In this document: positions 1-64,000 of the stretch, one piece after another
Layout of the letters: every line of letters starts with the position of its first letter
Position numbering within the stretch: position 1 is the stretch's first letter
Source: Nemertoderma westbladi
Lineage: Eukaryota; Animalia; Xenacoelomorpha
NCBI GenBank assembly: GCA_032718475.1
Contig: JAUCBJ010004814.1
Location: 1-64,000, forward strand
Length of the DNA: 64,000 nt
Reading direction: 5' to 3'
The notes under the pieces: generated by a model
What the model was told of the DNA's origin: nothing
Databases searched by the model: none
Seen by the model: only the letters and a program-made list of their open reading frames with translations
Program-made: the position numbers and the translations under genes

Positions 1-892
1 GTATATTACAAAAATATTTGCTGCCCGATGCTGCCTTTCAACCCGATAAATTTCTTCATTTCCTCGACAGAAACATCCCGCCACTTGATAATGTGCGATT
101 TTTTGGGTTGTGGGTCTACAGGATCTGTGGGTGAGGAGTCCTGCTGTTCGAAATATAATCGCGATCTGACATTGGTCCATTCAGCCAGAGAAGAAAAAAC
201 TACATCTGGAAAGAAAACCTTCAAGTAATCCAGTTCACTAAACTCCGAAGTATCAACTCCCTTCCAGCCGGGATTGCCAATAAACCGGATTGGATTATTC
301 TCGGAAATATAGCGGTCCTCCTCCGGTGTTACGAACTTCCACCCCAGATCCACAGATGGTCCTGTCGGTTGCCGTTGCGATGATGAACCGCCAACTGATC
401 CCGGTTGAGTTGGAAGTGGATCCTCAATCTCGTCTGACTCCGCATTGTTGTCGTAACTGTCACTGGTATCGGTATCAACACTCTCAACATCTTCGCGATC
501 AATGTCGTCCTCGCTATCGCTGTCCATTGTGTTAAACCCATAGTACTTCACCGGTTTTACTGTCCGTCTTGGCCGACCACTGCTGTCCATTGCTTCACAG
601 TTATTAGTACGCGTGTATAGTGTTAGCCTATGTTATATGCTATACTGTTATACCTGTATACAGTAACTATAGATTATCTTGACAGGCAAGCAAGTAAGCG
701 AAAACTGGTACCGGTACTGTGTTAGGCCTACTGCAGAATGTGTCTAAGGCACGGGGAATTGAAAAATGCACCGCCAGTAAGCACCGGGACATCGCCAGAC
801 AAGGTAGAATAACATTAATACTATGGCTCATACGTATGAGCCCCCGCGCATATGAGCATGGCTCATATGTCTGAGCCCCCGGTCTCAAGGGG
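1..892 (-). mobile_element. piggyBac-family DNA transposon, 5' (left) end; continues off the window
   Basis: The minus strand reads TTAA|CCCCTTGAGACCGGGGG (TTAA at 893-896). Two subterminal palindromes, GGCTCATACGTATGAGCC and GGCTCATATGTCTGAGCC, lie at 825-878, followed by a transposase-like ORF. Confidence 0.85.
6..590 (-). pseudogene. piggyBac (PGBD-like) transposase N-terminus, apparently truncated after FIGL
   Basis: An acidic D/E/S-rich N-terminus is followed by FIGNPG...LDYLKVFFPD...LAEWTN...WRDVSVEEMKKFIGL, the typical start of the piggyBac DDD domain. Similarity is lost after FIGL and a stop follows. Confidence 0.8.
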
Positions 893-2364
893 TTAATTGT
901 ATATAATTACAGTAAATACCAGTATAATATTTAAACAAAAATGTAGCTCTTATATAGCATTTAAATACCGGCATGACACCAAAATATTTTGGAATCTAAT
1001 TCAATAAATTCAGAAAAAATAAATTTGTTACCCAAAATATTTCTAATTGTATATATATAGCCTATATATATATATATACAGCCTAATTTTATTTTTTAAA
1101 TTTTATATATGTATCCACTGGCACGTGGTGGCTACACCTTCAGTTTGCGACACTGTCTCTCCCCTTCAACTGAGCGATCCAAAACACCATGGCAGGCTAA
1201 ACCTAACTATCCTAACTACTGTAATAAATTGAGTTCAGTTTCGCAGTTAAACAACCAGTAATTTTTACTACTTCCACAAACACAATGGTACCAACAGAAC
1301 AACTAACCTTGTTCGCTGTGAGATTCCACGTCCGCGTCCTAGGCTTCAGTCTCGTTGCTGATTGCAAACCGAACCCGTAGGCCCACACAAACCCCAATAT
1401 CAGAAGTTCCATCTCACCATGTATCTCCAGATGGTATAAAATAATTAGGCGGTTATCCAACTACTAAAACTACTAAAACTCTAAATTTTATTATAAATAA
1501 TTTTGGCCGAAACTGAATTCTCACAAACCTAGCTATAAATTTTAAACTTACTAATTTTTCATTAATTTTACAATTTTACAATTAGTGAACACAAAATCGT
1601 GACCTCTTACTGTTACGAAGTAACAGTAAATAGTACACTACACTACCCTAACAGGCCAATGAACTGCATTTATTTCAAAATGGTCAGTGAACGTAATATA
1701 TAAGACCTCTTACTGTTGAACGATACAGCAAACAAAACCCTTTTTACTGTTGGACTATATAGATGTGACCATTTACTATGCAAACTATGTACGGCTCTGT
1801 CAATCACATGCTCCTTTCTCTGTTTATTTCTCAACAGAGAGATAATTGTTCGAATTTATAAGCAATAACCAAAACAATAATTCTGAAATGGCTACTTAAT
1901 ATGAGTGCGGGTGGTTTGCACTCGGCATTCACTTACCACAGAGAAATACAGGGCAAAACAAATGTCGAATGTGAGAATATTTTAATATTGTAACCAAATA
2001 GGATATTATTTTGCCCTAATGTCGAAACTTGGTCTTGCGCTGGTTTAAGCCAGCTGCCAGTTTAAGCCAGTTTTAACTGCGCCTCCCTAGCTACCACTGT
2101 CAGCCTGCTAACCCGCTATTTTCAAATAACCACCTAGCGTTGAATATTCTAAGGTATTTCTAAACGTAATTTACCCAACGATTCTCCACTATGCAGCGTA
2201 CAAGTTCTTAAATTTTTTATTCTAAATGGTAATAAATTATTACAGTGTCTCAAAAAATACAGAGTTGCGTACTAATAACTAAGTATTCCAGAATACGTAT
2301 TACTAACTTATTACGTTACTGAGTTATACTAGCAACAGCCTAAATACCATATTATGGTAAAATA

Positions 2365-3815
2365 GATTAAAAGATTTACCAGGTAAAATGATAGAATCTG
2401 TTATTTTTCCATTAGTTAAGGATAAAACCGGGGATATTACTTCAAAGGATAATTACCGTGGGGTTGCTGTTTCATCCGTGTTAGGAAAGATTCTAGAACT
2501 TATTATGTTAAATAGATGTATTGATAAGCTAGGTACGACACACAATCAGTTCGGTTTCAAACCCGGACTGGGAACTGAGACTTGTATTTTTGCCCTGAAA
2601 GAAGTGATAAACTATTACCTGTCACAAAATAACCCTGTGTTTGTTTGTATGCTAGATGCTAGCAAAGCATTTGATAGAGTAAACCACTTCAATTTGTTTA
2701 GGAAACTAATAGACAGAGGGATACCATTGTATATAGTTAGAGTACTAATATTTTGGTACCGGGAACAGGTCATGTATGTAAAATGGAACGGGGTTACATC
2801 TACCGGATTCACAGTCACTAACGGTACAAAGCAAGGTGGAGTTCTATCTCCAATTCTCTTTAATGTATACATGGACGGGTTAAGTAGGGCACTAACGGAC
2901 TCGGGGGTGGGTTGTCTAGTAGAGGGTACAAGGGTTAATAACTAAGGGGATGCCGATGATTTGTGTTTATTATCAAATTCAATTTTTGGGTTGCAACGTT
3001 TAATAAGATTAGCAGAACTTTTTGCCACTGATAATTCTATAATGTTTAACAAGAAAAAAACTAAGTGTTTGTATTTTATTCCGAGGTGCTCAAGCCATTG
3101 TATATTTTCCGATGTTTTTCTTGATGGTACCAAGATAGATATAGTTGATAAGTTTAATTACCTGGGTCATGTAATTCATTGCACTACCGATGATGACTTG
3201 GATATAAAGAGACAGACACAGTGTTTATATGCCAGGGGTAATTTATTAGCCAGTAAATTTGGTGCATGTAGTAACTCAGTTAAAGTAACTCTATTTAAAG
3301 CATTCTGTACAGCAATATATTGTAATGCATTATGGGCTAAGCATAACTATTCAGAGGCCATACATGAAAAACTTAGGGTAGCTTATAATAACTGTTTTAG
3401 ATTATTATTTCACATTCCGAGAGTTACCAATGGCGAGCCAACGAGCATTAGAAATGCTCTTGGCAGTTATAACGTTAAGATGTTTGTTCATATCCGGCAT
3501 ACATCTATCGTTAGTTTATTTAATAGGATAGAGAACTCAGAAAATGCGATTCTTAGAGCGACTAGTAATTTGGGTAACTCCCGGATACGTGAGATGCGTA
3601 TCACCGCTAGGTGGGCGTAATAATATTGGTTGAATATTACGGTGTGTTCAATTTATAGTAAAGTACAATTACATTTAGGCCATCTTTTGTACATAGCTAC
3701 ATACATTTCTTTGTGCTATATACCTGTGTTTACCGTGTTTGTGTATAATTATAGTACAGTACGTTTTTATGGGCCATCGGGCCTGAAATAAATTAAATAA
3801 TAAATAATAAATAAT
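2365..3815 (+). mobile_element. 5'-truncated non-LTR retrotransposon (RTE-X-like LINE), RT pseudogene
   Basis: ORFs 2388-2945 and 2961-3620 are in one frame with RT motifs NYRG, QFGFK, LDASKAFDRV and GTKQGGVLSPILFNVY. The active site is degraded to *GDADD by an in-frame stop at 2943-2945. A (TAAA/TAA)n tail lies at about 3787-3815. Confidence 0.85.
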
Positions 3816-4294
3816 TATATTGACCTAACAGCAAATTAATAAGCATAAGCTTATAAATAGAAAACAATCAATGAGGAGTAGCGCCTATCTAAACATTACA
3901 ATCAAGCATCAGGCACTCTTTAACAACACAACATAAAATAGCAACTCACTAGTATATGGCGCTAATAGCACTAATGATGGTGCTAGTAATAGCGCTAGTA
4001 ATAGCGCTAGTATAAGAGGTCAAGACCACCCAAGTTACATGCGGTCTTCCTGGCTAAACCCACTAGGGTATCGTAGTACTGCAAGGCCGAGACGAAATCT
4101 GGATTGTCAGCCCCCAAATGCTGTAATGACAACCAGTCCCCGGTCCCCTAACTGATTAGCCCGACCACAACTACTGACCCCCACCAGCATTGCCCCACAT
4201 TGGATCCTCCACTCCTCCTTCCATCGCTTCCACAGTGCGCCCGCTACGCCTACCGGTACCCTTAACCCATCATGCTAAAGCGAACAATTACCAT

Positions 4295-4834
4295 TGTGAC
4301 GGGATCCAGGAAGGATCCCGGTTTATCCGGTTTGTCAGTTCACGCGTCCCCGCCGTGTGTGAAAGATAAAAGAGTTTGCGTTGTTCGTTGTATGTAATAT
4401 TGGGATATATAATACAGATATAGATAATGGTGGATAAAAGTTATTATTGTATATGGAAGGCGGGAGACGGTAATTGAAGTCCCGGTACTTCCCTAGCTAA
4501 ACTATTTCTACTGTAACACCAATAATACTGAGATAACTGAATGAGATGATTACTGCCAACTGGTTATATTGCACGGGTTGGCCTTGTTGCTCTACCTAGC
4601 CGATGCCTTTCCCCCCTCTGATTGGTTGATACCATTGTTGGCGCCCATTGGAGTGTTCCCGTTCACTCCACCTATTCTCTCTTGGTTAGGGGTTTGGCCC
4701 CTGACCCTCATTGTGTTTCTCCTTCCCATTTTGTTGGGGTGACACGAGTTATTGGTTGCCCAATCTCGTGGCCCCCAATATTGCTTATCGGCTTACTTTG
4801 TGGGTTTGGGTTAGCGGGATTGAATAAGCTAACA
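4295..4834 (-). repeat. 3' LTR of BEL element A
   Basis: Direct repeat of 17398-17937 with about 7 substitutions; on the minus strand it is immediately preceded by the PPT. Confidence 0.95.
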
Positions 4835-4843
4835 CTCCCCCCC
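4835..4843 (-). promoter_or_regulatory. Polypurine tract of element A
   Basis: Minus-strand GGGGGGGAG abuts the TGTTAGC start of the 3' LTR. Confidence 0.85.
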
Positions 4844-5547
4844 ATGCTATCTTCCCAGTGAGAAAATAGCATCCATCTAAAGTGCGCTACAATCCCGCTG
4901 GATCCCGATCTAGTATTGGGTGTGGGGTGGAATTCTTTTCCCTCGGATCCGGCTTTCCAGGCCGCTCCCTATGGGTATGATAATGCTACCCTGTACGCCT
5001 GGCGTCCCATGTCGGGCCGATCGCACTCACCTCTCACACGACCTTTGTTTCCCCAACACTTTCGCCCTGACTCTACTCTTCTCCCATACAGACTCTCCTC
5101 TTTCCCGCTCTAACTCTCGGACCTCCCTGTCCCTCACTCAGCCTCTTATTCCTCCCCCCACACTAGAATTGCATCCGCACTCTCTCCACACTCCGCACTA
5201 TTACTCCGTCCCCCTTTGACTACCTTATCCCTTCTGACGAGTCTCACCCCCCCTCCTGTGCAGTCGCACTCAAGAAGTGTGAAATCGTCTGGTGTCTCGT
5301 CCATAGTGCCATAGTCAGTTATCCACCCAGTCCCAGTAGCTAATTGAGAAAGGTTGTATGACTATAGTACTTACTTCGAATGTATATTTATGACTAAACT
5401 ACTGATTACTACGTACGTACATACAAATTGCACTTATTTTATTACTTGCATCATTTTAATTTGTACTTAATAGTTCGTACGTCCCACGTGGCGCCTTCCA
5501 GGCATACCACGTCCAAGTCTCAGTTTCTCTCTCTCGGTCCTGGGAAC

Positions 5548-6771
5548 CTATTTGTCCCTCTTGAGATAGTTCCCTCTGGCGTCCTCCTCTCTGGGTCGTT
5601 TCTTGGTCGCTACTGCTCCTCTGGGATCCTCTTTCTGCCTTCGGACTTTCGCCGCCACCTCCCTACTGATTCCGGTTGTTGGCTCCTTGGGCGCTGGTGT
5701 TATTAGTGCCCAATATCGCTTCGCCGGTGGCCCCTCCGAGTGGCCCTGTTGTCTCCCCCTGGTGGCGTCCCATAAGATCATCTTCATTGCTCGCGGCACG
5801 TGCTCCGCCAAGAAATCCCTAAACTCCCCTCGGTTCTGTGGCGTCCACCTGTCCAAATACCTTTGCGTATTCATTACCCCGGCATACGACGCCGCCGTTG
5901 CTACCTCTTGATAGGTAAACGGTAACCTCCTCTTTATGATCTCCAAGTGAGCCTCCTGGTTTTTTAGGAAGAAACCCCACTTAAACTCCTGGGCCTACAT
6001 GCATTGCCGCGTCGTGGCCCCGACGTCGGCCCATTCTTCGAAGATCTTGAACTTCTCCTCATCGTCCATCCAGTCGCACTGGCGTCCGTAGTGTCCCCGA
6101 AAGTTGCACTTCGGACATCGGTTATGCAACCGTGGACACGCTCCCATCCTGTGGCTCGTCTCGTGGCAGTAGAGACAGCTGGTCCCTTTCTGAAACCGGT
6201 ACAAACAGCTCCTTTCCTGGTGGGTCTGTCTCCCACAGTAGTCGCAACCGAGTACCAATATCTCCCACCCCACGTCGCCTTTTGTCCCGAGCGATCTCCG
6301 CGGTCAATGGAGTCGCTGATAGGCGAACTTCTGGACATTAGCGTCCCTATCTACGTCGATCTCCTCGCCCCTCCCGGGCATCCTCTCCCCGAACACTACC
6401 CGTGGTGCCGTCCCCGGTTGCTCGCCCAACCTGATAGTGCTCCCCGCGAAATCCATCGCCAGCTCCTTGTGCACCCAGGCCCGCTTGCCGGGTTCGCTCC
6501 AGAAGGCCCTCGCCCCACTGGCCGTCACCACCCTCCCGCCAACCCAGTCCGTGTCCGAGTGGCCTATCCTCTCGATGGGCGGCATCTCTCCGAACTCGTC
6601 GTCGTCCTCGTCCTCCTCTCGCAGTGGTTCCAATCCCGGTATCCTGGTGGACCCACTATGTCCCTTCCCGCCTTGGTTCTTGCCCATAACTCTCCATTCC
6701 TCAAGCTCCCCTAGCTTCCTTTGCCGTTGGTCGGTTGATACACCTCTTGTTTCCCTGGCCTCGCTCCCCAC
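5548..6771 (-). pseudogene. Accessory ORF of element A with three tandem CCHC zinc knuckles (frameshifted into 6304-6771, 5995-6273, 5548-5946)
   Basis: CDYCGRQTHQERSC, CLYCHETSHRMGAC and CPKCNFRGHYGRQC are three CX2CX4HX4C knuckles. A homologous reading frame is conserved in element B at about 47403-49250. Confidence 0.8.
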
Positions 6772-7547
6772 TTCAGCGAGTTCGCTAACTCTGCTCCATA
6801 CTCTTCTCTAAACATTCCCCAGTCTGTCGGTTTGTGACACACGAGCCCCAATAGCTGGCCCATCGCCACCGCTCCGCACTGGCCTGTGTTCTCCACCACT
6901 CCCAACCCGTCCGGCACTGTCATAGCCATGAAGACCATCTGCGTGTGCAGAAGGTTGGGGGTGTCCGGACCGATGATTCTCTCCGCATCGTCGCGAATCG
7001 TCGTCGAGTTCTCTCGTACCAGGACTTGCACCGCTTTCGGCAATCGGTTTAATTTCGGCCCATCCTTATTCCCATACGTTCCTAGGTCGAATAGGAATAT
7101 GTCCCCATTTGGCGCGGCCAAATGTAGGAGTATGGTTCTGGCCGACCCCGCTGATCCTCGTCTCGAACCCGCCTCGTCTTCCACGGTTCCCTCGTCGTCT
7201 AGGATCATATATCCTCCCCTACTGACGGACTCTACGAACCTCTTCCAATCTTTCTTCGGCGAATCCCTCGCGTACTTCGGAATCCCAAACTTCTCCTCGC
7301 CTCCCTTTACCACATAGTGGAAATGCTGGAAGATCGCGTTGTCCAGCGACGGCGTCCCGTAGGTCCCGACCAGCCGCTGTTCGTGCACTTCTCTGAAGTG
7401 GTCTTGTAGCGCTCGTGCTGCGTGACCCCTCTCCAGCCGTTCGTAGTACCCTCTCGTCTTCTGTTCCGGATGCCTCTTGGTGAAGTCCACCAGTATCTCC
7501 TTTCCTCCTGACTCCGCCTTTCTCTTCCTGATCAGTTTGCTCGCCAT
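6711..7547 (-). CDS. Accessory ORF of element A, putative DEDDy (RNase D/WRN/EXD-like) 3'-5' exonuclease
   Basis: GYMILDDEGT (ExoI DxE), LLHLAAPNGDIFLFDL, LPKAVQVLV, IRDDAERI (ExoII-like), GAVAMGQLLGL and SLKWGARP..QEVY (ExoIII lead-in; the final D is not present) occur in the expected order. Confidence 0.6.
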   Translation of the reverse strand: MASKLIRKRKAESGGKEILVDFTKRHPEQKTRGYYERLERGHAARALQDHFREVHEQRLVGTYGTPSLDNAIFQHFHYVVKGGEEKFGIPKYARDSPKKDWKRFVESVSRGGYMILDDEGTVEDEAGSRRGSAGSARTILLHLAAPNGDIFLFDLGTYGNKDGPKLNRLPKAVQVLVRENSTTIRDDAERIIGPDTPNLLHTQMVFMAMTVPDGLGVVENTGQCGAVAMGQLLGLVCHKPTDWGMFREEYGAELANSLKWGARPGKQEVYQPTNGKGS

Positions 7548-8039
7548 CCCGAACTCTCCCGATCACTCATCTATAAGGTGGTGCCTTACCAAGGCGCAAT
7601 ATAAGCGAGTGATGCAGTTAGGATGGTCTGTGTAGTTCGAGAATGGCCTATTTCTATTCCAAATGCGCCTTTTAGCCTAAATTCTCGTTACTTAATTCTG
7701 TAGCTAATAAATGTACCCTAATTTACAATTTTGTCCATTGCTTTAATTATGTTCCAGAATTTTCCTATTGCTGTTACCATAATTTGTAATTTTCTAGCCC
7801 TATTTATTCTATTTATTTTTAATTTATTTTTAACCCTACTGTCCTACTATTTGCTACTGCCCATCCTATGGATTGTTCTATCTCCTAATCCACATTCTGG
7901 CCTACTCTGTGGGCCTGTGCAGTACAACAGTATGCGTCGTGTGGCCACACGATTTATCCAGCTGTACTCACATGCCCCCCTCTCGCTACTAACTGCTAAC
8001 TAATATCTATACTATATACCCTTCTACCTCTATCTCTAT

Positions 8040-8620
8040 CTCTTACTAACTAGTACTACGTACTTTCTTACTAACTCTTACTCTCTCTAACTAACTAACG
8101 GTACTATGTACCCTCTAACTCTTACTCTCTCTAACTAACTAATGGTACTACGTACCACTCTTCTAACTCTACTAACTGACGGTACTACGTACCCTCTAAC
8201 TCTTCTAACTATACTAACTGACGGTACTACGTACCCTCTAACTCTTCTAACTCTACTAACTGATGGCACTACGTACCCTCTAACTCTCTAACTAACGGTA
8301 CTACGTACCATCTTACTACTCTCTACTAACTGACGGTACTACATACCCTCTTACTACTCTCTACTAACTGACGGTACTACGTACCCTCTAACTCTCTAAC
8401 TAGCGGTACTACGTACCCTCTAACTCTCTAACTAACGGTACTACGTACCTCCTAACTAACTAACTGACGGTACTACGTACCTCCTGACTAACTAACTAAC
8501 TCTAGGTACTATGTACCTCCTAACTAACTAACTAACTAACTCCACTCTTGCTAACTAATGGTACTACATACCCTCTTACTGACTAACTTCTGCCTACTAA
8601 CTGCGTACCTACTATGTACT
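8040..8620. repeat. Imperfect minisatellite between pol and the accessory ORFs of element A
   Basis: About 14 variable units built from CTAACTGACGGTACTACGTACCCTCTAACTCT. Confidence 0.85.
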
Positions 8621-8729
8621 ATTATTTTTATTTTTATTTTCTATTTTGTGTGTGGGAAGGGCGTCTCGCCCTCAATCCCACCCCCCTCAGTCCAAAACTT
8701 GGACGACTAAACTCCTCTCTAACTCCAAA

Positions 8730-11700
8730 CTAAGGTGCCCCTTCTAACAGACAGCATTTCCCTACAGCTCTCCTGTAGGTTTTTCTGTCCTTCGCAACTA
8801 TCTTGCCACCTATCCGCACTTCTACCGATCGGACCCTTCCGTCCTCATCGGAGTAAGTGCCTACAACTCTCGCCAACCGCCACTGGTTGTTGATGATAGT
8901 ATCATCCGTAACGATTACGAGATCTCCCTCTCTTAACTCCCTATTCGGCTTCCTCCACTTGCTTCTTTTATGTAGCGTGGGTAGGTATTCCTCGACCCAC
9001 CTCCTCCAGTACTCTGCGCTAATTGCTTTAGCGACTTTCCAACTTTGGCGGGAGTGTATGTCGTCTGGATCTACACCCCGCATGTCGATGGTCGCTGGCC
9101 TTTCCATTAGAAAATGGCTTTGCGTTAGCACATCTAATGACTCAGGGTCATCATTCTCCGGGTATAGCCATCTGCTATTAATGACACCCTCACACTTCGC
9201 AAGTACTGTTCTCAAGACGTCCTCTGTGACCATATGGGTGTTCATTAATTTCGTCATGAGACGCTTCGAACTGCCCACCAGTCTCTCGACGCATCCTAGT
9301 GTATGTGGTGCATACGGCGTCCTTCTCTCCCACTTTACTTGTCGTCGTCTCATGGCTGCCCTGACTTCCTCCCCTTCCAAGATGTCCAAGGCCTCTGCCA
9401 TCTCGTTCTCTGCCCCCACAAAATTGGTGCCGTTGTCGCTGTATATCACTGCGATCGTCCCACCTTTATGGTCTCTAAACCTTTCTAAAGCATTAATGAA
9501 TGCTGATGCGGTTGAGTTCTTGGGAGAGTTCTATCCCTACCGCCCGTGTGTTGTTACATACGAAAATAATACCGTAGCATTTCTCCATATGCCGCATCAC
9601 CTTGATCTTTATCGGCCCGAACATGTCCACACCGCAATGCATAAATGGCTGGTTGTGCTGTCTTACCCTATTCGCCGGTAGTGGCGCCATCTCCTGTATG
9701 GCTCGATCCTTCTTTGCTCGTCGGCAGGTCTGGCACTGCCCCACTACCGCTTTTACCTTCTTCCTCAACTGCTTGACCCAATAGGTCCTCCTTATCACCG
9801 TGAGGGTTCGGTTGGTGCCCCCATGCAATATCGACTTGTGGGAGTCCCAGATAATCTGGTGGACTATTGGCGATCCTGTAGGGATGATGATGGGCTTCGG
9901 TGGTACGATGATACTATTGTTGTAACCCACCCTAGAGTTCATTACTAGAATCCCTCATCATTAAGTTGTGGTGACAGCGTGATCAGCTCGCTGTCCCGTC
10001 GAAGATGTTGTTGCTTACCGACGCGTTCCACCTCGTCGCAATAGTTCTTCCGTTGTTCGTAGCGGATGACTGCTTTGGCCGCTCCTTCCAGATCTATCGT
10101 TGCCCCGATCTTCTTGCCTTTGCCAACTCCCGCGAGGAAATTCCCGAAGGCTCTCCAGTACGCCACTAGTTTCTTGGTCTTATACCAACTAGAGCTGTAG
10201 CTGAGGAGTTTATCCGTCGGGTTATCGCATAGTTCTTGTTTTGGTTGCACGTCCCTAATCTCCCTCACCATCTGGGAGTATATCTCTTCTCCCTCTGAAT
10301 CTCCTTCTTCTCCCTCTGACACTACTTCTGAGCCCGGGTCCACCTTTCTCATCGGCGGCCAGGCCTCCTTATCGCTCAGAAATTGTGGCCCATGTTGCCA
10401 CAATACTTCCTTCTTCAAGAAAGTGTGGCGTACCACGCCCCTCGACAACAAGTCCGCTGGGTTCTCGTCTGTTGGGCAGTAGTGCCACCAGCCTAACTCT
10501 GTCGTCGCCCTTATTTCGTCCACTCTATTCGCAACGAATATTGGGTATTGCGTTTTCTCATTATGTAGCCAGCCAAGCACTACCATGGAATCCGTCCAGT
10601 AGTGTGTCTACACTATGTTTGGTATTGTATCCATTAGGTAGGTCGTGGCCCTAACTCCTAGTCTCGCAGCTGTCAATTCTAGTTTGGGAACCGATGCCGA
10701 ATCTGGTGGTGTTGACTTCGCCTTGCTGAAGGCGAGTCTGGGTTTATGAGCCCCCTCTCGTTGTACTAAATAGAGTGCTGCTCCGTATGCCTCTAATGAC
10801 GCATCGGAGAACATATGTAGGTCCAGGCTCGTCATGTTCCCATCCGGGAAATACACTCGCGGTATGCTGTATGTTCCCATCTGCTCCAGGCTCTCTGTCC
10901 ACTTATGCCACTGCTTTATAATCTCTTCCAGGACCTCTGCGTCCCACTCATCCTTTAATTTGTATACTCTCTTGAGTATCTGTTTTCCCGTGACTAGTAA
11001 TGGGGATGCTAGGCCTAGGGGATCGTATATCCTTGCTATGTACGATACATAGCCCCTCTTTGTGTGGATGTCTGCGCCCTCCTGGCTTAACTGGTACATC
11101 AGTTCATCTGTCTCTTTGTCCCACACGATTCCCAGTGCTTTCTGTTGAGACTCTATCCTCTTGTTTGCCATGTCCTGCCCCTTGGTTGTTGTGGGATTAT
11201 CCATGGTCGATTCAGGTCTCCTATCCTCTATCGCCTTGATAAATTCCTCAGAACTGGATTGGAATTTGGTTAGGTTAAAACCGGATCCCTTAAGGATGTC
11301 ACGAACCTCGCGCCCTGTGTCCAGCAGCTCCTTAACCGTATTTCCAGACTCCATCCCGTCGTCTACGTAGAAGCCGCGTCGAATCATGTCGACGGCTCTA
11401 GTGCTGCATTTATCTTCATTTCCCTTCACCGTGTCTCTTAAGGCCATAGTCGTTGTAAATGAAGACGACTTGGCTCCCATGTTCTGCACTATCATCTTGT
11501 ACGTCGGTACAATCGACGGTTCTTCATCGCCGTTGTACCATAGGAAGCGTTGACTATCGCTATCTTCTTCCGTTACATGGACTTGGTTGAACATGCCTTC
11601 TATGTCACAGGTGAAGGCGTGTTTCCCATTTCTAAATCTAAGTAGGACCTCTATCCCTGAGTTGTAAATGTTGGGACCCTCTAGCAGATAGTAATTTAGA

Positions 11701-12903
11701 CACTTTCCGTTGGTCTTTGCCGACGCGTCCACTACCATCCGTAGTTTACCTTTCTTTGGATCTAAGGCCACGTGGAGTGGCAGGTAATAGGTCCTATCCG
11801 TGTTTGGTTCGTCGACCGGTAACTCAACGGCCCATCCTTTCTCGACGTACTTCTTAATTGTCTTATGGATATACTCATTTTTCTCAGGGCTCCGTTTTAA
11901 CGTCTGCTTTAATTTGCGAAGCTTCGTAAGTACCATCCCTCTGTTGTCGGGTAACGGTAGCTTCGGTAGCTTCCAAACCATCCCTATGGTATATCGCCCC
12001 TCATCGCATGTCATCGATTCAATCCATGCTTTGTAAAGCCTGCTTGTCTTCTACCGAGGTCCCGACCCCGGTCTCCTTTAGTCCCTCAAAATCTTGCCTG
12101 AGCAGTCTCTTAAGCTGCTCCTCTGCTCTCTCATCACCCATTTCCTGCATGGTTCCCGCGAACATGCATCCTGATGTCTCCGACATCCTAAATGGTATCT
12201 TGCTCTTGATTGGGCCACTCAGCGTCCACCCGAATGGTGTCAATATCGCCACCGGGTCACACTGCTTGTCTTCGCCGAAGACCGTTTGCATTCTTTCATG
12301 GGCTGTTGGGCAGTCCATTCCTACTATGATGGATACCTTCCTAACGTCCACTTCTGGGATTGAGAAGTCAATGTTGTCCAGGAATTTATATTGCTCGACC
12401 TCGATGTTGGTTGGCCGCCTGGCATTGATATTAATTGACTCTATCACTTGGATGGGGTCGATGGTTGCCCCGTAGTCGCATCCCGGTGCCACCGCTGCAA
12501 TTGTGCACCATCCAGTCCTCATCTCCAGGATCTCATCTTTACTAGAGATGGTTGTTACCGCCATTCTACTTGGCCTCGTTCTCAATCCTATCTCTTCGGC
12601 CACCCATTCCTCGACTAATGTGAAGGCAGCTCCACTATCAACCAGCATCAGTGTGGTTACTGATTGATTGCCTTCTCCAATCACTCGCACAGGTACTACC
12701 CCAAGTAGCACTGTTCCTCTCTTCTTCGCCCCTACTGTGCTCGTTGCCATTGTTTGGCCCTTCCTTTGACCGAACTTGACCGGCGTCTCCTTGCATTGCC
12801 TAGCTCTATGTCCACTCATCACGCATCGCGAGCAGATCTCGTTTCTCGCCGCATATTCTACCTGATCTTCTCTAGGTAGCGCTTGCCAGTACCTGCAGTT
12901 CAT
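8730..12903 (-). pseudogene. pol: BEL/Pao pol: aspartic protease, RT, RNase H, integrase (several stops and frameshifts)
   Basis: PR LVDSGA (12019-12903); RT YYLPLH, LRMVVDAS, DIEGMFNQV, FYVDD and RH FSDAS...PKLEL (10608-12014); WTDS...FVANRV...NPADLLSRG (9945-10586); IN HHCC, GVDMFGP, SDNGTNF, GCVERLV, WRRWVEEYL (8730-9942). Confidence 0.95.
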
Positions 12904-15900
12904 GGTTTTATGAAGCGCATTTGTATGTAGCTGGCATTTGCTGTTTTGGTTGTAGCCGTCCTTATACAGTGCATCGCGTATCGCAGCTGTGTTTGTACCA
13001 AAGTCCCTACTATTCTTATTGCTTGGGTTCGGCCTACTGGACGTACTGGGGTTATATTTATTTGTGTTGTTATTTCTCCCCTGTCCGTTCCATGGTGTGG
13101 TCTTACCTTCGGCTACCTGTGGACTTGCAGTCCCCTGCGTCGCTGCGTATGGCAGTGATTGCCTTAGCTTTGGTAATGCGTTTGACGTGTTGTGCTCTGG
13201 TTTCGGTCTATGATAATCCGTCTTTGGTCCCTTTCCCTAGCTATCTTCACTATAGACTGGGTCGGTTATTAGTTCAGCTTCGTAATTCAAGAAGCTTGAC
13301 ATTTCTTCTAAACCCGGTTCCGCACCCTTTCTATCTCGAGTGGAGAAGGCGATTTTCCTCCACTTGTTGCGCAGCCAGCTCGGTAGTGCCTGCGCTATCG
13401 TGGTGAAGTTATTGGACGCGTTGAGCTCGTATGGCGCGTCTAGCGTCTTCAGCACGATTAGCGCCTTTTCGACTTTGTTAGCGAACGTCTTAATGCTAAC
13501 GGGATTATCCTGTAGGCCACCCGATGTTATGCCTCTCAGTGTCTGTCTGATGATCTTGGCCGGGTGCCCATATTCCCTGTCCAGTGCCCACCATGCTGTC
13601 GTGAAGCCGCCCTCTATGCCTTGATATTGCCTCACGATGTCGTATGCTGGGCCTCCCGTGTATACTTGCAGATATTTTAGGCACTCCGCCTGCGTCAACT
13701 TCTTTGTTAGTATTTCGTTACTATACATGCGCCGAAACTGTAGATATTCTTCCGGCCTACTCCCATCGAATTTGAATGGTTCCACGGGTGGTAACTCGAT
13801 ACTCGTTTTCAACGCATCGATCAACGTGGCCATCCCCATCGCCTGCGCTTCCAATGGGTTCGATGGATGCTGTATAGTTTCTCCTGTCTGGTGCGGTCCG
13901 TCCGTCCTATTTTCTGTCTTCCTTTGACTTGGGTATGTCATTGGGGGTAGCGGCCCCCTCCATATTTCTGTGTCGCACGACCTATTTTTATCCACGGCTC
14001 CCGTTGTTCTTGCTCCTATCGGGGTATATTGTTGATATTGTGATGGGGGAATGTCACCCTGCCCCCCCCCCCCCCCACCGGTATGTTCGGTACTGGGGTT
14101 GATGTTAATATATTGGGGCCCATGCACCTATCTGCAATAATTCCCCCCTCCCCTGGGTATATGTTATGTCCCTGCATGCTGTAGTCATACTGCTGCACTG
14201 GTAACGGTATAGGCCTATCAGCTTCTGGCCTACCCGCCGGTATGTACTCCGCGACTTCCGGGTTTAATCCCGTCGTCCGCGCTATCCTATCGCCTACATT
14301 GCCTCTGTCAGCATGGCCTATGGTATGTGCAGTAAGGCCTACAGTATGTCCTACAGTCTGCATGTGTCGCTCGGGATCAAAGTTTATTCTTCTCGAATAG
14401 TCCTCTCCGCGGCTACCGTATTCTCGATCGGTAGGTATATCCCGTCGGAAAGTTTCTCTTCAACCCCCTATACTGCTCTCATCTTCGTACCGGTACATCG
14501 CGTACCCCTCCATCGGCGCGTAATGCGCCTCGCCAGGTCGCATCTCTCTGGGGCGACAGCAATCTCCCGAAGTTCGACCCCACTGACTCTCCGTTCTCAT
14601 CTCGACTACCGACGGCTCACTATCCGTCCTCGCTCTTCTATCGTTCGCGGCGATACTTCTCCTACTCTCTTCTCCTCTTCTCCCTACAGTGCAATATTCC
14701 CGTTCATGAGATCTCTCGTCGACCTCCCGGTTAAATTCCACTACTCTTCTTCCCTCTTCTGATCGGGCTCGACGCTTCGTCCGCCCTCTCACAACGTCAA
14801 CCTGTCTCTCTCTGCTCGGTCGCCAGCCGTTGGGGATACTCGCAATCCCCCTATCATTCTCCGTCGCTGGGTGTTGCGGTTTACCTATTTCGGCCCGCGC
14901 ATTATCCGTTGACGCCTGTGGGGCGCTCTCTACCCCCCCTTTTCGCCGCTAACTCGCTGTAGCCCCCCCCCCCACTCGCCACATCTAACTTCGCTATCTC
15001 TCACCCTGCTACTATATCCCTCTCTAGTCGACACAATGTTCCTACTGCGGCTGGGTCCATTCATCCCCGCCTCTCTCTCCACCATTATTTGGCCTACCGG
15101 GCCTACTCTGGGTTGGCTCAACCCCGCCACCTCCTGCCTACTAACTACGTGGCCTACCAGGCCCCCCTCGGGTTGACTCAACCCCACCACCTCCGGCCTA
15201 CTAACTACGTGGCCTACCAGGCCCCCCTCGGGTTGACTCAACCCCGCCACCTCCGGCCTACTAACTACGTGGCCTACCAGGCCCATCCCGGGTTGGCTCA
15301 ACCCCGCCACCTCCGGCCTACTAACTACGCGGCCTACCAGGCCCATCCCGGGTTGGCCCAACCCCGCCACCTCCGGCCTACTAACTACGCGGCCTACCAG
15401 GCCCATCCCGGGTTGGCCCAACCCCGCCACCTCCTGCCCACTAACTATGCGGTCCATCAGGCTGGCTTCCTGATTATACATGCCCGATGCGTTCACATTA
15501 ATAGCACCACAGGCACCGCCATTGGTTAAGTCAATTAAATCTTGCACCCCAGTTAAATTATCTTGTGCACCCAAATTAGAAACGGAATTATTTTGTTCGT
15601 TCAAAATAAAGTTTTCCGGATTATTTTGCGCAATTGCGTTACTTAAATTATTTTGTAAGTTCGAATTCGGGTTATTATTTAAATTATTTGGATTATTTTG
15701 TGTAGCTACATTAATATTAGGATTACTTCCTACATTAACATTAGGATTACTCGGGTTTAAATTTAAATTACTGCTACCAGGTAAGATATTTCCTGCAATA
15801 AAGGTTTGGTTAGAGTTCTCCAATACGGTACTATTAATATTAACGACATCTACTGTAGCATTATTATTACCCCCCCGCCCGTACGGTCACACCAGTTTTG

Positions 15901-17329
15901 GGTCTGTCGTGCGGTCCCTGTAAGTGGGGTATTAATAAATGTATCCACGGCCCCTGGCTCCTCGAAAATATTCGAGCCAGTCCCGCTCTCAGACGCCCCT
16001 ATCCGCGCCAGTTCCAGTTCGCACGCGCGTCTAACTCCGTACTCTATAAGCACGCTTTGGCGTTTTCCCAATTCTTTTCGCTCACGTTCCTCTCTTTCCA
16101 CTCTCTCCCGACACTCCCGTGCGCTCTGCTCAGCCAACTCTGCCACTCTCCTAGCTCCCTCCCATCGCCTCACGCTCCTTACGTTCCTTTTCCTCTCTCG
16201 CCTCACGTTCCTTACGTTCCGCCTCACGCTCTTTGCATTCCTTTTCCTCTCTCGCCCCACGCTCCTTGCGTTCCTTCTCCTCTCTCACCTCACGCTCCCT
16301 GTGTTCCGCCACACGCTCCTCTTGTTCCTTTCTCTCTATTTCCTCACACTCCCTAAGGATTTTCACGGCCCTTTCGGCCCTCTCTCCTGTTTTTCTAATC
16401 AGCACCATTTCCTTCTCCAGCAGCATTCTCCCCTCCTCTAACCGTCTATCTACCTCCCTCTGACCTTGCACTATCAGGTCGAGATGGTACGTGGCATTTA
16501 TCTCTCTCACCCGTCTTTCTTTTACGGAGGATGTAGCAGACTTATCGGTTGTGACGGATTCCCTCCGCCCTCCCATCCTACTAATTTCCCCCCTCCTCCC
16601 GGAACTCCCTCCGACCGACGAGGCCGAATCCTCGGGGTTAACCTCGGATTCGCCCTCCTCAGGTCTCCTCCAGCCCACAAATTTTATACCCTGGGCATCG
16701 ACCAAGTATGGCCCTATGTACACTACATTAGGTTGCATACCCCTACACCACCATAAGTCACACAGTTCCTCAGCAACCCCTCTCGCTCTCTCCTTGGCCA
16801 GTTCTCTCTGCCCGAAGCGCATCAGATAATTAAAATGTATATTCGACTCACCTAGTCGTTTCCTCAGTCTCACCTCGTCTATCTTCGCCCCCTCCTTGGC
16901 CTCCTTTAGTAGTTTCCGGGTCGCGTTGTAGGCCCGTCGAAGTTGATCAGAAACCCCGACGTCCTCGTCGCCAACCTCTCTTCCGTCTCTCCGGGTCCGA
17001 CGTCGTACCGGCGGCCCCACCGTCGCCGTTCCGGTGGGCCGTCCGTCGCCCTCGGCCTGTGGCGGGCCGGCGACATCGGTACGTTGACCGTCGTCGTGTG
17101 TCGACTTGTCTCCTTCTCCTTCCAACTCACCCTCTCGGTCTCTCAACTCGACTCCCCCTCCTCTCGACTCGACCTCTGGCTCCAGACGGCCCCCCTCATC
17201 CTGAGCTGCCGGATGACCCGTTACCGATGGGTCCGGCGTCGTGGGCCTGTACCATCTGGTCGCGGCCTCACGGATCGTTAGTTCTTCGTCCGGGGTCCGC
17301 GTCGGTGTCGTCTCTCCCGACTGACTCAT
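12904..17329 (-). pseudogene. gag: BEL/Pao gag, very long: coiled coil, Asn-rich and 20-aa-repeat region, DUF1759-like capsid, Zn knuckles
   Basis: ORF pieces 16151-17329 (E/R/K coiled coil), 14930-15823 and 13237-14127 (FKFDGSRPEEYLQFRRMY...LKYLQVYTGGPA), with Cys/His knuckles at about 12790-12935. Confidence 0.85.
15093..15470. repeat. 60-bp coding tandem repeat (about 6 copies) in gag of A
   Basis: The unit ACCCCGCCACCTCCGGCCTACTAACTAC... recurs every 60 nt and encodes VVSRPEVAGLSQPGMGLVGH-type 20-mers. Confidence 0.9.
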
Positions 17330-17388
17330 CTCTCTTCTATAGATTGGTGGCTGGTAGTTACTGAGTTCAACTAGGGCGGCAGCTCTTT

Positions 17389-17397
17389 TTCAATTAC
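17389..17397 (-). promoter_or_regulatory. Non-tRNA primer-binding-site position of A (GTAATTGAA), complementary to LTR site 17573-17581
   Basis: It abuts the 5' LTR, lacks TGG, and is the exact reverse complement of a 9-mer inside the LTR. Confidence 0.6.
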
Positions 17398-17937
17398 TGT
17401 GACGGGATCCAGGAAGGATCCCGGTTTATCCGGTTTGTCAGTTCACGCGTCCCCGCCGTGTGTGAAAGATAAAAGAGTTTGCGTTGTTCGTTGTATGTAA
17501 TATTGGGATATATAATACAGATATAGATAATGGTGGACAAAAGTTATTATTGTATATGGAAGGTGGGAGATGGTAATTGAAGTCCCAGTACTTCCCTAGC
17601 TAAACTATTTCTACTGTAACACCAATAATACTGAGATAACTGAATGAGATGATTACTGCCAACTGGTTATATTGCACGGGTTGGCCTTGTTGCTCTACCT
17701 AGCCGATGCCTTTCCCCCCTCTGATTGGTTGATACCCTTGTTGGCGCCCTTTGGAGTGTTCCCGTTCACTCCACCTATTCTCTCTCGGTTAGGGGTTTGG
17801 CCCCTGACCCTCATTGTGTTTCTCCTTCCCATTTTGTTGGGGTGACACGAGTTATTGGTTGCCCAATCTCGTGGCCCCCAATATTGCTTATCGGCTTACT
17901 TTGTGGGTTTGGGTTAGCGGGATTGAATAAGCTAACA
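17398..17937 (-). repeat. 5' LTR of BEL element A
   Basis: Direct repeat of 4295-4834, upstream of gag on the minus strand. Confidence 0.95.
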
Positions 17938-18349
17938 ACCGTATCGGCGCATGCATTTACAAACAGTCTGACAGTTGAAAGGAAAATCTTTGTAAGGATT
18001 TGCTACATCACAAAGATTAAAGAAATCAAGGGTCAGTCCAAGCAGTAATCACTATTCAAAGACATTTATCAAGCAAGTGAAAACAGCAGAAATCAGCATT
18101 TGCAATTAACAGAACTAGCAGAATTAACAATTTACAACGACAAAAAGTGTAAGAATAATTAAGAATATTAAGCGAACATTAACGGAGATCAAGAAGTGAA
18201 TAAGTGAACCAACTGAACAAAAAATGGGTATGACGCAATGTTTATCTCATTGGTCCAACAAATCCTACTACCATTAAACCAACCTAAATAGATAAACCAA
18301 TGTGAGCGCCGGATTGTGGCCCTGTGCCTCTCAAACTGTACAAGCAGAC

Positions 18350-19650
18350 ATCAAACCCAGCAATCCTCGTCCAACTCCAGGTGTTCCTCTAATCGGATCA
18401 GATTTGGATGGAGTATCAGTAATGTAAGTAATGGATGTGGAATCAAACTGTCCGCCAACACTTCGCTCTCAGAAGTCATCTGAGCTCTCATGGGTTCAGG
18501 TAAAGGGTACCCTGTTCCTCCTCGTGGTTCTCTAGGAAGAGCAACGGTATCTCGGGTAATCCGGATCTGCGATTCGGGTTTTCCTCTTTCCACAATGTTG
18601 ATCATCGGCATAACATATTGTCCCACCTTCATCTTTGGGGATTTAAGTATGCGATGTTGAGTGTCCTCTCGAGGATATCGCATCGATGATTCCAATGGAG
18701 TGGCTTTTACTTTGGTTTCCTGTAGAATCTCCTCGGCATCAAGTATACCGGGTTTCACTCGCTTGTTGTAGAATGTGCATCAGTAGGCCCAAGAGATAGT
18801 ATGCCACGCTCCTCTATTGCGTTGTTCTACTCGCAATCTGTCGAACTCTCCAGTGGTAATGTGGTTCACCACAGTCTGGAAATTCCAGGTGTTCTTATTG
18901 GAAGCAGGACAATTCGGTCCCAGTCAATTAGGTCCGGACAATTCGGTCCCGGACAATTCGGTCCCAGACAATTCGGTCCCATTTATTTAGTGTTTTGGGA
19001 CCAAATTGTCAGGGACCAAATTCTGCGGGACCTAATTGTCTGGACCAAATTGCCCGGGACCGAATTGTCCTACATCCATTCTTATTATGGATCTGGCGAA
19101 AGTAATCTTACATGACCACTATCCACTATCCAAAGGTAGAATATCAACAATCTCTAACAGCTCGTCATACTGCGGCATCGCCAATACATATCCCTCCTTC
19201 GACATAACCAAGGGGTTTATGGCCCACAACCCAAGGTGTGCCCTTATTGGGAATCGGCGCCATTGAGTCGATACATGCTCGTCCACTAAATGATCGAACA
19301 GCTGCCGCATAATCTTTACCGACGTATGTTCGTACGGTACGTCCCGAAATTGGCATTCTGAAGCTCGATGTCCCTTTATGTTACAGCACACTGTGCGACG
19401 AATCGCCAGAAGGTGTAGAATGTGTGAGATCCATAATCTCCACACCAGTTACAAACTAAGTCCGACGAAGATATGTGTTTGGCTCCACATTTCTTAGCAT
19501 GATGTCCTGTAGCTCCACATATTCTACATATAGTATTCGCTGGATTCCAAACGCATTTGTAGACTTAAGTCCCCAATAGGGCGAGCACTATCGTCTACCT
19601 GATAATCATAATCGTCGGGATCAGTTGGTATATTCGTCTCCATGGGTTGT
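18350..19650 (-). pseudogene. Relic of another multi-zinc-knuckle accessory ORF (probably the 3' part of an older LTR element)
   Basis: The minus strand encodes CRICGATGHHAKKC, CNWCGDYGSH and CNIKGHRASEC across frameshifts, followed by LFDHLVDEHVST, which resembles IFEEWADVGATT of element A. Confidence 0.55.
18900..19077. mobile_element. 178-bp foldback MITE, MULE-like
   Basis: TIRs GGAAGCAGGACAATTCGGTCCC / GGGACCGAATTGTCCTACATCC with internal 15-bp repeats; 9-bp TSD GTTCTTATT (18891-18899) / ATTCTTATT (19078-19086). Confidence 0.8.
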
Positions 19651-20199
19651 ACAATGTCAGGTCAGGTATTCTAGGTCATTGATCAAGAAAACTTGCCACC
19701 TCCATGCAGCATAAAGGAGGAGCCACCTGTAGCTGCATAGACCCTCTTACTAGGGCAAATCTGGTCCTGTAACTAGGACCCCATCGTTCTGGGATAAGGA
19801 CGCCGTTGGTCCTGGATTAAGGACCCATATACTTGGCTGCAGGGGTATATGGCCTGGCCAGGCAGATGGTGATCTACCAATGGCTGGTCAGGAGTAGAGT
19901 GTTCTCATGTTCAGTCTGAGTGCACTTCACTGCGACCTGCACCTGGCAGCAGGGATACAGGGCATGACCCAGCAGATGAGCTGCACAGCCAATGGTGGGT
20001 CATGTGCGCCAGAGTAGATATGGGTGATGGGCCTCATATCTGACTCCACTGCGACACCTACCCTGTGGAACGGCAAACCAGGGTGTGGTATTTGTGGCTG
20101 AGCTACTAGTATGGGTTGTACACAGACCATAGCATCGTTTCTCTCAAGTGGACGAATCTCGGACAAGCACGCAAAACAGCAGTTTTGCATTTCCACAAA

Positions 20200-22140
20200 T
20201 GATTTTTAACCAGTTTTTCCTGATCAACGAGCGACCTTGAAAATCAGTATAGCTTCAGGATTACCAAAAAAAAGGCAACGTTTTACAGTATATCATTTTT
20301 TGCTATTGAACTTTTCCTTCTGGGACACCAGAATGACACCAATATTGGTTTCGCTTTAACAAAAACATTTATAACTAGTTTCATTGTAATCAGCGACAAC
20401 GAAAACCCGTATACCTTCAGAATTAACAAAGCAAACACAACATTTATTAGATTGACATTTTTTTACTTGTCTGTGTTGTATTTTCAAAAAAATTGAAAGG
20501 TACAAGATTTTTTTCAATACAGGTTTTCTGGGGCGCCGAATCCATTGGAAAATAATTAAAAATGATGTGATTGCTGTAAATGTCTTCCTAATAGTGAATT
20601 GTGAATTCCTAATTGTGAAGTTTTCGAGTTATAGCACCATTTTTTAAATTTATTTTGTGCACTTTTTTTAAGCGTTTTTTGAAAATTACATTTCATGAAA
20701 TATGATTTGTAATCTCTATTTTTGATTTACACCGGTTTTTTTGGTGTTTGGAATTAGATAGAATTCATATAAATTAATTTAGAAATTCCAAACTTGTTTT
20801 TTCCAACGTGTGCCAAATTTTGGTGCAGAAACCAAATTTTGAGATATGCAATTTTTGTAAATTGATTGTTTGTACCTGTTTTTTGCGCAATAGGGGTTTT
20901 GGGGGAATTGTGCTGGATTACGCAAAAACGGCCACAAAGGGTGAAGATCTGGGATTCACACTTCAAGAACGCAGAAGTAGTAGATATCCGGCAACTACAG
21001 TCACAGACACCGACTTTGCGGATGACATCGCCCTGCTCTCTAATACGCTAGCAGATGCACAGCTTCTACTAAATAAAGTGGAGAGGGCTGCTAAGGAGGT
21101 TGGATTGCATATAAATGCTACCAAGACCGAATTCATGACCTTTAATGTTGATGGAAACTTGACAACCATTGATAATAATCAACTAAGGCAGGTCGATGAC
21201 TTCCAATACCTTGGATCATGGATAGAGAGTAGCAAAAAGGACATAGAAGTTAGGAAAGCAAAGGCTTGGATAGCTCTATCAAAAATGGATACCATCTGGA
21301 AATCAGATCTCTCCAGGCACCTGAAGACCAAGTTCTTTCGAGCCACAGTGGAAAGTGTATTTTTATACGGGGGTGAGACCTGGACACTGACTAAATCACT
21401 TGAACAACGAATTGATGGTTGCTACACAAGACTACTAAGGGCAGCCCTAAACATCAGCTGGAGACAACACATGACAAACGCCGAGCTTTAAGGTACAATA
21501 CCACCTGCATCAACCACCCTCCGTGAACGCAGATTAAGATTCAGTGGGCCCTGCTGGCGAAGTAAAGACGAGGTCATACCAGATCTACTTCTCTGGCAAC
21601 CAACTCATGGAAAGCGTAGTCGTGGACGACCTGCCATAACATATATAGATCAACTTGAAAGGGATACTGAACTTGGGAGAAACGAAATTGCGACAACTAT
21701 GGAGAATCGGGAAGCCTGGAAGGATCTCATTTCCACTGTCCGAGTTCGCTCGACCTAGTAGTAGTAGGAGTTTTGGGGGGTTCTGGTTTCGATGGAATAT
21801 ATAAGAGGTGCATCAGCACGGTGCATGCAACTTGTATTTTTCGGTACTGTGTGCAAAATTTGGTGCCTTCACGAAATTCAGCATTGGACATCTCAAACTT
21901 GTACTTTTTGGTGATGGGTACGAAATTTTGTGCTAGCACCAAAATTTCCCATACGATGCCGGAAAATGTGAGAACCAATGATCTGGAAAATATGAAATGT
22001 ATTCCGCTAGAATCAGTGCTCATGAGAAATGTGAATTTATAGTGTGATATGTATAAGTCAATTAAATTTTTGTGTTAAGCCTAAAAACTGCTGGTTACTT
22101 GTTTTTTTCATTTTTTTTGCCTACGTAGAGCACTTTATCA
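20200..22140. mobile_element. Degenerate, rearranged relative of the non-autonomous piggyBac family at 25599 and 56997
   Basis: Shares blocks such as TTTTTGATTTACACCGGTTTTTT, GCTAGCACCAAAATTT and GCTGGTTACTTGTTTTT with the complete copies; no intact termini seen. Confidence 0.7.
20906..21764 (+). mobile_element. 5'-truncated RTE-clade LINE fragment
   Basis: RT C-terminus DFADDIALL...FQYLGS...RLRFSG; (TAG)n tail; 15-bp TSD TAGGGGTTTTGGGGG (20891-20905) / TAGGAGTTTTGGGGG (21765-21779); nearly identical to the copy at 31098-32665. Confidence 0.9.
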
Positions 22141-22799
22141 GTAATTAATGAAAGATTACAAACAATATGAATAACCTTTTAACTTTTTATCAACTATTTA
22201 TTTTCTTGGTCCAATAATTTCAATGTTTGTAATGACAAACTATTCTGAAGAAATTCACTGTCGAATTTTGAGTAATAATCTCTTGAAATTTCCTCAAAGT
22301 TGGCTTGGAATATCGTCAAAGTGTTATTATCTATTATATTAATGTTTATACTTTATAAAGTTTACAGTGAGAAAAATCATACCAACCTTGTAATTGTTTT
22401 TAAACCAGATAACACTATCTTAAACCATGAACCCTCTCCTTCGTAGTCTGTAGCCCAATCTTGCATATTGTCAACGAGTGCACTTTCACATCGCCTTTTG
22501 AGTATAATGTTTTGTTTTTTTAAATATTTCTCCACCGATGATGCAGAACATTGGCCATCAGAAGATACGTCGATGATAGCTAAATATATATTAAATCAAT
22601 TTTAAGTTGGTGTGTGTGTTTACAACAATGACAATAATAACACGAGTGGGTCCTTCGTGCTGCAAAAGGTGCAAGCCATCTTAGCGAATAATTATAATTA
22701 TATTTATTTATACATCCGATTTTTATAATTCTATATTTTTAATAAAATTAACGACACTTTATAAATAAAGTAAACAAAATAGTAACACATGATCTCCTT

Positions 22800-23345
22800 C
22801 GGGAACTCGGATGTTTCAGGGCTGGGGTGGCCCAAGGGTTCGTAGGCTACCAGGTGGAAGAGTCCATGAGTTTCTGGTACTTGCGGATCTTTAGAGTTTC
22901 CGCTTCCTCTGCAGTGCCGCCTCTGGCTCTGGTGGAGATCGTCTGGACGAGGTGGCTGGGCGCTAGTGGGTCCGTCGCCATCGCATCCCATGTGAGGAAC
23001 TGCCCGCCGCTCCACGGGACCAGGGTGACGCCATCTACTTTCTTATCGTCCCCTCTACACAAGCCCAGTGGCTCAAGTGTAGCGGGGATGCTACAGCTGA
23101 TGGGCAGCCAGCGCAAACTGTCGTTCAACATTGAGTGGCGCGGAAGTCTGCCAAGGCTCCTTGAGCAGAAAAGACCATGGAGATTGGGGGGCATCCAACA
23201 GAACATGCTTGCCACACCAGCACAGATGTGGGGCTCCGTCAGCCAACACCCAAGACGTGTACCATCCGAGATCCGGAACTGCGAGTCCATCAGCTTCAGT
23301 CCCAGAGAGCTGAAGGTTGTGGTCTGCGTTATCATGTTAGGCTAA
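22800..23345 (-). mobile_element. CRE-like non-LTR retrotransposon fragment (CCHC plus restriction-like endonuclease)
   Basis: HGLFC..GRLPRHSMLND...LEPLGLCRGDDKKVDGVTLVPWSGGQFLTWD is an RLE-type PD-(D/E)xK region. Confidence 0.75.
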
Positions 23346-24739
23346 AGGATGCACGGGGTGCACTACCATAGAGGAGAGGATTTAGAGCTGCAATGGGGAT
23401 CTAGAGATTCATGGCAAGTCCGCAAGACACAAAGGGCTTATATCCGGTGTTGGTGTAAGTCAGTGCTACTGGTTATCCCGAAGGGAGGGGGGGGGGGTGC
23501 AATTTGGATTCTGTGTCTACTTCAGCCGTTTTTGGTTTGTAAATCAGTAGGTCGCCTGTCTTCTTTATGCTAAATGCTTTATGGCTGGTGCGAATGCTTA
23601 CCACTGAAGCTATCACTACTGGTAATGCTACTGATGACTGATGATTGCACTATTTCTTGTTTCTATTTTCTGTTTCTTATTTGCTAACTTGATGGATCAT
23701 AATTGAAGCAAATTAATACTGTATATTAAGCTAACTCTATGTAAACTATTAGCGTAATAAAAAATTAGGGTTATGAATTCTGTAATACAAAATAATTAGA
23801 TAGTTATAGCAAATACTGTATTAATTAATTATCGTAGCTCCATGCATTGGGTAAGTTAGAGACATTTAGGCTACATAGCGGAGAATAGGGCTACTTTGTT
23901 TACGTTTGGAAAACTAATACCGGTGTTTGTTTATTCTAAGCTAAGCGGTTGTCTAAAAAAAGGGGGTTTGCCATTGCTTTTAGAAGTTTTCAGTAATACA
24001 ACAGGAAGTAAAAGTACTGATTTCCGTAGGTACCCAGGAATAGCCCAGTTTCCAACACAGGCCCACAGCAGGATTCCTAGAAATTAATTTCAAAATTAAA
24101 ATATTCTCCAAACGAACATTTTTATTGGTCGTGTTTAGACGTGTTTAGACAATCGTGTTTAGACCCGTGTGTGGGCGATTCCCTAGCCCATTAAATAAAT
24201 ACCGTATGGCGATATTTATAACCAATGATTCAAGCGAAGCCTTTAATATTAACAGCGTCATGATTAAGTATTGTTGTAAACATAATCTTATAAAGTGAAA
24301 ATACGTTCTATATTTATTTTTTTTATTTATTTATTTCTTTCTCCTGGTACCTCAAATTGCACATACTATACAATTTTTTAATTTTTCTATTTAATACAAT
24401 TATATTTAATAACGGTAGCAGTGTGCGCTACTACAGCCGAACAATAGCAAAAGCAATTTACACCATATTCAGCAAATTTTGAGTTGATTCTATTACAATA
24501 TTGAATTACCGTACCTGACTGTGGTGACAAGATTAGCATATAGGAGGCACTATCTGCTATAATGGAATAGATCTATTCTTTATTTACGTTTATTATTTTT
24601 ATTGGTGTAAATGGAGGGTGTCTGTCGCATACAGATAAAAAAATAATATTTATTTAATTAATTAGTCCATTGGGTATTTTCCAATAGTTTTTAAATTGTT
24701 GTTCCTATGGAGGCTATAATAGCTATATTAATGTCTCTC

Positions 24740-25010
24740 CAGGGCACCATCTCCATTGATCAATTATAGTGAGATCTAAAATTTAGATCTTTTATTTGCC
24801 TCAAAGGTTTTCAAAGGGAACTGAGTGACCAGGTATGCTAGTACAAGCATAGAATCTGTCCATAATGTTAATGTTAGTGGAAAATATAAGTTGGTGTTAA
24901 CCATATCTGTTAACTCAGCTGCCACTGATGCAGCAAGAAGTTCTTTCCGAGGTAATGACAAAAATGTATTTGATTTAATAGTTTCGGATTTTGATGTTAC
25001 GAATGCAACA
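24740..25010 (-). pseudogene. Isolated BEL/Pao RNase H-region fragment
   Basis: SLPRKELLAA...LWTDSMLVLAYL...FEANK followed by WRWCPGE. Confidence 0.75.
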
Positions 25011-25152
25011 TAGATACTCCTGTGGAATTATTTCACTATTAGATAGCTATTTGTAATTGGTACTACGTAAAAAATTTAAAATCCGACATATTTGCCTTGC
25101 TTTACAGTTTGTTATAAATTCGTATATGCACGTGTTTTGGAACGTGTTACAA

Positions 25153-25330
25153 CTGGTCCAGTGGCCCAGTACTACTAGGATCGGCATGCTTCATTGCAGC
25201 TGAATTTTTAAGAATGGTGTGCCGGCTTATCGACAAAATTGCACCGCCACAGTAAGCCCCGTAGGTGGCCCAGTAGGTTAACGCGTGGATCACACTTGAG
25301 ATAGGTCGAGTGTTCGAATCTGGGTCGGTA
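25153..25330 (+). mobile_element. tRNA-derived (SINE-head-like) sequence interrupted by an RTE 3' tail
   Basis: A-box-like TGGCCCAGTAGG and B-box-like GTTCGAATC (about 25312-25320). An insert at 25172-25264 is flanked by duplicated GTGGCCCAGTA (25161-25171, 25265-25275). Confidence 0.6.
25172..25264 (-). mobile_element. About 93-bp 3' end of a second RTE family
   Basis: Its reverse complement matches the 3' end of the RTE fragment at 48860-48945, including GCATGCCGATCCTAGTAGT; 11-bp TSD. Confidence 0.8.
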
Positions 25331-25598
25331 AAATTTACATTTTTGTGCAATTTATTTTCTGTTTCGCTAAATTAGACAAGCCAATGGAGTACGTACAACA
25401 CATGAACAGATTAGTTGGGCCAATCAAAAGGTGTTTGATAATTTATTGGTCCAATGTGAGCCCATGTTAATTAGTTTAGTTTCGATAAATCATTTGTTAT
25501 TTACGTTAAAAATATACTGCAAACTCTGAACATGTAGTTTTTAGCTTTTCTATCTTAAACAGCCAAACGCTTTGGAGAATGGCTGCCTAAACCTTTAA

Positions 25599-27643
25599 CC
25601 CTATTAAACCCGGGGGGGGGGGGGGGGGTCAATATGACCCCCCCCCCCCCCCGTGGTTTTTTTATTATAATTCTGAAACAAACGCAGGTGGGAATCTGAA
25701 ATTTTTTGACTTTTCCTAAAAATCTATTGTCTTCCTAGTAGTGAAAACCGTTTTCTAAAATATTGGGTAGTTTTCGAGTTATAGCACTATTTTTTAACCC
25801 TACTTTTGGCACTTTTTTTGAGACGTTTTTTGAAAATTACATTTCATTAAATATTACTTGTAACATCTCTATTTTTGATTTACACCGGTTTTTTGGTGTT
25901 AGCAATTGGATGGAATTCATATAAATTGATTTAGAAATTTCAAAATTGTTTTTTTCGGTGGGTGCCAAATTTTGGTGCTAGCACCAAATTTTGAAATATG
26001 TTAATTTTGTTCTTTAACTGTATATACATCCGGTGTTTCCCAACCTCCCGTTTTATATGCCACCCTTCCACTCTATCACTAGTAACATGGACGTTAGTAT
26101 AAGTAACTCTGATTACTAAAGGTCGTCCCAAAACTGAAACTATTACACTATTATTAGTATAACCGTCGTCGTATCGCTCCACGTTTAATTCTCCTTCCTC
26201 GTAGTTCAACCAAAATACACGATAACCGCCAATCCAACAATGGATCAATCTTATATCGTTGATGACTATATCGCTTGTTGATAACTAACGCTAAGTTGAT
26301 AACTTAACGTTAAGTTATCTCCCTCCTCCACACATGTTCGTGGGGACTTCGCGCAGCACGTAGTCGGCAAGCCTTGGCATACGGTTCATATAGAGCAAAT
26401 GGAGCATGTCTAGTTTGGACCCCATATCCCATGCTATAAATGTATTCATTCGATATACAATCATATGTTAATCCGCTAGGTGGTGTCAAATTGTTACCGA
26501 CTACGTGTCTATACGTAAATTGGGGTTTTTTGGGGTTCTGGATTCGATGAAATATATATGAGTAGCACCAAGCGTATCAAACTCGTATTTTTCGGTGCTG
26601 TGTGCAAATTTTGGTGCTAGCACGAAATTTTGAAAATCCATTCAATAGATAAAATTGCTTGTGACAATTTATTTCTTGCGTTTTAGAGGTTTATGGCTGT
26701 TCTGAATTCAATGGAATATATAATTATCAAACTAGGCATCTCAAACTTGTATTTTTCGGATGTGGGTGCAAAATTTGTGTGGGCACCAAATTTTGAAAAC
26801 CATCAAATATATCAATTGATTGTGTCACCTTGTTTCTTGCGTTATACGGGTTTGTGATTGTTCTGAATTCAATGGAATCAGTAAAAATTTCTTAATAGTT
26901 CTCAAACTTGTATTTTTCGCCGGTGGGTGAAAATTGTTGTGCCAGCACCAAATTTTGGAAAATATGCAAATTGATCAGTAGATAGTATCACCTTGTTTCT
27001 TGCGTTATACGGGTTTATGAGGGTCCTGAATCCGATGGAATCAATAAAAACAGCACTGGACATCGCAAACTTTGGTGATGGGTACGAAATTTGGTGCTAG
27101 CACCAAAATTTGCCAAATTACGACGAAAAATGCAAGTAGCAATGATCTGGCATAATAGAAATGCATTCCATTAGAATCAGCGCCCTCGAAAACCTGAAAA
27201 TGTGAATTTATAGCATCGTATTGGTGAACTAAAAATTTTGTGTTCTAACTGAAAAGTGCTGGTTACTTGTTTTTTTAATTTTTTTCCTGCGCAGAGATGA
27301 CTAAACAGCCATTTATAGTAATCATATCATTTTTAAATATTTTCCAATGTATTTTGCAACCCAGAAAACCTGTATTGAAAAATAATTAGCCGAAAATGTA
27401 ACTTTCAAATTTTTTGAAAATTGTGCATTACTTGTAATTTTGGTGCTGCAATATAACCACCGCAGTACTTTTTTTCGAAAAATTTTTTTTCAGTCGGATC
27501 CAGACAAGTGATACCTACGTACAAACAAAAAATCAGACGTTTTCGTAAATATTTGTAGATTTTAGAGGGGGGGGGGGGTCAATATGACCCCCCCCCCCCC
27601 CCCCGGTATTTGTACAACATTTTATAGCCCGGTACTAATAGGG
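25599..27643. mobile_element. Non-autonomous piggyBac-type element (about 2 kb), copy 1
   Basis: TTAA|CCCTATTA ... TAATAGGG|TTAA; subterminal G-run GTCAATATGAC C-run palindromes at both ends; internal TTTGGTGCTAGCACCAAA palindromes; no ORF. Confidence 0.9.
26330..26510 (+). mobile_element. Internally deleted copy of the DINE-1/HINE-like element at 34753-35408
   Basis: About 160 bp matching 34781-34945 are fused directly to that element's right-end motif CCGACTACGTGTCT. Confidence 0.7.
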
Positions 27644-27783
27644 TTAAGCCAAAGCAACGCAAGGTGAAGGGATGTCCACGACGCATAAAGGAACCCGCAC
27701 CATTTCGCCCATGCCCATTTGGAAAGCATGACCCGATTGCCTGAGAGCGCTTTACGCGCGTAAGACCTTAGATCCGGGGAAAG

Positions 27784-28554
27784 TGTGACGCCATCCTGGG
27801 ACGCTGTAAAGTGTAAGAGCAAAATACTTTAGATTCAGACAGAAACCCCTCGGTTAACCTGTATCTCTTACAGGTGCAAGCCGATGCTGTTTGCTAGTAC
27901 GTGCGAGTACACTAGGTGCAAATATCACACTCTATAATTTGGTGACATTGCCATACTAGCGGTACAGCACTGTAGGCCTTGCGGCTTTCAGTGCGTATAA
28001 TTTATGTGCGTACTGTAATCAGTAGGAGGTACTGATATTAAATTAGATAATATCAGTAAACTTACATAATTTAGTTTAGTTTTTGTATTTGACTAGCTAT
28101 AGTTAGTTAGTTTGTAACTTATTTTGTCTTAGATCTTTATCTTGTCTTCGAGTCATTGCATCATACGCATCACCGCATTGGCTAGGCTACTGAAAGGCTG
28201 TGAAGGAAGCAGAAAGGCCGAAGGCTGGTGAACTGAGTTTATAGATATAGTTGTTGGTAATATCAGATATAAATCACAATCAGTGTAATATAATAATAGC
28301 AGTAACAATGACAGCGACGACGGTTAAAAACCGTCTGACTTCTACACTCATTGTAGCCAACTGAAGCACAATTAACAGAGTAACGGTTATATATTACATG
28401 GGATACACATTCCTACCTAGGTTTAGCCTACCAGTGAATGTGCGATAATTGATGGAAAGCCGCTCTATCATTGGTTGATCTATTCCCCAGCCAATCCCTA
28501 TTTTTCACTGGACCTATGCTAGCTTCCCCCTGAGATGAGCTATTGTGCTGGCAT
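27784..28554 (-). mobile_element. Degenerate LTR and 3' end of an older A-family BEL element (left part, split by element C)
   Basis: Starts TGTGACG like the A LTR, contains CATTGGTTGAT, and ends CCTATGCTAGCTTCCCCCTGAGA, resembling the A sequence next to its PPT. It continues at 45025 after the GGCAT TSD. Confidence 0.45.
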
Positions 28555-29735
28555 TGTAAAGGCTTTTGCGGAATTAGCTGGTTATTTTCCCCGCAAAGTA
28601 CTCTGTAGTTGTTTTAACGGACATAAAAAGCCGTTTCCTTACTGTACCGGTGTTTTAGTGGACATAAAAGTCATTTCTTATGTATGTGTACTTTAGCGGA
28701 CATAACTAGTGATTTTATGTCGCAATAAGCCAAATACTCTAAACATCGGAACTCCGATGACGACATCTATCAGCTGTGTCCACGTGTAACTTTTCTTTGT
28801 TCTTTGTTCGTTCTTTGTTCGGTCGACCAATCAGAGCGGTTTTCACTCTGTGTTGGAGATTGTATACAGAAACTCATGCAATTCAGTCAGTGTGTGTATC
28901 TTTCTAAGCCCATAACACCGGCTTAGGATTCTTCTGTACTTCTGTGGAAGTTTCAGACTTTAGCAAAACATTAGTAGGCTTTGGTCATAGAAACGTATAA
29001 CTGTTATCAAACCACACCGCACCACATATCCTAATCATATTGTCAACTATAAACACCACATTTTTACTGCTATTTACTGTCGGTTATTAATTATATCAGT
29101 TGATGGAATATTGTTATATTTGGATAATATCGATAAATAATCATAAAACCCCCAATCTTCTTGATATACTGAAGGTAAGAGACCGGTTACATATAACAAT
29201 TGCGACTTACATTAAAGTGGTTTTGGAGTGAATCTAATGCTATTTCATAGGCACTACATGAGTCGGTTGCTGTTCTCTTTATATGTGACTAAAATTAGTG
29301 AAGGTTGGCAGATCGGTGTGCAGCATTGTGCGGTAGTGTGCATGATTGTGACTGATAACAAAGCATCTCCTAAAGAATGCGCTTTATACGTGAACCAATA
29401 GCCATCCCGTTGTGTCTAGTGTAAGTCATAACTCTGTTTACATACTTAGAGCGCCACGTCCTAAAGGAACTGTTAATATTTCCCGAAAGTGAATAATATT
29501 GGTTAGAGATTATATATTAACAATCAGTCGAATAATACAGTAGGCCTACACCGCAATAAGGTCAAAGCTTCCGAATCCAGTCTCCCGGGTATATCCAGCG
29601 GGTGAATGGTCGCGCATAGACAGGCTTCGGCTAATGTAGTGTATCAAATACTCGTCATAGGCTAAAGTCGATTTATAATCTAGAAGACATCTAAATTTGG
29701 CAGGTTAAACTGCTAAAGGTCTGAAAGCGCGAACA
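28555..29735 (+). repeat. 5' LTR of element C (1181 bp)
   Basis: Near-identical to 43824-45019, which carries an extra 15 bp. Confidence 0.95.
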
Positions 29736-30021
29736 ATAACAGTTATTGAGTTCTAATTGCAGTGTAGGCAATAAATACAGTCTAAAGTACCGGTTGACCG
29801 GTACCCAGTAGGCCTAACTACCTAACTACCCGAACCGGTACTTACAGCAGTACAGGTACAGCAGTATTATTCGATTTTGATAATTATATACCGGTAGGTC
29901 TTAATAAGTAATCGGGGACGCCTGGTTTTTATTGAGATTTTACTTAGGCCTATTTCTGTCAGTTTTATTTATTTGAAAGTTAATATTGAGTAGAAGACGT
30001 GTAAGCCTGCTCAGATTGTAC

Positions 30022-30600
30022 AGATAATTTGTAGGCTGGACTGTTGTCTGACTGTTGTTAAGTCTAAAGAGATTGTAGTGTGTGTAGAGTGTATGTCCGA
30101 TAAAGTACTAGTTAGGAACGTAGGGGCTTCCAGTGCTGTGAGGTTAATCCCCCTGAAAGAATAAGTCGTACTACTCGGTTAGAACGCATACTAACTAACC
30201 ATTTCGGAGTCTGCATATACTGTAGTTTGTTTGGGCTTGATAGTAGTCTGCCAGCGTTTGGTCTGTATTTTGTTTGTGTAGTCTGTACGGGTAGCGTAAT
30301 ATTTCTTATTTAGATAATTTGTAGGCTGGATTGTTGCCTGGATGTTGTTAGGTCTGAAGAGATTGCGGTATGTGTAGAGTGTATGTCCGATAAATTACTA
30401 GTTAGGAACGTAGGGGCTTCCAGTGCTGTGAGGTAAATCCCCCTGAAAGAATAAGTCGTACTACTCGGTTAGAACGCATACTAACTAACCATTTCGGAGT
30501 CTACATATACTGTAGTTTGTTTGGGCTTGATAGTAGTCTGCCAGCGTTTGGTCTGTATTTTATTTGAGTAGTCTGTACGCGTAGCGTAATATTTATTATT
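30022..30600. repeat. About 290-bp tandem duplication in the leader of C
   Basis: AGATAATTTGTAGGCTGGA... starts at about 30022 and again at about 30312. Confidence 0.85.
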
Positions 30601-31097
30601 CAGAGTTTATGCGATTATTCGCAACATTCACAACCCCAAGTTTATTCCTACAGTAATTGTGCTTGTTATACATACCGTTATAGTTAACTTAACCCCGGTA
30701 CTATATCAGGGCTGCTTGGCGTAGGTAAAGACTGGTGATTTTGTGCCCCGGTCACTCCTGCAGATACCGTGGTTCCTTTAGCTGTACAAGTATTTCTAAC
30801 TGCTGATTATTTGTTGTATAAGTACTTGTACCTAATTTAGGGTTTAGTGTACAGTGCTTTCCGAAGGTAATTAGTGTGTAGGCAGTATATTTGTGTTGTA
30901 AAGTGGTTAATAGGCACGTTGGTTCTGGTAGACTGCGGTAATTAACTTCTAGGTAGGAACACTCCGTTATACATAACGTAGTACTTATAGCGTTACGGCT
31001 ATAAGTTGTCAGATGGTGGTATTTTTCCTATCTGGACAATGCAGTATATTTACTACTGCTTTGTTATTTTCAAATACCGTAGAATCCTGTCTGTTTG

Positions 31098-32665
31098 TAC
31101 TACTACTACTAGGTCGAGCGAACTCGGACAGTGGAAATGAGATCCTTCCAGGCTTCCCGATTCTCCATAGTTGTCGCAATTTCGTTTCTCCCAAGTTCAG
31201 TATCCCTTTCAAGTTGATCTATATATGTTATGGCAGGTCGTCCACGACTACGCTTTCCATGAGTTGGTTGCCAGAGAAGTAGATCTGGTATGACCTCGTC
31301 TTTACTTCGCCAGCAGTGCCCACTGAATCTTAATCTGCGTTCGCGGAGGGTGGTTGATACAGGTGGTACTGTACCATAAAGCTCGGCGTTTGTCATGTGT
31401 TGTCTCCAGCTGATGTTTAGGGCTGCCCTTAGTAGTCTTGTGTAGCAACCATCAATTCATTGTTCAAGTGATTTAGTCAGTGTCCAGGTCTCACCCCCGT
31501 ATAAAAATACACTTTCCACTGTGGCTCAAAAGAACTTAGTCTACAGGTGCCTGGAGAGATCTGATTTCCAGATGGCATCCATTTTTGATAGAGCTACCCA
31601 AGCCTTTGCTTTCCTAACTTCTATGTCCTTTTTGCTACTCTCTATCCATGATCCAAGGTACTGGAAGTCATCGACCTTCCTTAGTTGATTATTATCAATG
31701 GTTGTCAAGTTTCCATCAACATTAAAGGTCATGAATTCGGTCTTGGTAGCATTTATATGCAATCCAACCTCCTTAGCAGCCCTCTCCACTTTATTTAGTA
31801 GAAGCTGTGCATCTGCTAGCGTATTAGAGAGCAGGGCGATGTCATCCGCAAAGTCAGTGTCTGTGACTGTAGTTGCCGGATATCTACTACTTTTGCGTTC
31901 TTGAAGTGTGAATCCCAGATCTTCACCCTTTGTGGCCATCCTCATTGCGTAATCCAGCACAATTACAAATAGTAATGGTGCTAATGTGTCACCTTGCAGT
32001 ACGCCAGCAAGGATTGAGAAAAACTCAGTTTCACCATCTGGTGAGAGTACCTGCGCTTCTGTGTCACAATATAGCAATCCAATGCCAGCAACAATTACTT
32101 CTGGTATTCCATAAGCTCTTAGGATTTCAAGCATTTTACCTCTATGGATGGAGTCGAATACCTTCTTGAAGTCCACAAAAGTCATGACTGCGGGGAGATT
32201 CTTTGACTTAATTCCTTCAATCAGTCTCCGTAGTGCAAGTATCTGAGCTATTGTTGATCTACTTGGTCGAAATCCGTTTTGGCTCTTACGCAGTAGTTTC
32301 TCTATGTGAGGCCTAATCCTATATAGAATCATTTTATTGTATATTTTGGCAGCTACCACAAGCAGACAGATCCCACGATAGTTTGTTGTTATGCCGAGGT
32401 CTCCTTACTTGGGGAGAGGCTTTAGTTGACCTTTAGTCCAAATTGGTGGTGGCTTTTCCCCTTTTAACATCCGGTTGCAAACATTCAATAATGGTCTATT
32501 TAGCACTCCGGTTTTCCATACCTCCGCTGGGATTTCATCTAATCCACTCGCTTTATTATTGGACATGCTTTTAATGCTTCTTTGGAGTTCGGCAGGTGTG
32601 AAGTCCCCTGTTTCTATAGGTAGTGTCTTGTCATATATTTTCCTTGTTGGGCTGACCTCGATGAT
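31098..32665 (-). mobile_element. 5'-truncated RTE-clade LINE nested in element C
   Basis: ORFs 31541-32359 and 31109-31396: QNGFR, FVDFKKVFDSI, GVLQGDTLAP, DFADD, RLRFSGHCWR; (TAG)n tail at about 31098-31112. Confidence 0.92.
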
Positions 32666-33114
32666 TGTAATAACCAGATATTCTAACCCTTTGTTAGGCT
32701 GGTTTGTAGACTTCTTGTAAAATTACCCTAAAAATTCGTATGTGTAATTTTTTGTGTTTATTTAGAGATTATAATCTCACCCCAAATTGTACGTAATTTG
32801 TAGTATTAAGTAACTTAGGTAAATTAGAATTATTTGTTTTAGTGTCCAACAAGTAGCACTTCACTGAGAGCACACAGCTTCTGTGTAGTGACTCCTTCCG
32901 AGAAAAAATAACATTTATTTCAAATATTGACAAAACCCATTATACGGGTATATATATATTATAAATCAACTCAAACCGATTTATAAATAGAAGGCCTGTC
33001 ATACAACAATTAGGTCTTAATATCAGTTGGACTACTGCTTAAATAACGGTAATAAGGTAAAGTAAGGTAACCAAGTAACCCCTAAATTTCAGAAATTCAA
33101 TTATTCTAAAATAA

Positions 33115-33495
33115 TTGACATACCGGTATTTACGATAGGCTTATTATATTTATTTCTATAAATTTAGGCTGAAATGATATACCGGTATTCTGTAATTAAT
33201 TCTAGTCCATAATTATACTTATATATACTATAAGTGTAAGCTGTATACCGGTATTCACGATAGGACTATTATATATTTATATATATTTGTGCTGAAATTA
33301 TATACCGGTATTCTGTGACAAATCTAGTCTGTAATAATTATACTTATATATACTATAAGTGTAAGCTGTATACCGGTATTCACGATAGGCCTATTATATA
33401 TTTATATATATTTGTGCTGAAATTATATACCGGTATTCTGTGACAAACCTAGTCTGTAATAATACTTATTTATACTATAAGTATATACCAGTACT
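33115..33495. repeat. About 128-bp AT-rich tandem repeat (about 3 copies)
   Basis: Recurrent TATACCGGTATTCACGATAGG...GCTGAAATTATATACCGGTATTCTGT. Confidence 0.8.
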
Positions 33496-33630
33496 CTAAT
33501 ATATTGTATATATATCACGTTACATAGAGTAACGATATCGGTAATTAATTACTAGGCTAACGGTGATACTGAATTACTAGACTTGCTTTAACTGTAATAT
33601 AGCAGTAGGTATTCAACTGTACAAACAAAC

Positions 33631-35762
33631 ATGTATGACACAAAGCAAAACCTGTCAGACAGTCTCTTAGATACAACCATCTGTGACCCAGACAGGAGTG
33701 TTGAACGTGTGAGACCGAAGTTCAATTCACCTCCTACTGTAAGAAAGATCATCCCTCCAGTAGTAGTATCAGACCCTAGGCTAGTCCAACACCGTAGGTC
33801 TATCATAGGCACTCGAGCTCAGGTCAAGCGGGACCAAGAAGCAGCGGAACAGCAGCAACACTCGAGCCGAGAACTTATTTCTCAGCGGCCCGACAGCTCC
33901 AGTAGTGCGGATACTGTAGAGCTGACACCAGAGCGCGGAGCAAAGATGGCAGATGCGGTTTATTCGGATCCCCTTCTCATCCTTCCTGCAGCCGTACTCA
34001 CTAGGGTATTGATTGCAGTGGAGGAACACCAGATTGATTGGGCGAGAAGTAAGCGATCGACCAAGGATATGCGGGATACACAAGGGAGGAACTGAAGTCT
34101 ATTGTCGAGTCGCAATGGAACTTCCCCGGACCCGGACTCCCGTTTGACTTATCGGAAGCTGCCTGGGAAGACATACACCGGATGGGAGTGACAAAAGACA
34201 CCAGCGATCCAACTGTATGGAAGAGGTCGGCAGCAGGATACGTACAGGGATTCTTCAGCTCTATGGAGCGATTAGAGGAACAACTGTTTAGACAACCCCA
34301 AGGACCTCAAGAGCTTATCAAGTTAGAGAAAGAATTCTAAGAATCAGACTAATCTTATCGGCCTTCGAGGAAGCTTCAAAAAGAAGACAAGACACGTCGT
34401 TGCAAGTTGCCGTAAAGACTTGGTTTCAATGGGTGAGTCTCCAGGTTCAAGGAACGGCCCAGTGGAAAGCTCAGCTGGCTGAGCGCTCAACCCATGGAGA
34501 ATCAACATACGCTACCTTTTCCCAAGTGGAAAGCGAAGCGACAGCAGAGAAACCGCATAAGAGGGATGCTATTGACATCTATCTGTCAGACTATCAACGA
34601 TTTGTAGGTGACAAAGAGTTGAGGAGACGGCTGGATGGACTTCGCCCTAATAGTGAAGGAGCCAAGTTTGTTCTGGACACAATAGATGCGGAAATGTTAG
34701 CTGCGAACCAAGCTAAATTTGATGAAAGCAGCCGCATCGCTGGGTCCATGAAGAACAAGTAAAGAAAAAACGTATAGAAGACACGTTCGTGGGGACTTTG
34801 CGCAGCACGTAGTTGGCAAGCCTTGGCATACGGTTCATATAGAGCAAATGGGGCATGTCTAGTTTGGACCCCATATCCCATGCTATAAATGTATTCATTC
34901 GATATACAATCATATGTTAATCCGCTAGGTGGTGTCAAATTGTTATTCTGCAATTTCGTACTTACCAGTGCAGCACTGTACAGCAGTACCGTACCGGTAG
35001 GCCTATGTCATTACTTCTGAGTCTCTAGCGGATCCCCAATTAAATGTCTTAACTTTTCAATTTCGTAAAAGATAGACTTCATGATTCTCTACAGGCCACC
35101 AAAATTTCAGCTCAGGAAAATGAGGCCTTCCCGAGAAATTTAACATTTTCTAAAAACCACATAATCTGTCGTAGCTGACGTCAGACTGCATGATTTTTGA
35201 ACAAACTTTACAAACTTTCTAAACTTTCACTCTACTACTTACCTACTAAGTTTGGTTCAATTCCGAACGAGCGATGCCGAGAAATTCGCGTTCAAACATT
35301 TACCATACAGACGGACGGACAGACAGACAGACAGACGGACATGCCCCATTTGCCCTATATGAACCGTATGCAAAGGCTCGCCGACTACGTGTCTCGCCCC
35401 ACAGAAAGACAGCAGCAGCGGCAATGGCAGCGGCAGAAGCGGAAAGAAAGGCGGCAGAGGCAGTGGCAGAGGCAAAAGCGGCAGCTGCAGCAATAAAAGC
35501 GGCAGCGGCAGAGGCAAAAGCGGCAGCAGCAGAGGCAAAAGCGGCAGCTGCGGCAGTAGAAGCGGAAAGAAAAGCGGCAGCGGCAGAGGCAAAAGCGGCA
35601 GTTGCAGCAGTAGAAGCGGAAAGTAAAGCGGCAGCGGCAGCGGCAGAGGCAAAAGCGGCAGCGGCAGAAGCGGAAAGAAAGATAGCAGTGGCAGAAGCAG
35701 AACGAAGAGCATCTGAAGAGACCACCCAACTAGAGTTACCCAAAGAGGTGAGGTCTCTATAG
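33631..35762 (+). pseudogene. Unknown extra ORF upstream of gag in element C, with an Ala/Glu/Lys helical tail, interrupted by a MITE
   Basis: Coding-like segments 33631-34095, 34400-34752 and 35409-35762 (AEAKAAAA repeats) lie on the element sense strand. Confidence 0.45.
34753..35408 (+). mobile_element. DINE-1/HINE-like (Helentron-associated) non-autonomous element
   Basis: Starts AACAAGTAAAG; long subterminal inverted repeats at about 34790-34860 and 35338-35402; (GACA/GACG)n microsatellite at 35307-35340; a second copy lies at 26330. Confidence 0.6.
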
Positions 35763-36989
35763 GGGTGACTCTAACAGGCGGTGGCGGACTCGTGAGGGTC
35801 TGGGGGCACGTTAAATTGTTGGTATAGTGCAGGGGAGTTACTGAAGGCCCTCGTGTCTAGCGAACCATGAATCAACATGGTGCCGTGGTACCGTCTAGTC
35901 GGCCTGTTGCCGTACTGCCAGTCCTGTACACAGTAGGGGTGGTGGCTTAGTGTGATCTGTGGTTTATGCGGTCTATGTGGTAGGTCTATGTTTGGTATGT
36001 ATGAGTTGACCAGACTCTTTGCTGTCTCCAATCGGTTGCCGAAACGTGTCTTTTCCCAGGGTAGCACTATTGGAATGGAGGTGTTGCATCGGAATGGGCA
36101 GGATTCTGATGATTCTGTTGGTACTACTATTGGAATGGAGGTAGCACCCGGAATATCCGCTGCAAGGAGGGGATGGTGGTAGTGTGGTCCGAGTGAATGA
36201 TACTCTGGAATCTGTGGTTTGTGTGTGGACGATCAGTGGCAGTTTGCTTGAGCTTTCTGTTGCTGTGGGTACGTGGTATACGTGAGTGTATGTATGGCCA
36301 CTGCGAGTGAGTATGGGAACCCTTGCCGGTTGGTCTAGACGCCGCTGGTATTAGTAGGACCCTATCTTTACAGCGCCCCAGCATACTTTGTGCACACAAA
36401 GTTATTTTGCCCTGACGGCAAAATAAGGTACTCTCGGCTCTTTTAACAGTCGATACAATTTAGTCCCCTCTGATTTTGTCCCCGATTTTGTCTTTCCCGA
36501 TTATGTCCTCTGTGTGTGCATGGTATGTGTCAGATTTTGTGTTTACCATAGTGTACTTGATATTTTGAACATCTATTGAGTACACGTGTACAGTGACTGG
36601 TAAGTGGTTACTTGTTCCTAGCTTTCGAGCTAGTCAGTATTGTTTGCGGAACCGATTTCCCCTCAATACTGCCAGTGAGGCGGGTGAAAACGTGTCAAAA
36701 TTCCATGTTGGGTAGCGCAAGCCCACTTGGGACAAGACCGTCGGTTTGGCTCAAGGGCGACCTTGATGCTCGATCGCTATCGACTGGTCCACCCGCCTGT
36801 TGACTCTCTGAGTTGGCTCAATGTACAGTCAGGCCACAGTAAGATGACAGTAGGTGAACTTTGTGCTATTCGGCTACACACGACGAGCTGTGCCGGTGTG
36901 ATCGGGGGATTGAAAATTGAACCCGGGAAGCATCGGGCTACCCTCCGGCCCGGTCTGATAAAAACGGAGTCGGACTGGCCCCAAGGGTA

Positions 36990-39357
36990 GTGGAAAAGCG
37001 TCCTCCTCGTGGGTGCGCCTCGGGGAGGAGCCCAGAAGGACATAAGTGGGAAAATCTGCAAGAGAAGCAAGACTACATAGATAAACAGAGAACAGCTACT
37101 CAGTGGCAGCTGATAAGTCGATCCACTCCCAAACGACAGGGATTTACATCCTCTGATGAAGGCGATACCACCGATCCTGAAGGCGGAGGAAATAGATCTC
37201 GTCTAAGTAGGCGTAGAAGAATGTCCCACCGTCAGAAATTGCCTGATTTGCCCCCAGCTGTTAGAAGGCAACTAACTAACACAGACTTAGGTAGTATAGA
37301 ACCCATAGACCAAATAATTAAAATAGAAAGACTCCCTACTATAGTAGATGAGCCTGAAATAATTAGGCCTGTTCTCGAAGCCACCCCTTCGGTGATAGAG
37401 ACACCTGTACTCCCAGAACCTACCTCTAAATTCCCTTTGCACAGTACTAAACTACCTGTGCCCAGTAGGACTGTTCCCGAGTCCAAACCCGTCCTGGACG
37501 CCGAGCAAGACATCAAGAATTTATCGCCCGTCGTCTCTCATCTGCCCACTACTACGTTGGCGTCTCCCACTTCAGCAGTCGAGTGGGTGGATGAGGGGCG
37601 GCAAGGGATGAATCTCCTGCTCGGGCAGATGCAGGAGACTGTTCAACAGTTTAAGGGAACAGTAAGGGAAAGTAGGTTAGAGTTGCAAGAAGTGCAGCAA
37701 AGTATCGCGTTAGAACGCGATAAATTAGTAAATACACAAAAGGGTATACCACCACCCCCTATAACAATGTGTCAACCTGTTAGGCCTGAAGTATTTCATG
37801 CGCAAGGTGTGGAGCTTACACGCATCTATACTGCTAGTGAAGTAGAAACTCCTATAGTAAACCCTATTAAGGGTAATTATAAACCTGTTGACAATGATAT
37901 TCCATATAGACTTGATAATAATCCAAGAAATTTATATACCGATAACTCGATATTAAATAACACGATGGCCCAAGAAAGTTTTACGCATCAAATGGCTAGA
38001 ACCGAAGCCCGTCAAGCGGTAAAGGTGGGAGAGATCGTCAAGTTCAATGGAGATGAGATGAAATGGTTACCTTTTAATGAATATTATAAAGATAACATAC
38101 AGAACTCTGTGCTATCTAACGGAGAGAAACTTAGATTCCTCATCGAGTGCTTGGAAGGATCTCCCAAGTTAATGGCGTTAAAGTTTATTGGACATCCAGA
38201 TGGATTAAGACAAGTTTGGGATACACTAAACATCAGGTATGGTAATAGGACTAACATAGCTAGGTATTTATATGCGAAATTAATGGTGCCCCGAAAGTTT
38301 CTTAGCAGCGGGATTATAGAGTTTTACAACGAGATTCAAGAGATCTGTAGACAACTAGATTGGTTAGGTAAGTCTCATGAATACCAAAATTCTATGGTTG
38401 TAGGACCCTTAGCGTCAACTTTGCCAAAGGGTGGAGTAGGTACACGCTGGGACAAGAAAGTGTTATATATGATGGAACAACAACGAAGAGAGCCTACCAT
38501 GGCTGATCTCATGTCATTCTTAGATGGAGAGGTAAAATTACAGCTCCTAAAGCAGTCCAGAGAGAAGTCGCCGGAAAATAAGGTAAGTGTGAAAACCGTT
38601 TCTAGGAGAAAGGTAAAACCAGTGTGCTATACAGACGACGGCGAAAGCCAGGCTTCTCGAGAGGAAGACAGCAGGAAAGACACGGAAAGATCTTACTATG
38701 ACAACAAAGCGCCTAAGTAAATTCAAGTCTCGAACCAATGACAGGAGAGAACAGGTAAGAAAAACTCCTCCTACGTCTCCTAAGAGAATTCATGGAAGAA
38801 AGCCCGAGGAAAGAACGAGTGTGCACAACGTTACCCAAAGTAAGGTAAGTAACATCAAACCAAAATGTTTGCTGTGCGACGGGCCGCACCGTTTAAGTGC
38901 GTGTGATGAATTCCTGAGGAAATCACTAAAGGATAGACGTGAAGTCATGTGGGATAAGCGGTTGTGTTATAATTGCCTCAGACGAGGACACCAACAGCGA
39001 ACCTGTTACTCCGACGCAAGGTGTGCAAAGTGCGGCGCAAAACATCATATCTTGTTGCACAGTGAATTCGAACGAAACAGCCCGAGTCAGGTAAGTGAGT
39101 CCGAACTACATGTCCAATTCAGTGATGTGAACGACACTGACCAAAGTTCTGAGATGGAAGGATTCTATACGGACGAATTCTCCGATGAAAACGAATCCTG
39201 TTACCTGATAAATACCGCAGTGTATCGAGCACTTATGTATGAAAAGGACACCGACAGTGAGCTCCCCCTAACTACTTCTGTCCGACAACCATCTTGGAAA
39301 GCACCAACTTCCAATGTAGGATTTTCCCGTAGTGCAGTTGAGGGTCCACGGACCTGA
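36990..39357 (+). pseudogene. gag: BEL/Pao gag of element C (one frameshift near 38700)
   Basis: KFNGDEMKWLPF...EKLRFLIECLEG (DUF1759-like); BEL knuckle triplet CLLCDGPHRLSAC, CYNCLRRGHQQRTC, CAKCGAKHHILLH. Confidence 0.9.
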
Positions 39358-40520
39358 AAGGAGTTATATAGTGAACGCCCTCCTTGACTCCGGTAGCACA
39401 GGAAAATTCATCGACAAAGAACTAGCCGAAGACATCTTTGCTGGACAACCCAAGTTCCGAACTAAGTTAAACATGTCAGGAATTATGCAGGTTTGGAAAT
39501 CTACAGTAATAGCAGATTATTATGTAGGTGCGTTGTCCACCCCCCAGGATGAACTAGCAGAACACAGTATAAGGTCAGTAAAGATGGTGGCGATAAAGAA
39601 CTTCGCTACCAGCCAAGTAGAACCTTATAACTGGGATGAGGACGATTTCACCCAGCAGCTTAAGATACCTAGATTCAACACAGACTACCCTGGAGTGCAA
39701 ATACTCATCGGCCAAAATGCGCATGAAGCGCTTGAGACATTGGAGAAACGGCCTGCTCAACCGCAACCACTACAAGCCTATGCGGGAAGAACTAGAGTAG
39801 GTTGGTACTTTACTGGCCCTTCCCGTAGAACTCTCATGGAAAGGTTACCCAAAGAACGGTTCTACCAAGTAAGTGAATGGGAAGCGGAGAGCAGTGAGGT
39901 GGACGACCCAACTGAGGGAACACCATACTCCTCAGATAATGACGAAATTAACTCCAATATAGATCAATGGAGACATTGCCCCGAGACGATTAATCTAGTC
40001 GACATCGCTTCCAGAGGAGCAACTCCTCAAGAACTGACAGATACTCCAGACTGGTTAGGTGGACCCGACTTCCTAAGTAAAGAAGATGAATGGCCTCCCC
40101 ATCGTACCACGGCTGAGATTAGACAAGCCAAGGGAGCGGAGAAAGTCAAACCTAAAACCCGGACGAGTAAATCAAGGTTATTTAAACCCGTGATAGATCT
40201 GTCTGTACTACACATTGCCAGGGACGACGCTGTGGATCTAAACTCCCCCACCGCGATCCGATCTGTTGTGGAGATCAGAGAGAGAGACTGGAGATCTGGA
40301 ACACCAGATGTCTCGCCGGGACTCTCACCTCTCCTGCCGGGAGCGATGGACCACTATAGATCCTGGAATCGGCTTTGTAAGGCCGTCGTGTATTTGAAGC
40401 GATGTTTCTATCGTCACTATTCCAGGACGAAGAGGAAACCTGGAATTGTATTCGAAACATAGCAGCTCAATCGCCCAGTTGGTCGTTTATGTTTACTGGA
40501 AAGAGAACTCTCCGGAAACT
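39332..40520 (+). pseudogene. pol: Deleted pol of element C: protease, then RNase H tail, then last residues of integrase
   Basis: VNALLDSGS (PR), then a jump to QWRHCPETINLVDIASRG...WLGGPDFL, then a jump to RPVGRLCLLE. RT and the IN core are absent. Confidence 0.85.
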
Positions 40521-42238
40521 ATGGAAGGCAAGATACTCTTCCCACGACCACCTCCCTAATCCAACAAACATCTAGGGACTCCCCAACGTAACAGCGTCTG
40601 GAGTGGGTGTGTGACTATATTATTTTATATTTGTTTTTATTATTTTATATTTATGTATGTATTATTATGTAATTTTATTATAATCGTTTTCTTTAATTTT
40701 ATTTAGTAGAATGTTATTTTAGCAATTATCTAGTAGATTAGTGCAATATATATTCGCGTTTATTACTTAATTACTTATATATTATATATTTAGTGCGACG
40801 GCGAGAAATAATTCTTTTTCTCTTTCCTTACTGTCCGTATCATATTATAAATACGTGACTACAGTAAGATGAAATGTCCGTACTTATTAAAGTACAATAA
40901 AGCTCCTACTATATTCAAGTATTATTAGTAAGTAGAGTATTAGGAATGCAAAGTTCAGATCCTCGTGTCTCGGCTAAACCAATCTCTGGGTAGACCTTGG
41001 AAACGACTTGCCTCTTCTCACTGACATTGCTTCTTGCGATATTGCTCTCATACCGTATATTAAATAATACATATAGTAGCGTGATGTCCCTTTAACAGTA
41101 GCGTAAAACACAAAAATAAATCTGTTGAACCCTTTGACCATCTGTAATTCTAGTCGATTAAGATATCGCGGCACCCACCGATATACTTGAAAGACAAAAT
41201 TCTAGAATCAGTGGTTAATGTCCCCAGACATGTTCTGGAATAAACCGGTGCCCATCTTAAATATTAATTATTAATATTTATAAAATCTGTCAAATTTTAT
41301 ATCCTTTAAAATTCTAGTCTATTAAGATATCGTAGCACTTACCGATATTCTTAAAAAGACCATTTTCCTAGAATCAAGGATCCCAGTCCCCAGACATGTT
41401 CTGGAATAAAATTGTGTCTATTTTAATATTAAATGATAAAATTTACGGGAATAAATTTAAATTCATATCTTTTAATGAATTTGATAAATTGTCATTTTTA
41501 TGCAATTTATAACATTCCCAAAATTCCATTAATTAAGAGATCATGGGAGCGGAGATTCACCTTATTAAGTGTATTAGTGTGCGAGAATCTCCAATATATA
41601 GTCAATAGCCGATAAAATTCATAAAATCATGTATAAAGAGGAATATTGACAATTAAAGAATTACTATTAAATAGCATCCCAGATCTGTATGCATGAGAAT
41701 TACCCTAATTCTACTGCTAGCTTTCCATAATGTCACCATGGCAACAACCACGCTAGAATTAGAAGTGAGTTAAAAGAACAATAAAGGCTTGCCCTATTGA
41801 ATAGCATAAAGAATAAATAGCACACTGCTAGTATCCAAAGATACCCAATAATAACGTGACATTCTGGAAGGCACTTGACTAACGTACAAATCAAATGGCC
41901 CGAATGTGTGCGGTTTGTGACAGTTATGTGGAATTTGTGTGTTTATAGGTGGATGTTACTACTAAAGTGTGTTTATGGTAGCGAGTCGCAATTGTGAAAG
42001 TAGCCCTAACTCTCCAGTAAGAACCTGAAGTAAATCTAAGCCTTTGGGACGGACGGTGGAGTGACTCGCGCTGGTTGTTGTGGTCGTTGTGCAGCTACTA
42101 CATTGGCGATAGGCACATCGGCGAAAGTACACCAGCGCTGAGGATCTTGCGCTGTCCGGGGGCCGAGAGGGGTAGGCAGCGACGCCTGCTAGCCTAATTA
42201 TAAACTCATTATGATATTGATAAACTCATATAGCAGCT

Positions 42239-43745
42239 ATGACTGAGTTGATAGAAGATGATCTTGGTATCAGGGAGCGATATACTCTACCTTTACAAGC
42301 GTTTGTCGATAGCTTGATACGCGGCGATGCTAGTCCAACTACTACGGAGGACGATGGTCGTTATATCGAACCGCCAATGTCCCAGGAGCAACTTACGCGT
42401 GAATTGGACTATAGAAAATTCACCGCTCGCTATACGCATCGTAATGGTACGTATATGGACTTCTTAACTACTGGCCATCCTATCGATTTACACGATACGG
42501 ATGATGTAGACACCGAAAGGGAAATGGTTTTATTTAAATATCATACCCAGCGGAGTCGGAACGATAAACCAAGAATCGAATGTGAAAATTCTATTCAAAA
42601 TCGAATCGAAAGAGAAGACGTTAAAGAACCGGATAAACGCGGTAACTCCAACGTATATTTGGAATTCTTGAGAGAAACATTGTAAAACCGAATAAATATC
42701 ACCCGCGTTTCCCCTACAAGACGTGCGTCTTTGGTATTATTGCAATGAATGCCCAAGACCCAACCAACAAATGGAAAGACATAAACATCCGTAGAGACGT
42801 TGCTTTAAACACGGTTTTACTCGCTATATTTACGGGAGTTTCGAGCGAAACTTGTTCGATGTATCACCTACGCTCATTCGATTCAAACGATCCTTAAATA
42901 AACCTATGATCAGAGTTCCGGAATACTCGGTCAGACCTCCTCATTCCCTAGTTAGACTTCAGACTCTTGATCCTAATAGTGTTACCCGAACAATTAGTCG
43001 GTGGCACTCCGGTTGTGGGCTTCCTCAATATTCGCCCATCTTACCTAGCCGGATTGGGACGCGGACATCTAATATCATCATTCAACCGTATCATCGTACC
43101 GGTTTAACCCGATACAACCTGTCACCAAGGCGGAGGAGAGAGTTGTACGAAACGTGTTGGACACTATTCTTCAAAAGATCGGAAAAGGAACCTACAATTG
43201 TTTAGAGAAACGTAAATTGCAGCAACAAGTCCAAGCGGTAAACGAATTAGCTTTATCTCAGTTCGATCAGGAAATCCAGAATCTCTAAGAAGATATCGAA
43301 CTTGGACGGCTCTACTTTCTGCAAGCGTTTGGACAAATGTTTTCAACGACAAGCGGAGGAAAATCAGCTCGAGGAGAAGCATATCGATTCCGATAGAGCC
43401 CGAGAACGCGAGTTGGAAAGAATCATCAAACCGAGGAAATTTCTCACTATACACGGTCCACCTACCGCTATCGTTCAGACGACCCGTCAGGGACCAGTAA
43501 GAGCTGCTGTCTCAAAACGCGCTCTCAAGGTTGTTCGACCTCGTTCCACTGAGGTTGATACCGATCAACCAGGTACCTCGACTGGCGGATACACCGACCG
43601 TAACCCTAAACCTTCTGATGCAATTGTATTGCACCCTTCACCCAAGGGTTATAGCCCTCCTAGTAAAGTGGCTCGCCCCAAAGAGAAAAGGACTCTTGCT
43701 AGCCTCAAAAAACTGCGTAAACGCCGTCCGCGCAAGAAAAACTAA
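42239..43745 (+). pseudogene. Unknown accessory ORF in the env position of element C (frameshifted)
   Basis: Consecutive sense-strand ORFs 42239-42685, 42852-43205 and 43302-43745 end in basic LKKLRKRRPRKKN just before the PPT; no recognisable domain. Confidence 0.55.
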
Positions 43746-43823
43746 CTGTTTAGAGTATTTTTATATTTTAGAAACTGTGATTTTTTATATTTTATAGAAT
43801 TAAATCCCATTTTCTGGGAGTGG

Positions 43824-45019
43824 TGTAAAGGCTTTTGCGGAATTAGCTGGTTATTTTCCCCGCAAAGTACTCTGTAGTTGTTTTAACGGACATAAAAAGC
43901 CGTTTCCTTACTGTACCGGTGTTTTAGTGGACATAAAAGCCATTTCTTCTGTATGTGTACTTTAGCGGACATAACTAGCGATTTTATGTCGCAATAAGCC
44001 AAATACTCTAAACATCGGAACTCCGATGACGACATCTATCAGCTGTGTCCACGTGTAACTTTTCTTTGTTCTTTGTTCGTTCTTTGTTCGGTCGACCAAT
44101 CAGAGCGGTTTTCACTCTGTGTTGGAGATTGTATACAGAAACTTATGCAATTCAGTCAGTGTGTGTATCTTTCTAAGCCCATAACACCAGCTTAGGATTT
44201 TTCTGTACTTCTGTGGAAGTTTCAGACTTTAGCAAAACATTAGTAGGCTTTGGTCATAGAAACGTATAACTGTTATCAAACCACACTGCACCACATATCC
44301 TAATCCTATCAATGCAAATCATATTGTCAACTATAAACACCGCATTTTTACTGCTATTTACTGTCGGTTATTAATTATATCAGTTGATGGAATATTGTTA
44401 TATTTGGATAATATTGATAAATAATCATAAAACCCCCAATCTTCTTGATATACTGAAGGTAAGAGACCGGTTACATATAACAATTGCGACTTACATTAAA
44501 GTGGTTTTGGAGTGAATCTAATGCTATTTCATAGGCACTACATGAGTCGGTTGCTGTTCTCTTTATATGTGACTAAAATTAGTGAAGGTCGGCAGATCGG
44601 TGTGCAGCATTGTGCGGTAGTGTGCATGATTGTGACTGATAACAAAGCATCTCCTAAAGAATGCGCTTTATACGTGAACCAATAGCCATCCCGTTGTGTC
44701 TAGTGTAAGTCATAACTCTGTTTACATACTTAGAGCGCCACGTCCTAAAGGAACTTTTAATATCTCCCGAAAGTGAATAATATTGGTCAAAGATTATATA
44801 TTAACAATCAGTCGAATAATACAGTAGGCCTACACCGCAATAAGGTCAAAGCTTCCGAATCCAGTCTCCCGGGTATATCCAGCGGGTGAATGGTCGCGCA
44901 TAGACTGGCTTCGGCTAATGTAGTGTATCAAATACTCGTCATAGGCTAAAGTCGATTTATAATCTAGAAGACATCTAAATTTGGCAGGTTAAACTGCTAA
45001 AGGTCTGAAAGCGCGAACA
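43824..45019 (+). repeat. 3' LTR of element C (1196 bp)
   Basis: Preceded by PPT-like GGGAGTGG (43816-43823); direct repeat of 28555-29735. Confidence 0.95.
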
Positions 45020-45024
45020 GGCAT

Positions 45025-46001
45025 CTCTCTCCAGCAGGCTATGTATATTTTCTTGGTACTTTAGTATGCGATATTATATTGGTAATATCGCATATCCAAT
45101 CATGATTCGTAAATCATGCGAATTGGAGTGCGCTCCAAATCCACGGAAATTCAATCTAATACTGGATGTGGGGTGGAATTTTTTTCTTGGGGCAAGTTTT
45201 GCGGACTGGCCCGCCCTCTGGGTCTGTTCTCACTATCCACCCTTGGTACATCTGCGAGCTAAGTTGTACTGAGGTATCTGGCATCTCTGTTTAGACTATC
45301 TCCCTTCTTCCTCTCTCGATTTTCTTTTGGGTATTATTGTCCAATCTCTTCACTACCTCGCTTCTTTAGTCCCATAGGACTCATCCACTGCTCAGCTCTC
45401 CACCCTACACATGAATCTTGCGCCCTTCAACTTTCCCCAAACTCTCGCACATCCTCACCATATTCTTCTCATACTCAACTCAACCCCATATTATTCTCAC
45501 ACTCTACACTCCTGTCAGGTCTCACATATGTGTACACCATGTAATTGAGTCCCGTGATTGTCTCATCCTCTTGTTTCAATCAATTAGTCCCCAGTCCCAG
45601 TAGCTAATTGGAAAAGGTTATATCTGACTATAGTACATATGTGGTGGTTTTACGCTACGATTGAATACTTTATATCTTATTTATATTGTTTATAATTAGG
45701 GCGGGAATATTTTACTTTAGTCTACAATTCCGGCGCTGCCTTCCAGGCATCCTGATACTTTCTCGTCATTAAATGATGTCAGCGAACCACATCCTGAGTG
45801 TCAGTCTAGGATTTTATCCCGTCCTTCCAGTTCATCGTAGTTCATCTCTTTTATCCTTGTCCTGGCTTGGATGCTCCCTGCCATCCCATTTGTTCTTAGT
45901 TGCGGATGTATGGCTTTACTAATCCCTATTATCTGTTCCCTGAGCATGGTTGTTACCGTCTCTTGATAACTCTTCGCTGGTGGTCCCATCAAGTGTCCCT
46001 C
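45025..46001 (-). mobile_element. 3' internal region of the older A-family element (right part)
   Basis: Contains the A-family motifs GTGGGGTGGAATT (about 45168), CCAGTCCCAGTAGCTAATTG (45591) and GCCTTCCAGGCAT (about 45738) in the same order as element A. Confidence 0.7.
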
Positions 46002-48537
46002 TGTGATGGGATCAAGGATCCCGACTGGACTGTTATAGTACGCGTCACCGTTCCTGCTTGGGGATCGTGCTAATCAGCTTTGGCCGAGGCTGTAGGGGAA
46101 AAACAATAAGAGTTTGCTGTCGTCTTTCGGTATTAATAAATACATGCGGTGATAGCACAATGTTAATAGTAAAGCAGAAATACAGATAATATTGACTGAT
46201 GAATAGTTTCCAGTATGGCGGTGTCGTCCAATAACTATAACCGATCTGTCCTAAACTGAATAACACAACTGATGCACTAATCTAACAACCTGAGATAATA
46301 TATGATTGATACATTGAATATTGCTTCACCTCTTACACTACTTTGGCATTCTACCCAATGGATGCTTTCCTGTTCCCTATCACGTGCTTCCCTTCCCTCT
46401 ATTGGCTAACATACTACTTGCCACCTTGGCGCTCTCTGGGAGTGTTTCCCCTCCGCTGCTAGCCTCTACTAGCCATATTCCCTCCGAGGTGGTTTGACCT
46501 CTAACCTCTCTTTCTATGTGGCTTCGGGGCTTGTGTTGCCCCCCCCCCCCCCCCCAATGTTGATTATGATACGAGATTGATATTGGTAATCTCGTATCTC
46601 CAACATATTGCTGAAAATGCCACTAGTCACATTTTCTGGTGGGTAATGAAGTGAAATGAATCTGCTTACACTCCCCCCCCCATGCTATCTTCCCAGTGAG
46701 AGGATAGCATCAACCTCAAGCGCGCTACAATTCCGCTGGAACCCAATCTACTATCGGGTGTGGGGTGGAGTTATTTTCTCAGGGTAGGCTTTCCAGGCCG
46801 CCCCCCTTTGGGTGTGATATTGCTACCCCTCCTTGGTGCAATCGCAACCTATGTTGCACCAAGATATCTGACGTCTCTGTTCGAGACAATTGTGGACTCC
46901 TCTCAGACAATTTTATAAAACTTTGCTCTAAACTCACTCTATCCTCACTTCACTCTAACCCATATGGACCCTATCGCCCCTTACTCTCTCTCTCTCACAG
47001 CTCGCTCCCCACATTTGAATTGCACCAGTCTACTTTCTGCGCACGTCAACACCTCTCCGTACCTCCCCCATGCTCCTCCTATACTCAACCCACACTTGTT
47101 TCACCCTACTCACTCCTGACAGGCCTCACCCTACCCTTTTGTGCCATCGCACTAAAGAAGTATGATTCGTCTAGTGTCCCGTCCTCCTGTCATAGTCAAT
47201 TGGTCCCCAGTCCCAGTAGCTAGTTGAAAAAAGGGTTATATATGACTATAGTAATTACTCTGATTATATTGATTCTAATTATATTCTATTGATTATTACA
47301 TACGTACATACTAATTGCACTTTATTAATTTTTGCACTTAGGAGTTCGTATTACTTCACATGTGGTGCCTTCCAGGCATCCCCACATCTCCCCCTCCGAG
47401 TCCTAGTTCGCTCCTCCTGTCTTCAGGAACCATCTCAGTTCCTTCCCTCTATCATCGTCCTGTCTGGGTCGCTTCCTTCCCTCTGGCTTGTCCTCTTTGA
47501 GACTCCTCATTCTCGCCGTTACCGCCTTGCTAATTCCCGTGGTTGATTCCTTGGGCGCTGGTGTTACTAGCTCCCGATAACGCTTTGCAGGTGGCCCTTC
47601 TGAATGCCCCTCCTGCTTCCCCCTGGTAGCGTCCCACAAGATCATCTTCATGGTTCGCTGCACGTGCTCCACCAGAAAGTCTCTAATCTCTCCTCTATCC
47701 TCCGGCGTCCATCTATCCAAATACCTCCGCATGTTGATAACTCATCCATACGATGCCATCGTCGCTACCTCTTGGTATGTAAATGGAAGTAAGTCTCCTC
47801 TTAATAATTTCCAGATGGGCCTCCTGATTGATGTTGAAGAAACCCCACCGGAACTCCTGGGCCTTCATTCACTGTCGCGTCATAACACCAACGTCGGCCC
47901 ACTCCTCGAAGATCTTAAACTTCTCCTCGTCGTCCATACAGTCGCACTGGCGCCCATAGTGCCCTCGGAAGTTTCAATTTGAGCAGCGGTTGTGCAACCT
48001 CGGACACGCTCCCATCCTGTGGCTCGACTCGCGGCAGTAGAAGCAGCTCGTCCCCTTCTGGAATCGATACAAATAGCTCTTTTCCTGGTGAGTCAGTCTC
48101 CTGCAGTAATCACAGTCTTTTGCCCCAAGCGGTCTCCTATGTCTGTGGAGCAGTTGGTAAGCAAACTTCTGGACGTTAACGTGCCTGTCCATGTCTACAT
48201 CCTCGGCTCGCCTCGGCATTGTCTCTCCAAACACTACCCTTGGTGCCATTCCTGGTTGCTCGCCCAACCTGATGGTGCTCCCCGCAAAATCCATCACAGG
48301 CTCCTCGTGCACCCAGGTCCGCTTGCTGGGTTTATCCCAGAAGGCCCTCACCCTGCTGGCCATCACCACTCTCCCACCAACTCAGTCCGTATCTGAGTGG
48401 CCAATCCTCTTGATGGGCGGCATCTCCCCGAACTCGTTGTCATCCTCCTCCCCCGCTGGGACTGGGTCCAGGCCCGGTATCCCGGCAGACCCACTGTGTC
48501 CCTTCCCACCTTGGCTTTTGCCCATAACTTTCCATCC

Positions 48538-48945
48538 ATGACTCTGGATGGCACATTCACAAGAATGCTACGCTGGGTTCATTGTGTCAAGTACAATGCA
48601 CACATCTCCAACCAGACACTATATAACATTGGAGGTGTCTCATTGTTTCCCCCAAGCTTGACACTAGAACAAAATAGCCTCCGCTTTGCAGGACATTGCT
48701 TTCGCCATGAGGTCAAGTCAGTGCATAATCTTGTACTTTGGCAGCCTCATGGAGTGAATAAACATGGTGGACAGCCCATGACTTTCTTGAGACGCATCTT
48801 AAAAGACACTGGCCTTGAAGATGCGGATGATCTAGCAAATGTCATGGGTGATAGGGAGTTGTGGCAGTGCAATTTTTTTGACAAGCCGGCACAGCATTCT
48901 TAAAAATGCAGCTGCAATGCAGCATGCCGATCCTAGTAGTAGTAG
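48538..48945 (+). mobile_element. RTE-clade LINE 3' fragment nested in B
   Basis: LDGTFTRMLR...LRFAGHCFRH...LVLWQP; (TAG)n tail; 8-bp TSD TTCCATCC (48530-48537 / 48946-48953). Confidence 0.85.
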
Positions 48946-51900
48946 TTCCATCCTTCCTGTTCTCTCGGTCTCTTCCTCGCGAAATCGCCCTCAGAGCCCG
49001 CTGGCATGGGCATTGCTTGCAATCCTGATGTCAACTGTTTTGGCGATTCTTCTGTAAATCCTAGCTCCTCCCCCAGAAACTCGCCCGAGCTCCCTGATCC
49101 CCACCTCAGCTCGTCCAAGTTCTGGGCCTCAAACCCATAATCATCTCCCCTAGCCTCCGCCTCTCTTTTGTCTGCCTCCCTCCTTTCTCATCTAGCAACT
49201 TCTTCCAGTCGATTTTCCTCAAGTCTATCCGCTTCCAGCTTCTCCCACTAACTCTATCAGCTTCTCTGATATGGTGTATCCAACTCCCTGTCTACTAGAT
49301 GCTGGCAGTTGTAGTACACCGACTCGCCATCTTGAGCGTCTTGAGCGCATCGATAAGTGTTGCCATACACATCGCCTGTGCTTCCAATGGGTTCGACGGA
49401 TGCTGTACAGACTCTTCTGTTGGGTGCGGTTCGCCCGTCGGGCCTGTTGATTTTTTCTGTGTGGGATATATCATTGGGGGTAACGGCCCCCTCCATATAT
49501 CCGTGTCGCACGATCTGTTCTAGTCCAGGGGGTTCAATGTTCTTGTCCTCGGTTGAGTATATTGCTGATATTGTAATTTGGGAATGTCACCCCCCCCCCC
49601 CCACCACACCGGTGTTGTGTTTGGTACTGGGGTTGATGTTAATATATTGAGGCCCATACACCTATCGGCAATAACTCCCCCCTCCCCTGGGTATATGTTA
49701 TATCCCTGCATAATATAGTCATACTGGTGTGCAGGTACCGGTATAGGCCTATCCACTTACTGGCTACCTACCGGTATGTACGCCGCGGCTTCCGGATCTA
49801 ATCCCGTTGTTTGCGCTACCCTATTGCCTACACTATCTCTTCCAGCATGGCCTATAGTATGTGCAGTAAGACCTACAGTATGTCCTGCAGTCTGCCTGTG
49901 TCCTTCCGGACCGAAGTTTAATCTTCTCGAATATTCCAAGAAGTCCTCCCCACGACCACCGTACTCTCGATCGGCAGCTACATCCCGTTGGGAAGTTTCT
50001 CTTCGATCCCCTCTCCTGTCCTCGTCCTCATGCCGGTACACCTATATACGGCATACCTTCTCCCGGTGTATAGTATATCTCGCCAGGCTGCGTCTCTCCA
50101 GGGCGACGGCAATCTCCTGGAGTTCGACCCCACTGACTCTCTAACTCCATCTCTACTACCGACGGTTCGCTGTCCGTTCTCACTCTCCGGTTGCCCGCAG
50201 CAACACTTCTTCTATTCTCTTCACTTCTTCTCTCTTCAGTGTAGCGTTCCCACTCATGAGATCTCTCTTTGACTTCCCGGTTAAACTCCACTGTTCTTCT
50301 TCCATTTTCCGACTGGGCTCGACGTCTTGTTGCTCGCCCGCTCATGACGCCAACCTCTCTCACTCTAGCAGGTTGGATGCTGCTGGGGATATTCGCAATC
50401 CCCCTACTATTCCCCGTCGTCGTGTGCTGTGGTTCACCTAACTCGCCCCGCATATTATCCTCCGATGCTTGTGGGGCATTCTCTGCCCCCCCCCCCCCCC
50501 CACTCACCACCTATTACTTCACTACCTCCTACGACCTCCTCGACGCCCTATCTCTACTGCGGCTGGGTCTATTCACCCCTGCCTCTCCCTCTATCACTGC
50601 GTGCGTGGCCTTGCAGGCTTCCGTCGGGTTGACTCACCACCACTCCTCCCTGCCTAACTACGTGGCCTTGCAGGCTCCCATCAGGGTGACTCACCCCTGC
50701 TACTCCCTGCGTACTAACTACGTGGCCTTGCAGGCTCTCGCTGGTCGGACCACCTACGTTTGCTGCGTTCGTATGAATAGCACCGTCATCAACAATATTA
50801 CCGTCTAAATAATTTGGATTATTTAAATTATTTTGTTCGGAATTCGGATTATTATTTAAATTATTTTGTATATTTAAATTAGAATTATTTGAATTACTTT
50901 GCATATTTAAATTAAGATTATTTGGATTATTTTGTATATTTGAATTTAAATTATTATTTGAAATATTTTGTGCGTTTAAATTAGGGTTATTATTTTGTAT
51001 ATTTAAATTAGAATTATTATTTTGTATATTTAAATCAGGATTATTTGGATTTAAATTATTATTACCAGGTAAATTATTTCCTGCAATGAAAGTTTGATTA
51101 GGGTTGTCTACTACGGTACTATTAATATTAATGCCTTCTAACGTATTATTATTACCCCCCCCCCCCCTTCCATCCCGCCCGTACAGTTACACCAGTCTTG
51201 GGTCTGTCGTTTGGTGCCTGTAAGTGGGGTATTAACAAATGTCTCCATTACTTCTGGCTCCTCGTAAATACTACCCGAGCCAGCCCCACTCTCAGATAGT
51301 CCCAACTGCGCCAGTTCTAATCGGCGCTTTTGCTTAGCTTGATATTGCATTTTCCCCTTAACTGGGCATGCATATCATCCCGCATACGTTTCCCCGCTCT
51401 CTCTCTCTCTCTCTATCCTCTCGCAGACATTGGTCGGCCAACTCTGCCTCCCTCGCCTCCTGCTCTCTATGCTCATTCTCTACTTTCGCCTCTCGCTCTC
51501 TACGCCCATTCTCTACTTTCGCCTCCCGCTCCTCACGCTCTCTAAATTTTCTCTCAACCCTCTCAGCCCTCTCTTTTTTCTCTCTCGCCAGCTCTCTCTC
51601 TCTCTTTCTCTAATAGTGTGGTTCCCTCATCCAGCTGCCTCTCCAACTCTTTCTGGTCTAGCACCACTATGTCTAGTTGACACGCCAGATCTATCTTAAA
51701 CACCCTTCTTGTTTTTGCGGAGGATGTAGCGGACTTATCGTTTGCGACGGACTCCCATCACCTCTCTGTCCTACTAACTTTTCCCCGCTTTCTGGGGTTC
51801 TCGCTAACTGACAAGACCGAATCCTCGGGGTTAACCTCGGGTTCGCCCTCGTGCGGATCCGCCCAACCCACTAACTTAATTCCTATAGCATCCACTAAGT

Positions 51901-52536
51901 ACGGCCCTACATACACTACTTCAGGCTCCATAACCCCGGATCGCCACAGTTCGAATAGTTCGGTGGTGACTCCCACTCACTCTCTCACTCGCCAGTTCTC
52001 CATGTCCAAAGCGGACTAAATACCAGAAATGTTCGTTAGACTCACCTAGCCTTTGGTGTAATTTAGGCTGGTCTACCGTTCCTCCCTCTCTGGCCTCCCT
52101 CAGTAGTTTCTTGGTGGCTTGTAGGCCCGTCGTAGCCGATTTCTCGTCCCGACGTCCTCTTCACCGATATCTCCTCCTCCTCTTCTCGTTCGGCGTCGTA
52201 CCGGCGGCCCCACTGTCACCATTCCGGTGGGCCGTCCATCGCCCTCGGCATGTGGCTGGCCGGCAACTTCGGTATTCCGACCGCCGTTGTGCATCGACTC
52301 GTCCCTGTATCTTTCATCCGTCATGGTTGACGGCTGCCCTCTGCTTGGGGTACCGGATCATCCCTCGTCAGCGAATCCGGCTTCGCAGGTCAATACCGTC
52401 TCGTCGCGGCCTCGCGGATTGTTTGGTTGGTGTCATCCGGGGTCCGCGGCGGCATCCTCTCTCCCTCTGATAATCGGGGTTCCCCTTGGCTCATCTTTAC
52501 TTTACTTTACTGCAGTCACAGTTTAGTAGTTTTAGG

Positions 52537-52547
52537 CAGTTGTTTAC
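52537..52547 (-). promoter_or_regulatory. Non-tRNA primer-binding-site position of B (GTAAACAACTG), complementary to LTR site 52771-52781
   Basis: Exact 11-nt reverse complement within the adjacent LTR; no TGG. Confidence 0.65.
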
Positions 52548-53289
52548 TGTGGCGGGATCGAAGATCCCAACCGGGTTGATGTTTTAGGCATCACCGCTCT
52601 ACCACAGGGATGCTGGGATGGTGCTAAATAACTTGGCTGAGGCCGTTGCAGGAAAACAATGAGAGTCCGGTGTTGTCTCTTTGATATCATAAAATAACAA
52701 TAGCACAAAAACTCGTGGTAGAAGTACAGATATGATGTGTACCGTTATGTTGTATCAGTAAACGATGATGGTAAACAACTGATACCAGTCTGCACTAACT
52801 GAGAAATTAACTAAACTGAGTCACAAACTGGTAGCAGGAGATAATATATGATTGATATACCAATATTGCCACACACCTACGCTACCTTGGCCTGTTACCT
52901 AACGAATGCTCTCCTTTACCCTAATCTCCCACTTGTCACCCTTTCACCCTCTGGGAGTGTTTCCCCCCTGCTGCTAGCCTCTACTAGCTGTGTCCCCTCC
53001 GAGGTGGTTTGACTTCTAACCTTCCTTTGTGTGTGGCTTCGGGGTTTGTACAGCCCCCCCCCCCCCCCCCCCCCCCCCGAATGTTGGTTGTGATACGAGA
53101 TTAATATTCCTAATCTCGTATCTCCAACATATTGCTCAAAAAATGCCACTGCCCTATTTTGTGGTGGGTAAGCAAGCGGAGTTGAATCCGCTTACAATGT
53201 CGGCCAGTAATTTCTTTCACGGTGGAAAATCAGTTCAATCAATTTAAAATATAAATTGGGGAAGATAGTAAAATTGAGCATGGCTTAAA

Positions 53290-56200
53290 ATAATATATTA
53301 CATAAATATAATAAATATAAGTATAGTTGAGAGTTGGAGTAAGGTTTATTCAATGGGAGAGTCAGCAGGACAGTTCCGATAGAGGAGGGCTGAGGAGGCA
53401 GTCCATAGCATGTTAGCGGTTCCTGCAAGGTCCATCGCAGAACTGACAGATACAGCTGTCTGAGAACTCGTGGAATGGGGTTGGGGTGCGACAGAGTATG
53501 TGATGGAACCCATGAGCCGTTGTCCTGGTAACAAGCGATCTGTTCCTTTGACCAGGCCATTTCCATACGGATGTGGAAAAAGCCGGTCCGCGTAGAAAAC
53601 CCTGAGCTTGGAAATTGGCGATTCGTTCGCGACGGTGATCTTTATAAAGTTCTAGAACATCGCTATCGAAAGTTTCTGTTGACCTGGAGTATATATCTAC
53701 AACAAATGAGTTCTTACCAACGAGTTTCATAGCTAATGTCGATGATGCCGATATATGTTTCCCTAACATACGCTTTATGAAGGTGGATTTGATTTTATCA
53801 ATTTCTAGCAGATGTGATAATTTCAGATAAGGAGCCATTTCATTCATAGAGTATGTTGCCATAGGTGATATTTTCGATTTGAATATCTCAATTGCAGTTT
53901 CAACAGAGAGGAGATGTAATAGATTAAGTGATCCTATGATACCGTATGATTTTTTCTTTTTGGATTCCATATGTTGTGTGAAGCATAATGATGGCTGTAA
54001 TGTAACAAATAGGTATTCATAAGAGTTGGTAATACTGACTTTGTTGCCTCCATAGATAAACTGGTCAGCGTCACATAATTTCCCACCGTTTCAGAATTTT
54101 AGAATTTTGGTTTTAACTAAGTTTACCTCCATACCATTTTCGATACACCAGGTATATAAAACATTGAGTCCGCGTTGTATATCATTTCTGTTACTGGAGT
54201 AGAATACCAGGTCATCCGCATAGAAAATAAATTTTAGGCAGGATACTAATTGGCGTAGTGCATCTGCTAGATCGGAGATAAATATGATAAAACATGTAGG
54301 CGAGAACGTATCTCCTTGCAGAACTCCTCTTAGTTGCTGTATAATACCAGATAGACTGAGTCCGTCGTAGATACGAATTTGGTTGTGTAGTAAGGCCCTC
54401 ACTATATTATATAGCTTCCCCTTTATCCCATGTAGATATAATTTCTGGAGTAGCTTCGCACGGCTCACGAAATCAAAGGCCTCACAAAAATCCACAAATG
54501 CGGCATATGTTACTCGGTTGTGGGGTGTGTTTGCTTTGAAAGAGTTTGCTATGTCTGAAAGGAGGATTTTGATGGCCTGGGCCGTGGACTTTCCATGGAT
54601 GAAACCATATTGCTCTGGTGGGAATTGTCTGGATACGTACTGTCGGACACAGTTATTTATTAGTTTTGTGAAGGTTTTTAAGAGAACACTGAGGAGTGCA
54701 ATGCCGTGGTAGTTGTCGGGATTGTTTTCTGAACCTTTTCCCTTGTAAAGTATTATTATAATGCTTTCTAGCCAGGTCGTGGGTAGCTTCGCAACATGTA
54801 AGCACATATCAATGTGAGTAGAACAAGGATATAAGGTATTGACTGTTTAATGTGCTCATAGTATATTCTGTCTGGTCTGCAGGCCTTTCTGTTTGCAGCA
54901 TCGTTAACAGCCGCTCGGACTTCCTCATGGTTCGTTATACCATTCACCATTGTTGCACTCTGTTTCAGCCATGGTGGGTATTTCTCCGCAGTTAGGTGGG
55001 TTGTTGTCGCAACCGAGTAGGTTCTGGAAATTGGATTCCAGATGTTGAGCGGGAATGGGTGCAATGGAAAGTGTATAATCTTTAAATAGGGACCATGGTG
55101 TGATTTCCGCCTGTTTTATCTTTTTAAGTATTGCCTCGTTCTCGTATGTTTCTCTTTTGGACTTGATGAGTTTTTTATATTGTTTACGGGTATTCCAATA
55201 ATATTGAGGTATACCCGTAGTGCTGTATGTGTGCATAGAATCCAATAAGTTCGCCTTCACAATTCTGCACTCATCATCAAACCACGGTTTATGATGTTTC
55301 CTTTTATTTTGTTTCAAAGCTTCAGCGGAGTCTATAATTAGCTTAGTTAGCTTAGTAGTTGCCTAATCAACGTCTTTAAATTTCAAAAGATTATCAATTA
55401 TGACAGTAATTTCACCATATTGATCAAGTTTGCAAATATCTATTTTCCGGTTTAGGGGGGGGGGGGGGGGGGGTGGCCTTTTTAGTATGGCTTGGTGTGG
55501 ATTTTCTCGGGAAGTATTAGTCATTGAGATACTCTGGTGCTTTCTAATTGGTTTATATAAAACGTCGATCTGAGGTGGCTCTGTTGGAAGGGGGGTGGGA
55601 TACTTGATATAGAATAAATCGATGGTGCTGTTACCCTGGGGCGATATACAGGATATGTGTGGATATCCACCGAGTTTAGAAGAATAAACCCGAGGTTCTG
55701 TAGGTGGTCCGTTAGATCCGTGCCACGATTCCATGCATCAAGCCGACAGTTAAAGTCGCCACCAATAGTTATCGCGATGTTTTTATATGCCATTGTGAGA
55801 GCCTGATTCAGAGTCAGGATAACCTCTTCGATAGGTACATCAAGAGGAAAGTAAAATACGATGTAGTATGACTGCTTCGTTTCCACAATAATAAACTTAG
55901 TAGATTTATTGATTAGTTCTGGTTTTAGTTGGGGTTTGCATAAAATGATTAAACCGCCTTGGGGCCGTCCTCTCTGTGGTTTTACTGCGGGTTGCGAGTA
56001 CATGTAGCAGCCGGGGAAGGGTTTATGGTCAGGGGGGTCTGTCACTACCAAAGTTTTAGTTAGCATTACAACATCGCAGTTATCTAGGAGTTCCGATCCG
56101 TTTCCGTTTATGGTTATGTAGTTCAGCCCTTCCACATTCCACATAGATACCTTTGTGTGTCAGATCTAGGCAGGGTTCGGAGATGCACGTGCGCCTTGAG

Positions 56201-56720
56201 CAGGGTTTCATCTACGGAGACCAAACGTCTCTCGTTCCTCATCGGTTAGCGAATAATTCCTAATCATGGTCCCTTCCGGCCACACTGCGGGGTCCATTAA
56301 GGATTGCGTGTACGCGAGTCAGGATGGGGTCCTTTCGGGATCACATTTGTAAACTGGATATGGACTTCCTTTAGGTGGTCGCTGACTTCCTCTGCAGTGA
56401 CGTACAATTCGAATCGACTGACATGAACATGAGCTTTTCTTGGGTGTTGGCCTGTAGGAGGATTGGTTGGGCGTGGGGCTATACACAGTGATCCACCCGT
56501 CCTGTTTCCTCGGATTGGCTGGTTCTAGGTTCGATTTCGGTTGCTGGTTGGGCGCCGATCCGCCAGTCAAGGCGCCACAGTGTCAGCCCGTGTGGGTGGG
56601 TTGTGTTCCTCCTAAATGGCGTTCCTCCTCTAGATTGATGCTCTTTTTTCCTTTTATTACTCTAAATGTCGATATAATATCATTCTGGATGCGAACAAAA
56701 TCTTCTGCTGCCATTATTTA
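53290..56720 (-). mobile_element. Degenerate APE-endonuclease plus RT LINE, with possible ORF1 remnant
   Basis: APE motifs WNVEGL, GGDFN, STIDL (55363-56144); KPWFDDEC; RT QYGF, FVDFCEAFD, GVLQGDTFSP, YADD (54091-54807); C-terminal HHILC...CQFC; AATAAA at about 53345-53350. Confidence 0.88.
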
Positions 56721-58689
56721 ATTATAAATACAAGTACAGCAGTAGGTAGGTAAATCAGTAGTCCAGTGCATATATTAGTGCGCAATGCAAAAAAAATGAA
56801 TTCCAGTAAACATATGTTCTCAACATATTATAGTGTAATAAATAGATATGTAAAGGCATCTCCAATGTCTCGGTTATCACTCATTAATTTGTTTGTTTTG
56901 GATATCACTCATTAATTTGTTTGTTTTGTTTTGCAGGCAGATGTCGCGCAATTAGTCTGACACCGAGAGACACAGAAAAGACCAGCAAAACCTTTACCCT
57001 ATTAAACCCGGGGGGGGGGGGTCAATATGACCCTTTCGTGGATTTTTATTATACTTCTGAAACAAACGCAGTTGTGAATCTGAAATTTTATGACTTTTCC
57101 TAAAAATCGATTGTCTTCCTAGTAGTGAAAACCGTTTTCAAAAATATTTGGTAGTTTTCGAGTTATAGCACCTTTTTTTAACCCTACTTTTGGCACTTTT
57201 TTGAGACGTTTTTTGAAAATTACATTTGATTAAATATTAATTGTAACACCTCTATTTTTGATTTACACCGGTTTTTTGGTGTTAGCAATTGGATGGAATT
57301 CATATAAATTGATTTAGAAATTTCAAACTTGTTTTTTTCGGCGGGTGCCAAATTTTGGTGCCAGCACCAAATTTTGAAATATTTCAATTTTGTAAATTGA
57401 TTATTTGAAACTTGTTTTTTCCGCAATTGGTGTTTTTTGGGGTTCTGGTTTCGATGAAATATATACGAGTTGCACCAAACGTATCAAACTTGTATTTTTC
57501 GGTGCTGTGTGCAAATTTTGGTGCTAGCACGAAATTTTGAAAATCCATTCAATAGATAAAATTGCTTGTGACAATTTATTTCTTGCATTTTAAAGGTTTA
57601 TGGCTGTTCTGAATTCAATGGAATATATAATTATCAAACTAGACATCTCAAACTTGTATTTTTCGGAAGTGGGTGCAAAATTTGGTGCTAGCACCAAATT
57701 TTGAAAACCACCAAATCTGTCAATTGATTGTGTCATCTTGTTTCTTGCGTTATACGGGTTTGTTAGGGTTCTGAATTCAATGGAATCAGTAAAAATTTCA
57801 TAAGAGTTTTCAAACTTGTATTTTTCGCTGGTGGGTGAAAATTGTTGTTTTGCACCAAATTTTTGAAAATGAGTAAATTGATCAGTAGATAGTATCATCT
57901 TGTTTCTTGCGTTATACGGGTTTATGAGGGTCCTGAATCCAATGGAAATAATTAAAACAGCACTGGACATCGCAAACTTGTACTTTTTGGTGATGGGTAC
58001 GAAATTTGGTGCTACCCTGCAAACCACCAACGTTAATCTAACGTTGGGTTTATGTTAGACATTCGTTAAAAAATGACAGTTAGAATTTAACCATAAACCT
58101 ACGTTAAAATACGTTAGAATTCTGTCAATTTTTAACGTTAATTTTTTACAGTAATTATACGTCAAAAATTTACAAATATCGGACAATACCATATTTTTTA
58201 ACGTTACTTTAACGTTAATTTTTAACGTTAATTTTTTACAGTAATTATACGTTAAAAATCAACAGAGATCTGACATTTACAAATTTTTTAACGTTGATTT
58301 AACGTTAATTTTTAACGTTCATTATTAACGTTAATTTAGCATTAAAATACATCAGATTTTAACGATGATTAGTGAATCACTTAACTGATTCATCAATGGA
58401 TAACATATCTATGTCTAGCTGACCATCCGCTGACTTTGTTCATTTCTTATTTTGTTAAATTTTTATGTTACTTGTGTAATTTTTTAAATATTATTTTTAA
58501 ATATTTGCCTTACTAGTCAGCATCTGTGTACCAGTACCAAGCGTACAGTATAAAAGTACAGTAAGTAAGCGTACGGTAGAAAAAGGGTGGAAAGAAGGAT
58601 CTAGAAGATGCTAGTGGGGCTGTAGCCGATAGCGAAGATGAATGAATATTATATATCGATACAAACTTGGCCCTAATTACGTTACGGAT

Positions 58690-59910
58690 AACTTTATGAA
58701 ACTGGATGTACGTTTCGGTTAACTTTATGAAAGTGGATGTACGTTTCGGTTAACTTTATGAAACTGGATGTATGTTTCGGTTAACTTTATGAAACTGGAT
58801 GTACGTTTCGGTTAACTTTATGAAACTGGATGTACGTTTCGATTAACTTTATGAAAGTGGATGTACGTTTCGGTTAACTTTATGAAACTGGATGTACGTT
58901 TCGGTTAACTTTATGAAACTGGATGTACGTTTCGGTTAACGTTATGAAACTGGATGTACGTTTCGGTTAACTTTATGAAACTGGATGTACGTTTCGGTTA
59001 GCTTTATGAAACTGGATGTACGTTTCGGTTAACTTTATGAAACTGGATGTACGTTTCGGTTAACTTTATGAAACTGGATGTACGTTTCGGTTAACTTTAT
59101 GAAACTGGATGTACGTTTCGGTTAACTTTATGAAACTGGATGTACGTTTCGGTTAACTTTATGAAACTGGATGTACGTTTCGGTTAACTTTATGAAACTG
59201 GATGTACGTTTCGGTTAACTTTATGAAACTGGATGTACGTTTCGGTTTACTTTATGAAACTGGATGTACGTTTCGGTTAACTTTATGAAACTGGATGTAC
59301 GTTTCGGTTAACTTTATGAAACTGGATGTACGTTTCGGTTAACTTTATGAAACTGGATGTACGTTTCGGTTAACTTTATGAAACTGGATGTACGTTTCGG
59401 TTAACTTTATGAAACTGGATGTACGTTTCGGTTAACTTTATGAAACTGGATGTACGTTTCGGTTAACTTTATGAAACTGGATGTACGTTTCGGTTAACTT
59501 TATGAAACTGGATGTACGTTTCGGTTTACTTTATGAAACTGGATGTACGTTTCGGTTAACTTTATGAAACTGGATGTACGTTTCGGTTAACTTTATGAAA
59601 CTGGATGTACGTTTCGGTTAACTTTATTAAAGTGGATATACGTTTCGGTTAACGTTATGAAAGTGGATGTTCGTTTCGGTTAACTTTATGAAACTGAATG
59701 TACGTTTCGGTTAACTTTATGAAACTGGATGTACGTTTCGGTTAACTTTATGAAAGTGGATGTACGTTTCGGTTAACGTTATGAAAGTGGATGTACGTTT
59801 CGGTTAACTTTATGAAACTGGATGTACGTTTCGGTTAACTTTATGAAACTGGATGTACGTTTCGGTTAACTTTATGAAACTGGATGTACGTTTAGGTTAA
59901 CTTTATGAAA
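58690..59910. repeat. 31-bp tandem satellite, about 39 copies
   Basis: Unit AACTTTATGAAACTGGATGTACGTTTCGGTT, head-to-tail without spacers. Confidence 0.97.
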
Positions 59911-60430
59911 CGGATGAGTCCGGTAGCAACCTACGGGTCTCTGAACTATAGATCTAAGCCTAGCCTCCCATTGATTAATAAAAATTCCACACATTTCCAA
60001 TTCCGAATTCCAAAAATTTCACATTTCTAAAGCCTACTTTATAGTGTTATAGAAATTAAATTCAGAATTTCATACAAGAAAAAATCATACATAATTATTG
60101 ATTTTTTCATTGATCAATTACACGAGATTATGAATTTAAGCTTCTGGTTTTAACACTTGAATTTGTTCAAAATTACATTTCACTGTATGTAACTGGCAAT
60201 TTGAAAATCTATCGTAATGTGATAATAACGTGTATTATATTAATATTATATCTAATACATAATTAAAATGTATACATAATTATTATATGTAATATTGATT
60301 AATCATAAGTAATGTATTAATTGTGAGTTAATACAATATAATTTTGTCAATATTAAATGGCAAAGTTGTCTTCGGCCGTTAGGCCAGGGAAAACATTACG
60401 CACAAAGTCTGACGACTTGTTTCCAGATAA

Positions 60431-60936
60431 GTGGGCGTTCATAAAGTATGTCACGCACTAGGGGAGGGGGGGGGGGGGTGGGTAGAGCTTTCGTGACATT
60501 TTGTGACAGGTGGTAGGGGGGTGTCGACCTTTGTGACGGTCACGGCGATGTTCTACGGTATGCTTTAATGTTAGAGTGTCTTTGACTAACACATTTGTAG
60601 ATGAGTGGGAAACTTAAACAATAAATTCAATAACATTGAATTTAATCCCTAACATTAACAGGACACCCCTGTCTAGTCTGCCTTTTACATGTACAGTATT
60701 GTAGTTTGAAGCTGCTAAAGTATGTATAGGCTTTTAGTAAGAACTACTTCAGTCAAAATGTTTCACTTTCTATTGTGCTTTCTAACTGTTATTAAATTAC
60801 TGAAATAAAATATTTTTCGTCTGGGGGGGGGGGGGGGGGTTATAAATTTACGAAAATAGGTTTTTGTGACAGAAGGGGGGGGGGGGGGGGGGTCAAAAAA
60901 TGGAAAATTTGCGTGACATACTTTATGAACGCCACC
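60431..60936. mobile_element. PIF/Harbinger-like MITE
   Basis: About 27-bp TIRs G(T/G)(G/T)GGCGTTCATAAAGTATGTCACGCA; 3-bp TSD TAA (60428-60430 / 60937-60939). Confidence 0.8.
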
Positions 60937-61819
60937 TAATTTCACCATATTTTTATTCACCAGAGGATACTCCAGTACCCATTAAAGGACGCCCTTGAGA
61001 AATGCGTCCTAGCTCGTCCCTTTAAAGCGTTCGTCCTGAAACGAAAACTCTCCCGACCCCTTTGCGGGGATCGAACCCATGACCTCTGGAGAGATGTTAA
61101 TTATAGGCACTGGATTAACACTACACAAACTAAAAGGGCGGGAACAACATAAAAAATGTTAGATTTTTGCTTGATCAAATGTGGCGTCGAATGCTGGACA
61201 TTGACATTGACATATAGATTATCTATCATTACTAATATCAATATTAATCATAACAACACATTTTGATGCTAACAAATACAATAGTATTTGTAATTTCTCT
61301 GAATGCTATTTTTAATGCAACCACGGCGACAATAAACCGAGAGGATCATAGATTCGAGCTGAGTTTCAACAGAGTAAGTGCAATACAAACGACTGCAAGT
61401 ATTTAAATTTATGCAAAAAAACCGTAAGTCAACAAAAGACTTGCGGTTTTTTGTCATCAGAATTTAATGAGGATTTCACATCTGGAAATGGTTTGGCGAG
61501 ATCTGTTGTATGCATTTTCAATAATTACCAGAAGTAGCTCCGATGAGAGAAAGCTTGTAATTAAACTATTGTTATTAATTCCATTAGTCACCTGAGGTCA
61601 ACCCACCCTAACCTAACTGTTTAATATGAGAATGCCTTCTTAGGTTGTTTCGAGTTATCAGTGTCTACCGGTCTGACCGTCAAGATGTAAATTTAGACAG
61701 AGCCAGATAAGATAATAGCAATTGTCTGGAATATGTGATTATTTGACGTTAATTAACGTTAAGGTAATTATGCGTTAATTATTATAATTATGTTTTTATC
61801 ACTGTCAGTTGTTTGTAAT

Positions 61820-62100
61820 TTTTTAACGTTAAATACAATATATTTTGACGATCCAAACTGATTGTCAGTAATATGTCATTTTTTAACGTTAAACATACAA
61901 TATATTTTGACGATCCAAACTGATTGTCAGTAATATGTCATTTTTTAACGTTAAACATACAATATATTTTGACGATCCAAACTGATTGTCAGTAATGTCA
62001 TTTTTTAACGTTAAACATTCAATATATTTTGACGATCCAAACTGATTGTCAGTAATATGTCATTTTTTAACGTTAAACATACAATATATTTTGACGATCA
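61820..62100. repeat. About 60-bp tandem repeat (about 5 copies) in the subterminal region of the CMC-like element
   Basis: Repeated TTTTTAACGTTAAACATACAATATATTTTGACGATCCAAACTGATTGTCAGTAATATGTCA. Confidence 0.85.
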
Positions 62101-62859
62101 AAATACCTACCGTTTAAAATTAACGTTAATTTACGTTAATTTTTAACGTTAAAAGGGCGGCCAAACTAACGTTATTTATATGTATTATTAACGTTAATAA
62201 TTAACGTTGGCATTGTCAGAAAATAACGTATAATAATGCATTATTAACGTTAAATTGTTTGCAGGGTAGCACCAAAATTTACCAAATTACGTCGAAAAAT
62301 ACAAGTAGCAATGATCTGGCATATTTGAAATGTATTCCATTAGAATCAGCGCCCTAGAAAACCTAAAATGAGAATTTATAGCATCGTATATGTGAATTAA
62401 AAATTTTGTGTTTTAACTGAAAAGTGCTGGTTACTTGTTTTTTTCATTTTTTTCCTACGCATAGAGGACTAAACAGCTATTTATGGTAATCATATCATTT
62501 TTAAATATTTTCCAATGCATTTTGCCCCCCAGAAAACCTGTATTGAAAAACAATTAGCCGAAAAATGAAACTTTCAAATTTTATGAAAATTGTGCACTAC
62601 TTGTAATTATACCACCCCAGTACATTTTTTCGAAAATTTTTTTTTCGGTCGGATCCAGACTAGTGATACCTACGTACAAACAAAAAATCAGACGTTTTCG
62701 TTAATAGTTGTAGATTTTAGAGGGATGGGTCAATATGACCCCCCCCCCCCCCCCGGTATTTGTATAACATTTTATAGCCCGGTACTAATAGGGTTAACAT
62801 AACTAACTATAGGCCTACTAGACACTATTAACCGCACATGATTAACCGCAATTATTCCT

Positions 62860-63640
62860 CCGCACAGCACCATGCTTCATGAAACCGGATATCCTCGCTA
62901 AGTTCGACCAAACCATCAGAGATGCTCTCCGTGAGGTTGCAAACTCTGTAATCGACGACCATGAATGGTTACAAGCTGGTCACCCCGCCCGCATCGCATA
63001 GGTGGTCTCTGCCTCACTAGTGCTATACAGCTCGCACCTTCCGCCTTCCTTTCTTCTGCGGCTGCTAGTGCTGGTCCCAGTGGAAATCGATGGTCCCAGA
63101 TGGTGAACCCACTCCATCCCCCGATTCTACCCATCAGAGCGCATGGATGAGGCCCATCTTCGAGGAATCTTGGAACAGACTCCACTCTTCATCCTCCCCA
63201 GTCGACGTCGCCCGTCTAAACTCCTTGAACTCGAGTGTAGCAGGTTGTTGGTTAGATGCAGTCCCAGCCTCTTCCCTTTGGTTGAAACTCAACAACACAC
63301 AAGTCTGGCTCTCCATCGCCACCCACCTGGGATGCATGGTTACAGAACCCCATAACTGTGTAATATGTGGTAGCCAGGTCGGGTCAGACGGTCTGCATGG
63401 TTTATCCTGCAAGCGTGGCGCAGGCTGAGACATACCATGGTCAACGACATAATTAAAAGATTTCTGGCCAGCAGTTTAGTCCCCTCCCTCTTGGAACCAC
63501 CCGGGCTCTTTAGAGATGGGAGCAGTAAATGGGTGGATGGATGGTGTCACCCTGGTCCCATGGAGTCATGGTCGCCTGCTTGCCTGGGATACCACCATAT
63601 GGGACCCGCTTGCACCCAGTCACTGCAGAAATTACAGAAA
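62860..63640 (+). mobile_element. CRE-like non-LTR retrotransposon fragment (RT tail, CCHC, RLE)
   Basis: GGLCLTSAIQLAPSAFLSS, WLDAVPASSL, HNCVICG...HGLSC, NDIIKRFL...LLEPPGLFRDG..WVDG; same type as 22800-23345. Confidence 0.75.
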
Positions 63641-64000
63641 TACTATTTACAGTTAAAAATGCCGCTAAAAATATAGAAACTTTTAATTTTACTGTTGTAA
63701 AAGTCAGGGGCTTCTGCAAGCAGAGGGTGAAATTGCAAGAAGAGAAGGTAAGGAAAATGAGAAAACAGGCACTTTTATAGCCAGACATTAATAAAATATG
63801 CAAATCGGGATCGGAATGCTCTGAATGATGATTGGTCATAGCTCGTCCCTGATTGGTCGGAGCTACTGGTTTGCCAAACAGTTACGTTTCGATCCTGTTG
63901 CACCTATGGGCTGGCGGGGTCAGCAGGTCGATGACATGGGTCATGTGACTTACAAACGTATCAGCATTTGACAACCCAAACGTGGTCCCACTGGAAAACC

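Follow-up and report, generated by a model that had tools for sequence, protein, structure and literature searches.

Candidate self-primed reverse transcription in BEL/Pao elements of Nemertoderma westbladi

According to the ICTV, the Belpaoviridae (BEL/Pao elements) are primed by a host tRNA-Arg or tRNA-Gly on an 18-nt primer-binding site (PBS), and their replication is called poorly understood (PMC8742986). Self-priming is described for the Tf1/sushi group and predicted for Tcn1 and TAR/Houba in the available text of PMC6317226. The model of self-primed reverse transcription used here is that of Tf1 (available parts of PMC4600332 and PMC5341516), and a three-duplex pretzel that includes a duplex downstream of the PBS is proposed for the same element (available part of bioRxiv 10.1101/2022.12.06.519325). 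For Tcn1 (Ty3/gypsy) and TAR/Houba/Osr-1 of plants (Ty1/copia) the evidence is of the type presented here, namely the lack of a tRNA PBS together with an LTR complement of at least 10 nt located 0-5 nt after the LTR; these elements differ from ours in superfamily and host, and the available text of PMC6317226 does not mention an intron-split primer for them. The first-pass annotation of the DNA studied here, which had proposed self-priming, knew of no such description for BEL/Pao, and our search of the full-text literature agrees with it: the available parts of PMC8220671, PMC3286476, PMC13524379, PMC5443660 and PMC3601003 contain no BEL/Pao self-priming, and we found no discussion of the primer site in those of the BEL/Pao surveys PMC3118150 and PMC6238403, the Sinbad paper PMC554778 and the Atlas paper PMC9094657. 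A prior mention may exist in subscription papers, Repbase Reports, GyDB or supplements. The nematode BEL/Pao element Cer7 reportedly encodes its own tRNA-like primer, which would be a different form of primer independence.

The window, by which we mean the whole stretch of 64,000 nt that was analysed, contains three BEL/Pao elements, A, B and C. It also holds a tandem array of about 40 copies of a 31-nt unit (58554-59916) and LINE-type RT fragments at 20778-21491, 31541-32404 and 54091-54846. The parts of element A are as follows.

17398..17937, minus strand: 5' LTR of element A, 540 nt, TG...CA, 98% identical to 4295-4834
4295..4834, minus strand: 3' LTR of element A, with a copy of the primer site; TSD ACGGT/ATGGT
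4835..4856, minus strand: polypurine tract (PPT) region of element A, read from the sequence
13240..17329, minus strand: long gag region of element A in several frames, with a DUF1759 domain at its end; its N-terminal part is 49% identical to B
8733..13236, minus strand: pol of element A (Pfam, translations), encoding protease, RT with YVDD, Pao RNase H, integrase and DUF5641, interrupted by stops and frame changes
17389..17397, minus strand: PBS of element A, GTAATTGAA, adjoining the CA of the LTR
17573..17581, minus strand: putative self-primer of element A, TTCAATTAC, exact complement of the PBS

Judged by those of the gag and pol domains, LTRs, PPT and TSD that each has, elements A, B and C are BEL/Pao (Belpaoviridae). 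In A, Pfam recognises DUF1759, an Asp protease, RVT_1, Peptidase_A17 (E 4e-40) and DUF5641, and finds no chromodomain; the order PR-RT-RH-IN is that expected of BEL/Pao. TG...CA LTRs are accompanied by a PPT and a short TSD, and both A and C have two LTRs flanked by a 5-bp TSD (with one mismatch in A). Among the protein matches of A, 66 of 71 carry PF05380 or are otherwise BEL/Pao-like, at identities of at most 38%; we found no close protein relative, the best match being 35% over most of the query, and none among the viral contigs searched. In a quick tree, which contains no named references, A has a long branch, next to a clade that unites crinoid, scallop and metagenome elements, and A and the clade of metagenome loci lie apart from most insect and nematode proteins. 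The domain order, the PPT and LTRs of 0.5-1.2 kb agree with the ICTV description of Belpaoviridae/Semotivirus, whereas the 13.6 kb of A exceed its range of 4.2-10 kb and an 18-nt tRNA PBS is lacking in A, B and C (PMC8742986). About 3.9 kb separate pol of A from its 3' LTR. This region shares 75% identity with 47110-48535 in B and holds an extra broken reading frame (5500-7566, minus strand) and, near 6300, three Cys-His knuckle-like motifs; its extra ORF at 6714-7562, compared with Pfam, PDB sequences and the Atlas, gave weak leads but no family.

Element B, whose gag is 49-69% identical to that of A, lacks pol, and its closing LTR is of another kind:

52548..53196, minus strand: 5' LTR of element B, 649 nt
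52537..52547, minus strand: PBS of element B, GTAAACAACTG
52771..52781, minus strand: putative self-primer of element B, CAGTTGTTTAC
46002..46670, minus strand: LTR B', which closes element B; 74% like the B 5' LTR and without a complement to the B PBS

Given the 74% identity and the lack of a shared TSD, B' is unlikely to be B's own 3' LTR, and its sequence suggests that it probably comes from a sister family of B. Element C was absent from the first-pass annotation:

28555..29735, plus strand: 5' LTR of element C, 1181 nt, TSD GGCAT/GGCAT, 97.5% identical to 43824-45019
43824..45019, plus strand: 3' LTR of element C
28997..29007, plus strand: putative self-primer of element C, ATAACTGTTAT
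29736..29746, plus strand: PBS of element C, ATAACAGTTAT, adjoining the CA of the LTR
29175..29703, plus strand: candidate 529-nt LTR intron of element C, 3' of the primer site, with the same in the 3' LTR at 44459-44987; recognised by donor and acceptor motifs only
36921..40462, plus strand: gag of element C (DUF1759, E 9e-12; Cys-His knuckles), protease motif, RNase H end and integrase tail, from Pfam and translations; RT and most of RNase H and integrase are missing

Element C is thus a BEL/Pao deletion derivative. It is inserted into the remnant of a further A/B-like 3' region (45100-46000 and about 28400-28554), which B' adjoins.

The 5' LTR of A ends in ...TCACA and is directly followed by GTAATTGAA (17397-17389). 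As the earlier annotation had reported, the exact complement of this stretch, TTCAATTAC, lies inside the same LTR at 17581-17573, 184 nt upstream of the LTR end; a second copy is present in the 3' LTR (4478-4470). The resulting 9-bp duplex has a predicted energy of -7.3 kcal/mol, and its 9 nt are one short of the 10-nt rule of Neumann et al. (available text of PMC6317226). Element B has a different PBS, GTAAACAACTG, and an exact 11-nt complement in its own LTR at 52781-52771, overlapping TCAGTT, both as claimed before, and C has a self-match of the same 11 nt length. All three BEL/Pao 5' LTR/PBS junctions in the window therefore carry a self-match (9, 11 and 11 nt long in A, B and C), which begins in every case with the base that directly follows the CA of the LTR and has its own sequence: the three PBSs are unrelated, and each fits its own LTR and not the other two. 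The lack of a tRNA-type PBS, first proposed for A, applies to the three elements, none of which has TGG within 5 nt of the LTR end. An Inr-like motif was also said to mark the site; such a motif is indeed present at the sites of A and B but is not unique to them, since further ones lie about 60 nt upstream in A and the LTR of B contains three; with several such motifs per LTR, the predicted start site is one candidate among others. A start on the A of the Inr in element A would put only 6 of the 9 site nucleotides into the RNA, and in C, where an Inr-like TCAGTT lies about 100 nt downstream of the site, a start there would leave the site untranscribed.

The length of the match anchored at the LTR end was compared with that in 5000 dinucleotide shuffles of each LTR. 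The observed length was reached in 22/5000 shuffles for A, 3/5000 for B and 8/5000 for C, and at 0/600, 0/600 and 1/600 downstream control positions, respectively. Among anchor shifts from -6 to +6, the self-match was longest exactly at the LTR end (shift 0).

A profile search of metagenome contigs provided relatives. We worked with the best 80 of 450 BEL/Pao loci, a sample that leans to A's side of the family; 15 of these had a testable terminal repeat, and seven were dropped, either because the repeat does not end in CA (L042, L059), because it was a contig-end overlap with no flank (L021, L055) or as duplicates (L026, L048, L074). The remaining eight are distinct elements with the LTR end fixed by diverging flanks, and all of them have a self-match of 10-15 nt. 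It is contiguous in three (10 nt in L014, 11 in L068 and 12 in L025), and in the other five it runs across a GTRAG...YAG intron of the LTR (13 nt in L017, 11 in L028, 13 in L044, 11 in L063 and 15 in L073). For the seven with offsets of at most 5 nt from the LTR end, 0-6 of 300-500 shuffles reached the observed length; the match of L025, at offset 9, appeared only once the allowed offset went from 5 to 10 and lies outside the shuffle test. Measured against a complement of at least 10 nt located 0-5 nt after the LTR, B and C have 11 nt at offset 0, A has 9 nt, and seven of the eight relatives fall within offset 5. TGG is missing within 5 nt of the LTR end in seven relatives as well, the eighth being L044, where it lies at offset 1 inside the 13-nt self-match. 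In L014, L025 and L068 the LTRs are short (174-235 nt) and the self-matching PBS extends into an ATG that lies a few bases past the LTR, so that gag possibly starts inside or beside the priming helix.

When each PBS of the eleven elements was set against each LTR, the own LTR was best in 11/11 rows, with one tie; own matches measured 9-15 nt, and 2 of 121 foreign cells reached 10 nt, one of them 12 nt. The putative primer ends in A-Y in all eleven elements, and C follows in nine of them. Eight further loci with a clean LTR start, three of which repeat known families, were scanned from that start and are left out of the A-Y count, as the scan required A-Y. The known ends of two families were recovered, and four of the five new families had a self-match of 10-15 nt (0/60 shuffles each); L005 had none. 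Among the BEL/Pao loci sampled we found no tRNA-type element, so that BEL/Pao itself supplied no negative control. A splice-built primer was also sought in A, B and C themselves and rejected: matches across a junction fell short of the contiguous ones in length and lacked significance (171, 12 and 25 of 200 shuffles), and with canonical sites no match exceeded 5 nt.

Covariation between the PBS and the LTR site had been suggested as a check, and the genomic copies of A offer an instance. Copies were surveyed in contigs from four DNA runs, which stem from at most three samples and show a high-copy family. Among the 40 variants listed out of 300, one lies inside the PBS (17393) and one inside the LTR site (17577), and these bases face each other in a single predicted pair, changed from A-U to G-C. 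The pair is unphased, the contigs being short and no listed piece covering both sites, and the shares over the four runs are discordant, 58/60/76/47% at 17393 vs 35/6/48/100% at 17577 (in run X2, 60% vs 6%), with the LTR-side variant resting on 1-3 contigs per run. Since one variant per 9-nt site would share a pair at about 1 in 9 by chance, we take the compensatory variants as support and not as proof. The two bases past the PBS (17387-17388) also vary among genomic copies, at 24-79% of depth, and the A family as a whole may pair over more than the 9 nt of the window copy.

RNAs assumed to start at the primer site were then folded. The helix between primer and PBS (P1) dominates, with pair probabilities of 0.72-0.99 in A and 0.97-1.0 in B, and is accompanied by two other predicted helices:

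17562..17572, minus strand: 5' strand of helix P2 of A, directly after the primer; its partner is 17457-17448
17403..17423, minus strand: hairpin P3 of A, 8 bp, at the end of U5; 0/300 shuffles
52760..52770, minus strand: 5' strand of helix P2 of B, whose partner is 52599-52589; 0/300 shuffles
52568-52554, minus strand: hairpin P3 of B; 5/300 shuffles

In both elements the partner of P2 lies in U5, 50-60 nt before the LTR end, and both strands differ in letters between A and B. The P2 of A is predicted at -19.9 kcal/mol (1/300 shuffles) in the 3' LTR copy and is weaker in the 5' LTR copy (49/300); at 17571 and 17564 most genomic A copies match the 3' LTR. P2 reached 12/300 or better in 4/11 elements only, and none of the eleven gave a significant counterpart of the duplex that the Tf1 pretzel has downstream of its PBS. 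These folds also bear on the earlier description of the sites of A and B as homologous. MAFFT leaves them unaligned column for column in a poorly conserved stretch, but the structural layout is shared, and their equivalence is based on the helix that starts right after each site and the layout with P3, not from the alignment. Element C behaves differently in that the predicted pairing probability of primer and PBS is 0 in the unspliced fold and about 0.75 with the candidate intron removed, which brings the distance from primer to LTR end to 210 nt (184 in A, 234 in B). Its two sites are near-palindromes 739 nt apart and could be repeats of one binding motif. Because of the near-palindromic sites, the 739-nt gap and a pairing found in the fold only with the candidate intron out, C is the weakest of the three cases.

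Like Tf1, Tf2 and Tj1 (Tf1/sushi, Ty3/gypsy) as far as the available literature describes them, these elements have a PBS right after the 5' LTR that is complementary to a stretch of the LTR, with extra helices nearby, and the PBS of C opens with the same five bases, ATAAC, with which that of Tf1 begins (available part of PMC11042837). In contrast to the Tf1/sushi elements, A, B and C are not chromoviruses but BEL/Pao elements (Peptidase_A17, DUF1759, DUF5641); A and B have P2 and the U5 hairpin, and not the downstream duplex of the pretzel as the accessible description of it gives; and in many BEL/Pao relatives the primer is split by an intron. By inference they would be Tf1-like in working, but they lie outside the Tf1/sushi group.

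The missing TGG, the family-specific matches, the compensatory variants and the 8/8 relatives support the self-priming reading of the first-pass annotation, and we consider it likely, by analogy with Tf1 and from the sequences, that BEL/Pao elements of the A, B and C type use their own RNA as the primer of minus-strand DNA synthesis. As in Tf1, transcription would start at or upstream of the primer site, which would pair with the PBS in the predicted helix P1; in A and B this would be stacked on P2 and lie beside the U5 hairpin P3. RT/RNase H (A encodes a predicted RNase H region) would cut the RNA immediately beyond the 3' end of its paired primer part, after A-Y and usually before C. By the same analogy, the freed 3'-OH would be extended across U5 and R, fixing the right end of the LTR at CA, and the 3' LTR copy would restore the remainder of the site once strand transfer has taken place. 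Elements B and C, which lack RT, would be copied in trans. A, B and C would carry the primer ready-made, and many relatives would assemble it by splicing out the LTR intron. As only the RNA downstream of the cut would be copied from the 5' end, new copies would receive the primer, or the intron that splits it, by way of the 3' LTR copy, which would account for the coexistence of contiguous and intron-split forms.

An unlikely alternative is that the two paired sites form an RNA helix with a structural or regulatory role, serving packaging, dimerisation, a translation switch or a 5'-3' cyclisation via the 3' LTR copy that aids strand transfer, and that another molecule primes. All the evidence is sequence complementarity, the 3' LTR has the same site and the C sites are near-palindromic, points that favour this reading. 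The position of the pairing speaks on both sides: the paired stretch is offset by 3-9 nt in 6/8 relatives, yet in A, B, C, L044 and L063 it begins at offset 0, where the 3' end of a primer must sit, and it lies within 5 nt in 10/11 elements. The constant A-Y at the primer end argues against a purely structural role, as does the fact that no other primer site, with TGG and a tRNA-like stretch, is evident.

That an internal or half tRNA fragment primes, as in Bianca, Osser and Bryco, and that the LTR match is a structure shielding the PBS, seems to us quite improbable. Such priming needs no TGG, according to the available text of PMC6317226. Nearly every family, and even the variant within family A, would however need another tRNA fragment, whereas the known half-tRNA groups hold to one tRNA per lineage (same text), and each PBS tracks its own LTR. 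A scan of the window for tRNA genes turned up none. That the self-match arose by chance, or as a side effect of local inverted duplication, is effectively refuted: A alone, with 9 nt and 22/5000 shuffles, or the foreign 12-nt cell might have suggested it, but 3/3 window elements and 8/8 relatives have the match at the same functional position.

Self-priming thus stays our preferred reading for the window elements. With less assurance, we lean towards the broader view that a large, mostly aquatic branch of the Belpaoviridae does without tRNA priming and uses a primer from its own RNA, with the A-Y|C cut register, contiguous as in A, B and C or spliced from an LTR intron as in 5/8 relatives.

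The insertion site of A has a peculiarity of its own. The target (TSD plus the next five bases, ending in GTAATTG; 4285-4294, 17938-17942) is complementary over 10 nt to the primer site plus the three bases that follow this site; 10-mers of that 30-nt LTR stretch match 29 of 127,960 window positions, mostly the LTRs themselves. Tf1 has an integrase-independent insertion route by PBS homology (available part of PMC11042837), for which the match in A is 3 nt out of register, and a TSD is present. Nothing similar was seen in C or the relatives. As a single case noticed post hoc the match is probably due to chance, and primer-guided target choice by A is possible.

The proposal makes exact predictions, since the RNA ends would lie at 17573 (A), 52771 (B) and 29007 (C), and finders that require a tRNA PBS will miss or mis-end such elements. 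If it is true, BEL/Pao would be the third LTR-retroelement superfamily with self-priming, and the ICTV account of Belpaoviridae replication would need correcting. Self-priming also bears on whether tRNA priming or self-priming came first in LTR elements, a question raised in the available part of PMC3601003. Elements of this kind would be beyond the reach of tRNA-fragment silencing aimed at the PBS, and a splice-assembled primer would tie the start of reverse transcription to host splicing.

Follow-up and report, generated by a model that had tools for sequence, protein, structure and literature searches.

How does a Bel/Pao retrotransposon start reverse transcription when no tRNA-type primer-binding site (PBS) follows its 5' LTR? 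Replication in this group is poorly understood and is described as tRNA-primed, the ICTV profile giving an 18-nt PBS for tRNA-Arg or tRNA-Gly (PMC8742986). The question is raised by a 64,000-nt stretch of the Nemertoderma westbladi genome (contig JAUCBJ010004814.1, positions 1 to 64,000; the window), in which three elements, A, B and D, lack a TGG tRNA-type site after the 5' LTR; such a site is present in two control elements, L095 and L096. Our analysis of the sequence suggests that in the Bel/Pao elements A and B a 9-11 nt segment of the element's own LTR replaces the tRNA at the PBS, and that self-priming of reverse transcription is likely.

LTR-PBS pairing in elements A and B

Element A spans 4295-17937 on the minus strand and, at 13.6 kb with extra open reading frames (ORFs), exceeds the 4.2-10 kb range of the Belpaoviridae (PMC8742986). 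It is a Bel/Pao element by its Pfam domains and homologues: DUF1759, the protease-RT-RNase H-integrase order, Peptidase_A17 and DUF5641 are all present, and the best RT matches are about 35% identical. The domain set, TG...CA LTRs, 5-bp target-site duplication (TSD) and purine tract are those of canonical Belpaoviridae, from which A, B and D differ in lacking the TGG-type PBS. Four of the five flanking bases match in A and all five in D, whereas B has no TSD. Two ORFs upstream of gag (14933-17389, minus strand) are common to A and B and have no Pfam match; one is charged and coiled-coil-like, the other N/Q-rich with 60-nt repeats. Further A ORFs lie downstream of the integrase (6307-7562, minus strand), the second of which is common to B (75%). 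The extra 3' ORF of A has no Pfam or PDB match, and in the first of these ORFs we see by eye what we take to be a faint resemblance to a 3'-5' exonuclease.

Element B matches A in ORF1, at the beginning of gag and in the 3' part. It has no pol, and A's protease, RT, RNase H and integrase find no match in it, which points to an internal deletion. Since its LTRs are only 74% alike in part and it has no TSD, B is probably a chimera in which a deletion has joined two subfamilies. A purine tract (46671-46681) precedes its 3' LTR, and a fragment of a non-LTR retrotransposon lies directly upstream of its 5' LTR.

Table 1. Window coordinates of the features discussed in the text
Feature	Position	Strand	Remarks
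A gag-pol	8733..14127	-	stops and frameshifts; DUF1759, aspartyl protease, RT, Peptidase_A17, integrase zinc finger, DUF5641
A PBS position GTAATTGAA	17389..17397	-	preceded by CACA; no TGG
A 5' LTR	17398..17937	-	540 nt; 98.7% identical to 3' LTR (4295-4834)
A LTR complement TTCAATTAC	17573..17581	-	55/10,000 shuffles
A outer-helix arm	17594..17606	-	13 bp with 17364-17376; 21/1,000 shuffles
D 11-nt complement of own PBS (29736-29746)	28997..29007	+	13/10,000 shuffles; anatomy different
B 3' LTR	46002..46670	-	74% identity with 5' LTR over ~380 nt; no target-site duplication
Counterpart site in B 3' LTR TAGTTATTGGAC	46226..46237	-	homologous; matching PBS lies outside the window
B gag N-terminal fragment	49337..49661	-	
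B ORF1 region	51602..52464	-	49-53% identity with A's upstream ORF
B PBS position GTAAACAACTG	52537..52547	-	adjoins 5' LTR directly; no TGG
B 5' LTR	52548..53196	-	649 nt, TGT...ACA; contigs of related copies end at 52548
U5 hairpin GGGATC-loop-GATCCC	52554..52568	-	just before LTR end; common to A, B and B's 3' LTR
B LTR segment complementary to PBS	52771..52781	-	11 nt, AC end, then C; 5/10,000 shuffles; helix in MFE and centroid
TCAGTT over B site	52777..52782	-	position not conserved in A or B's 3' LTR
Two upstream TCAGTT motifs (-21, -38)	52797..52819	-	alternative candidate start region; putative initiators by consensus
Possible B outer-helix arm	52810..52818	-	9 bp with 52519-52527; 675/1,000 shuffles, not significant

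The minus strand of B reads TATCAGTTGTTTACCATC at 52784-52767 and CACA followed by GTAAACAACTG across the LTR end at 52548, and the PBS (52547-52537) is perfectly complementary over 11 nt to 52781-52771, as an earlier sequence-only reading of this locus had noticed. On the same strand A reads TTCAATTACCATC (site 17581-17573) and CACA followed by GTAATTGAA (17397-17389), which pair perfectly over 9 nt. The reading had proposed that the chance of such a match be computed. When anchored perfect complements were sought in 10,000 dinucleotide-shuffled LTRs, matches as long proved rare (Table 1), and they stayed so when offsets of 0-4 were allowed (19/10,000 for B and 146/10,000 for A). With G-U pairs and offsets to 6 permitted, 3/300 shuffles match B's score and 4/300 match A's; the empirical background along the window reaches 11 nt at 0.18-0.22% and 9 nt at 0.74-0.79% of positions. 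The pairing is a real, non-chance feature. Short AT-rich matches do arise by accident and B is a probable chimera, but chance or an assembly artefact is very improbable in the face of the shuffle tests, the strict-rule controls and the comparison among families (see below), and contigs from other runs cover both the LTR/PBS region of B and its 46002 junction. Of 184 variant rows in the read data, in which such variants are sparse, the 40 listed include none inside either B 11-mer. The 3' LTR of B predicts a PBS beginning GTCCAATAA; in a blind test of this prediction, the loose ends at the LTR end were mixed.

Each PBS fits its own LTR only, since the cross-pairs (A PBS with B LTR, and B PBS with A LTR) reach 4 nt each. 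Aligned on the common AC, the two elements differ at four of nine positions, changed on both sides, which bears out the claim that both halves differ between the relatives. Positional homology of the two sites is supported by pairwise global alignment, which places both at TTACCATC (score 116.5, a value reached in 0/500 shuffles), but not by MAFFT. In addition, the 11 nt neighbouring A's site on the upstream side resemble the site of B's 3' LTR, so that the site may have moved to a new position instead of undergoing base-by-base change. Co-change of the LTR site and the PBS between A and B is thus shown, and base-by-base compensation is not certain. Because homology hinges on the aligner, the A/B pair, which the reading had called the strongest internal control, is not the cleanest one; the evidence from other families is far stronger.

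A fixed register of pairing among Bel/Pao relatives

From 459 Bel/Pao RT loci in metagenome contigs, the best 80 were taken as relatives; they fall into 49 families. In eight of these the position of the 5' LTR end follows from a direct repeat, without recourse to pairing, the end being degenerate in L034. L030, whose repeat ends at the contig end, was left out of this set, as were further loci whose repeats either reach a contig end or are not LTRs. All eight families carry an own complement of 10-15 nt whose helix runs from a GT in the PBS to an AC in the LTR. The complement is contiguous in three (L022, L034 and L076; 10-12 nt). None of the eight has a tRNA-type site, a TGG occurring in L056 only within the self-matching sequence. 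The register is fixed throughout: the GT of the PBS lies 0-5 nt past the LTR, and the LTR segment ends in AC with the next base unpaired. By hand count, 14 of 18 families have C here, and the base never pairs. The resulting ACC(A) resembles a tRNA 3' end and may, speculatively, be a vestige of one.

The pairing is also specific for the own LTR. In an 18-by-18 matrix, a match of at least 9 nt between PBS and own LTR is found in 17 of the 18 families, although 8 of the 18 had been located via the match itself and are circular in this respect; only 17 of 306 cross pairs reach at least 9 nt, 16 of them inside one subclade with a common PBS. The two complete TGG-type Bel/Pao elements among 12 further loci (L095 and L096) have own complements of at most 6 nt. 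The Bel/Pao retrotransposons L093-L104 lie on contigs filed under bacterial genome assemblies, most likely as eukaryotic contamination. RT trees, from which near-identical copies within a family and loci whose RT match was short had been left out, unite 16 self-complementary relatives in one clade (100/98) and place the TGG-type pair elsewhere. Element A forms a long branch outside both groups without a settled position, so that extending the mechanism to A and B relies on the anatomy they have in common with these relatives.

Long-range pairings in the leader are common in retroelements, and the helix could instead serve packaging, dimerisation or translation control, with a tRNA fragment or other host RNA priming at or near the site. 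We consider this improbable: the helix starts precisely where the PBS lies and keeps the fixed GT/AC register, the PBS differs between families and tracks its own LTR, and the TGG-type elements lack the pairing. Taken together, the Bel/Pao domains, the shuffle tests, the own-LTR specificity and the register of the relatives make self-priming the likely function. The idea that selection keeps the RNA 5' end paired with the PBS is supported for the LTR-PBS pairing itself, which is kept in 16 other families and set off by the two tRNA-type controls, but not for the 11-mer as the RNA 5' end (see below).

Predicted LTR introns and the possible assembly of the complement

In the other five repeat-defined families (L026, L038, L056, L082 and L083) the complement lies across a predicted intron. 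Read by eye, the partial match starts right after a polypyrimidine-YAG, and the missing part lies upstream, before a GTAAG. A loose search demanding only GT and AG gave perfect spliced complements of 10-15 nt in L017, L020, L026, L038, L056, L062, L082 and L083 (dinucleotide controls of this search are uninformative where a contiguous match exists); a second 10-nt match in L017 was treated as chance. Although only GT/AG was demanded, GTRAG donors occur in seven of the eight loci in which splicing gave a better match than the unspliced sequence. L083 has a non-consensus donor, and its 3' LTR lacks the site.

A strict rule was then framed, requiring ACA, 0-5 nt and GT at the LTR end, a match of at least 10 nt and a GTRAG...YAG join. 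Applied to the 80 loci it returned, from 1,013 forward candidates, 18 spliced loci (9 families) and 6 contiguous loci, or 23 of 80 loci overall; the 57 loci without a match include many that are incomplete. The reverse-strand control gave 0/3,555 spliced and 1/3,555 contiguous matches, and four wrong motif pairs gave 0/1,013 each. The rule added three new families (L013/14, L072 and L086), and L069 is probably of the spliced type, with its donor cut off. L075 holds contiguously the junction sequence that is split by a predicted intron in L062, L026, L083 and L086. The presence of the same junction in contiguous and split form, and the interleaving of the two forms on the RT tree, suggest repeated precise loss or gain of the intron. 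The PBS was also considered as a general splice donor and rejected, several families reading GTTC, GTTT or GTCA there.

These observations raise the possibility that, in a broad group of Bel/Pao elements, host splicing of an LTR intron assembles the PBS-pairing end of the primer and the spliced LTR RNA primes unspliced genomic RNA, through which the intron is passed on, A and B being intron-less descendants or a parallel solution. Reverse transcription would then be gated by splicing. To us the case for this proposal and the case against it weigh the same. In many relatives the LTR segment would thus be built by host splicing, and A and B would carry it ready-made. For the intron to be passed on, either the 3' LTR copy or the entire template RNA would need to escape splicing, and a spliced RNA would act as primer in cis or in trans. 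If true, a splice-built primer would tie reverse transcription to the host spliceosome and pose the puzzle of how an LTR intron outlasts the RNA intermediate.

Searches for a splice-built complement in A and D failed. In B, the TCAG followed by TT at the site could itself be a splice acceptor, since a YAG stands where the relatives have acceptors and weak donors, located 95-117 nt before the site, allow a spliced match of 10 nt. We regard this as doubtful at best: the region has 9/20 pyrimidines and three upstream AGs, against 12-16/20 and at most one AG in 12 relatives, the B 5' LTR has no GTRAG save its first bases, and the unspliced match is longer (11 nt). It is most likely that B carries the segment ready-made.

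Transcription start, leader folding and the proposed primer

The initiator is a core-promoter motif of the TCAKT type at the transcription start; TCAGTT had been put forward as its arthropod-type consensus. The reading of the sequence alone had given weight to a perfect TCAGTT overlapping the B site. The motif is indeed present (52782-52777), but it is one of three copies within 45 nt, and its role as the start site is not supported by comparison, as the overlap is missing in A and in B's 3' LTR. The copies lie at -38, -21 and -1 in B, at -35 and -22 in B's 3' LTR, where the site itself reads TATAGTT, and only at -62 in A.

These positions bear on a version of self-priming modelled strictly on Tf1, which overlaps with the reading we favour: the B RNA would begin with the TCAGTT that overlaps the site, and the primer would be the first 10-11 bases of that RNA. 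This is the mode of Tf1 (PMC7175516, in part), the motif overlaps the site, and folding from starts 0 and +1 gives pair probabilities of 0.97-1.0. Such a geometry is nevertheless unlikely, because it is the upstream TCAGTT that is shared and because both the outer helix of A, which requires RNA 13-25 nt upstream of the site, and the spliced relatives require upstream RNA. Where the complement is split by a predicted intron, transcription must begin upstream of the donor. An outer helix reaches p < 0.03 in 4 of 16 own-element tests (A, L013, L017 and L022, but not B or 11 others). The initiator overlap in B is probably incidental.

Folding of the 5' leader, which had been suggested as a check, recovers the B helix in both the MFE and the centroid structure (270-nt leader, z -2.58). 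Mean pair probability is 0.9-1.0 from starts +1, 0, -20 and -60 and 0.21-0.39 from -37; as the helix forms from four of five starts, folding does not select the start site. The A helix is weak (-7.3 kcal/mol, pair probability 0.02-0.61). When the spliced leaders of eight relatives were folded, the helix appeared in four (0.72-1.0) and not in the other four, and the unspliced part formed it in none. A check for the three-duplex pretzel of Tf1 found the U5 hairpin, the remaining flanking duplexes differing between folds.

Under the self-priming reading, transcription would start upstream of the LTR segment, in B probably at the TCAGT cluster 20-40 nt before it, and folding of the leader would bring the segment onto the PBS beside the U5 hairpin. 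A cut just 3' of the AC, likely made by the RNase H of RT by analogy with Tf1, would leave a 3'-OH there that could prime minus-strand DNA; the B segment is accordingly a predicted candidate for the 3' end of the self-primer. The primer would be a longer 5' fragment rather than the first 11 bases. Rfam gave 0 matches, and hence no known ribozyme, and ARAGORN found no tRNA genes in the window.

Self-primed reverse transcription has been described for Tf1/sushi and Tcn1 elements of the Ty3/gypsy superfamily in passages of PMC7175516, PMC4600332, PMC10085805 and PMC6317226, and in Tf1 the RNase H cuts after base 11 (PMC7175516, in part). As far as these passages go, A and B resemble the Tf1/Tf2/Tj1, Tf1/sushi and Tcn1 groups in having no tRNA PBS, a U5 hairpin beside the PBS, and a stretch of about 11 nt in the LTR-derived RNA that is complementary to the bases immediately following the 5' LTR. 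The Tf1/sushi elements, however, have a Ty3/gypsy chromovirus pol, whereas A and B are Bel/Pao, A by Pfam and homologues. Moreover, the Bel/Pao complement is apparently internal to the leader rather than at the RNA 5' end, holds to the GT/AC register at a spacing of 0-5 nt, and is split by a predicted intron in many relatives. In the TAR lineage of plant Ty1/copia elements (Houba, Osr-1), self-priming is likewise predicted from an LTR-PBS complement of at least 10 nt; this lineage belongs to another superfamily and kingdom, and the relevant passage mentions no intron (PMC6317226).

Within Bel/Pao, the Cer7-type Bel elements of C. elegans are said to supply a primer RNA of their own, a tRNA-like segment of the internal region. 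An element-encoded primer is common to both cases, but here the segment lies in the LTR. No mention of Bel/Pao self-priming or of a spliced primer was found in the literature searched, though Repbase entries, supplements or subscription papers may contain one, and the portions consulted of PMC3118150, PMC554778, PMC3601003, PMC5443660 and PMC8220671 held no passage on Bel/Pao priming. tRNA-free priming would enter a third LTR superfamily, with primer-end coordinates that are exact and testable, and a splice-built primer would also explain why annotation tools see no PBS in some Bel/Pao elements. Among viral contigs no Bel/Pao RT was found; a search there for the U5-hairpin pattern turned up 12 GC-rich matches whose complements did not exceed 8 nt, and these were taken as chance.

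The third Bel/Pao element, D, makes a weak case for self-priming. Its LTRs (28555-29735 and 43824-45019, about 1.2 kb) are bounded by a perfect 5-bp TSD, but its complement is 739 nt away from the LTR end, lacks the GT/AC register and never formed in folding. D (28555-45019, plus strand) contains gag, a protease-like region and an RNase H piece, has no match to A's RT, holds further insertions, and was itself inserted into the 3' region of another A/B-like element (45020-46001).

Other repeats in the window include a pair of 860-bp inverted repeats (20906-21767/31100-31964), repeated terminal-inverted-repeat elements with 162-bp subrepeats (25589-27647/56988-62797), broken RT and endonuclease fragments of non-LTR retrotransposons on the minus strand (31544-32404 and 53416-56159), and a 31-bp tandem array at 58554-59916.
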